DNA of 64,000 bases from Nemertoderma westbladi (taxonomy: Eukaryota; Animalia; Xenacoelomorpha). How positions within the stretch are numbered: the first letter of the stretch is position 1; the number at the start of each line of letters is the position of its first letter. The notes below the pieces were generated by a model, which searched no databases, was not told where the DNA came from, and saw only the letters and a list, made by a program, of their open reading frames with translations. Shown here one piece after another: positions 1 through 64,000 of this stretch. The stretch covers positions 15,619-79,618 of the forward strand of contig JAUCBJ010004241.1 of NCBI GenBank assembly GCA_032718475.1, written 5' to 3'. The position numbers were made by a program, and so were the translations under genes.

Positions 1-1782
1 TCTCCAGCACTATTGTCTACTATAACCATGTTGGTTACTTTGGTTTAATTCAACGTTTTCTTCTCAGAGTGTCCCTCTCCAGCACTATTGTCTACTATAA
101 CCATGTTGGTTACTTTGGTTTAATTCAACGTTTTCTTCTCAGAGTGTCCCTCTCCAGCACTATTGTCTACTATAACCATGTTGGTTACTTTGGTTTAATT
201 CAACGTTTTCTTCTCAGAGTGTCCCTCTCCAGCACTATTGTCTACTATAACCATGTTGGTTTCTTTGGTTTAATTCAACGTTTTCTTCTCAGAGTGTCCC
301 TCTCCAGCACTATTGTCTACTATAACCATGTTGGTTACTTTGGTTTAATTCAACGTTTTCTTCTCAGAGTGTCCCTCTCCAGCACTATTGTCTACTATAA
401 CCATGTTGGTTACTTTGGTTTAATTCAACGTTTTCTTCTCAGAGTGTCCCTCTCCAGCACTATTGTCTACTATAACCATGTTGGTTACTTTGGTTTAATT
501 CAACGTTTTCTTCTCAGAGTGTCCCTCTCCAGCACTATTGTCTACTATAACCATGTTGGTTACTTTGGTTTAATTCAACGTTTTCTTCTCAGAGTGTCCC
601 TCTCCAGCACTATTGTCTACTATAACCATGTTGGTTACTTTGGTTTAATTCAACGTTTTCTTCTCAGAGTGTCCCTCTCCAGCACTATTGTCTACTATAA
701 CCATGTTGGTTTCTTTGGTTTAATTCAACGTTTTCTTCTCAGAGTGTCCCTCTCCAGCACTATTGTCTACTATAACCATGTTGGTTACTTTGGTTTAATT
801 CAACGTTTTCTTCTCAGAGTGTTCCTCTCCAGCACTATTGTCTACTATAACCATGTTGGTTACTTTGGTTTAATTCAACGTTTTCTTCTCAGAGTGTCCC
901 TGTACAGCACTATTGTCTACTATAACCATGTTGGTTACTTTGGTTTAATTCAACGTTTTCTTCTCAGAGTGTCCCTCTCCAGCACTATTGTCTACTATAA
1001 CCATGTTGGTTTCTTTGGTTTAATTCAACGTTTTCTTCTCAGAGTGTCCCTCTCCAGCACTATTGTCTACTATAACCATGTTGGTTACTTTGGTTTAATT
1101 CAACGTTTTCTTCTCAGAGTGTCCCTCTCCAGCACTATTGTCTACTATAACCATGTTGGTTACTTTGGTTTAATTCAACGTTTTCTTCTCAGAGTGTCCC
1201 TCTCCAGCACTATTGTCTACTATAACCATGTTGGTTACTTTGGTTTAATTCAACGTTTTCTTCTCAGAGTGTCCCTCTCCAGCACTATTGTCTACTATAA
1301 CCATGTTGGTTACTTTGGTTTAATTCAACGTTTTCTTCTCAGAGTGTCCCTCTCCAGCACTATTGTCTACTATAACCATGTTGGTTACTTTGGTTTAATT
1401 CAACGTTTTCTTCTCAGAGTGTCCCTCTCCAGCACTATTGTCTACTATAACCATGTTGGTTACTTTGGTTTAATTCAACGTTTTCTTCTCAGAGTGTCCC
1501 TCTCCAGCACTATTGTCTACTATAACCATGTTGGTTTCTTTGGTTTAATTCAACGTTTTCTTCTCAGAGTGTCCCTCTCCAGCACTATTGTCTACTATAA
1601 CCATGTTGGTTACTTTGCTTTTATTCAACGTTTTCTTCTCAGAGTGTCCCTCTCCAGCACTATTGTCTACTATAACCATGTTGGTTACTTTGGTTTAATT
1701 CAACGTTTTCTTCTCAGAGTGTCCCTCTCCAGCACTATTGTCTACTATAACCATGTTGGTTACTTTGGTTTAATTCAACGTT
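1..1782. repeat. 75-bp tandem satellite, left part (~24 units, continues beyond window start)
   Basis: Unit GTGTCCCTCTCCAGCACTATTGTCTACTATAACCATGTTGGTTACTTTGGTTTAATTCAACGTTTTCTTCTCAGA repeated near-perfectly; interrupted at 1782 by an LTR. Confidence 0.98.
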
Positions 1783-3002
1783 TGTAAAAGCTTTTGTGGA
1801 TATAATCAGTCCCCTTGCCCGCAAAGTACCGTTGTAGGTGTTTTAACGGACATAAAAGTCATTCTTCTATATGTGTGCTTTGGCGGACATGGCAAGGCAC
1901 AAAACCCGCAATGCGTCAAATACTCTAGCACAGTGTAGCCTTGATGATTCAGATTACGACATCTAACAGCTGGTTGCTGGCATGGAAACGGCCATTGGAC
2001 ACATGGTTCTTTGTTTAGCTTAACAGCCAATCAGGGTGATTTTTACTGTCGATGTGGAGATATTCTACAGATCATGCTAGGAGTGTTCAGTCTTACTGTT
2101 TTTTCTTGATACTGTTTTGTTGTTTCTATCTAGGCCAAGAACACCGGCTCTGGAGTCAATTCGTTTCAGACTTTAGAAGAAACATTAGTAGGCTTAGATT
2201 ATAGAACGTATAACTGTTATCGGCTCAATCAACACGGCCCAATTATTAGCGCAGTAGCGCAGCGGTACAATCTTATATTGTTATAATCTTAACCTACCGT
2301 CTTAATGCTTTTTACTGTTGTTATTATTTGTATCAGTTGGTTGAATATTATTATTTGGAGAACATCTATAAAGAACCCAAATTTCCCAATTTTCTTGATA
2401 CACTACAGGTTAGAGAGACAGGTTACATATAGCGATTGCGACTTATATTATCGTGGTTTGTAGTGAGTTTAATGCTATTTGATAGGCACTACATGAGTCA
2501 ATTGCTGTTCTCTTTATATATGATAAAATTCATTGACGGTCGGCAGATTAGTGTGCAGTATTGTGTGGTACCGGTAGTGTGCATGATTGTGGCTGATAAC
2601 TAAGCATTTCCTAAAGAATGCGCCTCATACGTGAATCATAAGCCTTACAGTCTTACAGTTGTGTTTAGTATAAGTCATATCTCTGTTTATCTAGATAGAG
2701 CGCCACGTCCTAAAGGAACTGTTAATATTTCCCGAAAGTGAATAATATTAGTCAGGAATTATTTATTAATGATCAATCGAATAATACAGTAGGCTTCACT
2801 GCAATAATAAAATCTAAGCCCCATCCGAATCCAGTCTCCCGGGTATATCCAGCGGGTGAATGGACGCGCACTAGGCTGGCTTCGGCTAATGTTGTGTTTA
2901 TTGGTATTAAATACTTGTCATTTACTAAAAGTCTATTTATAAACCAAAAGACATATAAATTTTAGCAGGTTAAACTGCTAAAGGTCTTCAAAAGCGCGTA
3001 CA
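1783..3002 (+). repeat. 5' LTR of element 1 (1220 bp)
   Basis: Starts TGTAAAAGCTTTTG, ends AAAAGCGCGTACA; near-identical to 12918-14134. Confidence 0.97.
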
Positions 3003-3013
3003 ATAACAGTTAT
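3003..3013 (+). promoter_or_regulatory. Non-canonical primer-binding site of element 1 (ATAACAGTTAT), candidate self-priming PBS
   Basis: Abuts the LTR terminal CA, lacks the TGG of tRNA PBSs, exact reverse complement of ATAACTGTTAT at 2210-2220 in the LTR. Confidence 0.65.
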
Positions 3014-3067
3014 TGTCTTTATTGCAGTAAGCAATAAAGTTGAAAGTACTGATCGACCGGTAAACCT

Positions 3068-3229
3068 GAACCGGTACTGCTGTAGGTCCGTAGGCCCAAC
3101 TGCCAGAACCGGTACTGCTGTAGGTCTGTAGGCCCAACTGCCAGAACCGGTACTGCTGTAGGTCCGTAGGCCTAACTGCCTGAACCGGTACTGCTGTAGG
3201 TCTGTAGGCCCAACTGTCCTAACCGGTAC
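3068..3229. repeat. 38-bp tandem repeat (~4 copies) in 5' leader of element 1
   Basis: GAACCGGTACTGCTGTAGGTCYGTAGGCCYAACTGCC repeated at 38-bp period. Confidence 0.9.
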
Positions 3230-3399
3230 TTCCAGTATAAGTACATTAGTATTATTCGATTTTGATTATTGTATACCGGTAGGTCTTAGTATTTAATCAG
3301 GGACTGCAGCCCTGGTTTTTTATTGAGATTTTACTTATTTCTGTCGGTTTTATTTACATGTAAGTTAATATTGAGCTGAAGACGTGTAAGTCTGCTCAG

Positions 3400-3985
3400 A
3401 TTGTTCAGATAATTGTAGGCTGGACTGTTGTCTGACTGTTGTTGGGTCTGGAGAGATTGCGGTGCGTGTGGAGTTTGTCCGATAAAGTGCCAGTTAGTAA
3501 GTTGGGGCAGCCAGAGCTGTAAGGTCAATCCCCTCTTAAAGAATAAGTCGTACTACCGTGTTAGAACGCATACTAACTAACCATTTTGGAATCTGCATAT
3601 ACTGTAGTTTATTTAGGCTTGATAGTAGTCTGCCAGCGTTTTAGCCTGTGTTTGTTTGTGTGGTCTGTTCAGGTACCGTAATAGTTATTACTCAGATATT
3701 TTGTAGGCTGGATTGTTGTCTAGCTATTATTAGGTCTGAAGAGATTGCTGCGTGTGTAGAGTTTGTCTGATAAAGTGCCAGTTAGTAAGTTGGGGCAGCC
3801 AGAGCTGTAAGGTCAATCCCCTCTTAAAGAATAAGTCGTACTACCGTGTTAGAACGCATACTAACTAACCATTTTGGAATCTGCACATACTGTAGTTTAT
3901 TTAGGCTTGGCGGTAGTCTGCCAGCGTTTGGTTTGTATTTTGTTTGAGTATTCTGTACGGGTAGCGTAATATTTATTATTCAGAG
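3400..3985. repeat. ~288-bp tandem duplication in 5' leader of element 1
   Basis: GATAAAGTGCCAGTTAGTAAGTTGGGGCAG at 3481 and 3769; single copy in element 2; ends approximate. Confidence 0.85.
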
Positions 3986-4981
3986 TTTATGCGATTATTC
4001 GCAACATTCATGTCCCCAAGTTTATTCCTACAGTAATTGTGCTTGTTACACATACCGTTATAGTTAAATTAACCCCGGTACTACACGGGCTGCTTGGCGT
4101 AGGTAAAGACTGGTGACTTTGTGCTCCGGTCACTCCAGCAGATGCCGTGGTTCTTTTAACTGTTCAAGTATATTTAACTGCTAGTTATCTGTTTTTAATA
4201 AGTACTTGTACCTAATTTAGGGTTTGGTGTACAGTGCTTTCCGAAAGTAATTAGTGTGTAGGCAGTGTATTGTGTTGTAAAGTGGTTAATAGGCACGTAT
4301 CGTAAGTAATTTGTAGTATTAAGTAACTTAGGTAAATTAGAATTATCTGTTTTAGTGTCCAATAAGTAGCACTTCACTGAGAGCGCACAGCTTCTGTGTA
4401 GTGACTCCCCCCAGAAATAATAACATTTATTTCAAATATAGACAAAACCCATTTTAAACGGGTATATATATATTATAAATCAACTCAAACGATTTATAAA
4501 TAGTAGGCCTGCCATACAACAACTAGGTCTCAATATCAGTTGGACTACTGCTTAAATAACGGTAATAAAGTAACTTAAAGTAACTAAGTAACCTTTAAAA
4601 TTCAGAAATTCAATTATTTAAATAATTGATATACCGGTATTTACGATAGGCCTATTACCTTTATTTCTATAAATTTAGGCTGAAATTATACCGGTATTCT
4701 GTAATTAATTCTAGTCCAGAATTACAATTATATACTATAAGTGTCAGCTGTATACCGGTATTCACGATAGGCCTATTATATATTTATATATATTTGTGCT
4801 AAAATTATATACCGGTACTCTGTGACAAAACTAGTTTACAATACTTCTATATATTATAAGTGTATACCGGTATTCTAATATACTGTAATAAATTACCGGT
4901 ACTAGGCCAACGGTCATACTGAATTACTAGACTTGCTTTAACTGTAACTATAGCAGTAAGCATTCAACTGTATAGCTAAGC

Positions 4982-7900
4982 ATGTCTGACACTAAGCAAA
5001 ACCTGTCAGACAGTCTAATCGATACAACCATCTGTGACACAGATAGGAGTGTGGAGCGATTAAGAAAAGGGTTCAGCTCACCTCCTACTGAAAGAAAGGT
5101 CATCCCTCCAGTAGTAGTATCAGACCCTAGGCTAATCCAACACCGTAGGTCTATCATCGGTACTCGGGCCCAGGTCAAACGGAACCAAGAAGCAGCTGTC
5201 CAACAGCAGCAACATCTTAGTCAAGAAACTCGTTCCCAGCGACCCGATAGCTCCAGTAGTTCGGATACTGTAGAGCTGACCCCCGAACGCGGAGTGAAGA
5301 TGGCGGTTACAGCCTATTCAGATCCCCTTCTCACCCTTCCTGCCGCAGTACTAACTACTATATTGATTGCGGTGGAGGAACACCAAGGCGATTGGGCGAG
5401 AAGTAAGCGAGCGACCCAAGATAGTTATGCGGGATACGCCAGGGAAGAATTGATGTCTATTGTCGAGTCACAATGGAACTTTCCCGGACCCGGACTCCCG
5501 TTAGATTTGTCCGAAGCTACTTGGGAAGACATACACAGGATGGGAGTGACTAAAGATACGATGGATCCAGCTGTTTGGAAGAGGTCGGCAGCAGGATATG
5601 TGCAGGGATTCTTCGGCTCCTTAGAGCGATTAGAAGAACAACTGTTTCGACAACCCCAAGGACCTCAAGAGCAGGAAGAGCTGCTATATCAAGTACGCGA
5701 AAGAACCCTACGCATTAGACTAATCCTATCAGCCTTTGAGGAAACTTCCAAAAGAAGACAGGACACGTCGCTGCAAGTTGCTGTCAAGACTTGGTTCCAG
5801 CGGGTAGGTCTCAAAGTACAAGAAACGGCCCAGTGGAAATCCCAGCTGTCTGAGCGACCAACCTATGAAGAATCAACCGATGCCACCTTTTCTCAAGTGG
5901 AAAGCGAAGTGACCGCAGAGAGACCGCGAACGAGAGACGCCATAGACATCTATCTGTCAGACTATCAACGTTTCCTAGGTGATGAAGAGTTGAGGAGACG
6001 ACTGGCTGGACTTCGCCCCAATAGTGAAGGAGCCAAGCTTGTGTTGGACTCAATCGATACGGAAATGTTAGCTGCAAACCAAGCTAAATTTGATGAAAAA
6101 CTCCGCCTCGCTAGAGTCCAAGAAGAACAAGTAAAGAAAAAACGGATAGAGGAACGAAAGGCAGCAGCAGTAGCAGCGGCAATGGCAGAAGCAGAAGTGG
6201 AAAGAAAGGCGGCAGCGGCAAAGGCAGAAGCAGAAGCGAAAAGAAAGGCGGCAATGGCAGAAGCAGAAGCGGAAAGAAAGGCGGCAAAGGCAGTGGCAGA
6301 AGCAGAACGGAGAGCGTCTGAGGAGACTACCCAACTGGAGTTGGAAAATCTGCAAGAGACGCAAGACTGCATAAATAAACAGTTAACTGCTAGTCAAATG
6401 CAGATGATGAGTCGATCTACTCCCAAACGCCAAGGATACACATCATCGGAGGAAGGCGAGACCACCGATCCTGAAGGCGGAGGAAATAGATCTCGTCTAA
6501 GCAGGCGTAGAAAAACATCTCACCGTCACAAATTGCCTGATTTGCCCCCCAGCGGTTAGAAGACAACTAGCTAGCACAGACTTAGGTAGTACAGAACCCA
6601 CAGACCAAATTATTAAGGTCAAAAGACTCCCTATGATAGTTGATGAGCCTGAAATAATTGGGCCTGTCGTTCCCAAAGCCACTCCTGTGCTAGAGACCCC
6701 TGTACTTCCAGAGCTTAACTCTAAATTCCCTCTACACAGTACTACACTGCCTGTACCCGGTAGAACAGTCCATGCGAATATCCCTGTCCTGGACACTGAG
6801 AGAGAAATCAAAGATTTGTCTCCCGTCGTCCCGCATCGGCCCGCTACAATGTTGGCGACTCCCGCTTCGGCGGTTGAGTGGGTAGAGGAGGGACGGCGGG
6901 GGATGAATCTCCTGCTCGGACAGATGCAGGAGACTGTCCACCAACTTAAGGGAACAGTAAGGGAAAGTAGGGCAGAATTGCAAGAAGTGCAGCAAAGTAT
7001 CGCGCTAGAACGCGACAAATTAGTCAATATACAAAAGGGTATACCAATACCCCCAGTAACATTGTGTCAACCTGTTAGGTCTGAAGTATTACATGCGCAA
7101 GGCGTGGAGCCTACACGCATCTATACTGCTAGTGAAGTAGAAACTCCTATAGCAAACCCTATTAAGGGTGATTATAAACCTGTTGTTAATGATATTCCCT
7201 ATAGACCTGATAATAATCCGATAAATTTATATACCGATAATTCGATATTAAATAATACGATGGCCCAAGAAAGCTTTACGCGTCAGATGGCTAGAACAGA
7301 AGCCCGCCAAGCGGTCAAAGTGGGAGAGATCGTCAAATTCAATGGAGATGAGATGAAATGGTTACCTTTCAATGAATATTACAAAGATAGCATACAGAAC
7401 TCTGTACTATCTAATGGAGAGAAACTTAGATTCCTCATCAAGTGCTTGGAAGGACCTCCCAAGTTAATGGCGTTAAAGTTTATTGGACATCCAGATGGAT
7501 TAAGACAAGTTTGGGATACATTAAACATCAGGTATGGTAACAAGGATAACATAGCTAAGTATTTGTATGCAAAATTAGTAGCCCCCCGAAACTTCCTTAG
7601 TAGCGGGATTATAGAGTTTTCCGATGAGATTCAGGAGATCTGTAGACAATTGGACTGGTTAGGTAAGTCTCATGAATATCAGAGTTCCATGGTTATTGGA
7701 GCCGTAGTCTCTACTTTACCAAAGGGTGGAGTATGTACACGCTGGGACAAGAAAGTGTTGTATATGAATGAGCAGCAACGACGAGGCCCTACCATGGCTG
7801 ATCTCATGTCCTTCTTAGATAGTGAAGTAAAATTACAACTCATAAAGCAGTCCAGAGAGAAAACATCGGAAAATAAGGTAAGTGAGAAACCCGTTTCTAG

Positions 7901-9602
7901 GAGAAGGGTAACACCAGTGTGTTATACTGACGACGGCAAAAGCCAAGCTTCTCAAGAAGAGGACAGCGGGAAAGACACAGCAAAATCTTACTATGACAAC
8001 AAGACCTATAAAGACGTAAGTAAATATAAGTCTCGAACCAGTGACAGGAGAGAACAGGTAACAACAACTCCTCCTACGTCTCCTAAGAGAATTCACGGAA
8101 GAAAGCCCGAAGAAAGAACGAGAGTGCATAACGTTACCCAAGGTAAAGTGAGTAACATCAAACCAAAATGTGCGCTGTGCGACGGGCCCCACCGTTTGAG
8201 TGCGTGTGCTGAATTCCTAAAGAAATCCCTTGTAGGCAGACGTGAAGTCATGTGGGATAAGCGGTTATGCTATAATTGCCTCAGATCAGGACACCAACGG
8301 CGAACCTGTTACTCCGACGTAAAGTGTGCAAAGTGCGGTGCGAAACATCACATCTTGTTACACAGTGAATTCGAACGAAACAACCCGAGTCAGGTAAGTG
8401 AGCCCGAACTACATGTCCAATTCAGTGATGTAAATGACAGTGATCAAGAATCTGAGATGGAAGGATTCTATACGGACGAATTCTCCGACACCAACGAATC
8501 CTGTTACCTAATAAATACCGCAGTGTATCGAGCACTTACGTATGAAAAGGACACCGACAATGAGTTCCCCCCAACTACCTTTGACAGACAACCATCTTGG
8601 AAACCTCCAACTTCCAACGTAGGAATCAGAGAATTTCCTGTAGTGCAGGTAAGAGTTCACGGTCCTAACAAAAGTTACATAGTGAACGCCCTCCTTGACT
8701 CCGGCAGCACAGGAACATTCATCGATCAAGAACTAGCCGAAGACATCTTTGCTGGACAACCCAAGTTCCAAACTAAGTTGAATATGTCCGGAATTATGCA
8801 GGTTTGGAAATCTACCATAACGGCAGATTACTATGTAGGTGCGTTGTCCACCCCCCAGGATAAATTAGGAGCACAAAGTATAAGGTCAGTAAAACTGGTG
8901 GCTATAAAGAACCTCGCTACTACCCAAGTAGAACCTTATAACTGGGACGAGGACGAGAGCATCCAACTGCTTAAGATACCTCGATTCCAGACCGATTATC
9001 CTGGAGTGCAAATACTCATCGGCCAAAACGCGCATGAGGCGCTCGAGACATTGGAGAAACGGCCTGCTCAACCGCAGCCACTACAAACCTATGCGGTAAG
9101 AACTAGAGTAGGTTGGTACTTCACTGGCCCTTCCCATAGAACTCTCAAAGAGAGATTACCTCAACAACAGGTATACCAAGTAAAGGAATGGGAAGTGGAG
9201 AGCAGTGATGTGGACGATCCAACTGAGGGAACACCATACTCCTCAGATAATGACGATATTAACTCCTATGTAGATCAATGGAGACATTGCCTTGGGACGA
9301 TTAATCCAGCCGACATCGCTTCCAGAGGAGCAACTCCTCAAGAACTGATAGATACTCCAGGCTGGTTAGGTGGATCCGACTTCTTAAGTAAAGAAGAAGT
9401 AGAATGGCCTCCTCATCTTACCACGGCGGAGATTAGACAGGCCAAGGGAGCGGAGAAAGTAACACAACAACTCAATCGCCCAGCTGGTCGTTTATGTTTA
9501 CTGGAAAGAGACCGAAAACTGTCCGGAAACTATGGAAGGCAAGATACTCTTCCTACGACCACTTCCCTAATCCGACAAATATCTAGGGACTCCATAACGT
9601 AA
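4982..9602 (+). pseudogene. Gag-protease polyprotein of element 1 with pol deleted (frameshift near 6550)
   Basis: ORFs 4982-6559 and 6633-9602; DUF1759-like IVKFNGDEMKWLPF; triple zinc knuckle CALCDGPHRLSAC / CYNCLRSGHQRRTC / CAKCGAKHHILLH typical of BEL/Pao; protease ALLDSGS; RNase H remnant NPADIASRG; C6 versus C5 run relative to element 2 causes the frameshift. Confidence 0.92.
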
Positions 9603-11246
9603 TCACATATGGAGTGGGCGTGTGACTATATCATTTTATATTTGTTTTTATTTTATATTTATGTATGTATTATTATGTAATTTTATTATAATCGTTTTCT
9701 TTAATTTTATTTAGTAGAATGTTATTTTAGTGATTATTTAGTAGATTAGTGCAATATATTAGTGTTTATTACGTACGTAATTACTTATAATATATATTTA
9801 GTGCGACGGCGAGAAATAATTATTTTTCTCTTTCCTTACTGTCCGTATTATATTATAAACACGAGACTACAGTAAGATGACATGTCAGTACTTATTAAAG
9901 TACAATAAAGCTCCTACTATATTTAAGTATTATTGGTAGGCAGAGTATTAGGAATGCAAAGTTCAGATCCTCGTGTCTCGGCTAAACCAAGCTCTGGGTA
10001 GACCTTGGAAACGACTTGCCTCTTCACACTGACATTGCTTCGTGCGATATTGCTCTTCTACTTTATATTAAATAATACATATAGTAACGTGATGTCCCTA
10101 TAACAGTAGCTTAAAACGCAAATAAATTTTTTGACCTTTTGACCTTTTGAACTTTTGACCATCTGTAATTCTAGTCGATTAAGATATCGCGGCACCCACC
10201 GATATACTTGAAAGACAAATTCTAGAATCAGTGGTTAACGTCCCCAGACAAGTTCTGGAATAAATCGGTGCCCATCTTAAATATTAATTTAATATTTATT
10301 AAAATCTGTAAAATTCAGTTCCTTTAAAATTTCTAGTCAATTAAGATATCGCAGCATTTACCGATACTCTTAAAAGACAATTTTACAGAATTAAGGATCC
10401 TAGGTCCCCAGACATGCTCTGGAATAAAATTGTGTCAATTTTACCATCAAATAATAAAATTCACGGGAATAAATTTAAATTCATATCTTAAATGAATTTC
10501 ATAAATTGTCATTTGTGCAATTTATAACATTCCCAAAATTCCATTAATTAATAGATCATGGGAGCGGAGATTCATCCTATTGAGTGTATTAGAGTGCGAG
10601 AATCTCCAACATATAGTCAATATCCGATAAAATTAATAAAATCATACATAAAGAGGATATTGACAATGAAAGAATTACTATTAAATAGCATTCCAGATCT
10701 GTATGCATGAGAATTACCCTAATTCTACCGCTAGCTTTCCATAATGTCACCATAGCAACACCCACGCTAGAATTAGAAGCAAGTTAAAAGAACAATAGAA
10801 AGCTTGTCCCATTGCATAGCACAGAGAATACATAGCACACTGTTAGTATCCAAGGATACACAGTAATAACGTGACATTCTGGAAGGCACTGACTAACGGA
10901 CAAATGGCCTGTATGTGTACAATTGGTGACAGTTGTGTGGAATTTGTGCGTTTATAGGTGAATGTTACTGCTAAAGTATGTTTACAGTAGCTAGTCGCAA
11001 TTGTGAAAGTAGCCCAACTCTCCTATAGAAAGAACCTAAAGTGGATTCAAGCCTTTGGGACGGACAGTGGAGTGACTTGTGCCGGTTATCGTTGTCGTGC
11101 TGTTGCTACATGTTGGCGTAAACACCGCGACGACGGTACATCGGCGCTGAGAATCCCACTGTCCGGGGGCAAAGAAAGGGTAGGCAGCGACGCCCGCTCG
11201 CCTAAACATAAACTCCTTATAATATTAATAAACCCAAATAGCAGAT

Positions 11247-12839
11247 ATGACGGAGTTGATAGAAGATGATCTTGGTATCAGGGAGCGATATACTCTACCT
11301 TTACAAGCATTTGTGGATAGCTTGATACGCGGTGAAGCCGATCCAACCATTACGGAGGACGATGGTCATTATATCGAACCGCCGATGTCCCAAGAGCAAC
11401 TTACGCGTGAATTGGACTATCGAAAATTCACCGCTCGCTATACGCATCGTAATGGTACGTATATGGACTTCTTAACTACCGGCCATCCTATCGACTTGCA
11501 TAATACGGACGATGTAGACACCGAAAGGGAAATGGTTCTATTTAAATATCATACCCAGCAGAGTCGTAACGATAAACCGAGAATAGAACACGAAAATTCT
11601 ATTCGTAACAGACTGGAAAGAGAAAACGTTGAAGAACCGGATAAACGCATCGACTTCAACGACTACCTGGAATTTTTGGGAGAAACCTATCTCAACATTG
11701 CCAGTCAGCAGAACCTCGAGACTCTATATCCTCAAGGTATACATCATGACCCCATGGTAGAACTCAAACGGCTCTATTTCACTATGATGTATCTTACCGC
11801 CGATCGTCCACTACCTGTTATCCCGGATAGTTTTGAACAAATGGAAGAATATTGCAAAGCTGGAGAACGATCACCCGCGTTTCCTCTACAGGACGTACGT
11901 CTTTGGTATTATTGTGACGAATGCCCTAGACCCAACCCACAAACTGAAGGACACAAACGTCCGCTGTTCCTATTTCCACGAACAACCGGCGATGGAAATT
12001 TATTGTGCATATTGCAGACTCAATAACTTGCATATTTTTGCGGTTTGCCCTCAATTTATGACTCAATGTCACCATTGTCAACTAAAGGGACACGCCAGTT
12101 TCGATTGCCCTTTTAATCACGATTTGGAAAGCGTAGATGAAATGATTACACTACGTTACATCAGAGCTTGGGAAGCGAACGCTGATTTACATTGTGATTC
12201 GCGCCATCGCTATTATCCTGGACGCGCTTACGAAGGAGTTTATGCGTTCCATCCTTACCTATTCGCTTCTGTCGAACAGAAATCACGCATATCGAGTTAC
12301 GAACTACTAAAGCGCGTCGGAGAATGTATTTCAACCAAGTTCGTACGCAAATTTCTCAGGAGTGTTAATCCTAGCGACCTTCATTCATATAACCTAATCA
12401 ATTTTATCCGTCAGGATCCGGACTATGGAGACTTATTTGTTAACTCACACCCCGAGTTACAGGAAGTATATCGACGGCCTACGAATACCGAGCCCGCGAA
12501 CGCGAGTTGGAAAGAACCATTAAACCCAGGAAGTTTCTGACTGCCTATGGTCCACCCACGGCTCTCGTTCAGACCACTCGTAAAGGACCCGTAAGAGCGG
12601 CCGTCCTAAAACGCGCTCTCAAGGCCGTTAGACCCCTCTCCCCCGATGTTGATGTCAATCAACCCGGCACTTCGACTGGCGGATACACCGACCATAATCC
12701 TACACCCTCTGATGCAATCATATTGCACCCTTCACCCAGGAGTTATAGCCCTCCTTGTAAAGTGGCTCGCCCCAAAGAGAAAAAGACTCTGGCCAGCTTT
12801 AAAAAACTGCGTAAACGCCGTCCGCGCAAGAAAGACTAA
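11247..12839 (+). pseudogene. Accessory ORF of element 1, internally deleted (~2.65 kb lost near 11960) and frameshifted
   Basis: ORFs 11247-12026, 11833-12540 and 12507-12839 match the N- and C-termini of 52184-56436. Confidence 0.9.
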
Positions 12840-12909
12840 CTGTTTAGAGTATTTACGTATATTAGAAACTGTGATTTTTGTATATTTATAGACTTGAATC
12901 CCATTTTCT

Positions 12910-12917
12910 GGGAGCGG
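12910..12917 (+). promoter_or_regulatory. Short polypurine tract GGGAGCGG of element 1
   Basis: Purine-rich run directly before the 3' LTR; identical at 56506-56513 in element 2. Confidence 0.7.
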
Positions 12918-14134
12918 TGTAAAAGCTTTTGCGGATATAATCAGTCCCCTTGCCCGCAAAGTACCGTTGTAGGTGTTTTAACGGACATAAAAGTCATTCT
13001 TCTATATGTGTGCTTTGGCGGACATGGCAAGGCACAAAACCCGCAATGCGTCAAATACTCTAGCACAGTGTAGCCTTGATGATTCAGATTACGACATCTA
13101 ACAGCTGGTTGCTGGCATGGAAACGGCCATTGGACACATGGTTCTTTGTTTAGCTTAACAGCCAATCAGGGCGATTTTTACTGTCGATGTGGAGATATTC
13201 TATAGATCGTGCTAGGAGTGTTCAGTCTTACTGTTTTTTCTTGATACTGTTTTGTTGTTTCTATCTAGGCCAAGAACACCGGCTCTGGAGTCAATTCGTT
13301 TCAGACTTTAGAAGAAACATTAGTAGGCTTAGATTATAGAACGTATAACTGTTATCGGCTCAATCAACACGGCCCAATTAATAGCGCAGTAGCGCAGCGG
13401 TACAATCTTATATTGTTATAATCTTAACCTACCGTCTTAATGCTTTTTACTGTTGTTATTATTTGTATCAGTTGGTTGAATATTATTATTTGGAGAACAT
13501 CTATAAAGAACCCAAATTTCCCAATTTTCTTGATACACTACAGGTTAGAGAGACAGGTTACATATAGCGATTGCGACTTATATTATCGTGGTTTGTAGTG
13601 AGTTTAATGCTATTTGATAGGCACTACATGAGTCAATTGCTGTTCTCTTTATATATGATAAAATTCATTGACGGTCGGCAGATTAGTGTGCAGTATTGTG
13701 TGGTACCGGTAGTGTGCATGATTGTGGCTGATAACTAAGCATTTCCTAAAGAATGCGCCTCATACGTGAATCATAAGCCTTACAGTCTTACAGTTGTGTT
13801 TAGTATAAGTCATATCTCTGTTTATCTAGATAGAGCGCCACGTCCTAAAGGAACTGTTAATATTTCCCGAAAGTGAATAATATTGGTCAGAAATTATTTA
13901 TTAACGATCAATCGAATAATACAGTAAGCTTACACTGCAATAACAATCTAAGCCCATCCGAATCCAGTCTCCCGGGTATATCCAGCGGGTGAATGGACGC
14001 GCACTAGGCTGGCTTCGGCTAATGTTGTGTTTATTGGTATTAAATATTTGTCATTTACTAAAGTCTATTTATAAACCAAAAGACATATAAATTTTGGCAG
14101 GTTAAACTGCTAAAGGTCTTCAAAAGCGCGTACA
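12918..14134 (+). repeat. 3' LTR of element 1 (1217 bp)
   Basis: Direct repeat of 1783-3002 followed by TSD ACGTT. Confidence 0.97.
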
Positions 14135-16828
14135 ACGTTTTCTTCTCAGAGTGTCCTTCTCCAGCACTATTGTCTACTATAACCATGTTGGTTACTTTGG
14201 TTTAATTCAACGTTTTCTTCTCAGAGCGTCCCTCTCCAGCACTATTGTCTACTATAACCATGTTGGTTACTTTGGTTTAATTCAACGTTTTCTTCTCAGA
14301 GTGTCCCTCTCCAGCACTATTGTCTACTATTACTTTGGTTTAATTCAACGTTTTATTCCCAGAGTGTCCCTGTACAGCACTATTGTCTACTATAACCATG
14401 TTGGTTACTTTGGTTTAATTCAACGTTTTCTTCTCAGAGTGTCCCTCTCCAGCACTATTGTCTACTATAACCATGTTGGTTACTTTGGTTTAATTCAACG
14501 TTTTCTTCTCAGAGTGTCCCTCTCCAGCACTATTGTCTACTATAACCATGTTGGTTATGGTTACTTTGGTTTAATTCAACGTTTTCTTCTCAGAGTGTCC
14601 CTCTCCAGCACTATTGTCTACTATAACCATGTTGGTTACTTTGGTTTAATTCAACGTTTTCTTCTCAGAGTGTCCCTCTCCAGCACTATTGTCTACTATA
14701 ACCATGTTGGTTACTTTGGTTTAATTCAACGTTTTTTTCTCAGAGTGTCCCTCTCCAGCACTATTGTCTACTATAACCATGTTGGTTACTTTGGTTTAAT
14801 TCAACGTTCTCTTCTCAGAGTGTCCCTCTCCAGCACTATTGTCTACTATAACCATGTTGGTTACTTTGGTTTAATTCAACGTTTTCTTCTCAGAGTGTCC
14901 CTCTCCAGCACTATTGTCTACTATAACCATGTTGGTTTCTTTGGTTTAATTCAACGTCTTCTTCTCAGAGTGTCCCTCTCCAGCACTATTGTCTACTATA
15001 ACCATGTTGGTTACTTTGGTTTAATTCAACGTTTTCTTCTCAGAGTGTCCCTCTCCAGCACTATTGTCTACTATAACCATGTTGGTTACTTTGGTTTAAT
15101 TCAACGTTTTCTTCTCAGAGTGTCCCTCTCCAGCACTATTGTCTACTATAACCATGTTGGTTACTTTGGTTTAATTCAACGTTTTCTTCTCAGAGTGTCC
15201 CTCTCCAGCACTATTGTCTACTATAACCATGTTGGTTACTTTGGTTTAATTCAACGGTTTCTTCTCAGAGTGTCCCTCTCCAGCACTATTGTCTACTATA
15301 ACCATGTTGGTTACTTTGGTTTAATTCAACGTTTTCTTCTCAGAGTGTCCCTCTCCAGCACTATTGTCTACTATAACCATGTTGGTTACTTTGGTTTAAT
15401 TCAACGTTTTCTTCTCAGAGTGTCCCTCTCCAGCACTATTGTCTACTATAACCATGTTGGTTTCTTTGGTTTAATTCAACGTTTTCTTCTCAGAGTGTCC
15501 CTCTCCAGCACTATTGTCTACTATAACCATGTTGGTTACTTTGGTTTAATTCAACGTTTTCTTCTCAGAGTGTCCCTCTCCAGCACTATTGTCTACTATA
15601 ACCATGTTGGTTACTTTGGTTTAATTCAACGTTTTCTTCTCAGAGTGTCCCTCTCCAGCACTATTGTCTACTATAACCATGTTGGTTACTTTGGTTTAAT
15701 TCAACGTTTTCTTCTCAGAGTGTCCCTCTCCAGCACTATTGTCTACTATAACCATGTTGGTTACTTTGGTTTAATTCAACGTTTTCTTCTCAGAGTGTCC
15801 CTCTCCAGCACTATTGTCTACTATAACCATGATGGTTACTTTGGTTTAATTCAACGTTTTCTTCTCAGAGTGTCCCTCTCCAGCACTATTGTCTACTATA
15901 ACCATGTTGGTTACTTTGGTTTAATTCAACGTTTTCTTCCCAGAGTGTCCCTGTACAGCACTATTGTCTACTATAACCATGTTGGTTACTTTGGTTTAAT
16001 TCAACGTTTTCTTCTCAGAGTGTCCCTCTCCAGCACTATTGTCTACTATAACCATGTTGGTTACTTTGGTTTAATTCAACGTTTTCTTCTCAGAGTGTCC
16101 CTCTCCAGCACTATTGTCTACTATAACCATGTTGGTTATGGTTACTTTGGTTTAATTCAACGTTTTCTTCTCAGAGTGTCCCTCTCCAGCACTATTGTCT
16201 ACTATAACCATGTTGGTTACTTTGGTTTAATTCAACGTTTTCTTCTCAGAGTGTCCCTCTCCAGCACTATTGTCTACTATAACCATGTTGGTTACTTTGG
16301 TTTAATTCAACGTTTTCTTCTCAGAGTGTCCCTCTCCAGCACTATTGTCTACTATAACCATGTTGGTTACTTTGGTTTAATTCAACGTTTTCTTCTCAGA
16401 GTGTCCCTCTCCAGCACTATTGTCTACTATAACCATGTTGGTTACTTTGGTTTAATTCAACGTTTTCTTCTCAGAGTGTCCCTCTCCAGCACTATTGTCT
16501 ACTATAACCATGTTGGTTATGGTTACTTTGGTTTAATTCAACGTTTTCTTCTCAGAGTGTCCCTCTCCAGCACTATTGTCTACTATAACCATGTTGGTTA
16601 CTTTGGTTTAATTCAACGTTTTCTTCTCAGAGTGTCCCTCTCCAGCACTATTGTCTACTATAACCATGTTGGTTACTTTGGTTTAATTCAACGTTTTCTT
16701 CTCAGAGTGTCCCTCTCCAGCACTATTGTCTACTATAACCATGTTGGTTACTTTGGTTTAATTCAACGTTTTCTTCTCAGAGTGTCCCTCTCCAGCACTA
16801 TTGTCTACTATAACCATGTTGGTTTCTT
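14135..16828. repeat. 75-bp tandem satellite, right part (~36 units), intronic in greatwall
   Basis: Same unit as 1-1782, resumes in register after the TSD; ends about 40 bp before a TTTTAG acceptor. Confidence 0.97.
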
Positions 16829-16869
16829 CAAAATAATTGTAATTAATTTCTTTCACTTATTTGTTTTAG

Positions 16870-18083
16870 GGAAGCCACCCCGAACAAAATTAGTCCGACT
16901 CAAATCAACCGGTTTGTCTGGAGTTATGAATGCTTTAACAGTGGGCGATAAACCCAAACTAACGAAAGTAACAGACAACAAAGACTCTCTTCCGAAATTT
17001 AAACCCTTAAAAGATGTTAAACAATTTCAGTTTTTATTGGGTGGCGATTCGCCATTGATTCGAAAAGATTGTCCAATTAATGAGCTGGAAAGGGATTTTA
17101 TATTTATGACTCCAGAGAAAAAACATACAAACGTAAAGGAAAAAGAAACTATGTCGTGTGGTATACAGAGTAAAATAAATTTATCTGATGATATACATAT
17201 TGGTACAGAAAATGATTTAGAAGTGATTAATCGGAGTTTAAAAGAAATATCGTTTGACACAGAGAAGTCTTCTAGTCCGAAAACAAATAATTCATCAACT
17301 AAATCACGTTCAAGTCGGACGCAACATCGTCGACATAGCAACGAAATCGGAAGAACGAGACGCCATCTATCGACGAATATTGGATCTTCAGAAAGCGTTT
17401 CTCGTTCCGATAAACGCCGTCGGGTGGCGTCCGGGGACGACGTTCCTCTGGACTCCCTTCGCGTTAAGCGAACCACCGACTGGGTCGTAGGAATACCTTC
17501 GGGCGTCGATCGAACTCCCGCCCTCGATCAACCCAATAAGGTAACCCGATTCGAGACACCCACGCAGACCGGGCGAACTCCTAAAAGCGTGCGGCGTCGA
17601 GCGGAGTCTAGGTACACGCCCGCCAACGGGGAGTCCGCGTACCGGTTGCTAGGGACGCCCGAGTATCTCGCCCCGGAACTGTTGCTAGGCGACCGTAACC
17701 ACGGGGTTTCCGTCGACTGGTGGGCCTTGGGGGTCTGTCTGTACGAGTTCGTTACTGGGATTACGCCGTTCGTGGATGAGACCCCGGAGCTTGTGTTCGA
17801 GAACATTCTAGAGGGTTCCATGGAATGGCCGGAGGGTGACGAGGCACTTTCGCACGCGGTAATAGAGGCCATTACCGCCCTACTGAACAGCGACCCGCTA
17901 AAGAGACCGCATCTCGATGGACTTCGTAATGACTTGGCTGCCTTCTCGGGGGTACCATGGGATACAATTCGTGACGTCACTGCCCCGTTCATACCTCATC
18001 CAGATTCAGCAATCGATACGTCATACTTTGACGCCAAAAACAATCAACATGGTATTCAGCTATCTATGTGGGATCCATCTTGA
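16870..18083 (+). CDS. MASTL: Terminal coding exon of Greatwall/MASTL serine/threonine kinase
   Basis: RTPKSVRR motif, then GTPEYLAPELLL, VDWWALGVCLYEFVTG, EWPEGDEALS and AGC tail PFIPHPDSAIDTSYFDAKN; long S/R-rich insert before GTPEY is diagnostic of Greatwall; acceptor TTGTTTTAG at 16861-16869 (phase 1, inferred); upstream exons lie outside the window. Confidence 0.9.
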
Positions 18084-18422
18084 AACTCACTAACATTGTT
18101 TTGTCACTTTCATACAAATGGTATTTCTGTGACGATGGATTGTGACTTATAATGATTGTTTTTGTTTAGATTATTATACATTTAATATTTATTACTCTAA
18201 ATATAAATTTTAGTGGGAAATTAACATAATTTATAAAATATGTATCTTTTTACGGTGGGTGAGACTGTTTTATGAGGATCCAGTTGCTTAGGTTTCAGAC
18301 ACACCATGGGAGTTAGACAGTTAGACACGTTACCGATGCGCCCGCTACAGGTAGACCACTAATTACTTTCATTTTCCAGACAATCTGAATGCTGTCATAT
18401 ATAATTGGCCCTAATGCCTGTA

Positions 18423-20597
18423 CACCATGTCCTGGAATAGTGTCGTTATTCAGGTACCTGCCCCCCCCCCCCCCCAAATTTTTCAACAAATCTTAATTAG
18501 ATTGCATGAAATTTGAAACAGATATAGTTTCACCTCCCTCCTCCTCCGTGGGTGAGCCAGAAGTTTTATTTTTGCTTTCAATCTTTAGCTACAAGCGTTT
18601 AAAAAAGGTGCCTCCGATAATATTTCACCAGTTACATCGCAGTTATTCTTCAACCTTATAGTGATTTGTTGGTACTGATGGAAAGCTGGCCATGTAAAGA
18701 TTCCAAATATGTAACATAATCTGAATTTCGTTGAAAAATAGCTATGAAATAAAATAAATATGAGTGTTCAAAAGTAGCATGGTTTTGCATCTGCATGAGG
18801 CTATTTTATTCTATTAAATAAAAATACCATATTCTAGAACATTTTGTTTTTTTTATGAATAGCTACGTAATAGTATAATTTAAGAGGTAATTGCATTGTT
18901 GCCCAGCTGCGTATGGAATAAAAAAAATGTTCTAGAATATGGTACATTAATTATGTAAAAGCTTCTGTGGGATGTAACTGGCCCTTCGCCCCGCAACCCA
19001 GTTTTTCCCCCATACGCTAAAATACTCTGAAACCTACTGTAAAGGTTTTTCTGGGATATGACTGATTTGTTTTCTTTGCTAACCAGTTCCCCCCTCCAAG
19101 GCGTTGGAATCCTTTAGGAGGAATCTGAGCTGTTCGATTGGCCAGCCGGCTTGGGAAGGTTGCCCCAGTTACCCATAGCCCTGCGTTGAGTAGTTCTGAT
19201 TTCGACCAATCCCGAGCTACTGAACTGAAATTATCCTGTCTCACTGCTGATTACATGTGTTGAACGGGATTCTTGGAAAATAAGAGAGCTAAAGTCACGG
19301 GACTTTTGTTATGATTTTTATGATTTTGAGACTTTATTATCAGTGTTTTAAGACCGTGTTGAAATAGCGAAATGTTTTCTGCCTTTTTATAAGAACATTA
19401 GTAGGCTAAATTATAGAAAGCATAGCTATTATCGGTTCAATTCGCTATTAATGATTCATATCATTTTAATTCATTGATCTCATTACTTGCAATCTAATTG
19501 TATCTTAACCTACCGTCATACTGCTTTTACTGTTTGTAATTTTGTATCAGTATAATTGGATGTTATTAGTTGAAGAATATCAATAATCAACCCGCATTTT
19601 CCCAATATCCTTGATACACTACAGGTTAGAGAGAAGGGTTATGTACAACAATTGCGACTTTATTATTGTGTTTGTAGTGAATCTAATGTTGTTTGACAGA
19701 CACTACCTGAGTCCAGTGCATATCTCTTTATACCTGATCAAAGTCAGTAACTGTCGGCATATCAGTGAGCAGTGTTGTGCGTTACCGGTAGCGTGCGTGA
19801 TTGTAAAGTGATTTGGATCTGATAATAAAGCATTCCTAAAGAATGCGCCCTATGCTTGAAATTTAAGCCATATCGTTGTGTGTAATATCAGTCATAACTC
19901 TGTTTACATAGGTAGAGCGCCACGTCCTAAAAGGAACTGCTAATATTTCCCGAAAGTGAATAATATTTGTCAGAGATTATATATTAGTAATCAATCGAAT
20001 AATACAGTAGGCTTGACCGCAAATAAATTTAAGCCCACGAATCCAGTCTCCCGGTGTTATAAACGGGTCATTTGGACGCGCATGGACTGGCTTCGGCTAA
20101 TGTTTTTGGTTTGTTTTGTATTAAATCTTATCATCTTAAAAAAGGCAGATTATCAATAAAGACATATAAATTTCGGCAGGTTAAACTGCTGAAGGTCTAT
20201 AAAAGCGCGTACAAATTACATCGAATAAATGACCTTCATAGGAAGCAAATACATACAACATTCGAATGCCCATATCTCAGCTATTTCCCAACCAAATTCA
20301 AATGTTTTTACATATTTGGAATCCTTGCATGGGCAGCTTTCTATTGGTACCATCACAATAAGGTTGTAGAATGATTGCACTGCGACCTGTGAAATATTGC
20401 CTGAGACACCTTTTTCAAACGCTTGTAGCTAAAGATTGAAAGCAAAAATAAAAATTCTGGCTCACCCAGTAAGGAGGAGGGAGGTGAAACTGTCTCTATT
20501 TCAATTTTCATGCAATCTCATTAAGATTTGTAGAAAAAATGGGGGGGGGGGGGGGGGCAGGTACCTGAATAACGACACTATATTCCAGGACATGGTG
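18423..20597. mobile_element. Long-TIR MITE (TA target, Tc1/mariner-like termini) interrupted by a solo LTR
   Basis: TA-CACCATGTCCTGGAATA ... TATTCCAGGACATGGTG-TA; TIRs of several hundred bp containing poly-C/poly-G; ~910 bp without the LTR. Confidence 0.88.
18954..20213 (+). mobile_element. Solo LTR of a third subfamily of the same BEL/Pao family (1260 bp)
   Basis: TGTAAAAGCTTCTG ... AAAAGCGCGTACA; TSD AATTA at 18949-18953 and 20214-20218; 3' two-thirds homologous to the other LTRs. Confidence 0.93.
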
Positions 20598-20630
20598 TAG
20601 TACCGGTATAGTGAGTGGTACAGGGTGTAG

Positions 20631-20890
20631 TACAGGACATTGCTTTCGCCGTGAGGACCAGCCAGTGCATAATCTTGTACTTTGGCAGCCTCATGGAGTG
20701 AATAAGCATGGTGGACAGCCCATGACTTTCTTGAGACGCATCTTAAAGGACACTGGTCTTGAAGATGCGGATGATCTAGCAAATGTCATGGGTGATAGGG
20801 AGTTGTGGCGGCGCAATTTTGTCAACAAGCCGGCACAGCATTCTTAAAAATGCAGCTGCAATGCATCATGCCGATACTAGTACTAGTACC
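20631..20890 (+). mobile_element. 3' fragment of RTE-like LINE
   Basis: GHCFRREDQPVHNLVLWQP...DTGLE...MGDRELWR C-terminal motif; near-identical to 60426-60650. Confidence 0.75.
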
Positions 20891-20896
20891 GGTATA

Positions 20897-21857
20897 CACC
20901 ATGTCCCAGAATATAGTGTCGTAATTCAGTGACACGCCCCACCCCCCCCCCCCCCCCCCCCCCCTAATTTTTTTACAAATCGTGATGAGATTGCATGAAA
21001 TTTGAAATAGAGACAGTTTCACCTCCCGGCCACTGACTGGGTGAGCCAGAATTTTTATTTTTGCTTTCAATCTTTAGCTACATGCGTTTAAAAAAAGTGT
21101 CTCCAGCGATATTACACCAGTTACACCGCAGTTATTCTTCAACCTTATAGTGATTTGTTGGTACTGATAAAAAGCTGACCGTACAAGGATTCCAAATATG
21201 TAAGAGAATTTGAATTTCGTTGAAAAATAGCGGAGATATGGGCGTTCAAATGTTGCATGGTTATGCACCTGCGCGAGGCTATTTTATTCTATTTAATAAA
21301 TACATCATAATCTCGAATATTTTGTTTATCCAAATACGTAGCTGGGCAACAATGCATTACATCTTTAATTATACTATTATGTAGCTATTCATACATTAAA
21401 AAAATGTTCCAGAATATGGTTTATTTATTAATAGAATAAAATAGCCTCGTGTCGTTGCGAAACGATGCAAAATTTGAACGCTCATATCTCAGCTAATTTT
21501 CAACGAATTCCAAATTGTGTTACATATTTGGAATCCTTGCATGACCAGCTTTCCATTGGTACCAACAAACAGCTATAAGGTAGAAGAATAATTGCGGTGT
21601 AACTGGTGTAATATTGCTTAAATAAATTGGAGATGAGCAAACCCATTGTAATATTGCTGAGAGACACTTTTTTTTAAAGCATGTAGCTAAAGATTGAAAA
21701 CAAAAATAAAAATTCTGGCTCACCCAGTCAGTGGTCGGGAGGTGAAACTATCTCTGTTTCAAATTTCATGCAATCTCAGTACGATTTGTAAAAAAATTAG
21801 GGGGGGGGGGGGGGGGGCAGGTACCTGAATAACGACACTATATTCCAGGACATGGTA
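20897..21857. mobile_element. Second copy of the long-TIR MITE (961 bp), core inverted relative to 18423-20597
   Basis: TA-CACCATGTCCCAGAATATAG ... CTATATTCCAGGACATGGTA-TA; almost fully palindromic. Confidence 0.9.
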
Positions 21858-21989
21858 TATTTAACGATAGTACGCAGCACCATCTGTGTACAATAAACGA
21901 TTGAATCACTATAACATTATAAGCATATATAACATATTATAACATTATTATTCACCCGTCTGGGTCTGTAAAGCGTTTTCGGTGTCGCT

Positions 21990-23464
21990 TACAGTCAAAC
22001 CCAACCGATACCTTTCGACACCGACATCTCTAACTCCAATTTAGTTGCGGATGCTCTGATGATGAAAACTCACATCGTAGAGCCCATCCGCGATGAAACT
22101 GATGAATGGATTATCGAGGTCACCTGGTCCATACCTGGTCGAGCTTATCAAATGAAATGAAGACTTTAATTCGGGATAAGAACCTCGAAAGACGTCCTCT
22201 CCATTCCCCGTTCTATGCGACTCAGGACCACCCGGATTTCATCTTACTCGGTCAACATTGTGTAATGAAACCCGAGGATCCCGCCTGCAGCATGGATTTT
22301 CTATCTCTAGTTAATCCCTGTCACGTCAGTGAGCGTATCTAACACAAATCTATTACATTAACTAAACGCATGTTTATAGTCTATAGTAATTTTATATAAC
22401 CAAACCAAGTAACCACTTCTGAATAATGTAGTTATAATGTATACCACACGATGTCGGAAGACGGTGGAATAAAGGTCAAATTCAGCAGGGAAAAAGTTTG
22501 ATCTGTTTCAGACATTTTTACATAGAAGAAGCTAAAATTATACTGGTGCTTGTAGAGAACTGTATGGTTTATGACTTTGACGAATAGCAAATAGAAAGAC
22601 AGATATTGGTAGAAAATCCTTATATAATGAAAAACGTAATTACAATATCCAACAATATTATATTATACTTAGGAGTTATTATTGTTCAAATAATATAGGA
22701 AGTACCGTCTTTTTACCACTCCCTAATAATCGTGTTCAATTATATCTTTAATTAACTATTATAAGAATATTGGATTAATAACTGTGTTTTATTAATTATT
22801 GAGCATGGGTTTGAAGGGGTGCGTAAACTACTTGAAAAGACTGTGAATTAAGGCTTGTTATCATGGTCCGCTCAAGACAATCCCCTCGACATTACCAAGA
22901 TTGAGCCTCTGCAGAAGCATCTCGACCATGTAATAAAGTTAAATACCTTTCGACTCGACCCAAAGGGATGACGAAACATCCCTTATGAAACATTAGATTG
23001 TGGGAATATTCCACGGATTGCATCGCATTGCATACCTTGGACATACCTCGCGTCTCGCTGAGGAAACAGTTAAACCAATGAAGTATGCTTCAGACCGAGG
23101 AGGTGTTGCAACTTCGTCCCAAACACTCAAGGGACCGGTTACCGCTGCCATTTTGAAACGAACGGTACAATCCGCACTTTCCTCCTCTGTTCGATCCTCC
23201 CTGGCCAAGACGCTCCGTAAAGGTTTGAAATTATTGCGCTATTCCGTCCCCACTTCAATCGCGGTTAGCGACCCTCAACTGGGAACATCTACCGGTGGAA
23301 CAACCATACGAACTGTCGCACACCTTTCTGACTCATTGGAACTTCATCCTTCCACCGCTGAAGGGCTACGAGTGCAAGGTTCTCCGCCTCCGGTACCTGG
23401 TAATGGCTCTCCACCACCGAAACGTCGCAAGCGACCCCCCAAGAAGAAAAAGACCCGGAAATAA
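21990..23464 (+). pseudogene. Diverged relic of the BEL/Pao accessory ORF
   Basis: MKPEDPACSMDFLSLVNP vs MVKPEDPTHSLRFLPLINP; EPLQKHLDHVIKLNTF (~22900) vs EQLQKHLDQLVKVNSF; GPVTAAILKR...GTSTGG...ELHPS...basic tail vs GPVGAAVLRR...GTSTGG...VLHPS; interrupted by AT-rich DNA at about 22340-22880. Confidence 0.8.
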
Positions 23465-24429
23465 ACGTTATTTTTGTGGTTACTTTTTATTACGACTATT
23501 TTACTTTATGGACTCATATTTCTACTTTATATTATATACTGAAAATAAGTAAGTGGTACCCTCAATAATTCATTTAGCTTATTTTGTTCACGAGCTGAAA
23601 CATGTTATATATATTAGATATACTCTTTGGCACTACAATTTTGCTGATCTAGAAGTAATTGGTACCCCAATAATTAATTTAGTTTTGTTCACGAGCTGAG
23701 ATATTTTATATGCTAGATATATTTTGTACATAATTTGAGTTTGCTATTATTGATTGAGATATTTTACATGCTAGACATCTTTCTGTGCATAATTCGGGTT
23801 TGCCCCTTTGCTTTTGCCACTGTGCTAGCTAAATGAATGGAAGCGGTGTTAATGCAAATGTTTTCTTTGCGATTTTAGTTTACTTATTTTGCTCAATTTA
23901 AGTTTAAAGTTCCTTTTTTTGTTGATAAGGTTAATTGCGTTCTAATATTCCGATTTCTTAGTTCAGAACCATCAGTTGTAACCTTGACGCCATCTGGTGT
24001 CATTATATATATATAGTCAGCCTAGCTTGAATACCTTATTTGTGATGTCTAGGTGGCGCTACTGTACATTCCTTTTGAAGTATAAATGCTATGGGTCCAA
24101 TGGCCTGCATTCACTCTTACTATTACCATTGCCATTAATTGTTTAGTGGAGTCATACTTATCCATGTAAAGGGTAAAAACCCCGGTCAACTTTAATTGAC
24201 TGGTGATTATTACTTCTGTTTCTGTATTTCATTGTTTTGTCTACAAATAAATTATACATTCGTTGGTTATAATTATTTGTTATAATATTTGATATCGTAC
24301 CGGTAAATTCAATTTATTTGCTTCTGTTATTGGATTAATATAACATCGCTGATATCCCGAGATCAAAGACATTTTCTAGACACCAAACCCAGGTAGGTCT
24401 CTATAGCTAAGCATTATTGATAATTTGGC

Positions 24430-24643
24430 GAAGTAAAGACGATGTCATACCAGATCTTCTTCTCTGGCAACCAACTCATGGAAAGCGTAGTCGTGGACGA
24501 CTGGCCATAACATATATAGATCAACTTGAAGATACTGAACTTGGGAGAAACGAAATTGCGACAACTATGGAGAATCGGGAAGTCTGGAAGGATCTCATTT
24601 CCACTGTCCGAGTTCGCTCGACCTAGTACAGTAGTAGTAGTAT
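24430..24643 (+). mobile_element. 3' fragment of a second RTE-like LINE with (TAG)n tail
   Basis: DLLLWQPTHGKRSRGR...TYIDQL...MENREVW motif followed by AGTAGTAGTAG. Confidence 0.75.
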
Positions 24644-25716
24644 TGATAATCTGGACAATTGTGTCAGATTTATGTGTGTTGTCTTACCTCTAACCCCATA
24701 AATAATTAATCTATGGCGATATTTCTGACCTGTAATGCAAGTGAAGCTCTTAATATTAATAACACCATGATTGAGAGTTGTCATAAATTGAATACCATAG
24801 CGATAATAATATAAACAGATACAGAAAAGTTGCAATACGTTTCCTGAAACACAATCGCCAGACTTGAGCCCTTACGTAATTAATTAGTCAGACATTTACT
24901 TATGCTATTGTGCCGCCACACCCTCGCGGTACTGTATGCTAGTTAAATATAATAGATGATGAATTACCGTTATAGACTGAGCGAAACATTGAGCAAATCA
25001 ATACAATTGTGGGGAAGAGGGAATAAAAGTGATTCACTAGAACAGCCTTCCATTGAAGGTACACTAGCGCCATTACCATTTCAGTGTCTCAGACTGGGTG
25101 TTTTACTCTCATTCTTGTGTGCTCTACAAAACAATCGGAAAGAGTCAAAATATATAAAATAGAGGTTAAAAACGTATTTTTTGTCAAATCCTACTCCAAG
25201 TCGTAAAGAAATATGTCGAATTTTTAGACACTGACTAATTAATTGAAGCAGTGGATGTACTACTAATCCTACCTACCTGGACTTAGGTAACCGAAAACGT
25301 AGCGAATAGGACCGCCAAATTAAAGATAATTATAATAACTATTTTACATCATCGTGTGAAAAGTAGAACTTTTCAGCGTTATGATCAGAGTCAATTTATT
25401 TACCGAGCGATCGCAGCGAGGGAGTTTTACATAAATATTTAAAGGTCATAATTAATGAAATTCACATCATTTTTATGCAATTAATTGCAATGAATAAAGG
25501 TATCAGCTTCATTACACCAACACCGCTGTGCTATCCAGCGTTGGTCATATGGTAGGATATTTTTATTTAATTATTTCCAATTAAACATTAAATTAAATAT
25601 TACACCAAATTAATTTGATAATGTTAACATTATTAATATGTTACTCCTAACATTAGCAATAATGTTACTACTTACAGTATATAAAGTTAAATTTACATTA
25701 TTACAGACTTAATGTT

Positions 25717-26883
25717 TCAACTGTTTGTCACTGGCCATTGGGGAGGGTCGGCGTCCCTACTCAGTAGCTTTGGGATGGTCGACTGAGCCACCCTAGATCC
25801 TCCTCTAAGGGCCACTGCTACAATCCTACGGAGCTTGGCGAGAACATCAATTATATCCTTCTTGCTAACACCATTGTTAGTAACAGCCCTAAATGAAAAC
25901 TCGTCTACCGCAAGCACTCGAACACAAGGCTGACCGAATTCCCCTTCCACAGAACGTAAACTCTCAACAACCCAATCCACGGTTATCTTTATACCTTTCT
26001 GCAGATGAATTATTAGAATATTTGTCGCTATCGATTCTGTTTTCACATAGATAAATCCAATCATTGTGTCATTGATACCTGCGGCTAGGAATCTAGCGTT
26101 GCTATGATCCTCATGGAGTCGTCTGTAACCTTTAGTAATAGCAACCAATCCAGGCGCCGCAATCACGCCCGCTTGGTTCATCCCTCCCCCAAGTAATTTA
26201 CGCATCCGTCGTCCGTATTCAATAAGCCCCGTAGAACCAACTAACAAACTACCAATAGGCGCTCCTAGACTTTTGCTAAGACTTACCATAACGGAATCGC
26301 AATGCTTTACAACTTCTTTAGGGTCTACACCAAGAGCTACAGCTGCGTTGAAGACCCTTGCGCCGTCCAAATGAACTGGAATGCCATAACTTTGTTTTAT
26401 CCCATTTATTTGATCCATATATTCCAGAGGAAGACACACACCACCGCAGTAGTTTTGTGTATTTTCTAGACAGATTAAGGCGGTTTCAGTGAGTTGATTC
26501 AGTGCCGCATGAGGTTTCTTTATATTACACATTATATCGGATATTCTCAAGGTTCCATCCGGTTGGTTTGCAAGGGGGACAAGTTGGACTCCCGCGATTT
26601 GTGCAGCTGTGCTTGACTCGTGTACGTTTATATGAGATATGCTTCCTACTATCGCCTCAGCGGATGGCCCTTTACAGTAATTCATTATGGCAATCAGATT
26701 TCCCATTCTACCCGCTGGTAGTAACAATGCCGCCTGTTTACCCAGAAGGTCGGCAACCTCTTGCTCCAGACGATTTACGGTATCATCTTCGCTGTAAGAA
26801 TCGTCGCCAACCACGGCGTTAAACATCGCTATTCGCATTTCTTGGCAAGGCTGTGTAACTGTGTCGCTTCGAAGATCGATCAT
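25717..26883 (-). CDS. Low-specificity L-threonine aldolase (THA1/GLY1/LtaE family, PLP-dependent), intronless
   Basis: IDLRSDTVTQP, CLENT, VHLDGAR, SLSKSLGAPIGS (PLP lysine), RKLLGGGM motifs; 388 aa. Confidence 0.93.
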   Translation of the reverse strand: MIDLRSDTVTQPCQEMRIAMFNAVVGDDSYSEDDTVNRLEQEVADLLGKQAALLLPAGRMGNLIAIMNYCKGPSAEAIVGSISHINVHESSTAAQIAGVQLVPLANQPDGTLRISDIMCNIKKPHAALNQLTETALICLENTQNYCGGVCLPLEYMDQINGIKQSYGIPVHLDGARVFNAAVALGVDPKEVVKHCDSVMVSLSKSLGAPIGSLLVGSTGLIEYGRRMRKLLGGGMNQAGVIAAPGLVAITKGYRRLHEDHSNARFLAAGINDTMIGFIYVKTESIATNILIIHLQKGIKITVDWVVESLRSVEGEFGQPCVRVLAVDEFSFRAVTNNGVSKKDIIDVLAKLRRIVAVALRGGSRVAQSTIPKLLSRDADPPQWPVTNS

Positions 26884-26957
26884 TGTCAGCTTATATAATT
26901 AGGATTTTAGTAAGCAAATATCTTACGAAAGTTCAAAATTTGTGCGGCAAGTGTCCC

Positions 26958-27056
26958 CATGATCTACTATAACATATATGTATATTACATATAATTACGT
27001 ATATTACATATATATATGTAACATACATATATATATATATGTTATAGTAGGTCATG
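26958..27056. mobile_element. 99-bp P-superfamily remnant, probable excision footprint
   Basis: CATGATCTACTATAAC + TA-rich filler + GTTATAGTAGGTCATG; 7-bp TSD GTGTCCC both sides; ends match the TIR tips of 33329-34505. Confidence 0.85.
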
Positions 27057-27666
27057 GTGTCCCCCATATCAATAACGTCGTAAGAAAAAACTACCATTTT
27101 GTATTGTGGCTATTTAAAATTTAAAAAATAGGGTCATACGGAGTATCTCCACATCTACATTAATAAAACTAAAAGCAGTACCATTCATCATTATTTTAGT
27201 GAATAGTTTATACACCATGTCCTGGAATCCACTTCGAAATATTTAAAAACTTGTTATAACAAATTACTGTATTAGAAACCACGATAATATCTAACCAAAA
27301 TATAATATTTTGTAGGCCTACTACAGTATATATAATGGCGCGCTAAAAGTTTGATGTCAAACAAACAAAACCACTTGAAAACTAGTCAGTCAGTCAGTAG
27401 TTACTGTAGTTATGCTGATAAAATGCATACTCGTTCGTTGGGAGGGGATTAAATTAAATGGTCCCTACAGATGTAATGTAAATACTTTGTGTGTTTCAAC
27501 TTATTTGTAAATAATCTTATGTGATAAGATTATTAATAATGTGATATTATATTATTAATAATGTGATAACATTACCTTGCCGTGCTTTATGAATTATATT
27601 TCGTGTTTGTTTTATTTGTTAATATCACAAAAGTAATTCATGATGATGATGACATGTTTGTCTCTC

Positions 27667-28598
27667 AGGGGTCATTCAAGTATTACCGTCATCACTTGGG
27701 GGTGGGTGGGCATTGAGCTGGTTGATGACCCATGATTATGGGGGTCCCTCGCCAGCTGAATGTGACAGTCATCATATCTATACTTGACCTGCAAGCTGGC
27801 TTTAAACGAACCTGCCCCTCAAACCAGTACCCTGAGTGAGTGAAAATGAAAACACGAAAATTGCCATCAATTCAACGATAGAAACACCAGCTGCTGGTAC
27901 TCAGGAGGGCCTAGTAAGCTACTACTATTTATTGAATGGATAGCCCAAACTGCAGAGAAGTATATTACTTGCCAAATTTATTACTATCTCACTCTAACCC
28001 AGACAGTAATCAAATATCAACTGTTATTTTGTATATTGTATTACCCCCCAGCTGAATAGCTCTTCCCAGTGAATCCTATGGGAATATCATTGTAAGCACT
28101 GGGCCGTTCAAATGTTTTATAGGTTGATGATAATGAATGATGAGGGACCCAATTACACTACGTTTGTCTATGGAAGGTCTCCTTATAGCCAGCTTACTGG
28201 CTTTTATAGTTGAATCATATTATTCTGCAACCAATAATTTACTCTTTTAGACGAATTAGTGCGTTTTTTTTTGCCGGACTGACAAATTTTGGCGACGTTC
28301 TGGCGAGATTGGCGATATTTGAAATCGAAAGACAATAATAAATGCAATAATAAATCTATCAAAACTGTTTTTATAAGTACAAATTTCCAGGGGGGGGGGG
28401 GGGGGGGGGTGGGGACTGGACGCAATAAAAATGCATCCACCCCCCCCCCCCCCGTCTCCATATTTCATGGCAATAAACCTCAGCTACAGTATATTTTCAT
28501 TAATTAATTGTACCCGGTAGTTTTAGATATATGATGACCTTGGGGTTGGGGGGTTGGATCACTAAATGAGCTTATGATGGCCAGGGGGTGTGTGCCGT

Positions 28599-28629
<31 letters not shown>

Positions 28630-28672
28630 GGGGGATACCCTTTTTGATTACGGTAATACTTGAATGACCCCT
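27667..28672. mobile_element. ~1-kb non-autonomous DNA transposon with 23-bp TIRs (superfamily not assigned)
   Basis: AGGGGTCATTCAAGTATTACCGT ... ACGGTAATACTTGAATGACCCCT; no clean TSD seen. Confidence 0.75.
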
Positions 28673-29218
28673 ACAACATGGTATTATTCACATCATGGCA
28701 TAAAACACGTTTATTAATTTGTAAATTTTTTGGGGGCCTCGAGCCTCTATACATCTGACTGTTGGTTCTCAATTTAAATTTGGTTTTATATTCTACAACA
28801 CTCCTAACTCATATTTATTGTTTTGGTTCCTTTCAACTCGCCTCTGTAACCTAACCTGCTCCTTTACTAACCTGCCCCGTGTAGGAGGCCCCCAAACAGG
28901 ATAATCCCTGTAAATCGTATTTAATACTGTAATATAGACTGATAGACAAAGCCTACTACACAGCTACACACCTACACATAGTATTAATTAATTCTGTAAT
29001 TGTATGGCTAAGGCTGTAAGGCCTATTATTATATCAGCTGATATGGCAGTACTGCAGTACCAGAGTACAGCAGTACTGCAGTATGGTGTATAAAATATGT
29101 AACTTTAGACAGTCGTAGTCCTTAACGTACTGCAGTACTGTAAAAAAAAATCCATTACCGGTAGACGTTATAGGAAGGTAGGACCAACTCTGCAACTGAT
29201 ACGGATCACTACAGCACT

Positions 29219-30130
29219 ATGTCGGTATTATATGAACCCGACGGGGAACATTATGTAATATGTCCGTATGATCCTGTACATCGTATACGTCAGAGTCGCT
29301 GGGCTCCTCATATCAGCAAATGTCGCAGAAACCACCCAAATATTAATTTGGAGGAGTGTCCGTTTAACTCACGACACCTCTTACCGCCAGCAACCTTGAA
29401 ACATCACATAAGTGAATGCAGGGACCGAGTGCAGATAGTAGGTATTCAAGCACGTAATCAATGCGCAGCTAGGCGTAATGGTGGTTGTGAGGCGGGCGTG
29501 ATAGCGGGCGACGCACGGGGTACTCCTGCGGCGGCTATCCGGCTCACGGACGAAGATTGGGAAGCGGAATGTAGCGCTTCTCAGTCCTCGCATAGCGTCG
29601 GGTACTCTAGCGGGTTCCACCAACCCCAGTCTAGCGGGTTCCAACCCCAGTCAAGCGGGTTTCAACCCCAGTCTAGCGGGTTCCAACCCCAGTCTAACGG
29701 GTTCCAACCCCAGTCAAGCGGGTTACAACCCCAGTCTAGCGGGTTTCAACCCCAGTCTAACGGGTTCCAACCCCAGTCTAACGGGTTCCAACCCCAGTCA
29801 AGCGGGTTTCAACCCCAGTCTAGCGGGTTCCAACCCCAGTCTAGCGGGTTTCAACCCCAGTCTTCTGGGTTCCAACCCAAGTCTACCGGGTTCCAACCCC
29901 AGTCTACTGGGTCTGCACCGCAGTATTCCGCAATCGATTCTCGTCCATGCGGGTTGCACCCTCGCGGGGTTGGGTTGGCCTCTATCGGTGGCAGTAATGA
30001 CGGCGTTTCTTCGATTACATCGCTTACCAGTGTACCAAGTGCGCCTATCGGAATGGGCAGAGGAGTAGGACGGCCAGCCAACATGCCACCACCACCTGGA
30101 TTAGGCCGCGGTATAGGTTATATGATATAG
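29219..30130 (+). CDS. GTSF1: GTSF1/Asterix/Cue110-like protein (two CHHC U11-48K-type zinc fingers), intronless
   Basis: CPYDPVH...HISKC and CPFNSRH...HISEC tandem CHHC fingers; acidic DEDWE motif; C-terminal GRG motifs; orthology versus paralogy not resolved. Confidence 0.82.
   Translation: MSVLYEPDGEHYVICPYDPVHRIRQSRWAPHISKCRRNHPNINLEECPFNSRHLLPPATLKHHISECRDRVQIVGIQARNQCAARRNGGCEAGVIAGDARGTPAAAIRLTDEDWEAECSASQSSHSVGYSSGFHQPQSSGFQPQSSGFQPQSSGFQPQSNGFQPQSSGLQPQSSGFQPQSNGFQPQSNGFQPQSSGFQPQSSGFQPQSSGFQPQSSGFQPKSTGFQPQSTGSAPQYSAIDSRPCGLHPRGVGLASIGGSNDGVSSITSLTSVPSAPIGMGRGVGRPANMPPPPGLGRGIGYMI
29621..29914 (+). repeat. Coding 21-bp minisatellite (14 x QPQSSGF) inside the GTSF1-like gene
   Basis: CAACCCCAGTCTAGCGGGTTC units in frame. 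Confidence 0.95.
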
Positions 30131-31556
30131 CATAGTCGAACTCTTATGATATAAGTTACTCATTTATCAGTTTATTTTACGTACCAATGAACTTAAGGAG
30201 ATAAATAATGTTAATTTTTATTTGCAACTACCGTTACTGCCATTAATTATTACTGCAATTTCCCAACAGCAATAGGCAGGTAGTTACTGAAATTTATATA
30301 GGCCCTATATGTTTTTGAACTCTATAAATTGTAGGATTTACCTTTTCCTTGCGTTTAGTCTATATTGTTTATTAGTATCTATAGAGTAGAAGCAATACTC
30401 GTATATCAGAATTATTGTTTTCAAGAAGCATTACGTATAACTATTGATCCAACAACCGGTAAAACCGGTCATAGATTGTTAATTAGATAATATCTGTTTC
30501 TGTTGTGTCTGGTCATATAATATACACAATATAATAGTAATACATCGATATAGTCTTGAGCTTCCAAAGTCTGTCATATACATAGGTAAATAAAATATAA
30601 GTACGAACGTATGTACTTAAATAAGTACTTAATTGCAACCGCTTTTTCTTAAAAGGTGCTGTTAATGTGATTTTAGCGCAACACGCGTTTTATTTTATGA
30701 GATCCACGAGCCATGTTTCCTAAAATTCCCTTAGAAAGTATTTTGAATTGTCCTAGTAAGGAGTGGAGTGCTTACTGGCGCAGTCGAGCAGATCGCGCAG
30801 TAGTGTTTATTAATAATAATAAGTGAAATTTTATATATACACGGAATTTTGGAATTTTAAAGAAATCTGACCTTTGAGGGCCCTGATATGTTTTTACTTT
30901 GTTCTTAAATTCGGGTTAATCCGAGGGCTCAGTGTTTTCTCTTATAAAATAAATAAAATTGCGTCAATGAATCTACAATACAGTTGATAATATTATCATT
31001 GATATATTATTATTAGTGCTGTGCAGTTTATATGGGCAATGTTAGACGCATGAAATAATGTCAATATTAGGTGATTGAAAGACATTATTTACTGATTTGT
31101 TTTATACAATATATTTTTGCTTTGCTTTATTTTATGGTTATCTGAAAAAAATTACAATAAAAATTTAATATTATCATCGTTCTGTCTTATTCCATTCGGT
31201 ACATTAATTTATGTTCCGTGAACCTTTAAATAATTTACAAACCGACCCTGAGTTGTCTGGCATACAATCGTCGTGGGATTACTGTAGGTATTGGTCATTT
31301 TTATTCTATTCTATTTCTCATGATTTAGACGTATGTATTTTTTTAATTATCTTCAACTCATTTATATGGAATGTAGAAATGTATCATATATGATATACCA
31401 TACAAAAGAGACTAGAATTCCGTCCAGGTCACTGCACCCCCAACCCCACAGATCTTATCATCACAGAATTTAGTTCATAGAAAATTATCGAGAAGTATAC
31501 TGCTACACGCAATGAAATTTAATAAAAAATAGGTATATCACCTTCGTTAATATTGT

Positions 31557-32243
31557 TTAAAGATTTTTAAATGAATATTCCCGGCAAAAACATAAGTATA
31601 TAAAAGCGGTTGCGGCTAAAACAGAAATTACAAGAACAGTTACTTCAAATTGAAAAAAATACAAATATATGCAGGGCATAATTACCAAAATAACAACAGT
31701 AAATAATAATACCAATGGATGTTTTGCAATATTTGTTACATAATTGTATTTAAGTCGAATCTCCAAGCGCCCACTGCTTTCTGGGGTTGTTTCAATGCAG
31801 TAAATAATAGCGTAGTTTTTACGTATAAACTTGATTAATTCCTGTTTAATATCAACCTTTTCTTCACCTTTCCCGACCTTAATGATACGCGGAATACATT
31901 GTTTATAATCAGTTTCTTTGCAATACTTCATGGCTTCGTGCACCACTGATTTACATTCACCAATAACTAAGCCATTTAAATCTATGATCAAGCACATCTT
32001 GGGTATTATTGTCAAACAAGAAGCAAATAACTTCTGATTAACATCATACATGTTTATATCCTCAATCCAATAAATCAGATAGAAGAATAACATAGCCATC
32101 GGTGAGGTTGCGTTAATGCACTCCATATAGTAAAAATATCGTATTTCTTGCTGTTTACGGTAAAATTCAATCGCAGATTGTTTTTCGTCTGAGATTTCTT
32201 GAATATAATTCGTTTCTTCAGATTCTGCAACTATATTTGCCAT
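31557..32243 (-). CDS. DUF1771-Smr-like protein with two C-terminal transmembrane helices (paralog 1)
   Basis: IDLNGLVIGE, IIKVGKG, IKQELIKFI, GRLEIRL follow the Smr fold pattern (IDLHGL, ITGxG, IK..V..YL, G.L.V.L); helical N-terminus ending MYDVNQKLF resembles DUF1771; two hydrophobic segments at the end; ATG at 32243 aligns with paralog ATG. Confidence 0.65.
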   Translation of the reverse strand: MANIVAESEETNYIQEISDEKQSAIEFYRKQQEIRYFYYMECINATSPMAMLFFYLIYWIEDINMYDVNQKLFASCLTIIPKMCLIIDLNGLVIGECKSVVHEAMKYCKETDYKQCIPRIIKVGKGEEKVDIKQELIKFIRKNYAIIYCIETTPESSGRLEIRLKYNYVTNIAKHPLVLLFTVVILVIMPCIYLYFFQFEVTVLVISVLAATAFIYLCFCREYSFKNL

Positions 32244-32469
32244 TGTGAAAATTATACCTGTTTTTCTTTTTTCCTTTCGCTTTTTCAAATTAATAATTTT
32301 TTGTATATTTATCTTATGGACAATTTACAAATAATAGTATGGTTTATCAAAATAAATAAAAACTACAGAAACGAAATATCGGCCCATGTGAAGTGACTTT
32401 CTGCTGTTATATTTCACTTTGCAGTTAACCCCCATGGGAGGAGGGGGGGGGGGGGGGGGGAGTTTACCT

Positions 32470-32752
32470 GGTTTTCACTAAAAACCAAGTTGAGAATTTT
32501 AATACAATAAAAAAAACAAATACAGCAATTATGATAATATTGGCCCATGTGAAGAATACCAGACTTTCTGCCGTAATATTTCACTTTGCGGGGGTAATTG
32601 CAAAGTGAAATATTACGGCAGAAAGTCTGGTATTCTTCACATGGGCCAATATTATCATATCTCAAACTCTTTATTGCTGTATTTGTTTTTTTTTTATTGT
32701 ATTAAAATTTAAAAAAAAATTAAAAAAGACTCACCTTGGTTTTTAGTGAAAA
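32470..32752. repeat. Foldback/inverted repeat with perfect 59-bp stem (32531-32589 / 32600-32658); related pieces at 32380-32420 and 34580-34880
   Basis: ATGATAATATTGGCCCATGTGAAGAATACC...CACTTTGC and its exact reverse complement around a 10-nt loop. Confidence 0.85.
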
Positions 32753-32770
32753 CACTATATAAAACACTTA

Positions 32771-33323
32771 CACCATAACCCTTAATACAACAACCATTTT
32801 TAGGGGGTCGGAGCACCCTAAATTTGCTTAATTTGCATATCATATTTAATTTTAATGAAATATATTTTAGCGTTTAAAACTCTCCATCTTGTTTTTTCAT
32901 TACCCATAATTAATATTCTAGAATTGAGTAAAAACATTAGAATTATAGCGATTTACGTCACAAAAATTTACACCTTAGTATTTTGATAATATCTCCGGAA
33001 GTTCTTGGTGAAATCTACAACGGGTTTCATATTCGGAATCTGCAGATGAAGGCGGTTCTAATGATATCTAGATTTCATTCCAAAGACGACAAATAAAGCC
33101 GACGGATGTGGATAAATATTGCGAAATAGACGATTTTTAACGCCTTGTTGTATCGAAATAGCTCATAAATTAAAAACTCCGGCCAGGCCACCAGTAAGAA
33201 AAGGTGTCGATCTATCATCATACCAAATTTCGTAGCATTTTATTGAAATTTGAAAAAAATTAGGGGCGGGGGGGGGGGGGCTCCGACCCCCTAAAAATGG
33301 TTGTTGTATTAAGGGTTATGGGG
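32771..33323. mobile_element. ~550-bp MITE (TA-flanked)
   Basis: TIR CCATAACCCTTAATACAACAACCATTTTTAGGGGGTCGGAGC and reverse complement; truncated inverted relative at 39058-39470. Confidence 0.85.
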
Positions 33324-33328
33324 TAATA

Positions 33329-34505
33329 CATGACCTACTATAACCCGACCCGGAATGCTGCTGCAGGCATGAAAATTTAGTGGGGTAACTTTCAACTTTA
33401 ATAACTTTTTTCCACTTTATCTGCTGGTCACAAAAATTTCACTAATTATAGATTAGTAAATTTTTAACCTTTTGAGAAAATTTTTTTTGCTGCCAATTAC
33501 TATAGCAACCAGTAATGTAATTTCAATATATACATTTATTTTGCATTTTACAAGTGAAGACTTATATCGATTAAGTCAAAACTTGAATCAGGTATAGTAT
33601 GGTTAGTTGCCAATATTCTGTGAAGGTTTTAACATCACCTAGTTACCATAGCTACCAGCAGCGACGATTTAAAATATACACTTTTAACCTATATTTCAGA
33701 TAAAAAGTTAGAATTTTTCTTTTTAAGAAATTCAATATGCTGATTAAGTTAATAATATCTCGTCATTTCTTGCGCGCCGCCGGGTGGGGGGGGGGGGGGG
33801 GATATTTTGTACTTAAGGTTGCCATAGCAACTGGTATTCAAGTTTAAATTGTATTTATTGGAATATTCTTATTGCTACTGACATACCTTCATGAAAAATT
33901 ATTGGTTTGTATAATTGTAACAAATTTATAAAATTATTTTACTACCTGGTTACCGTAGTAACCATCAAAACTATGCTTTATAATAATTTTCAACAATTTA
34001 TATAATTTATTATTCCTCAGCACTTTTAGTCACTACTACTGGTATCAACGAAATATTATTAATGAAACTTTACCTTTTAATTTTACTTCTAGAAGAACGA
34101 TTGCTTGTCTGTCCGTACGTTGAGCTGACATTCACCAATGATTTCATCCTTCTCTATATTGTTTCGTTGATAATCGTTCTTGCTTCATCGAAGTTTTCCT
34201 TGTTGTAAAGGAACTTAGTCAATCCTATGTCGGAAAATCTATTACAGTACAAAATCAATCCATAGATAAAATTTGTTAAGGCTAGCCTGAAATGTATACA
34301 ATCTACTGAGGTGAAAAGAATTTTCTTTTCAAGAAAAGATTTCAAAGAAAAAATTTTCTCAAAAGGTAAAAAATTTACTAATCTATAATTAGTGAAATTT
34401 TTGTGACCAGCAAATAAAGTGGAAAAAAGTTATTAAAGTTGAAAGTTACCCCACTAAATTTTTATGCCTGCAGCAGCATTCCGGGTCGTGTTAAAGTAGG
34501 TCATG
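33329..34505. mobile_element. Non-autonomous P-superfamily-like DNA transposon (1177 bp)
   Basis: CATGACCTACTATAAC ... GTTAAAGTAGGTCATG termini, ~155-bp TIRs, 7-bp TSD GGTAATA at 33322-33328 and 34506-34512. Confidence 0.85.
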
Positions 34506-34932
34506 GGTAATACAAATAAATTTACAAAAATAAAAAATCTTCATATATAAAATTCCAATAAAAAGTCGACCGAAAAGTGAAATCCTGATATTCTTGGCCC
34601 ATGTGAAGAATACCAGACATTCTGCCGTTATATTTCACTTTGCACTTAGCCTATCCCCATGTGAAGAATACCAGGTTTTCACCAAAAACACAGGTTACAG
34701 AAGGGCTGAATCTAACCAAAACAATAAACGAATTAGTATATGTACAGGTTATAAGACATAAATAAGCGCTATTAAACACTTAATAAAGATAAATTAAAAA
34801 AAAAAAATCTTCATATATAAAATTCCAATAAAAAGTCTACCAAATAGTGAAATCCTGGTATACTTCACATGGGCGATATATTATTTACTTTGTATTGGTA
34901 CATTAACTGTACCTGTATAAATTAATTTAGTA

Positions 34933-35299
34933 ATGTCTCTCTCCACCATGGCTTCCTCTTGTCGATCTACTGGAAAAAGACGCCGATCCCAGAATTGGAA
35001 CGTCGGTGATTCCTATGAACTGGTTTCACTGTATGAAAGATTACACCCGACCATTTCAGGAGCATTCAATAAAACTAGAAATATAACTCCAGAATCCAAG
35101 GAACGTGCGTGGGTAGAGATTACGTTTAAGTTTAATATTTCAGGGGTTGACGGTACACGCACCAAGGACGAAATATATAAAAAAAATTGAAAATTGAAAC
35201 CATTGTTCGTACCGAAATTAAAGTTAAATGGACATTTAACGATGAAACCTTAAAGTTAAGGGATCCCTTAACTTTAAGGGAGCTTTGAACAACCGGCCC
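34933..35299 (+). mobile_element. Truncated Myb/SANT-like (MSANTD-type) ORF plus one Harbinger-like terminus
   Basis: RRRSQNWNVGDSYELV...KERAWVEIT..FN...RTKDEIYKK pattern, truncated where KKW is expected; 32-bp perfect palindrome 35248-35279; end GCTTTGAACAACCGGCCC; partner TIR not found. Confidence 0.6.
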
Positions 35300-36627
35300 T
35301 AGGCCTACTGTATGTGTTACTCACGCTATCAGATATTGTTGTGCATGTGCAATTCAATGAGCACTAAAACCATTCTGTAGTGGGTTAATTAAATTGTTGG
35401 CATAAGCATGCGGAAATTATTAAATCATGTGTGATAAATTCAAGTAAAGTGATTTCATACGTTATTGACTTTCACTTTTCATTTTCCAGTGAAAGTGAAA
35501 ATGGAAAAAAAATAACGAAGAATGAATGCAGTACCTGGTACTAAATAATATCGCCGCTGTTATTTTCTGTAGTTCAGCAATGGACTGCGCCTCTTAGTCA
35601 TGATGTAAGAGGGCTTTACACCACACCATATAATGTTTCCTCTTCTATTTGTGTTTATGTGAATGTTATGTGGCGTGGTGGCTATCAATTGTGAAATGTT
35701 CTCGATATGTAAAAGAGATCTTGGAGATAATAATGGATGAAAACTTGATAACAATAGCAATAAGGGTCCTGCTATGGTAAAGGCCAGGCATCACCATGTA
35801 GCTTGGCCTAACTAGGCCCCTACTCCCAAAAGTTAAACTTCAATATAACCGTTCAAATGTCTTTAGTGTATTGTCTTGGTTTAGAATAACCTGCCACTGT
35901 AACCTGTTCCTTTCCTTAAATTTATATTTAAAACATTGATTGAGACGGGAAATTATTAGAAAAGGTGGGAAGTTCGTCCAGTTTCCACACCCCCCCCCCC
36001 CCCCCCCCCCTTCGAATTGCTTACCAAAAACAAATAAAATGTTTCCATTTATGTACCATCAGTGGTATATGGTAAGGGTGGTTAATCCGCAGCTATTATT
36101 TATCTGTATCTTTATATCATCATATTGCGGGATCATCATTCGTAGTTATAATGGTTCTTTGGTTGTGTTACTGTGCGTGAACCATTCTACCAGTCATTCA
36201 ATGTAGGCTACTTATATGTAGTTGTTCTGACAAGTTATTTTGCACCCCCACCGAATCCCTGCTGCACCGGGAGTTTTAGAACAGTGGAACTTTTTGGGTT
36301 TGGTATGTTGACGTCTATGTGACACGTCAGTGTATGCGGTATTGCGGTTTTTAATCTCATTACGTTTCATTTTCTTTTTTTTTTTGGGGGGGGGGGGGGG
36401 GGGGTGTGGGGGTGGGGATCACTGAAATACGACAATATTGTATATTCTAGTCCACCCGTGTGTGTCATACCAGTGTGTTTTAATAAAACTAAATTGACAA
36501 CACGAATATATAAAATAAAATTTGTCAACAGGGGTGTGTGTGGATACGGGCTAAATTCCGTAAACAGTGATGCGCCAACCGTGACACATTCTGCATTCCA
36601 CACACTTGTGAACCTTGTGAGTTGTGA

Positions 36628-38956
36628 CGCAGTCCGTGACGCGTGACACCAACTCTTGTGTGCCTTATAACGCAGTTCGTGACGCGCGACATCAACTCTG
36701 GTGTGCCTTATAACGCAGTCCGTTACGCGTGACACCAACTCTGGTGTGCCTTATAACGCAGTCCGTGACGCGCGTCACCAACTCTGGTTGCCTTATAACG
36801 CAGTCCGTGACGCGTGACACCAACTCTGTTGTGCCTTATAACGCAGTTCGTGACGCGTGACACCAACTCTGGTGTGCCTTATAACGCAGTCCGTGACGCG
36901 TGACACCAACTCTGGTGTGCCTTATAACGCAGTCCGTTACGCGTGACACCAACTCTGGTGTGCCTTATAATGCAGTCCGTGACGCGTGACACCAACTCTG
37001 GTGTGCCTTATAACTCAGCCCGTACGCGTGACACCAACTCTGGTGTGCCTTTTAACGCGGACCGTGACGCGTGACACCAACTCTGGTGTGCCTTATAACG
37101 CAGTCCGTGACGCGTGACACCAACTCTGGTGTGCCTTATAACTCAGTCCGTTACGCGTGACACCAACTCTGGTGTGCCTTTTAACGCGGTCCGTGACGCG
37201 TGACACCAACTCTGGTGTGCCTTATAACGCGGTCCGAGACGCGTGACGCCAACTCTGGTGTGCCTTTTAACGCGGTCCGTGACGCGTGACACCAACTCTG
37301 GTGTGCCTTATAACGCAGTCCGTGACGCGTGACACCAACTCTGGTGTGCCTTATAACTCAGTCCGTTACGCGTGACACCAACTCTGGTGTGCCTTTTAAC
37401 GCGGTCCGTGACACGTGACACCAACTCTGGTGTGCCTTATAACGCAGTCCGTGACGCGCGACACCAACTCTGGTGTGCCTTATAACACAGTCCGTTACGC
37501 GTGACACCAACTCTGATGTGCCTTATAACGCAGTCCGTGACGCGCGTCACCAACTCTGGTGTGCCTTATAACGCAGTCCGTGACGCGTGACACCAACTCT
37601 GGTGTGCCTTATAACGCAGTCCGTGACGCGTGACACCAACTCTGGTGTGCCTTATAACGCGGTCCGTGATGCGTGACACCAACTCTGGTGTGCCTTATGA
37701 CGCAGTCCGTGACGTGTGACACCAACTCTGGTATGCCTTATAACGCAGTCCGTGACGTGTGACACCAACTCTGGTGTGCCTTATAACGCAGTCCGTGACG
37801 CGCGACACCAACTCTGGTATGCCTTATAACGCAGTCCGTGACGCGTGACACCAACTCTGGTGTGCCTTATAACGTAGTCCGTGACGCGTGACACCAACTC
37901 TGGTGTGCCTTATAACGCAGTCCGTGGCGCGTGACACCAACTCTGGTGTGCCTTATAACACAGTCCGTTACGCGTGACACCAACTCTGATGTGCCTTATA
38001 ACGCAGTCCGTGACGCGCGTCACCAACTCTGGTGTGCCTTATAACGCAGTCCGTGACGCGTGACATCAACTCTGGTGTGCCTTATAACGCGGTCCGTGAC
38101 GCGTGATGCCAACTCTGGTATGCCTTATAACGCAGTCCGTGACGCGCGTCACCAACTCTGGTGTGCCTTATAACGCAGTCCGTGACGCGTGACACCAACT
38201 CTGGTGTGCCTTATAACGCAGTCCGTTACGCGTGACACCAACTCTGGTGTGCCTTATAATGCAGTCCGTGACGCGTGACACCAACTCTGGTGTGCCTTAT
38301 AACAGTCCGTTACGCGTGACACCAACTCTGATGTGCCTTATAACGCAGTCCGTGACGCGCGTCACCAACTCTGGTATGCCTTATAACGCAGTCCGTGACG
38401 CGTGACGCCAACTCTGGTGTGCCTTATAACGCAGTCCGTGACGCGTGACACCAAATAAGGTGTGCCTTATAACGCGGTCCGTGACGCGTGACACCAACTC
38501 TGGTGTGCTTTATAACGCAGTCCATGACGTGTGACGTCAACTCTGGTGTGCCTTATAACGCAGTCCGCGACGCGTGACGCCAACTCCGGTGTGCCTTATA
38601 ACGCAGTCCGTGACGCGTGACACCAACTCTGGTGGGCTTTATAACGCAGTCCGTGATGCGTGACGCCAACTCTGGTTTGCCTTATAACGAGGCCCGTGAC
38701 GCGTGACGCCAACTCTGGTGTGCCTTATAACGCAGTCCGTGACGCGTGACGCCAACTCTGGTGTGCCTTATAACGCAGTCCGTGACGCGCGTCACCAAAT
38801 CTGGTGTGCCTTATAACGCAGTCCGTGACGCGTGACACCAACTCTGGTGTGCTTTATAACGCAGTCCATGACGTGTGACGTCAACTCTGGTGTGCCTTAT
38901 AACGCAGTCCGTGACGCGTGACGCCAACTCTGGTGTGCCTTATAGCGCAGTCCGTG
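36628..38956. repeat. 43-bp CpG-rich tandem satellite (~54 units)
   Basis: Unit GCAGTCCGTGACGCGTGACACCAACTCTGGTGTGCCTTATAAC with no spacers. Confidence 0.97.
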
Positions 38957-39057
38957 AACAAACTAAAATAATGCTCAGTTATCATATATTTATATATTTA
39001 CATTTATTGACTGATTATTAAATGTAAATTGCACCACCAAGAATCTAACAAATAGTA

Positions 39058-39470
39058 CACCATCTCGCTTAATACAACAATAATTTGTAGGGGGTCGGAC
39101 CCCTAATTTTTTCAAATTTCAATAAAATGCTACGAAATTTGGTATGATGATAGATTGACACCTTATCTTACTGGTGGCCAGGCCGGATTTTTCAATTTCT
39201 CAGTTATTTCCATACAACAAGCCCTTAAAAAATGTCTGTTTAGCAATGTTTAACCACCTCCGTCCTCCGTAGACTTTAATTTTTATGTCTTTGGAATGTA
39301 ATCTGGATATCATTAGAACCGCCTTCATCTGCAGATTCCGAATCTGAAAACCGTTTACAATTTCATCAAAAAATGCTAAATATATTATCAAAATACTAAT
39401 GTGCAAATTTTGAGACGTAAATCACTATAAATTCAAATGTGTTTTGTCCTTATTCTGGAATATTAATTAT
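39058..39470. mobile_element. Truncated MITE related to 32771-33323, directly left of element 2
   Basis: TTAATACAAC...AGGGGGTCGGA TIR and interior matching the reverse complement of about 32905-33310. Confidence 0.8.
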
Positions 39471-39478
39471 TATTTAGC

Positions 39479-40698
39479 TGTAAAGGCTTTTGCGGAATTA
39501 GCTGGTTATTTTCCCCGCAAAGTACTCTGTAGGTGTTTTATCGGACATAAAAAGCCGTTTTCTTACTGTACAGGTGTTTTAGTGGACATAAAAAGCCATT
39601 TCTTCTGTATGTGTACTTTAGCGGACATAACTAGCAATTTTATGCCGCAATGCACCAAATACTCTTAGTACAGTGTATTGCAGATGACGACATCTATCAG
39701 CTGAGATGTCGACGTGTAGCTTTTGGCTTTCTTTGTTCAGGCTCACTCACTCGACCAATCAGAGCGATTTTCATTTTATTTGTACAGAAGCCTCCGGGAA
39801 ATCGCGCAATGCATTATGGTTTATGTTTACCTTTTTTCCTGATGCCAGAACATCGGCTGTGGAATTATTCTGTGTTTCAGACTTTAGCCAAACATTAGAA
39901 CGGCTTTGATCATAGAAACGTATAACTGTTATCAACACAATACATACTCAATTCATATCAACTCAAAACAAACTGGCATACAGCCCATATCATACTATAC
40001 ATACCTTTCACCGCATTATTTTACTGCTATTTACTGTCGGTTATTAATTGTATCAGTTGATGGAATATTGTTATATTTGGAGAATATCGATAAATAATCA
40101 TAAAACCCCAATCTTCTTGATATACTGAAGGTGAGAGACCGGTTACATATAGCAATTGCGACTTACATTATAGTGGTTTTGGAGTGAATTTAATGCTATT
40201 TCATAGGCCCTACATGTGTCGGTTGCTGTTCTCTTTATGTGTGACTAAAATTAGTGAAGGTCGGCAGATCAGTGTGCAGCAGTGTGCGGTAGTGTGCATG
40301 AGTGTGATAGATAACAAAGCATCTCCTAAAGAATGCGCTTTATATGTGAATCAATAGCCATCCCGTTGTGTTTAGTGTAAGTCATAACTCTGTTTACATA
40401 CTTAGAGCGCCACGTCCTAAAGGAACTGTTAATATTTCCCGAAAGTGAATAATATTTGTCAGAGATTATATATTAACGATCAATCGAATAATACAGTAGG
40501 CCTACACCGCAATAAAGTCAGAGCTTCCGAATCCAGTCTCCCGGGTAAATCCAGCGGGTGAATGGTCGCGCATAGGCTGGCTTCGGCTAATGTAGTTTTA
40601 TGTGTATCAAATACTCGTCATAGGCTAAAGTCGATTTATAACCTAGAAGACACCTAAATTTGGCAGGTTAAACTGCTAAAGGTCTAAAAGCACGATCA
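39479..40698 (+). repeat. 5' LTR of element 2 (1220 bp)
   Basis: TGTAAAGGCTTTTGCGG ... AAAAGCACGATCA; differs from the 3' LTR by about 8 substitutions and one 13-bp indel, counted by eye. Confidence 0.97.
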
Positions 40699-40711
40699 AT
40701 AACAGTTATAC
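40699..40711 (+). promoter_or_regulatory. Non-canonical PBS of element 2 (ATAACAGTTATAC), candidate self-priming PBS; second copy at 40766-40776
   Basis: Exact reverse complement of GTATAACTGTTAT at 39920-39932 within the LTR; no TGG. Confidence 0.68.
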
Positions 40712-42664
40712 TTCTGATTGCAGTGTAGGCAATAAATACAGTTTAATATTGTTCTGATAAGAACAATAACAGTTATTGCTTCTTTATTGCAACGTAGGCA
40801 ATAAAGACTAAAGTACCGGTCGACCGGTAACCAGTAGGCCTGACTGCCTAACCACCCGAACCGGTACTTACAGTAGTACAGGTACTAGTATTATTTCGAT
40901 TGTGATATTGTATACCGGTAGGCTGTTTAAGAGATTAGGGACTGTACACCCCTTGTTTCTTTTGGAGCTTATTTATTTCTGTCAGTTTTATTTATTTGTA
41001 AGTTAATATTGAGCAGAAGACGTGTAATCCTGCTCAGATTGTACAGGTAATTTGTAGGCTGGACTGTTGTCTGACTGTTGTTAAGTCTGAAGAGATTGCA
41101 GTGTGTGTAGAGTGTATGTCCGATAAAGTACTAGTTAGGAACGTGGTGGGCATCCAGTGCTGTAAGGTAAATCCCCCCGAAAGAATAAGTCGTACTACTC
41201 GGTTAGAACGCATACTAACTAACCATTTCGGAGTCTGCATATACTGTAGTTTATTTAGGCTTGATAGTAGTCTGCCAGCGTTTGGTCTGTATTTTGTTTG
41301 TGTAGTCTGTAAGGGTAGCGTAATATTTATTATTCAGAGTTTATGCGATTATTCGCAACATTCATACCCCCAAGTTTATTCCTACAGTAATTGTGCTTGT
41401 TATATATACCATTATAGTTAAATTAACCCCGGTACTACATCAGGGCTGTTCGGCGTAGGTAAAGACTGGTGATTTTATGCTCTGGTCACTCCGGCAGATA
41501 CCGTGGTTCTTTTAGCTGTACAAGTATTTTTAACTGCTGGTTATTTGTTGTATAAGTACTTGTACCTAATTTAGGGTTTAGTGTACAGTGCTTTCCGAAG
41601 GTAATTAGTGTGTAGGCAGTATATTTGTGTTGTAAAGTGGTTAATAGGCACGTTGGCTCTGGTAGGCCGCGGTAATTAACTTCTAGGTAGGAACACTCCG
41701 TGTACATAACGTAGTACTTATAGCGCTACGGCTATAAGTCGTCAGACGGTGGTATTTTTCCTATCTGGACAACGTAGTATATTTACTACTGCTTTATTAT
41801 TTTCAAATACCGTATTATCCTGTCCATTTGTAATAACCAGATATTCTAACCCTTTGTTAGGCTGGTTTGTAGACTTCTTGTAAAATTACCCTAAAATTTG
41901 TACGTGTAATTTTTTGTGTTTATTTAGAGATTGTAATCTCACCCCGTAATTGTATGTAATTTGTAGTATTAAGTAACTTAGGCAAGTAGAATTATTGGTT
42001 TTAGTGTCCAACAAGTAGCACTTCACTGAGAGCGTACAGCTTCTGTGTAGTGACTCCTTCCCAGAAATAATAACATTTATTTCAAATATTGACAAAAACC
42101 CATTAAAACGGGTATATATATTATAAATCAACTCCAACCGATTTATAAAATAGTAGGCCTGTCTTACAACAATTAGGTCTTAATGTCAGTTGGACTACTG
42201 CTTAAATAACGGTAATAAAGTAAAGTAAAGTAACCAAGTAACCCTAAAATTCAGAAATTCAATTATTCTAAAATAATTGATATACCGGTATTCACGATAG
42301 GCTTATTATATATTTCTATATATTTGTGCTGAAATTATATACCGGTATTCTATAATTAATTCTAGTCTATAATTATATTTATATACACTATAAGTGTAAG
42401 CTGTATACCGGTATTCACGATAGGCTTATTATATATTCTATATATTTGCGCTGAAATTATATACCGGTATTCTGTGACAAACCTAGTCTGTAATAATACT
42501 TATATATACTATAAGTGCATATCGGTATTCTAATATGTTGTAAATATATCACTTACACTGAGTAACGATATCGGTAATTAATTACTAGGCTAACAGTTGA
42601 TACTGAATTACTAGACTTGCTTTAACTGTAATATAGCAGTAGGCATTCAACTGTACAAACAAAC

Positions 42665-45600
42665 ATGTCTGACACAAAGCAAAACCTGTCAGACAGTCTC
42701 CTAGATACAACCATCTGTGACCCAGACAGGAGTGTAGAACGTGTGAGACCAAAGTTCAACTCACCTCCTACTGTAAGAAAGATCATCCCTCCAGTAGTAG
42801 TATCAGACCCTAGGCTAGTCCAACACCGTAGGTCTATCATAGGCACTCGGGCTCAAGTCAAGCGGGACCAAGAAGCAGCTGTTAAACAGCAGCAACACTC
42901 GAGCCGAGAACTTATTCCTCAGCGGCCCGACAGCTCCAGTAGTTTGGATACTGTAGAGCTGACACCCGAGCGCGGAGCAAAGATGGCAGATGCGGTTTAT
43001 TCGGATCCCCTTCTCATCCTTCCTGCAGCCGTACTCACTAGGGTATTGATTGCGGTGGAGGAACACCAAATTGATTGGGCGAGAAGTAAGCGATCGACCA
43101 AGGATAGTTATGCGAGATACACAAGAGAGGAACTGAAGTCTATTGTCGAGTCGCAATGGAACTTCCCCGGACCCGGACTCCCGTTTGACTTATCGGAAGC
43201 TGCCTGGGAAGACATACATAGGATGGGAGTGACAAAAGACACTAGTGATCCAGCTGTGTGGAAGAGGTCGGCAGCAGGATATGTACAGGGATTCTTCAGC
43301 TCTTTGGAGCGATTAGAGGAACAACTGTTTCAACAAACCCAAGGACCTCAAGAGCAGGGAGAGCTGCTTTATCAAGTTCGAGAAAGAATTCTAAGAATCA
43401 GACTAATCCTATCGGCCTTTGAGGAGGCTTCGAAAAGAAGACAAGACACGTCGTTGCAAGTTGCTGTAAAGACTTGGTTTCAGCGGGTGAGTCTCAAAGT
43501 TCAAGGAACGGCCCAGTGGAAATCTCAGCTGGCTGAGCGCTCAACCCATGGAGAATCAACAGATGCTACCTTTTCCCAAGTGGAAAGTGAAGCGACAGCA
43601 GAGAAACCGCATAAGAGGGATGCTATTGACATTTATCTGTCAGACTATCAACGATTTCTAGGTGATGAAGAGTTGAGGAGAAGGCTGGCTGGACTTCGTC
43701 CTAATAGTGAAGGAGCCAAGTTTGTGTTGGACGCAATAGATGCGGAAATGTTAGCTGCGAACCAAGCTAAATTCGATGAACGCCTCCGCATCGCTAGGGT
43801 CCAAGAAGAACAAGTAAAGAAAAAACGTATAGAAGACAGAAAGACAGCAGCAGCGGCAGTGGCAGCGGCAGAAGCGGAAAGAAAAGCGGCAGAGGCGGAA
43901 AGAAAGATGGCAGTGGCAGAAGCAGAACGGAGAGCGTCTGAAGAGACCACCCAACTAGAGTTGGAAAATATTCAAGAGAATCAAGACTGCATAAATAAAC
44001 AGTTAACAGCTAGTCAAATGCAGATGATGAGTCGATCTACTCCCAAAAGACAGGGATTTACATCATCTGATGAAGGCGATACCACCGATCCTGAAGGCGG
44101 AGGAAATAGATCTCGTTCCAACAGACGTAGAAGAATGCCTCACCGTCAGAAATTGCCTGATTTGCCCCCAGCCGTGAGAAGGCAACTAGCTAGCACAGAC
44201 TTAGGTAGTACAGAACCCACAGACCAAATTATTAGATTAGAAAGACTCCCTACTATAGTAGATGAGCCTGAAACAATTAGGCCTGTTCTCGAAGCCACCC
44301 CTTCGGTAACAGAGACACCTGTACTCCTAGAACCTACCTCTAAATTCCCTTTGCACAGCACTAAACTACCTGTGCCCAGCAGAACAACCCCTGAGACAGT
44401 TCCTGTCCTGGACTCCGAGCGAAACATCAATGATTTGTTGCCCGTTGTCCCTCGTCCGCCCGCTACTATGATGGCGGCTCCCGCTTCGGCGGTAGAGTGG
44501 GTGGATGAGGGACGACGGGAGATGGGTCTCCTGCTCGGGCAGCTGAGGGAACACTGTAAGTGCTCCTCTCAGCAGGTCCGGGAGATGGAAGGAACTGTTC
44601 AGCAGTTCAAGGGCACAGTAAGGGAAAGTAGGTTAGACTTGCAAGAAGTGCAGCAGAGTATCGCGTTAGAACGCGATAAATTGGTAAATACACAAAAGGG
44701 TATACCACCAACCCCGGTAACAATGTGTCAACCTGTTAGGTCTGAAGTATTTCATGCACAAGGTATGGAGCCTACACGCATCTATACTGCTAGTGAAGTA
44801 GAAACTCCTATAGTAAACCCTATTAAGGGTAATTATAAACCTGTTGACAATGATATTCCATATAGACCTGATCATAATCCGAGAAATTTATATACCGATA
44901 GCTCGATATTAAATAACACGATGGCCCAAGAAAGTTTTACGCGTCAAATGGCTAGAACCGAAGCCCGTCAAGCAGTAAAGGTGGGAGAGATCGTCAAGTT
45001 CAATGGAGATGAGATGAAATGGTTACCTTTTAATGAATATTACAAAGATAACATACAGAACTCTGTGCTATCTAACGGAGAGAAACTTAGATTCCTCATC
45101 GAGTGCTTGGAAGGATCTCCCAAGTTAATGGCGTTAAAGTTTATTGGACATCCAGATGGATTAAGACAAGTTTGGGATACACTAAACATCAGGTATGGTA
45201 ATAGGAATAACATAGCTAGGTATTTGTATGCAAAATTGGTAGCGCCCCGAAAGTTCATTAGCAGCGGGATTATAGAGTTTTCCGATGAGATTCAGGAGAT
45301 TTGTAGACAATTAGATTGGCTAGGTAAGTCTCATGAATATCAGAGTTCTATGGTTATTGGAGCCGTGGCCTCTACTTTACCAAAGGGTGGAGTAGGTACA
45401 CGCTGGGATAAGAAAGTGTTATATATGATGGAACAACAACGACGAGACCCTACCATGGCTGATCTCATGTCATTCTTAGATGGAGAAGTAAAATTACAGC
45501 TCCTAAAGCAGTCCAGAGAGAAGACACCGGAAAATAAGGTAAGTGAGAAACCCGTTTCAAGGAGAAAGGTAACACCAGTGTGTTATACCGACGACGCGAA

Positions 45601-48600
45601 AGCCAGGCTTCTCAAGAAGAGGACAGCGGGAAAGACACTGAAAGATCTTACTACATCAACAAAGCGCCTAAAGACGTAAGTAAATTCAAGTCTCGAACCA
45701 ATGACAGGAGAGAACAGGTAAGAAAAACTCCTCCTACGTCTCCTAAGAGAATTCATGTAAGAAAGCCCGAAGAAAGAACGAGTATGCACAACATTACTCA
45801 AAGTAAGGTAAGTAACATCAAACCGAAATGTGCACTGTGTGACGGGCCCCACCGTTTGAGTGTGTGTGATGAATTCCTAAAGAAATCATTAAAAGATAGA
45901 CGTGAAGTCATGTGGGATAAGCGGTTGTGTTATAATTGCCTCAGACAAGGACACCAATGGCGAACCTGTTACTCCGACGCAAGGTGTGCAAAGTGCGGCG
46001 CAAAACATCATATCTTGTTGCACACTGAATTCGAACGAAACAGCCCGAGTCAGATAAGTGAGTCCGAACTACATGTCTAATTCAGTGATGTGAACGACAC
46101 TGACCAAAGTTCTGAGATGGAAGGATTCTATACGGACGAATTCTCCGATGAAAACGAATCCTGTTACCTAATAAATACCGCAGTGTGAAGGATGAACACA
46201 ATGAAAAGGACACCGACTGTGAGCCCCCCCTAACTACTCCTGACCGACAACCATCTTGGAAAGCACCAACTTCCAACGTAGGAATCCGAGAATTTCCCGT
46301 AGTGCAGTTGAGAGTCCACGGTCCTGACAAAAGTTATATAGTGAACGCCCTCCTTGACTCCGGCAGCACAGGAACATTCATCGACAAAGAACTAGCCGAA
46401 GACATCTTTGCTGGACAACCCAAGTTCCGAACTAAGTTAAACATGTCAGGAATTATGCAGGTTTGGAAATCTACAGTAATTGCAGATTACTATGTATTTG
46501 CGTTGTCCACCCCCCAGGATGAACTAGGAGAACACAGTATAAGGTCAGTAAAAATGGTGGCGATAAAGAACTTCGCTACCAGCCAAGTGGAACCTTATAA
46601 CTGGGATGAGGACGATTTCACCCAGCAGCTTAAGATACCTAGATTCAACACAGACTACCCTGGAGTGCAAATACTCATCGGCCAAAATGCGCATGAGGCG
46701 CTTGAGACATTGGAGAAACGGCCTGCTCAACCGCAACCACTACAAGCCTATGCGGGAAGAACTAGAGTAGGTTGGTACTTTACTGGCCCTTCCCGTAGAA
46801 CTGTCATGGAAAGGTTACCCAAAGAATGGGTATACCAGGTAAGTGAATGGGAAGAGGAGTTCAGTGAGGTAGACGACATAACTGAGGGAACACCATACTC
46901 CTCAGATAATGACGACATCCACCAACTCTTCGACGAGGAGAAGACCATCGACCTCCTTACAGAAAACAAAACTTGGCAAAACCAAGTGAACCTATGTCAC
47001 CTCATTCATCCAGCAGAACAAGCGTACAACGACGAACTGAATGAAGTGATAGATCGCTACAACGTGAAGACTCGCGATGAACACGCCGTACGATTCTTTA
47101 CTCAAGAGGCTGTAGAGCCCAATTCCTACGATAAGGCCCTATCGGTAGAAGAAGAAAGAGCCAAGCAGATCCAGGAGACAACTACACGGTTTCTTAAAGA
47201 TCAAGGTAGATATGAAATCGGTCTACCATTTCGAAAGCGAGAACCTAAATTTATAAACAACCGACCCTTGGCGGAGAAAAGAATTGCGCAACTATATCGA
47301 CGCCTTACGGCAAATGCTTCAGCTAAGGAAATGTACAAGACTCAGTTGAAGAAATTTATTGACAAGGGATATGCGGAGCGAGTACCGGAAGAAACACCCA
47401 TAACTGAGAGAACGTACTATCTAACACATCATTACGTTCCCAAACCCGGTAAACCCAATGAAGTCCGGGTAGTATTTGACGGCTCCGCCCTCTACATGGG
47501 CCAATCCCTTAATTCCGAGTTGTTACCAGGACCCAACTTACTCCAATCCTTGTTGGGAATACTCTTAAGATTACGACAATATTCAATCGCTTTCGCCTCT
47601 GATATAGAAGGCATGTTCTTACAAGTCAAGGCGCTGGATAGGGATCGAGACAGCCTACGATTTCTGTGGTGGCCTGAAGGAGACCTCAACCAGAAACCGG
47701 TGGAGTATTGGATGACCATCCAGGCTTTTGGGATCATCTCAAGCCCTTCAAACGCCTGCTCAGTGGTGCGCACCACTGCTGATGACAACCGGGACGCCTT
47801 CTCTAAAGAGGTTATCGACAACATCAAACGGGATATATACATGGACGACAATTTAAAGTCTCTCCCATCGGTGGAAGAAGCCATTGATGTTGCCAAAGGA
47901 ACGGTAGAGTGCTTGAAAAGAGGTGGATTTCGATTAACTAAATTCACCAGCAACTCCCGTGAGTTTCTGGAATCGATCCCGGTAGAAGACTGAGGAGTTA
48001 AAGATCTAGACCTAATCAAGGACGATCTTCCAGAAACCAAGACACTTGTTTTGAAATGGGACACAGAGAGAAATATCCTGTTTTTCCAGCTAAAACAGCG
48101 AGATAATCCAGTTCGGACTAAACGGATTTGTCTAAGTATCCTGAGCACTTATTTCGATCCATTGGGATTTATTAGCCCAGTTATATTGATTGCTCGGAGT
48201 TTAATACAACAAATGTGGCTTGAAAACCACTCATGGGACGATCCACTTAAGGGAGAACTACTAAAGAAGTGGATGAAATGGGAAGATTCTCTACCATCCA
48301 TCGAGAAATTTATAATTTCCCGTTCCTATTTTGGTCATGTTCTCCCCACGTATTCCTATCAACTCCATGTGTTTGGAGACGCCAGCGATATGGGAATAGG
48401 TATAGTAGCCTACCTGAGAGTTGAAACTCCGGATTGAATCAAGGTCGCCTTGGTTACCTCTAAGGCCTTGATAAACAACAAGTTGAAAGTTCCTCGAGCG
48501 GAGTTAAAAGCTGCTCTATATGCTACAGCCATCGGCCGGAATGTAACGGAACAGATAGACTATCCACTGGAGAAAACTGTCTATTGGACCGATGCTTTGC

Positions 48601-50699
48601 TCGTGTTGGAGTATATCACCAATGAAGTCTGTCAGTTCAGCGTCTTCGTTACCAACAGAGTTGCCATTATACTTAGTCGTACGAAGATAGATCAATGGAG
48701 ACATTGCCTTGGGATGATTAATCCAGCCGACATCGCCTCCAGGGGAGCAACTCCGCAAGAACTGATAGATACTCCATACTGGTTAAGTGGACCCGACTTT
48801 CTAAGCAAAGAAGAGGATGAATGGCCTCCTCATCTTACCACGGCTGAGATTAGACAAGCCAAGGGAGCGGAGAAAGTCAAACCTAAAACCCGGGCGAGTA
48901 AATCGAAGTTATTTAAACCTGTGATAGATCTGTCTGTACTACACACTTCCGGAGACGACGCTTTGGATCCACAATCCCCCACCACAAATAAGTCTGTTGT
49001 GGAAATCAGAGAGAGAGATTGGAAATCTGGAACGCCAGACGTCACGCAAGGACTCTCACCCCTCCTGCAGAGAGCGATACATCACTATAGTTCCTGGAAT
49101 CGGCTCTGTAAGGCCGTTACATATTTAAAGCGATGTTTTCATCATCACTACTCCAGGACGAAGACCACTAGTGATACCGCTCCACTGACATCTGCACAGG
49201 TCCATGTTGTTAAAGATCTTCCCAAATACAAGATATCCGACAGGTTTCTGAAGGAGAAGATCAGTTACCAGGAGCATGAAGAAACCAATAAGCAGATGCT
49301 GAGACTCCGGCAATGCTATGAGGATTCCGATAAGTATTTCCTGTTGTTGAGAAATCCACAGATGCGCTTAAGGGATCGTTTCTCTAGCACAATGATAGAT
49401 GGGTTAATACGTGTTGGAGGAAGACTAACTAATGCTCCATTATCCTTTGACACTAAGTTTCCCATACTCATTAGAAATCTTGAAATACAAATCAAGATGA
49501 TTGTAGATGTTCACAGTAAACTTTATCATGCTGGTAGAGAACGAGTTCTTAGCGAAATTCGAACTCGCTATTATTTTTATAAACCCCGTAGAGCTCTGAA
49601 CCAAGTTCTTAGGAACTGCATACCCTGTAGGAAAGCATTCAGTAGGCCTTTAACACAGCGAGAGGCAGAATTACCTCGGGAAAGAGTAAGCTTCTATGAA
49701 CCACCCTTTACTAATACCGGTGTAGATTTATTTGGCCCTATTGAAGTATATCGTGCTAGGACTATAGTCAAGAGATGGTGTGTCATCTTTGTTTGTATGA
49801 CTTGTAGAGCTATCCATCTCGATATGGTGAACGATTTATCTACCAACAGCTTCCTATTGAATTTACGCCGACAGATCGCTCGCTTTGGAACTAGTAACAC
49901 GATGAGATCTGATAAGGGAACGAACTTCATTGGTGCCAACAATGAAATCAAGGCTTACGTCAAAGATTGGAACCAAAGACAGGTGGACGATCAGCTAAGG
50001 GTAACAGCGTCTAGCTGGACCTTCAACGCCGCCGACGCCCCTTGGTGGGGAGGAAGTTGGGAGAGATTAATCAGGAGCGTGAAGACCGCATTTCACTTTA
50101 TAGTGCCGTGCCGCGCGTATCTCACCGACGAACTTTTGCGGACGTTAATGGAGGAAATCGCCGCCTATCTCAACGAGAGACCGCTTATGCCAGTCTCATC
50201 GAGTCCCGATTCCCAGGAAGCGCTAACACCCGCGCACTTCCTACTGAAGAAACCTGTAGCCATGCTCCCACGATCGGAAATCACAGACGGAGACGAATAC
50301 TGCCGGCAAACTTGGCAACTTATGCAGTTGTTATCCCGTCGTTTCACTGACCATTTCGAAAAACATTTTCTGCCCACGCTACAACTTCGAACTAAGTGGT
50401 TTGCGCAGCAAGAAAACGTCAGCGCTGGAGACATGGTCCTTATTGTGGATTCAGATCTTCTACGTAAGCGGTGGCAGACAGGTCGTATCATCGAGACTCA
50501 TATCTCGGATGATGGTTTGGTGCGATCGGTAGAACTCGTCGTCATGCGACGTAACTTTAAGAAACCGGGAATTGTCTTCGAGACGCAGCAACTCAATCGC
50601 CCAGTTGGTCGTTTATGTTTACTGGAAAGAGACAGAGAACTCTCCGGAAACTATGGAAGGCAAGATACTCTTCCCACGACCACCTCCCTAATCCAATAA
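42665..50699 (+). pseudogene. Gag-Pol polyprotein of element 2, disrupted by frameshifts (~45596, ~46186) and stops (46078, 47991, 48435)
   Basis: Triple gag knuckle, protease LLDSGS, RT VRVVFDGS / DIEGMFLQV / YMDD, RNase H HVFGDAS / PRAEL / WTDA / NPADIASRG, integrase H-H-C-C with GVDLFGP, SDKGTNF, GGSWERL, and DUF5641-like tail. Confidence 0.95.
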
Positions 50700-52183
50700 A
50701 CATCTAGGGACTCCCCAACGTAACAGCGTCTGGAGTGGGTGTGTGACTATATTATTTTATATTTGTTCTTATTATTTTATATTTATGTATGTATTATTAT
50801 GTAATTTTATTATAATCGTTTTCTTTAATTTTATTTAGTAGAATGTTATTTTAGCGATTATTTAGTAGATTAGTGCCATATATATTCGCGTTTATTACTT
50901 AATTACTTATATATTATATATTTAGTGCGACGGCGAGAAATAATTATTTTTCTCTTTCCTTACTGTCCGTATTACATTATAAAAACGTGACTACAGTAAG
51001 ATGAAATATCCGTACTTATTAAAGTACAATAAAGCTCCTACTATATTCAAGTATTATTGGTAAGTAGAGTATTAAGAATGCAAAATTCAGATCCTCGTGT
51101 CTCGGCTAAACGAAGCTCTGGGTAGACCTTGGAAACGACTTGCCTCTTCTCACTGACATTGCTTCTTGCGATATTGCTCTCATACCGTATATTAAATAAT
51201 ACATATAGTAGCGTGATGTCCCTTTAACAGTAGCGTATAACGCAAAATAAATCTGTTAAACCCTTTGACCATCTGTAATTCTAGTCGATTAAGATATTGC
51301 GGCACCCACCGATATACTTGAAAGACAAAATTCTAGAATCAGTGGTTAACGTCCCCAATGCTCTGGAATAAAATTGTGTCTATTTAACATTAAATAATAA
51401 AATTTACGGGAATAAATTCTAATTCATCTCTTTTAATGAATTTGATAAATTGTCATTTTATACAATTTGTAACATTCCCAAAATTCCATTAATTAATAGA
51501 TCATGGGAGCGGAGATTCACCCTATTAAGTGTATTAGTGTGCGAGAATCTCCAATATCTCCGATAAAATTCATAAAATCATGTATAAAGGGGATATTGAC
51601 AATTAAAGAATTACTATTAAATAGCATCCCAGATCTGTATGCATGAGAATTACCCTAATTCTACTGCTAGCTTTCCATAATGTCACCATAGCAACAACCA
51701 CGCTAGAATTAGAAGTGAGTTAAAAGAACAATAGAAAGCTTGCCCCATTGAATAGCATAGGGAATAAATAGCACACTGCTAGTATCCAAGGATGCATAAT
51801 AATAACGTGGCATTCTGGAAGGCACTGACTAACGGACAAATGGCCCGAATGTGTACAATTTGTGACAGTTGTGTGGAATTTGTGCGTTTATAGGTGAATG
51901 TTACTACTAAAGTGTGTTTACAGTAGCGAGTCGCAATTGTGAAAGTAGCCCTAACTCTGCCGTAAGAACCTGAAGTAAATCTAAGCCTTTGGGACGGACA
52001 GTGGAGTGACTTGTGCCGGTTATCGTTGTCGTTGTGTAGCTACTACGTTGGCAAAAAACACAGCGATGACGGTACATTGGCGCTGAGGATCTTGCACTGT
52101 CCGGGGGCCGAGAGGGGTAGGCAGCAACGCCCGCTAGCCTAATTATAAACTTATTATAATATTAATAAACTCATATAGCAGAT

Positions 52184-55100
52184 ATGACTGAGTTGATAGA
52201 AGATGATCTTGGTATCAGGGAGCGATATACTCTACCTTTACAAGCGTTTGTTGATAGCTTGATACGCGGCGACGCTAGTCCAACTACTACGGAGGACGAT
52301 GGTCGTTATATCGAACCGCCAATGTCCCAGGAGCAACTTACGCGTGAATTGGACTATAGAAAATTCACCGCTCGCTATACGCATCATAATGGTACGTATA
52401 TGGACTTCTTAACTACTGGCCATCCTATCGATCTACACGATACGGACGATGTAGACACTGAAAGGGAAATGGTTTTATTTAAATATCATACCCAGCGGAG
52501 TCGGAACGATAAACCAAGAATAGAACATGAGAATTCTATTCGGAACCGACTCGAAAGAGAAGACGTTGAAGAGCTGGATAAACGCAGCGACTTCAACAAT
52601 TATCTGGAATTCCTGAGAGAAACATATCTCAATATTGCCAGTCAACAAAATCTAGAAACTCGATATCCTCAAGGTATACATAATGACCCTATGATAGAAC
52701 TCAAACGGCTCTATTTCACTATGATGTATCTTACCGCTGATCGACCGCTACCTGTCGTTACAAGATAGCTTCGAACAGATGGAGGAATATTGTAAAACTG
52801 GAGAACGATCACCCGCGTTTCCCCTGCAGGACGTGCATCTTTGGTATTACTGCGACGAATGCCCTAGACCCAATCAGCAAACGGAAAGACATAAACATCC
52901 GCGGAGACGTTGCGCTAAACACAGTTTTACACAATATACTTATGGGAGTTTCGAGCGAAACCTGTTCGACGTATCACCTACGCTCGCTCGACTCAAACGA
53001 TCCTTAAATAAACCAATGATCAGAGTTCCGGAATACTTGGTCAGACCTCCTCATTCCTCAGTGAGACCTCAAACGCTTGATCCTAATAGTATAACGGATC
53101 CCCCTGAACTGTACTCACTATTTAAAGATCTTGTGTTACCCGAACAATTAATCGGTGGCACTCCGGTAGTGGGCTCGCTAGATATTCGCCCATCCTATCT
53201 AGCCGGATTGGGACGCGGTCATCTAATATCGCCGTTTAACCCGTACAACCGTCCAGGTTTAACCCCGATACAACCCATTACCGAAGTCGAAGAGAGCGTT
53301 GTACGAAACACGTTAGACGCTATTCGGCAGAAGATCGGAAAAGGAACTTACGATTGTTTAGAGAAACGCAAATTGCAGCAACAAGTCCAAGCGGTGAAAG
53401 AATTAGCTTTACCCCAGTTCGATAGAGAAATCCAGAACCTCGAGGAAGACATCGAACGTGGACGAACCTATTCTCTACAAGAGTTCATAGACGAGCATTT
53501 ACAACAACAAGCGGAGGAAAATCAGCTCAAGGAGAAACACATAGAAATGGATGAGAGAGAAGAAGCAGCTTTAGCCCAGCCAGAAGCTCAAATCCTTATG
53601 ACGGATCTCTATTCTAAAACCATCATCCATCCTTCGATGGTTCCCCATTTCGGAGACAAACTCTTCGCCACGGCACAGCCTCAACCGGTTGATATCAACC
53701 TAAGATCTCGAGATCTTATCGCTGATGCTCCCATGTTGCAACGTCCGCCAATCGAGGCTGCTCGTGTCGATGGTATACTCGTTGAACCTCCGGACAATAG
53801 AGCGGATCTTGTCCGTCGTATGGTACACGATGTTAACATACGCGCTAGACCTTTGCCGAACTCGTTTTATGGGATCAAAGATTACCCTTATTATGTCAAT
53901 CTAACGCAATATTACATGGTAAAACCGGAAGATCCTACACATAGTCTGAGGTTTCTACCACTAATAAATCCTCTCGATCTTGTCGAACTCGAACAACTGC
54001 AGAAACATCTGGATCAGTTAGTGAAAGTAAACTCATTCTGAAAACCCTATAATGTTTCCAGAATAGAGAAAGATACAATACCTTGATAATCTTGATGGAT
54101 TTATCAAAACTCGATTAGTCCACTGGAATCTCGACGTGTTATTCGAGGAGGAAAGAATACAACGATATGGAGATGTAGAAACATATACTACATAGTATTT
54201 GAAGTATAGAGATCTACCTAATGCTAGCGAATGCGCCACCTTGTGGCATCCAGTGGGAATGACTCTAGAAAACGCCACTAAAGAGTGGAATGAGACTCTT
54301 AACGTTATTGAGATGTATGGTGTTGTCACTTACGATAACGAAGGTAGCGTTCCGGTTGGAGAACTGGGAACTACGCGCATGATACATATACGAGGACTAG
54401 CTGGTTCTACCCACGTATTTACTCTAGCGTGTTCCGATGTGATTGATTATTCTTTTGAGACCCTTACCGAGATACAAAAGAAACTCCGACATGGACAATT
54501 CGAACTCGCGCAGCGTTACGTCACCGACACCGAGCGCAAACCGGCCATGGGTATCGATGGATCGATGTTACCCCAGCCCGTGCTCGAGATGTTGTTTAAC
54601 GAAAGAATCCTTAAAATCGGCTCAGCTGTTTATGGAGATCTCCAAAACGACTTTCGGAACATGGAGAACATTCCATACCCTTTCGTCGATACTCAGCTGA
54701 TTGCTCCCTGGGCAGAAGGCCGAGATTTCTTCTGCACTATGTATGCCAATACACCCAGCGGCATTACTAAAGTACAACGAACCTCCATCGGACATCTTGC
54801 CTTTCAAGAATACGGATGGAATTTCAAGGTTGGAAATCCTATCAACTACCAACAAGTATATGGAGATCATTATTCTCGATTATACTTTGACGGACCATTG
54901 ACCGCACCTGGCGCCGTGTATAGCTTTATGAGTGTTCCACTTCGTCCCTCCTTAGCTATATATACGATCTTTGAAAACGCCGCACTTGCCGGTTGGCTAG
55001 CCGATGTGTGCAGTCGTAATATACGCGCCCATCCCTTAATACTTGGAACCAAACTCGCCAAGCTAGATGAACACAATAAATTCATCCGCTTTGAATGTTT

Positions 55101-56436
55101 CAGGCGCTTTCTGACTCCGTTCCGTAACGTTGATAGTCAGTTCAAGGACCGCGCTCTGACCAAGCTCAGCCTAAGAGACTCAGCTGCTGAGAAGTTAGAC
55201 AGCGTGGGATTTGCCCTTTTCAAGGACGTTTGTATACAGAACTTACATTCATCTGTTATACAAAGACCTCGAATACCCACGGGTTATTCTATCGTGGACG
55301 TTCAGACAGTGGGTTCGCTTGAGGAGACAGCCGCACCTACCTCAGCTATGCAATTGGAAGACGAACCAATATGCTTAGAATCTGAGGAGATTCAGCCTAC
55401 AGCGCCCCGGAGCAGCGATAACGACTACGTCTTGGAATGGTATCAAGGTCCACAATGTCTCACTGCATACGATTATCGGCACGCCAACTATGTTTCTCGA
55501 AAACGTTGCCGATTATGCGCATCGAGAGATCATTTCACCCCTATGGACTCAGACGTACCCTGCTCCTATTTCCATGAACAACCGATGATGGAGATCTATT
55601 GTGCGTATTGCAGACTCAATAACTCGCACATTTTCGCAGTCTGCCCCCAATTTATGACTCAATGCCATCATTGTCAACTTAAAGGACATGCCAGTTTTGA
55701 TTGCCCTTTTAACCGCGATCTGGAAAACGTAGATGAGATGATTACCCTGCGCTACATCCGAGCTTGGGAAGCGAATGCGGATTTACATTGTGAGTCACGC
55801 CATCGCTATTACCCTGGACGCGCCTACGAAGGAGTTTACGCGTTCCATCCTTATCTATTCGCGTCTGTTGAACAAAAATCGCGCACACCGAGTTACGAAC
55901 TAATGAAGCGTATTGGTGAGTGTATTTCCACCAAATTTGTTCGTAAATATCTCAGGAACATCAATCCTAACGATATTAATTCATACAATTTGACCAATTT
56001 CATCCGTCAAGACCCGGAGTATGGCGATTTGTTCATCAACTCGCATCCTGAGTTACAGGAAGTACATCGACGGCCCTACGAATATCGAGCCCGAGAACGC
56101 AAACTGGAAAGAACCATTAAACCGAGGAAGTTTCTCACCACTCACGGTCCACCTACCGCTATCGTTCAGACGACTCGTCAGGGACCAGTAGGAGCTGCTG
56201 TCCTAAGACGCGCTCTAAAGGCCTTTAGACCTCGCTCCACTGAAGTTGATATCGATCAACCAGGTACCTCGACCGGTGGATACACCGACCGTAATCCTAA
56301 ACCTTCTGATGCAATTGTATTGCACCCTTCACCCAGGAGTTATAGCCCTCCTAGTAAAGTGGCTCGCCCCAAAGAGAAAAGGACTCTTTCTAGCCTCAAA
56401 AAACTGCATAAACGCCATCCGCGCAAGAAAGACTAA
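52184..56436 (+). pseudogene. ~1,400-aa accessory ORF: putative DEDD 3'-5' exonuclease (WRN/EXD-like) + zinc knuckles + basic tail; disrupted
   Basis: ORF pieces 52184-52768, 52779-54041, 54199-56436 join by frameshifts (~52760, ~54040) and TAG stops (54064, 54193); VVTYDNEG, LPQPVLEMLFNERILKIGSAVYGDL, FVDTQLIA, SIGHLAFQEYG, PL..SLAIYTIFEN; CHHCQLKGHASFDC knuckle. Confidence 0.75.
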
Positions 56437-56513
56437 CTGTTTAGAGTATTTTTATATTTTAGAAACTGTGATTTTTATATTTTATAGAATTAAATCCCAT
56501 TTTCTGGGAGCGG

Positions 56514-57720
56514 TGTAAAGGCTTTTGCGGAATTAGCTGGTTATTTTCCCCGCAAAGTACTCTGTAGGTGTTTTATCGGACATAAAAAGCCGTTTTCTTA
56601 CTGTACAGGTGTTTTAGTGGACATAAAAAGCCATTTCTTCTGTATGTGTACTTTAGCGGACATAACTAGCAATTTTATGCCGCAATGCACCAAATACTCT
56701 TAGTACAGTGTATTGCAGATGACGACATCTATCAGCTGAGATGTCGACGTGTAGCTTTTGGCTTTCTTTGTTCAGGCTCACTCACTCGACCAATCAGAGC
56801 AATTTTCATTTTATTTGTACAGAAGCCTCCGGGAAATCGCGCAATGCATTATGGTTTATGTTTACCTTTTTTCCTGATGCCAGAACTTATTCTGTGTTTC
56901 AGACTTTAGCCAAACATTAGAACGGCTTTGATCATAGAAACGTATAACTGTTATCAACACAATACATACTCAATTCATATCAACTCAAAACAAACTGGCA
57001 TACAGCCCATATCATACTATACATACCTTTCACCGCATTATTTTACTGCTATTTACTGTCGGTTATTAATTGTATCAGTTGATGGAATATTGTTATATTT
57101 GGAGAATATCGATAAATAATCATAAAACCCCAATCTTCTTGATATACTGAAGGTGTGAGACCGGTTACATATACCAATTGCGACTTACATTATAGTGGTT
57201 TTGGAGTGAATTTAATGCTATTTCATAGGCCCTACATGTGTCGGTTGCTGTTCTCTTTATGTGTGACTAAAATTAGTGAAGGTCGGCAGATCAGTGTGCA
57301 GCAGTGTTCGGTAGTGTGCATGAGTGTGATAGATAACAAAGCATCTCCTAAAGAATGCGCTTTATACGTGAATCAATAGCCATCCCGTTGTGTTTAGTGT
57401 AAGTCATAACTCTGTTTACATACTTAGAGCGCCACGTCCTAAAGGAACTGTTAATATTTCCCGAAAGTGAATAATATTTGTCAGAGATTATATATTAACG
57501 ATCAATCGAATAATACAGTAGGCCTACACCGCAATAAGGTCAGAGCTTCCGAATCCAGTCTCCCGGGTAAATCCAGCGGGTGAATGGTCGCGCATAGGCT
57601 GGCTTCGGCTAATGTAGTTTTATGTGTATCAAATACTCGTCATAGGCTAAAGTCGATTTATAACCTAGAAGACACCTAAATTTGGCAGGTTAAACTGCTA
57701 AAGGTCTAAAAGCGCGAACA
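56514..57720 (+). repeat. 3' LTR of element 2 (1207 bp)
   Basis: Preceded by GGGAGCGG PPT; ends AAAAGCGCGAACA; followed by TSD TTAGC. Confidence 0.97.
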
Positions 57721-57780
57721 TTAGCCTTTATTGTTTAGTCTTTATTCTAGAATAAAGACTTATTAAAAAAAAAGGACTAT

Positions 57781-58021
57781 TATTCGATAAAAAAAGTAAG
57801 CGGAAAAAACCGCTTTTTTTCACTCATTCTCAATTTAGCGAAATTCGACTATTCTGTCCGAGTGTTTGAGTTCTACAAGAGTTGGGATGTTCTTAGCACG
57901 AGCGAAGCGAGTGGTAAAATGCCAACGAGTGGAAAACTCAACACACGAGGACAGAATATCTGAATTTCGCTCAAGAAAATGAGTGGAAAATAGTGTTTTC
58001 CGTTACGTTTTTATATCGAAT
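57781..58021. repeat. Imperfect ~240-bp foldback (MITE-like)
   Basis: ATTCGATA...CACTCATT...GCGAAATTC...TATTCTGTCC arms mirrored around CACGAGCGAAGCGAGTG. Confidence 0.7.
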
Positions 58022-58104
58022 TTATTGTTTTATTTGAAAAAAATATCACCTGCGTTATCAATGTTTACGACGTATAATATTACTATATTTTAATACGAAA
58101 TCTC

Positions 58105-58654
58105 AAATAAATATAAATAGCTAGCTGTACAGTAAGCTACCCGACAAGCCTCGTTAGTAAATAAATATAAATAGCTAGCTGTACAGTAAGCTACCCGACA
58201 AGCCTCGTTAGTAAATAAATATATATAGCTAGCTGTACAGTAAGCTACCCGACAAGCCTCGTTAGTAAATAAATATAAATAGCTAGCTGTACAGTAAGCT
58301 ACCCGACAAGCCTCGTTAGTAAATAAATATATATAGCTAGCTGTACAGTAAGCTACCCGACAAGCCTCGTTAGTAAATAAATATAAATAGCTAGCTGTAC
58401 AGTAAGCTACCCGACAAGCCTCGTTAGTAAATAAATATATATAGCTAGCTGTACAGTAAGCTACCCGACAAGCCTCGTTAGTAAATAAATATATATAGCT
58501 AGCTGTACAGTAAGCTACCCGACAAGCCTCGTTAGTAAATAAATATATATAGCTAGCTGTACAGTAAGCTACCCGACAAGCCTCGTTAGTAAATAAATAT
58601 AAATAGCTAGCTGTACAGTAAGCTACCCGACAAGCCTCGTTAGTAAATAAATAA
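58105..58654. repeat. 54-bp tandem repeat (~10 units)
   Basis: AAATAAATATAWATAGCTAGCTGTACAGTAAGCTACCCGACAAGCCTCGTTAGT repeated. Confidence 0.96.
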
Positions 58655-58910
58655 ACGATATGGGTAAATAAATACTAAAGTGAAATTATCTAAATAATTT
58701 GGTAATCTGATACCGGTAATTATATTATTATATTTTAACTAAATGACCTCCACCTTAAGATAAACAATCGTTAACAAAGTGAAGTAAAGTTCATGAATGT
58801 GAAACACCAAGAATATCGGAGGCAACCCGAAGGCTCCTTCCTATCTCCCTTTGTTGTTACCTGTGAGGCTGGGATGGTTCAACACTAACTCCCATCGTCG
58901 AATACTCTCA

Positions 58911-59864
58911 CTATTCAACCCTTTTCTTTACAGCCCCAGGCTCCAGCATATACATGGTCCCTATTTCAGCTGGGTCGGCGGAAGAGGATATTTGTTCCGA
59001 TATTAGTTCAGATATTTGTTCATCTTGGCGGTTCCATTTCTGAGGCTCGAACTCTCGACCTTCAGGATGAAAGACAAACGATCTAACAACTTGGATAACC
59101 TGAACCTTCCCCCTTGTTGAGGGGGTTGCATTTTGATAAGGATCTTTCGGTTGGAAGACAGATAGATTAGCCTTCTGAACAACCTTAACCTTTCTCTCGG
59201 TGGTGGAGAGGGTTGAATTTTGATGAAGGATTGTACCAACCAAGATAAAGACAGAAACTGCAAGTGCAACACACAAACACACTTCCAGGTAAAAATAAAA
59301 TAAATATGTGCTGAACATAAATAAACAAATGACAACTGTAAAGAATTCCAATGGATGGTTTTTAACATAAGAAACATAACTGAATTTAACTCGAATATTC
59401 AACCGCCTACAACTATCGGCGTTTTCGATGCAGGAAATAATGGAATTGTTATTACGTATAAACTTTATCAATTCTTGTTTAATATTAACTCCATCTTTGC
59501 CGGCGCCGAGTATAACATTGCAATCTTGGTAATTTCTTTCTCTCCAATATTTGATAGCTTCTAGGACCACTGATTTACATTCTCCAATACATAAGCCATT
59601 TAAATCTATGATTGAATGTGTCTGGGGTATTGTGCGACAAGCATCAAATAGCTGTCGATTTGCGTCATCCATACATTTATTCTCCTTGCTATATAGACGG
59701 TATAATTTTACCTTGGCTATCGGTGAGAAGGTGTTGGTATACTCCATATAGTAAGCATGTCGCTTGTCATTATGTTCACGGTAAAATTCAATCGCTGATT
59801 TTTTTTCGCGCGATATTTGATTAATATAATCTGGTTGTTCTGGTTCGTCAAATATAAATACCAT
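58911..59864 (-). CDS. DUF1771-Smr-like protein with transmembrane helices and C-terminal extension (paralog 2)
   Basis: Clear paralog of 31557-32243 (SAIEFYR, IIDLNGL.IGECKSVV.EA.KY, IKQELIKFIR, HPL); MDDANRQLF DUF1771-like; ATG at 59864. Confidence 0.65.
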   Translation of the reverse strand: MVFIFDEPEQPDYINQISREKKSAIEFYREHNDKRHAYYMEYTNTFSPIAKVKLYRLYSKENKCMDDANRQLFDACRTIPQTHSIIDLNGLCIGECKSVVLEAIKYWRERNYQDCNVILGAGKDGVNIKQELIKFIRNNNSIISCIENADSCRRLNIRVKFSYVSYVKNHPLEFFTVVICLFMFSTYLFYFYLEVCLCVALAVSVFILVGTILHQNSTLSTTERKVKVVQKANLSVFQPKDPYQNATPSTRGKVQVIQVVRSFVFHPEGREFEPQKWNRQDEQISELISEQISSSADPAEIGTMYMLEPGAVKKRVE

Positions 59865-60009
59865 CTTGAAAATTATTGTTCCAGTTTTCGAATTCAATTG
59901 TCAATTTATATTATATATAAATTTAATAACTTTGAATGAAAGTCCTATTAATTAACTTAATATACTTAATATATTAACTTTGAAAGTCCTCAGGAAGTCT
60001 CTGATCGGA

Positions 60010-60652
60010 TGAGCATAAGCTCAAAGGATGGTATGCTTGAGCATGTGCACGACTTCTGTTACCTGGGATCATGGATCCGGAAGTCAGGTGTAGTCAGGTT
60101 GTAGGCGAAGTCAGGATACGTAAGTGAAAGGCATGGGCAGCCTTGAATAGGCTTTCCAGGATTTGGAAGTCACATAGAATTAATCGGAAACTTAAGGTCC
60201 GATTATTTAGAGCAGCAGTAGTTCCAGTACTCCTCTATGGGAGTCCATGCTGGGCTGTAACTGCTGAGGACACCAAATCTCTGGATGGCACATTCACAAT
60301 AATGCTACGCCGGGTTCACGGTGTCAAGTACAATGCACACATCTCCAACCAGACACTATATAACATTGGAGGCGTCTCATTGGTTCCCCCAAGCTTGACA
60401 CTAGAACAAAATCGCCTCCGCTTTGCAGGACATTGCTTTTCGCCGTGAGGACCAGCCAGTGCATAATCTTGTGCTTTGGCGGCCTCATGGAGTGAATAAG
60501 CATGGTGGAGAGCCGCCTTGAAGGTGCGGATGATCTAGAAAATTTACGGGTGATAGGGAGTTGTGGCGGCGCAATTTTGTCAACAAGCGGGCACAGCATT
60601 CTTAGAAATGCAGCTGCAATGCAGCATGTCGATCCTAGTAGTAGTAGTAGTA
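60010..60652 (+). mobile_element. 5'-truncated degenerate RTE-like LINE with (TAG)n tail
   Basis: DFCYLGSWI, LSRIWKS, KVRLFRAAVVPVLLYGSPCW, RLRFAGHCF motifs of the post-RT region. Confidence 0.85.
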
Positions 60653-61842
60653 TTATATAGACAGTAGATATTATTGCATTTATAATTTGTATGTAAACGT
60701 ATGGCAATAGACAATCCCCATGTGAACTTTACAATTGAATACCATACTAACTGCTGTTATATTCTTCTCCTATTTCACAGTGCTAAGTTACTTGCAAAGT
60801 CATTCAGAAAACTGAACTACACCAGAGGCAGGCTATTCTAACCAAAACACTAAACGGTCAAGTTAACAATACATGGAAATGAGTACAGTAGGTTACAAAA
60901 TCTGGATTTCCTAACCAAAGCATTAAACGATTCCTTTATCAATACAAGGAAACGATCAAGTTACAGATGACTGATTTTCTAACTAAAACAATAAACGATA
61001 TCGTATTCAATTGAGGGAGAGGAGCAGGTTACAGAGTAGGCTATTTAAAATGTAGGTAACAATAAATACCTAAATTCTAAAATTAGTCAATTTATTAGCT
61101 ATTTCTTTTCCGACATATCACAGCATCAGTAGGCCTACGTATTGCAGATTGACTATACAAATACGAAGTGGGGCCTTTGCGCAGCACGTGACATAAACTT
61201 AAGTTAAGAATTATTAGAAAAATATATCCAGATTTCCCCTAATCACTTTACTACCTAGAGGAAGAATGGGTAGACTGTACTAACTCTGTTTAACAACAAA
61301 AACTGTATAAACTGAGGTCTAGAATACCAGGTATCAATCAGGAAGAAAAGATAATAAACATTAAAATGGAATGGAATGGAATGGTGGGAAGTTTTAATTT
61401 CAGACATTTCTAAAATGTTACCATTACAACGGTTGACTAGAGAACTGCCGATTAGCGTCCCCACAAAGACACAACCCGTGGAGAGTCTATCACACATATC
61501 TGTCAAGTTTCAGCATGAACGGATATCACGTTCGTGGGGCCTTTGCGCAGCATAGCAGCACTCGTTACTGGTACCCCTATGCTAAGGCTTCGCTCACTTC
61601 GTGGCTCGCCCAGATTTTCCCTTTCAGACATTTCACCCTATGGTGGCAGACTGGACCAACTGGAGAACAACAGACCGATCACCTTCCCCACAAAATGTGT
61701 AAAAAAACATATATACCGACAGACAGACATGAGGTGGAAATGTGGTACCCAATTTCTAAGTTCTAAACGTACATAATGAGTGATTTAAACGGACATTAAA
61801 ATTTATTCTGAAAAATACACTAAAAAACCTACTCCTATTCGT

Positions 61843-61873
<31 letters not shown>

Positions 61874-61904
61874 GAACAGAAGACATTCGAATTCGCAAGG
61901 GGAG

Positions 61905-62485
61905 GGCATGGGCCGCATCCAGGATTTGGAAGTCACATAACTGCATAAAGATAAGTAAAGATCACCTCCCGGGACTCCCCTCCTTCACTATTGAAAACGC
62001 TTGATCTTTACTTTCTAATATGTACCAAAATCGTTACATTCTAACATAAATATAAGTCAGAAACTTCGACTATTTAGAGCAGCAGTAGAACCTGTTCTCC
62101 TACTGTATATCCGGAGTCCATGCTGGGCTCTAACTGTTGAGGATACCAAATCTCTGGATGGCACTTATACAAAAATTAGGTGCAAGTGCACTGGTGCAAG
62201 TGCACTGGTGCAAGTGCACTGGTGCAAGTGCACTGGTGCAAGTGCACTGATGCAAGTGCACTGGTGCAAGGCAACTTTCACCCTGTGGACCAGCCTGTGC
62301 ACAATCTTGTGCTTCGCGAGTCTCATGGATAAAATATGCAAAGTGGAAAGCTCATTACTTTCTTTAGACGCCTCTTAAAGGACACTGGCCTCGCGAAAGT
62401 CACATGTGGGATAGGGAGTTGTGGAGGTGCCATTTTTGTCGACAAGTTTATACCGGTAGCATTCTAATGTACGCTGCATTACAAC
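61905..62485 (+). mobile_element. More degraded copy of the same RTE-like LINE, containing a 14-bp tandem (GGTGCAAGTGCACT, ~6 copies, 62179-62270)
   Basis: CCAGGATTTGGAAGTCACATA, TATTTAGAGCAGCAGTAG and AAATCTCTGGATGGCAC shared with 60150-60290. Confidence 0.75.
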
Positions 62486-64000
62486 AAGCCAATTATTGTG
62501 GATTGCCTGGTGGCAGCACAAAATGTATTTGTTAAGATATTGCATCACAATGTGCAGTTGTAATGAAGCAGATCGATTATGGATAGATAGATTTGGGTAA
62601 TTAATATCCGCAATAACATTGTATTATTGTAAATAATATGATATGGCGTGAGTCTGAGAGTAGGTCTAAAGAAGTGACAGTTCTACAAATACAAAAATAA
62701 AAGTAGTAAGGCGGTGGACAGAATCTTACGGTAAACATTTTGATACGCATTTTGTTACCGGAAGTTGTAGCGGAGTGCAATAGGCACCCGGGACACACAC
62801 CACACTTTTACTACTACAGTAGGCCGGCCTACTGTACAACTAGCTATTAATTTGTTTATTGTATAAAATTCTGCAAAATATAAGTGACTACCGGTACTGT
62901 ATGTTTGTTAAATATTTAATAATAAAATATAGGTATTTGTACCGGTTAATATATTTATGAACAAATTCACTCTACATAATGCACTATGCTGCATGGCGCT
63001 ATGGGGTTATTGGTTACCGGTAGGTGACTGACATAGAACTCACAAAATATTGGTAAGGAACAGATCAATTTGGTAATAAAACCGAGTAGCCTATTGAGTA
63101 ACGTAATAATTTGTTGGCTTGGAAATGGCGAAATCAATGTGATGAGTCATGTAAGTATAGAGTAAGTATAGTTTTCACTTTTAATTTTCCATAGAAAGTG
63201 AATAAAAAAGACAAAATATTTTGTCGTTTTATTATATCATACTGTGGGGGAGAGCCGCGAATCAAGGTGGGCCTTAGCATAGAAGGCGTTGACTATATTG
63301 TCCTATAAACAACCTGGCTTCGCATATTGCACGCATCGATTGTTATAAAGATCGTCAGTTTGCGTTTCGGAAATATATTTTAAGACAAAAAAACAGGACG
63401 AGCTTATAATGAAGACGAGTACTGCGTTGACTATATACTCTTATAACTGCACTGGGCAGGTTTGTTACACGCTGCCCTCGCAGCGTTTCTAGTAAGTAGA
63501 AATAAATTTTAAGATACATTTTGGGTGGACTATATTGAATTGAAATTTTTTTTATAAAAAAATCATTTTTGATGCCCCTTAGCGGCCAAAGTGAAAATTT
63601 ACATATTGAATTACTGTAAAACGCCACTCCTTTAGACTAAAAATTAGACCATAATGTGTCAATTTGGGATCATTGCCTTTAAATTTTGAACCTACCCGCG
63701 CAAAAACTGGTTGTTAATATAAGAGTGTCTGTTAATATACAGTGCTGTATATCTAGTAACAAGAAAGCACAACACTTTACAAAGATTTTTGCTATGCATG
63801 GGGGTTTTCTGGTCGCTGATCTCATTTCTGAGGTCTGTTTTCACTTTTAATGAAATCTAGTTTGTCTCCCTGTCGGTCTATCTGACTGACTAAGGATCTG
63901 TCCGTCTCCTTCAAAATATAAGAAAGTGGCACAATATTTATTGTAGCTAAATGTTAAGCTGTAGGACTGGCTTTATAATTGACGTTTTAGCCGCCAGACT

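Follow-up and report, generated by a model that had tools for sequence, protein, structure and literature searches.

A candidate self-primer within the LTR of BEL/Pao retrotransposons from Nemertoderma westbladi

Two BEL/Pao elements, A and B, in a 64,000-nucleotide stretch of Nemertoderma westbladi DNA (henceforth termed the window) carry no tRNA-type site behind their 5' LTRs and, as their sequences suggest, probably prime minus-strand DNA with their own RNA, a reading to which we assign a probability of roughly three in four. An earlier note on this DNA had proposed such self-priming. The proposal has gained support from flanking RNA duplexes with compensatory changes, from covariation in a third subfamily that agrees by mismatch count, and from self-complementary sites in 12 of 13 related families with both LTR ends; it has lost one of its arguments, a supposed U3/R boundary at the primer motif.

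Element A (1783-14134; features lie on the + strand unless stated otherwise) is an internally deleted BEL/Pao element in which RT is absent and RNase H and integrase are mostly gone. It is inserted in a 75-bp satellite, is flanked by the target-site duplication ACGTT, and has a 5' LTR of 1220 bp with TG..CA termini (1783-3002) that differs from the 3' LTR (12918-14134) by 12 substitutions and 5 gap letters. The satellite itself (1-1783 and 14133-16828) reads as long open frames. Element B (39479-57720; duplication TTAGC) is an 18.2-kb BEL/Pao element containing gag, PR, RT, RNase H, integrase, and an extra 3' coding region, and its LTRs (39479-40698, 1220 bp, and 56514-57720) differ by 8 substitutions in about 1220 nt. 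Since the paired LTRs of A and B differ by only 12 and 8 substitutions over this length, both insertions are recent. A solo LTR, C (18954-20213; duplication AATTA), represents a third subfamily. In A, B, and C, the LTR ends are defined by TG..CA termini together with 5-bp target-site duplications.

The protein-coding content places B in BEL/Pao. Its gag-pol region (42632-50699) comprises DUF1759, zinc knuckles, protease, RT (YMDD), Peptidase_A17, and an integrase with DUF5641; the BEL/Pao-specific domains follow one another as DUF1759, Peptidase_A17, Integrase_H2C2, DUF5641. Coding is broken by a frameshift and stops, with breaks near 45.6 kb and 46.1 kb and at 47991 and 48435, and RNase H-type motifs are seen in the broken pol. 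The best protein matches are BEL/Pao polyproteins of fish, echinoderms, amphioxus, molluscs, and a nemertean; PF05380 occurs in 120 of 120 long homologues among the matches listed, and the nearest proteins share 31-38% identity in the integrase region and up to 46% in RT. The polypurine tract is weak: before the 3' LTR, A and B have an identical purine-rich 8-mer that includes one C. A small inverted repeat precedes this tract and is the same in both elements (12897-12917, 56493-56513).

A comparison with 1.84 billion proteins gave only two weak relatives of the extra coding region of B (52169-56436), which follows the integrase in pieces. Its language-model features suggest an EXD1/RNase D-like (DEDD-type) exonuclease plus a CCHC zinc knuckle (score 0.86), a weak lead to a predicted DEDD-type exonuclease fold with zinc knuckle, and by eye the acidic catalytic positions appear changed. 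For ORF2, no match was found among solved structures, and a single-sequence model reached a pLDDT of 30. Rotifer LTR elements are known to have DEDDy ORF3s, according to the available text of PMC5408684. Elsewhere in the window, a 393-aa ORF in one piece at 25717-26898 (-) has a Beta_elim_lyase (threonine aldolase-like) domain. Between A and B, an ORF at 29174-30130 (+), which we take to be GTSF1-like, combines U11-48K-like CHHC zinc fingers with a 21-bp repeat tail. Dispersed inverted-repeat clusters at 18421-21860, 32530-34651, and 39053-39470 are probably small DNA elements, and C and B each lie in or beside such a cluster. Tandem arrays occupy 36627-38957 (43-bp, 54 copies) and 58105-58653 (54-bp, 10 copies).

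The central observation concerns the block at the PBS position. In A, the 11-mer at 3003-3013 is the exact reverse complement of 2210-2220, the candidate self-primer at LTR position 428-438; in B, the 13-mer at 40699-40711 is that of 39920-39932, a 13-nt motif at LTR position 442-454. The 3' LTRs carry the motif at 13345-13355 (A) and 56944-56954 (B). Both the complementarity and its coordinates as given in the earlier note proved correct, as did its statement that a TGG PBS is missing and that the block abuts the LTR terminal CA: the target-site duplications of A and B fix the LTR ends such that the block lies at offset 0 and no TGG follows. When the LTRs were shuffled with dinucleotide composition kept, the observed match length was reached in 7 of 5000 shuffles for A (11 nt) and in 0 of 5000 for B (13 nt), and internal positions matching the LTR equally well numbered 10 of 9854 in A and 1 of 15754 in B, figures that are not independent because A and B are related. 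The two extra pairs of the 13-nt match in B stem from the PBS side alone. The PBS 11-mer occurs once more in B, at 40766-40776 (+), 67 nt downstream of the first; it belongs to a stretch (40757-40808) that duplicates the final LTR bases and the leader hairpin along with it. No tRNA gene was detected in the 64-kb window, and no Rfam family was found there.

Conservation between A and B sets the motif apart from its surroundings. Identity is 63% over 2161-2206, 100% over 2207-2221, and 38% over 2222-2300, and rises to about 80% only from 2301 on. Motif and PBS 11-mers are each 100% identical between the two elements, while the 37 nt behind the PBS are 41% identical. The motif is thus conserved in both subfamilies, as the earlier note had stated, but it is an island and does not mark the point at which divergent sequence gives way to conserved sequence; with identity falling to 38% directly behind it, the argument for a U3/R boundary at this position fails. 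Folding z-scores behind the motif also reveal no U3/R border (A -2.9, B -0.3, C -0.7), only A being structured.

The motif is an interrupted palindrome, a property that counts against self-priming: motif and PBS amount to one inverted DNA site. Both could accordingly be the same double-stranded palindrome used twice in inverted orientation at the DNA level, as a transcription-factor site or a TATA-like part, with transcription starting downstream and another primer in use. A copy with one mismatch is retained in the 5' leaders of both elements (4420-4430 in A, 42070-42080 in B), the motif overlaps TATAA (2209-2213), its conservation stops right behind, and the palindrome presumably resembles Myb/Ovo-type sites, all of which would suit such a role. 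A DNA-level site would, however, leave the elements without a primer site at the fixed PBS position, and a TATAWAW match at the motif is absent from A, B, and C. Two further observations disfavor such a site: in C, the motif and a partner lying 390 nt downstream are altered together, a sign of RNA pairing and hence of a transcribed motif, and some relatives have self-complementary sites that are not palindromic. A TATA box at -30 was not found in the window elements, which counts against self-priming; among the relatives, one was seen by eye in only 1 of 12. We therefore regard a purely DNA-level role as very unlikely.

Self-priming in Tf1 needs a central primer:PBS duplex together with two duplexes in which PBS-adjacent sequence pairs with LTR sequence downstream of the primer, as described in the available text of PMC10085805 and PMC7175516. 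Candidates for both additional duplexes are present in A and B. The segment 2861-2869 of the A LTR is complementary to the LTR terminus (2994-3002) about 130 nt downstream, which would form a second duplex that ends flush at the PBS and in which B shows an A-U to U-A swap. A third duplex would join the LTR segment 2793-2807, at the AATAAA signal (2806-2811), to the leader (3019-3032), and its counterpart in B would join 40500-40513 to 40717-40730. This leader duplex has 14 pairs in A and 13 of 14 in B, the two elements differing by one compensated pair (U-A to C-G) and one broken pair, and by its coordinates it crosses the primer:PBS helix. The A leader segment 3017-3039 could alternatively form a local 9-bp hairpin instead of pairing with 2793-2807. 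Just upstream of the PBS lies a U5 hairpin (2960-2983) with one compensatory change in C (U-A to C-G). Taken together, the predicted three-duplex layout of A and B fits the 'pretzel' described for Tf1.

Statistical support for these duplexes is uneven. For the leader duplex, 45 of 500 shuffles did as well in A, and 2 and 6 of 500 in the two copies from B; for the terminal duplex, the energy was equalled by 61-152 of 500 shuffles, which is within chance and counts against self-priming. Duplex energies clearly beat shuffles for the leader of B only, and the duplexes of A and B lie at the same places. A covariation score computed on five LTRs was reached by 9 of 500 shuffles, and the number of pairs changed on both sides by 61 of 500, a weak result. 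Helices between U5 and the leader occur in tRNA-primed retroviruses too, and the flanking duplexes alone are for this reason no proof of self-priming.

The central helix itself is predicted with very different confidence in the two elements. When folding starts from the motif, the primer:PBS pairing probability reaches 0.96 in B but only 0.18 in A, where it falls to 0.0 when the whole LTR is folded; at 20 C, the helix is lost from the lowest-energy fold of B, and its probability is still 0.82. The low value in A results from a competing helix, predicted between 2591-2600 and 2216-2225, a segment that covers the motif's 3' half and runs past it. This helix has predicted probabilities of 0.57-0.98 in A and 0.99-1.0 for its core in C, where it is kept by a G-C to A-U change, and this two-sided change suggests that the motif is transcribed. 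The competing helix could itself account for part of the motif's conservation. At the extreme, the motif would be kept to close a long R hairpin, with the PBS match secondary or only regulatory and another RNA as primer. The predictions for A and C and the compensated pair in C would agree with such a function. The hairpin uses, however, only 5-6 of the 11 motif bases and leaves the 5' half and the PBS unexplained, the primer:PBS helix wins in B, and the two structures are compatible as alternative folds of a self-priming RNA. Of the explanations considered here, a motif kept for the hairpin instead of for priming is the one to which we give the least credence.

Variation among family copies was read from contigs of four sequencing runs, including X1, X4, and X5. 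In run X1, the summed contig depth drops from 106,599 in the bin of the motif to 766 one bin further on, and contig joints begin at 39933-39935, right behind the motif of B; the motif is accordingly kept in many copies, which diverge immediately behind it. On the opposite side of the proposed pairing, loose ends with leader-like sequence diverge from PBS position 12 (among the 18 of 25 loose ends listed). One PBS variant departs at position 10, in 11 contigs of X1 and also in X4 and X5; no LTR motif could be tied to it, which counts against self-priming. The variant rows listed (40 of 369) and indel rows (12 of 125) include none at the motif and were not used as evidence; a separate variant table for the PBS region shows no other letters, yet it omits known LTR-end variants too and was not taken to indicate an invariant PBS. 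Contig depth over the LTR block 40397-40500 is about 20-fold that of the motif region, indicating that a much larger and more diverse family has the LTR 3' half in common. The 5' LTR end of B has private changes at 40692 and 40696, one of which breaks the terminal duplex; they are absent from most contigs and from the 3' LTR of B. A 26-nt LTR pattern gave zero matches in metagenome, viral, or genome contigs.

Between A and B, motif and PBS show no covariation, as their 11-mers are identical. Subfamily C, with a motif (19422-19432) that differs from that of A and B at 2 of 11 bases, provides a comparison, albeit an indirect one through a contig. One 302-nt contig from X4 shows the fingerprint of C against B (147 letters with 18 substitutions and 7 gap letters, the next block lying 78 letters on), and the sequence at its loose end is complementary to C 20011-20026. 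Compared with A over 2971-3013, it has 5 differences and no gap. The LTR end of C explains 3 of these, and the complement of the C motif would explain 2, an agreement by count and not by position. The C-type contig hence has the number of mismatches predicted for a compensated PBS, indirect sequence evidence that primer and PBS may covary in C.

To place these elements among their relatives, metagenome contigs were scanned with an RT alignment, and the best 80 of 550 confirmed stretches were analyzed, corresponding to 60 families at 90% nucleotide identity; the same alignment gave zero matches in viral contigs. PBS tests covered 13 families with both LTR ends and 5 families with the LTR start only, after exclusion of loci with unfixable LTR ends (L044, L076, L077, L018, and others). 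A self-complementary PBS of 11-15 nt was found in 12 of the 13 families with both LTR ends, the letters being all different, and the remaining family (L023) has a TGG site of the tRNA type. In one family (L074), the complement is a contiguous 11-mer as in A and B (1 of 300 shuffles). In 11 of the 13 (L004, L006, L048, L050, L062, L070, L047, L065, L028, L064, L037), it spans an LTR intron of 72-186 nt. The intron donors read GTAAG in 10 of these 11 families and GTACG in 1, although the search had required GT only. Shuffles were run for ten families, and eight spliced families were matched by 0-4 of 300; for L028, L064, and L037, one boundary was set by eye, without shuffle. Of the 5 families with the LTR start only, a spliced match emerged in 3 (0 of 100 shuffles), the other two yielding no call. 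A total of 14 families, including L001, L022, and L032, thus have a PBS complementary to an LTR exon-exon junction (10-15 nt), and host splicing would assemble the primer in these, as far as their sequences indicate. Because the PBS letters differ in every family, primer and PBS covary at the family level. A splice-built primer was also considered for A and B and rejected: the best spliced match has 10 nt in A, a result equalled by 37 of 300 shuffles, and 12 nt in B, and in both cases it reuses the motif itself and is shorter than the contiguous match. A regular-expression search for tRNA-type motifs over the loci was dropped, its matches falling mostly within ORFs; L058 and L072 may be of the TGG type.

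Two observations temper the comparison. The primer lies 766-782 nt from the LTR end in the window elements and 71-216 nt in 12 relatives, a 3.5- to 11-fold difference that counts against self-priming, and in an RT tree of 63 relatives, the branch of B is long (1.58) and falls in no starred clade. Lacking a supported placement for B, the relatives support self-priming in A and B by analogy.

These families also bear on the possibility that a host RNA, for instance a half tRNA cut in the anticodon arm, primes A and B and that the LTR match is incidental. The PBS 11-mer is common to A and B, in line with this possibility, and its complement holds a GTT triplet framed like an anticodon loop, which we assume to be tRNA-Asn-like. 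No tRNA gene was detected in the 31 loci scanned out of the 80. A host primer would leave unexplained, however, why the LTR preserves its exact complement as an island, and PBS variants occur among copies. In addition, 12 related families each match their own LTR with different letters. Half-tRNA primers are known in LTR retrotransposons, yet among the plant elements surveyed, the available text of PMC6317226 reports them for Ty1/copia lineages only. Priming by a host RNA is, on this evidence, unlikely.

Self-priming of A and B would resemble that of known systems in some respects and depart from it in others. Tf1 and Tf2 of Schizosaccharomyces pombe, Tj1, Tosmo1-3, Tcry1, and the Tf1/sushi group, which are Ty3/gypsy chromoviruses, have, in the accessible descriptions, an 11-nt self-complementary PBS without tRNA, and the PBS of A and B is likewise complementary to about 11 nt of their own LTR. 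Unlike the Tf1/sushi group, A and B have BEL/Pao proteins, a 1.22-kb LTR, a primer-PBS gap of 770-780 nt, and a palindromic primer; no chromodomain family matched the integrase ORF of B. The window element is likely Tf1-like in priming, stands outside Tf1/sushi, and is BEL/Pao by protein lineage with a variant mode of priming. In the TAR lineage of plant Ty1/copia (Houba, Osr-1) and in Tcn1, self-priming has been predicted from a complement of at least 10 nt between post-LTR and LTR sequence, according to the available text of PMC6317226; A and B show such a complement, and TAR and Tcn1 belong to other superfamilies and hosts. The splice-junction BEL/Pao families share with A and B a non-TGG PBS 0-4 nt behind the LTR and an 11-15 nt complement in their own LTR; they differ in that this complement lies across a GT-AG intron of 72-186 nt and 71-216 nt from the LTR end, whereas it is contiguous and 766-782 nt away in A and B.

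Within BEL/Pao, the ICTV profile of Belpaoviridae describes the group as tRNA-primed, with an 18-nt PBS for tRNA-Arg or tRNA-Gly, and calls its replication poorly understood (PMC8742986). The window elements agree with this profile in their TG..CA LTRs, the order gag-PR-RT-RH-IN, and the presence of DUF1759, Peptidase_A17, and DUF5641 (PMC8742986). They depart from it in the missing 18-nt tRNA-Arg or tRNA-Gly PBS, in size (12.4 kb for A and 18.2 kb for B against 4.2-10 kb, with LTRs of 1.22 kb against 0.2-1.2 kb), perhaps in a weak polypurine tract where the profile gives one of about 10 nt before the 3' LTR, and in the extra 3' coding region of B, which is not recognisably env. Self-priming has been demonstrated for Tf1 and predicted for its gypsy relatives; the available text of PMC6317226, PMC4600332, and PMC3601003 describes it for Tf1/sushi, with Tcn1 and the copia lineage TAR as predicted cases. 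We found no description of it in BEL/Pao in searches of the openly available literature; a term search of the available text of the BEL/Pao papers PMC3118150, PMC554778, and PMC6238403 yielded no discussion of the PBS, and PMC8220671 mentions it only generically in the text available.

Should the elements self-prime as proposed, genomic RNA would start at or upstream of the motif, and the LTR motif would fold back onto the PBS 770-780 nt downstream, with the three duplexes presumably coexisting in a pseudoknotted 'pretzel'. By analogy with Tf1, RNase H from an intact family member would cut behind the motif and free the primer, giving a strong-stop DNA of about 780 nt. The window lineage would then be, by comparison with the metagenome families, an intron-less, long-range form of a priming mode that is built across an LTR intron in most examined relatives. 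We lean slightly towards a still broader view, in which much of BEL/Pao diversity would as a rule prime without tRNA: most examined families would splice an 11-15 nt self-primer from the LTR, while the giant-LTR lineage of the window would rely on an intron-less palindromic primer that bridges 780 nt to its site; the pseudoknot so formed would include the 5' poly(A) signal and alternate with the competing R helix.

The window element would in that case be one variant within a broader pattern, to which primers assembled by splicing also belong. If true, self-priming in BEL/Pao would explain why tRNA-based annotation misses the PBS of such elements, and it would extend this mode of replication to a third LTR superfamily, likely by independent origin.

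Follow-up and report, generated by a model that had tools for sequence, protein, structure and literature searches.

Within the 64,000-nucleotide stretch of Nemertoderma westbladi DNA analysed here (the window), positions 39479-57720 are occupied by an 18.2-kb LTR retrotransposon of the Bel/Pao type; this and all other features described below lie on the forward strand. The 5' LTR (39479-40698), which starts with TG and ends with CA, differs from the 3' LTR (56514-57720) at 8 of 1,207 aligned bases and by a single 13-base indel. A 5-bp target-site duplication flanks the pair, its left copy at 39474-39478 and the identical 5-mer at 57721-57725, and a polypurine tract is found at 56506-56513. 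The gag gene (42668-46080), containing DUF1759 and Bel/Pao-type zinc knuckles, is interrupted by one frameshift and one stop; pol (46152-50699) is in three pieces with two stops between them, and encodes the protease, reverse transcriptase, Peptidase_A17/RNase H region and integrase (H2C2, DUF5641). Pfam searches with the element returned DUF1759 (E 2.8e-11), Peptidase_A17 (E 2.9e-27), DUF5641 (E 6.2e-19) and Integrase_H2C2, as well as a weak RVT_1 match (E 0.21). The LTRs, the 5-bp duplication, the short polypurine tract, the order of gag followed by PR-RT-RH-IN, and the Pao-type Pfam domains, all of which are shared with described Belpaoviridae (PMC8742986), mark the element as one of Bel/Pao type. 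It is nonetheless unusual in length (Belpaoviridae are given as 4.2-10 kb; PMC8742986) and in its third gene, which encodes a nuclease-like and not an env-like protein.

The primer site also appears to differ. Belpaoviridae typically have an 18-base site complementary to tRNA-Arg or tRNA-Gly (PMC8742986), whereas the primer-binding position of this element (40699-40711) is a perfect 13-base complement of its own LTR at 39920-39932, and no tRNA-type site is evident from the element's sequence alone. A second copy of the family in the window retains an 11-base complement at this position. Folding of the LTR plus primer region gave nothing remarkable (z -0.3). Self-priming from the LTR-complementary position is possible.

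Between the end of the integrase (50699) and the polypurine tract and 3' LTR lies ORF3, a third gene some 1,400 codons long. The first-pass annotation had described it as one sense open reading frame; its size and position were correct, but in the window copy the frame shifts near 52760 and again near 54085, and stops interrupt it at 54039 and 54193. Piece 1 (52184-52768) begins with the start codon and ends at the first frameshift, and piece 2 (52725-54041), which ends in a stop codon, contains a C/H cluster near 52850, a proline-rich part and a charged stretch (53325-53565); neither could be assigned to a known family, and the N-terminal half of ORF3 (~670 residues) has no family match in Pfam, NCBIfam or PDB sequences. 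Next come a short piece (54067-54195), bounded by the second frameshift and second stop, and the final frame (54196-56436), which carries the nuclease-like domain, the C/H clusters and the tail. Just 5' of the ORF3 start there is a splice-acceptor-like 9-mer (52173-52181), whose one other occurrence in the window, at 42631, precedes gag; a TAGCAG core is found at both corresponding places in the second copy, and we infer that ORF3 is expressed from a separate spliced message. The maximum 19-residue hydropathy in the three long pieces is 1.19, so there is neither a transmembrane segment nor a typical signal peptide. The two features that define an env product, signal peptide and transmembrane anchor, are thus lacking, as had been claimed, which supports the view of ORF3 as a non-env cargo gene of the retrotransposon.

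Despite its broken state in the window, ORF3 is a gene of a multicopy family under purifying selection. Contigs from all four of the sequencing runs compared (three samples from three studies) cover 30 of 30 bins of the gene, and they disagree with the window copy at three of the four breaks. Silent changes make up 19 of the 20 variants that are shared within the nuclease region, compared to an expected 33% (P 8e-9). Against the second copy, dN/dS is 0.086 for ORF3 piece 1 and 0.044 and 0.187 for other parts of ORF3, with 0.117 for gag. This second copy (1783-14134) is internally deleted: it has lost the nuclease domain and the greater part of pol, while keeping the ORF3 N-terminus (11247-11963) and the knuckles and tail (11950-12839), and its LTRs are about 75% alike to those of the main element. 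Remnants of a far more diverged ORF3 (36-58% identity) are present at 22118-23464. Both of these other ORF3 copies in the window are without the nuclease region; if the ORF3 protein acts in trans, deleted copies could dispense with it.

The DnaQ/DEDDy-type exonuclease-like domain spans 54268-55020, with an insertion of about 30 residues after the ExoI strands. In the window copy this domain is itself unbroken, with three amino-acid changes peculiar to that copy. All motifs quoted in the first-pass annotation are in place: VVTYDNEG (D at 54334), KIGSAVYGD (D at 54637), FVDTQ (54682), SIGHLAFQEYG (54784) and YTIFE (54961). An RNase D profile scores the domain at 18.8 bits, while the best of 1,000 shuffled sequences reached 4.2; profile-profile comparison gave a 91% probability for a DnaQ/DEDDy-type domain, RNase D models alone match it among 18,950 models, and an Atlas search leads to PF01612. 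The likeness to RNase D/Rrp6 and to the WRN/EXD1/EXD2/Nibbler-Mut-7 group (PF01612) consists of the ExoI D-x-E strand, the ExoII K..D helix, the DTQ motif and the PL..Y approach to ExoIII. It is a remote likeness. The domain does not reach the Pfam gathering score for PF01612, and Pfam does not reveal an exonuclease in the protein of the window copy, the domain being visible to purpose-built profiles only; phmmer searches with the domain against solved structures yielded chance-level matches only, and no HRDC, helicase or MUT7-C domain was detected in the ORF3 protein. A profile of 36 short bacterial PF01612 proteins, which we take to be NrnC-like, fails on the domain (-2.6 bits); one built from a mixture of 67 sequences gives it 4.3 bits, a value exceeded by one of 1,000 shuffles.

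Whether the domain belongs with WRN, EXD and Mut-7 (Nibbler), as had been proposed, is a different matter. The K-x-G form of its ExoII matches bacterial WRN-like proteins, and a profile of three of these scores 30.9; among the non-eukaryotic profiles compared, ten of the twelve subsets of three RNase D sequences did better. No WRN, EXD or Nibbler chain matched the domain at E values up to 10, and in a structure search all DEDDy subfamilies came out level, about 1 Z or less from RNase D. With RNase D profiles doing equally well or better, the narrower label is not upheld. The broader claim, that zinc knuckles follow a domain of DnaQ/DEDDy type, is supported, and we file the domain as a DEDDy-like variant and not as a canonical PF01612 member.

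The putative active site is of the form D-E-D-E. The ExoI D-x-E (54334 and 54340) lies at a strand end and is matched in the alignment by the D and E that are invariant among 40 bacterial members and by those of a distant relative, P0001, although this register depends on the input, alignment of shortened sequences misplacing the D-x-E. The ExoII K...D (D at 54637) is present. ExoIII reads Y-x3-E (Y at 54961, E at 54973) in both the window and P0001, instead of the canonical Y-x3-D; it aligns with the PL/Y/D of RNase D in a stretch where the profile alignment has low confidence, and a rival register 14 residues upstream would give Y-x3-S, a choice that the structure model left unsettled. D-x-E, D and Y-x3-E are thus common to two proteins of 29% identity, and within the family no variant reaches a share of 30% at any of the five key codons; the acidic residues are therefore kept, as the domain's first description required. 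A structure model of the domain (pLDDT 65.8) has its best match at Z 14.0 (rmsd 3.6, 175 aligned); since the model used a family-supplied alignment, this match is compatible with the DnaQ fold but partly circular, and a model from the single sequence had a pLDDT of 32.

Three C/H clusters follow at 55507-55704 (starting at 55507, 55600 and 55663). All had been named in the annotation; the second and third are CCHC-type zinc knuckles, while the first is atypical and has no fourth ligand at knuckle spacing. The ORF3 knuckles resemble those of nucleocapsid proteins. After them, a conserved motif of no known family (55740-55860) is shared with P0001 and P0002, the two relatives returned by a full homologue scan, both of them singletons. 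The gene ends with a basic tail and stop codon (56344-56436); the tail, basic as the annotation said, has 12 K/R among the last 30 residues and may be a nuclear localisation signal. P0001 is intact and has three CCHC-type knuckles; it scores 11.9 bits against PF01612 (cut-off 23.6), and its nearest Atlas cluster has the exonuclease-then-knuckle make-up of Trypanosoma brucei RNase D (TbRND), which at a score of 0.86 we treat as no more than a lead. P0002 has the knuckle module and a degenerate nuclease region, so the family includes probable pseudo-nucleases. Word-based homologue searches gave no new relatives, scans of metagenome and viral contigs gave none, and tblastn against plasmids gave chance-level matches only.

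A close known parallel in architecture is TbRND (PDB 7c42/7c45), a cellular guide-RNA trimming enzyme in which the exonuclease likewise precedes CCHC knuckles; according to the available part of the report, these knuckles increase RNA binding and cleavage (PMC7797062). TbRND matches the structure model of our domain with Z 11.0 (rmsd 4.2, 187 aligned). With about 350 residues and four knuckles (PMC7797062), it differs from ORF3, which has a large N-terminal region, a long linker, two or three knuckles and E at ExoIII, and the likeness may be convergent.

A DEDDy-exonuclease ORF3 at the env position has already been published for the Juno, Vesta and Athena/Terminon elements of bdelloid rotifers, in a report that, in its available part, leaves the target, silencing or own RNA, open (Rodriguez, Kenefick and Arkhipova 2017; PMC5408684). 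The Juno and Vesta ORF3 is similarly a non-env third gene after pol, of DEDDy type, with acidic residues kept but altered and no transmembrane segment. The comparison, made by description, also brings out differences: the rotifer carriers are the Gypsy-type Juno and Vesta lineages and not Bel/Pao, DEED is the motif stated for them, that part of the text mentions no fusion to knuckles, and the variation test there, on env and GDSL ORFs only, indicated neutrality (PMC5408684). Among DNA transposons, Dada carries a DnaQ-type exonuclease inside its transposase with all four DEDD residues, and KolobokD one of DEDDh type, both proposed for DNA-end processing in the portions of these reports at hand (PMC3706591, PMC9587614). 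Our literature search found no report of a Bel/Pao exonuclease, and the word 'exonuclease' is absent from PMC3118150; Repbase, subscription journals and supplements could contain one. What goes beyond the published cargo is that a Bel/Pao element is the carrier, that knuckles are fused to the nuclease-like domain, that its site reads D-E-D-E and that selection has been measured.

Based on this, our leading reading, to which we give a probability of somewhat under 40%, is that the family ORF3 encodes a metal-dependent 3'-5' RNA-trimming enzyme that would most likely act against host RNA silencing. The protein, translated from its own spliced message, would enter the nucleus by way of the basic tail; in the manner of trypanosome RNase D, the knuckles would bind single-stranded RNA and present it to the active site, with E substituting for the last catalytic D; and the targets would be the 3' ends of small-RNA precursors or guide RNAs that are directed against the element. 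As between host silencing and the element's own RNA as target, no finding favours silencing. We speculate further, as an unlikely extension, that a giant and probably self-priming Bel/Pao lineage might carry in this knuckle-guided D-E-D-E trimmer, the first of a so far undescribed family of exonuclease-knuckle proteins to which P0001 and P0002 would also belong, an enzymatic suppressor of the piRNA pathway that destroys or mis-trims host piRNAs.

It is doubtful, though a serious alternative, that the domain instead binds RNA with little or no catalytic activity, in the way of EXD1 or Egalitarian, and that ORF3 is an adaptor that binds element RNA and shields or transports it, or sequesters host silencing factors. 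The E in place of the ExoIII D, the ambiguous register and the 30-residue insertion would fit this, as would scores far under the family cut-offs, the degeneration in P0002 and the equal selection on large non-enzymatic regions of ORF3. EXD1 and Maelstrom are named as inactive derivatives in what is available of the rotifer report (PMC5408684). When structures were searched, Exd1 and Egalitarian were also on a par with active enzymes, and an Egalitarian entry among them has I-factor RNA bound. In dead derivatives several acidic residues have usually been lost, however, and here all four positions are acidic in two proteins of so low an identity.

An active exoribonuclease working on the element's own RNA, for example by trimming the self-primer to its paired region or shaping the 3' end of the genomic RNA, seems distinctly unlikely. 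The LTR-complementary primer-binding position in two copies with such diverged LTRs and the nucleocapsid-like knuckles speak for it, but self-priming is itself something that we infer, and that of fission-yeast Tf1 requires RNase H only. The rotifer carriers are, moreover, not reported as self-priming in the part of the account available (PMC5408684). We consider it improbable that the enzyme degrades DNA 3'-5', at cDNA ends or to proofread during the reverse transcription of so long an element: DEDDy enzymes do include DNA exonucleases, Dada and KolobokD offer precedents, and the element far exceeds its family's size range, yet the gene is separate and unfused to reverse transcriptase or integrase, the CCHC knuckles and RNase D likeness indicate RNA, and silent sites vary freely between copies. 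That ORF3 is a piece of a host gene, picked up passively and of no use to the element, is very improbable, even with the window copy broken and the domain lost from two others, given the purifying selection among element copies (the silent-site bias already largely refutes it), ORF3's own splice-acceptor-like site and the old association indicated by the diverged remnant.

To our knowledge, few animal transposons have their own counter-defence against small-RNA silencing. This Bel/Pao example, differently built and clearly under purifying selection, suggests that DEDDy capture recurs across LTR superfamilies and that selection keeps it, and P0001 provides an intact natural relative suited to direct assay. 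If the anti-silencing reading is true, the cargo may help the element to evade host RNA silencing.

The gene belongs to an LTR retrotransposon of 18,242 bases (39479-57720), which is delimited by paired LTRs and a 5-base duplication at its flanks. The LTRs start with TG and end with CA, and differ by 8 mismatches over 1,207 aligned bases and one 13-base indel; between them, Pfam finds Bel/Pao markers in the expected order (DUF1759, protease, a weak reverse transcriptase, Peptidase_A17, the integrase H2C2 domain and DUF5641). The ICTV profile of this family gives a size of 4.2-10 kb and a metazoan range (PMC8742986), so the element is unusually large. At least four breaks interrupt its gag-pol, and this copy is therefore dead. 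Just past the 5' LTR, 13 bases (40699-40711) are the reverse complement of LTR-internal 39920-39932, and likewise, in a second family copy (1783-14134), 11 bases (3003-3013) are that of LTR-internal 2210-2220; this suggests Tf1-like self-priming in a Bel/Pao element, for which no Bel/Pao precedent stood out among the papers listed by a literature search on the subject.

The third gene, ORF3, lies in sense orientation at 52184-56436, beyond a 1.5-kb AT-rich gap. The first-pass annotation had placed a single sense ORF of ~1,400 residues here; location and orientation stand, but one open frame does not, as this copy carries frameshifts at ~52760 and ~54085 and stops at 54039 and 54193. All the motifs it had quoted are present at their coordinates, and the protein lacks a transmembrane segment, as claimed. 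The same acceptor-like 9-mer stands ahead of gag (42631) and of ORF3 (52173), with no third occurrence in the window; we infer that the ORF3 message is spliced, and the repeated word suggests that one donor, in the LTR or the 2-kb leader, serves both genes by alternative splicing.

ORF3 is shared across the family and evolves under selection. Contigs from each of the four sequencing runs compared (3 samples, 3 studies) cover it in 30 of 30 bins, and they are unlike this copy at three of its four breaks, the fourth being absent among the 40 differences listed of ~1,200. In the nuclease region (54268-55020), the complete list of differences in one run, X1, at a share of at least 30% has 23 entries. 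Twenty are shared by several copies; of this group 19 are silent, where 33% would be expected for transitions (binomial P 8e-9, overstated since the sites share ancestry); the other three change the residue and are near-fixed in X1, and hence are private to this copy. The five putative catalytic codons contain none of the 23, so that at this threshold the acidic residues are kept among family copies. In a second count over ORF3, using 37 of the 40 listed differences (two non-coding and one at a stop were dropped), silent changes make up 17 of the 20 differences shared among copies and 0 of the 17 near-fixed ones; the latter count is below the neutral-decay prediction, which the choice of listed differences may explain. 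In the second copy the nuclease region and most of pol are missing, but both ends of ORF3 are kept; against it, dN/dS is 0.086 for the N-terminus (190 codons), 0.044 for the knuckle region (170 codons) and 0.187 for the tail (105 codons), with 0.117 for gag as a comparison (200 codons). The second copy, with an intact-looking LTR pair and a 5-base duplication, is inserted in a 75-base satellite and is possibly a non-autonomous derivative. A third ORF3 remnant (22118-23464), with its own basic tail, is just 36-58% identical, and the association of ORF3 with the element is thus old. An LTR fragment belonging to the family, diverged to ~74% identity, lies at 19519-20213.

Other frames were also seen in the window. 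An uninterrupted one at 29219-30130 (+) encodes two U11-48K CHHC zinc fingers and a glutamine/serine repeat, a two-CHHC make-up that we take to be that of the piRNA factor GTSF1/Asterix. An uninterrupted threonine-aldolase-like gene (Beta_elim_lyase; 25717-26898, -) and the C-terminal part of a kinase, presumably Greatwall/MASTL-like (~16900-18083, +), adjoin a 75-base satellite array; both are possibly retrocopies or intron-poor genes. Paralogous frames at 58911-59900 (-) and 31557-32324 (-) have a weak Smr-like domain (E 0.17 in the former), then hydrophobic segments.

Pfam gave no match to the nuclease region, and the only NCBIfam matches among 18,950 models were two RNase D models, far below cut-off (E 0.0054 and 0.016). 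In an Atlas search, 24 of 30 matches were PF01612 clusters (score 0.93, with 34% of members carrying the family). When 1.84 billion representatives were scanned, two relatives emerged. P0001 has the nuclease region as well as three knuckles and the motif that comes after them; in P0002 the nuclease region is degenerate and there are two knuckle modules. The post-knuckle motif is common to all three proteins, is duplicated together with the knuckles in P0002, and matched no Pfam family. With a profile built from 27 bacterial RNase D domains, ORF3 scored 18.8 bits over ExoII (1,000 shuffles, at most 4.2), and ORF3 plus P0001 matched this set in profile-profile comparison with 91% probability (score 47.5, 47 columns; at most 18.0 in 40 column shuffles); the region went unrecognised by a set of 36 PF01612 proteins, all short and bacterial. 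A structure model built on a family-supplied alignment (pLDDT 65.8) matches DEDDy enzymes at best with Z 14.0 (rmsd 3.6, 175 aligned), which indicates compatibility rather than independent proof; the single-sequence model failed.

The ExoI D-x-E (54334, 54340) and the ExoII D (54637) are in register with columns invariant across P0001 and 40 bacterial members. For ExoIII there are two candidate registers, offset by 14 residues, one of which puts S at the catalytic position. P0001 has a single register, W-x2-PL-x6-Y-x3-E, aligning with PL-x6-Y-x3-E of ORF3 (Y 54961, E 54973), and the profile alignment to RNase D favours this register too, at low confidence. Range ends against WRN, in what we assume to be its numbering, suggest that the model followed the supplied S register, and it is thus no test of ExoIII. 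The best reading of the putative active site is D-E-D-E.

The evidence does not establish the WRN/EXD/Mut-7 label proposed earlier. In its K-x-G form, ExoII is similar to bacterial WRN-like proteins; however, three of these score 30.9, a value exceeded by 10 of 12 subsets of three RNase D sequences. A two-sequence profile gave six matches at E ≤10, the sole DEDD chain being RNase D (E 2.5), and model-based structural scores of RNase D, WRN, Exd1, Nibbler, RRP6 and Egalitarian lie within ~1 Z.

Since LTR elements need no such enzyme to replicate, an accessory role is our first choice: ORF3 may be an RNA trimmer acting against host silencing, a tentative reading to which we give a probability of about 0.38. 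The knuckles (55507-55704) resemble those of nucleocapsid, Lin28 and Air2, and a study on trypanosome RNase D reports that knuckles behind the DEDDy domain increase RNA binding and cleavage (PMC7797062); on this likeness and precedent, the putative protein would be a knuckle-guided trimmer acting in trans. Somewhat less probable, and doubtful, is a dead RNA-binding adaptor. That ORF3 processes the element's own RNA is unlikely; the complementarity of the primer position to the element's own LTR, over 13 bases in this copy and 11 in the second, sustains the self-primer idea without linking it to ORF3. DNA-end work is the least likely role of the four.

DnaQ-type domains occur on the DNA transposons Dada and KolobokD (PMC3706591, PMC9587614). 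In bdelloids, ORF3s encoding a DEDDy exonuclease have been described from the env position of Juno and Vesta elements, and also from Terminons (Rodriguez, Kenefick and Arkhipova 2017, PMC5408684); the authors consider silencing and the processing of RNA 3' ends among the possible roles. Among the papers listed by our literature searches, with Repbase and subscription journals outside their scope, there was no report of a Bel/Pao exonuclease. The ORF3 feature is real, and its nuclease function is putative, as read from sequence; while a DEDDy exonuclease ORF3 at the env position was already known, the carrier superfamily, the architecture, the apparently altered active site and the measured selection are new.
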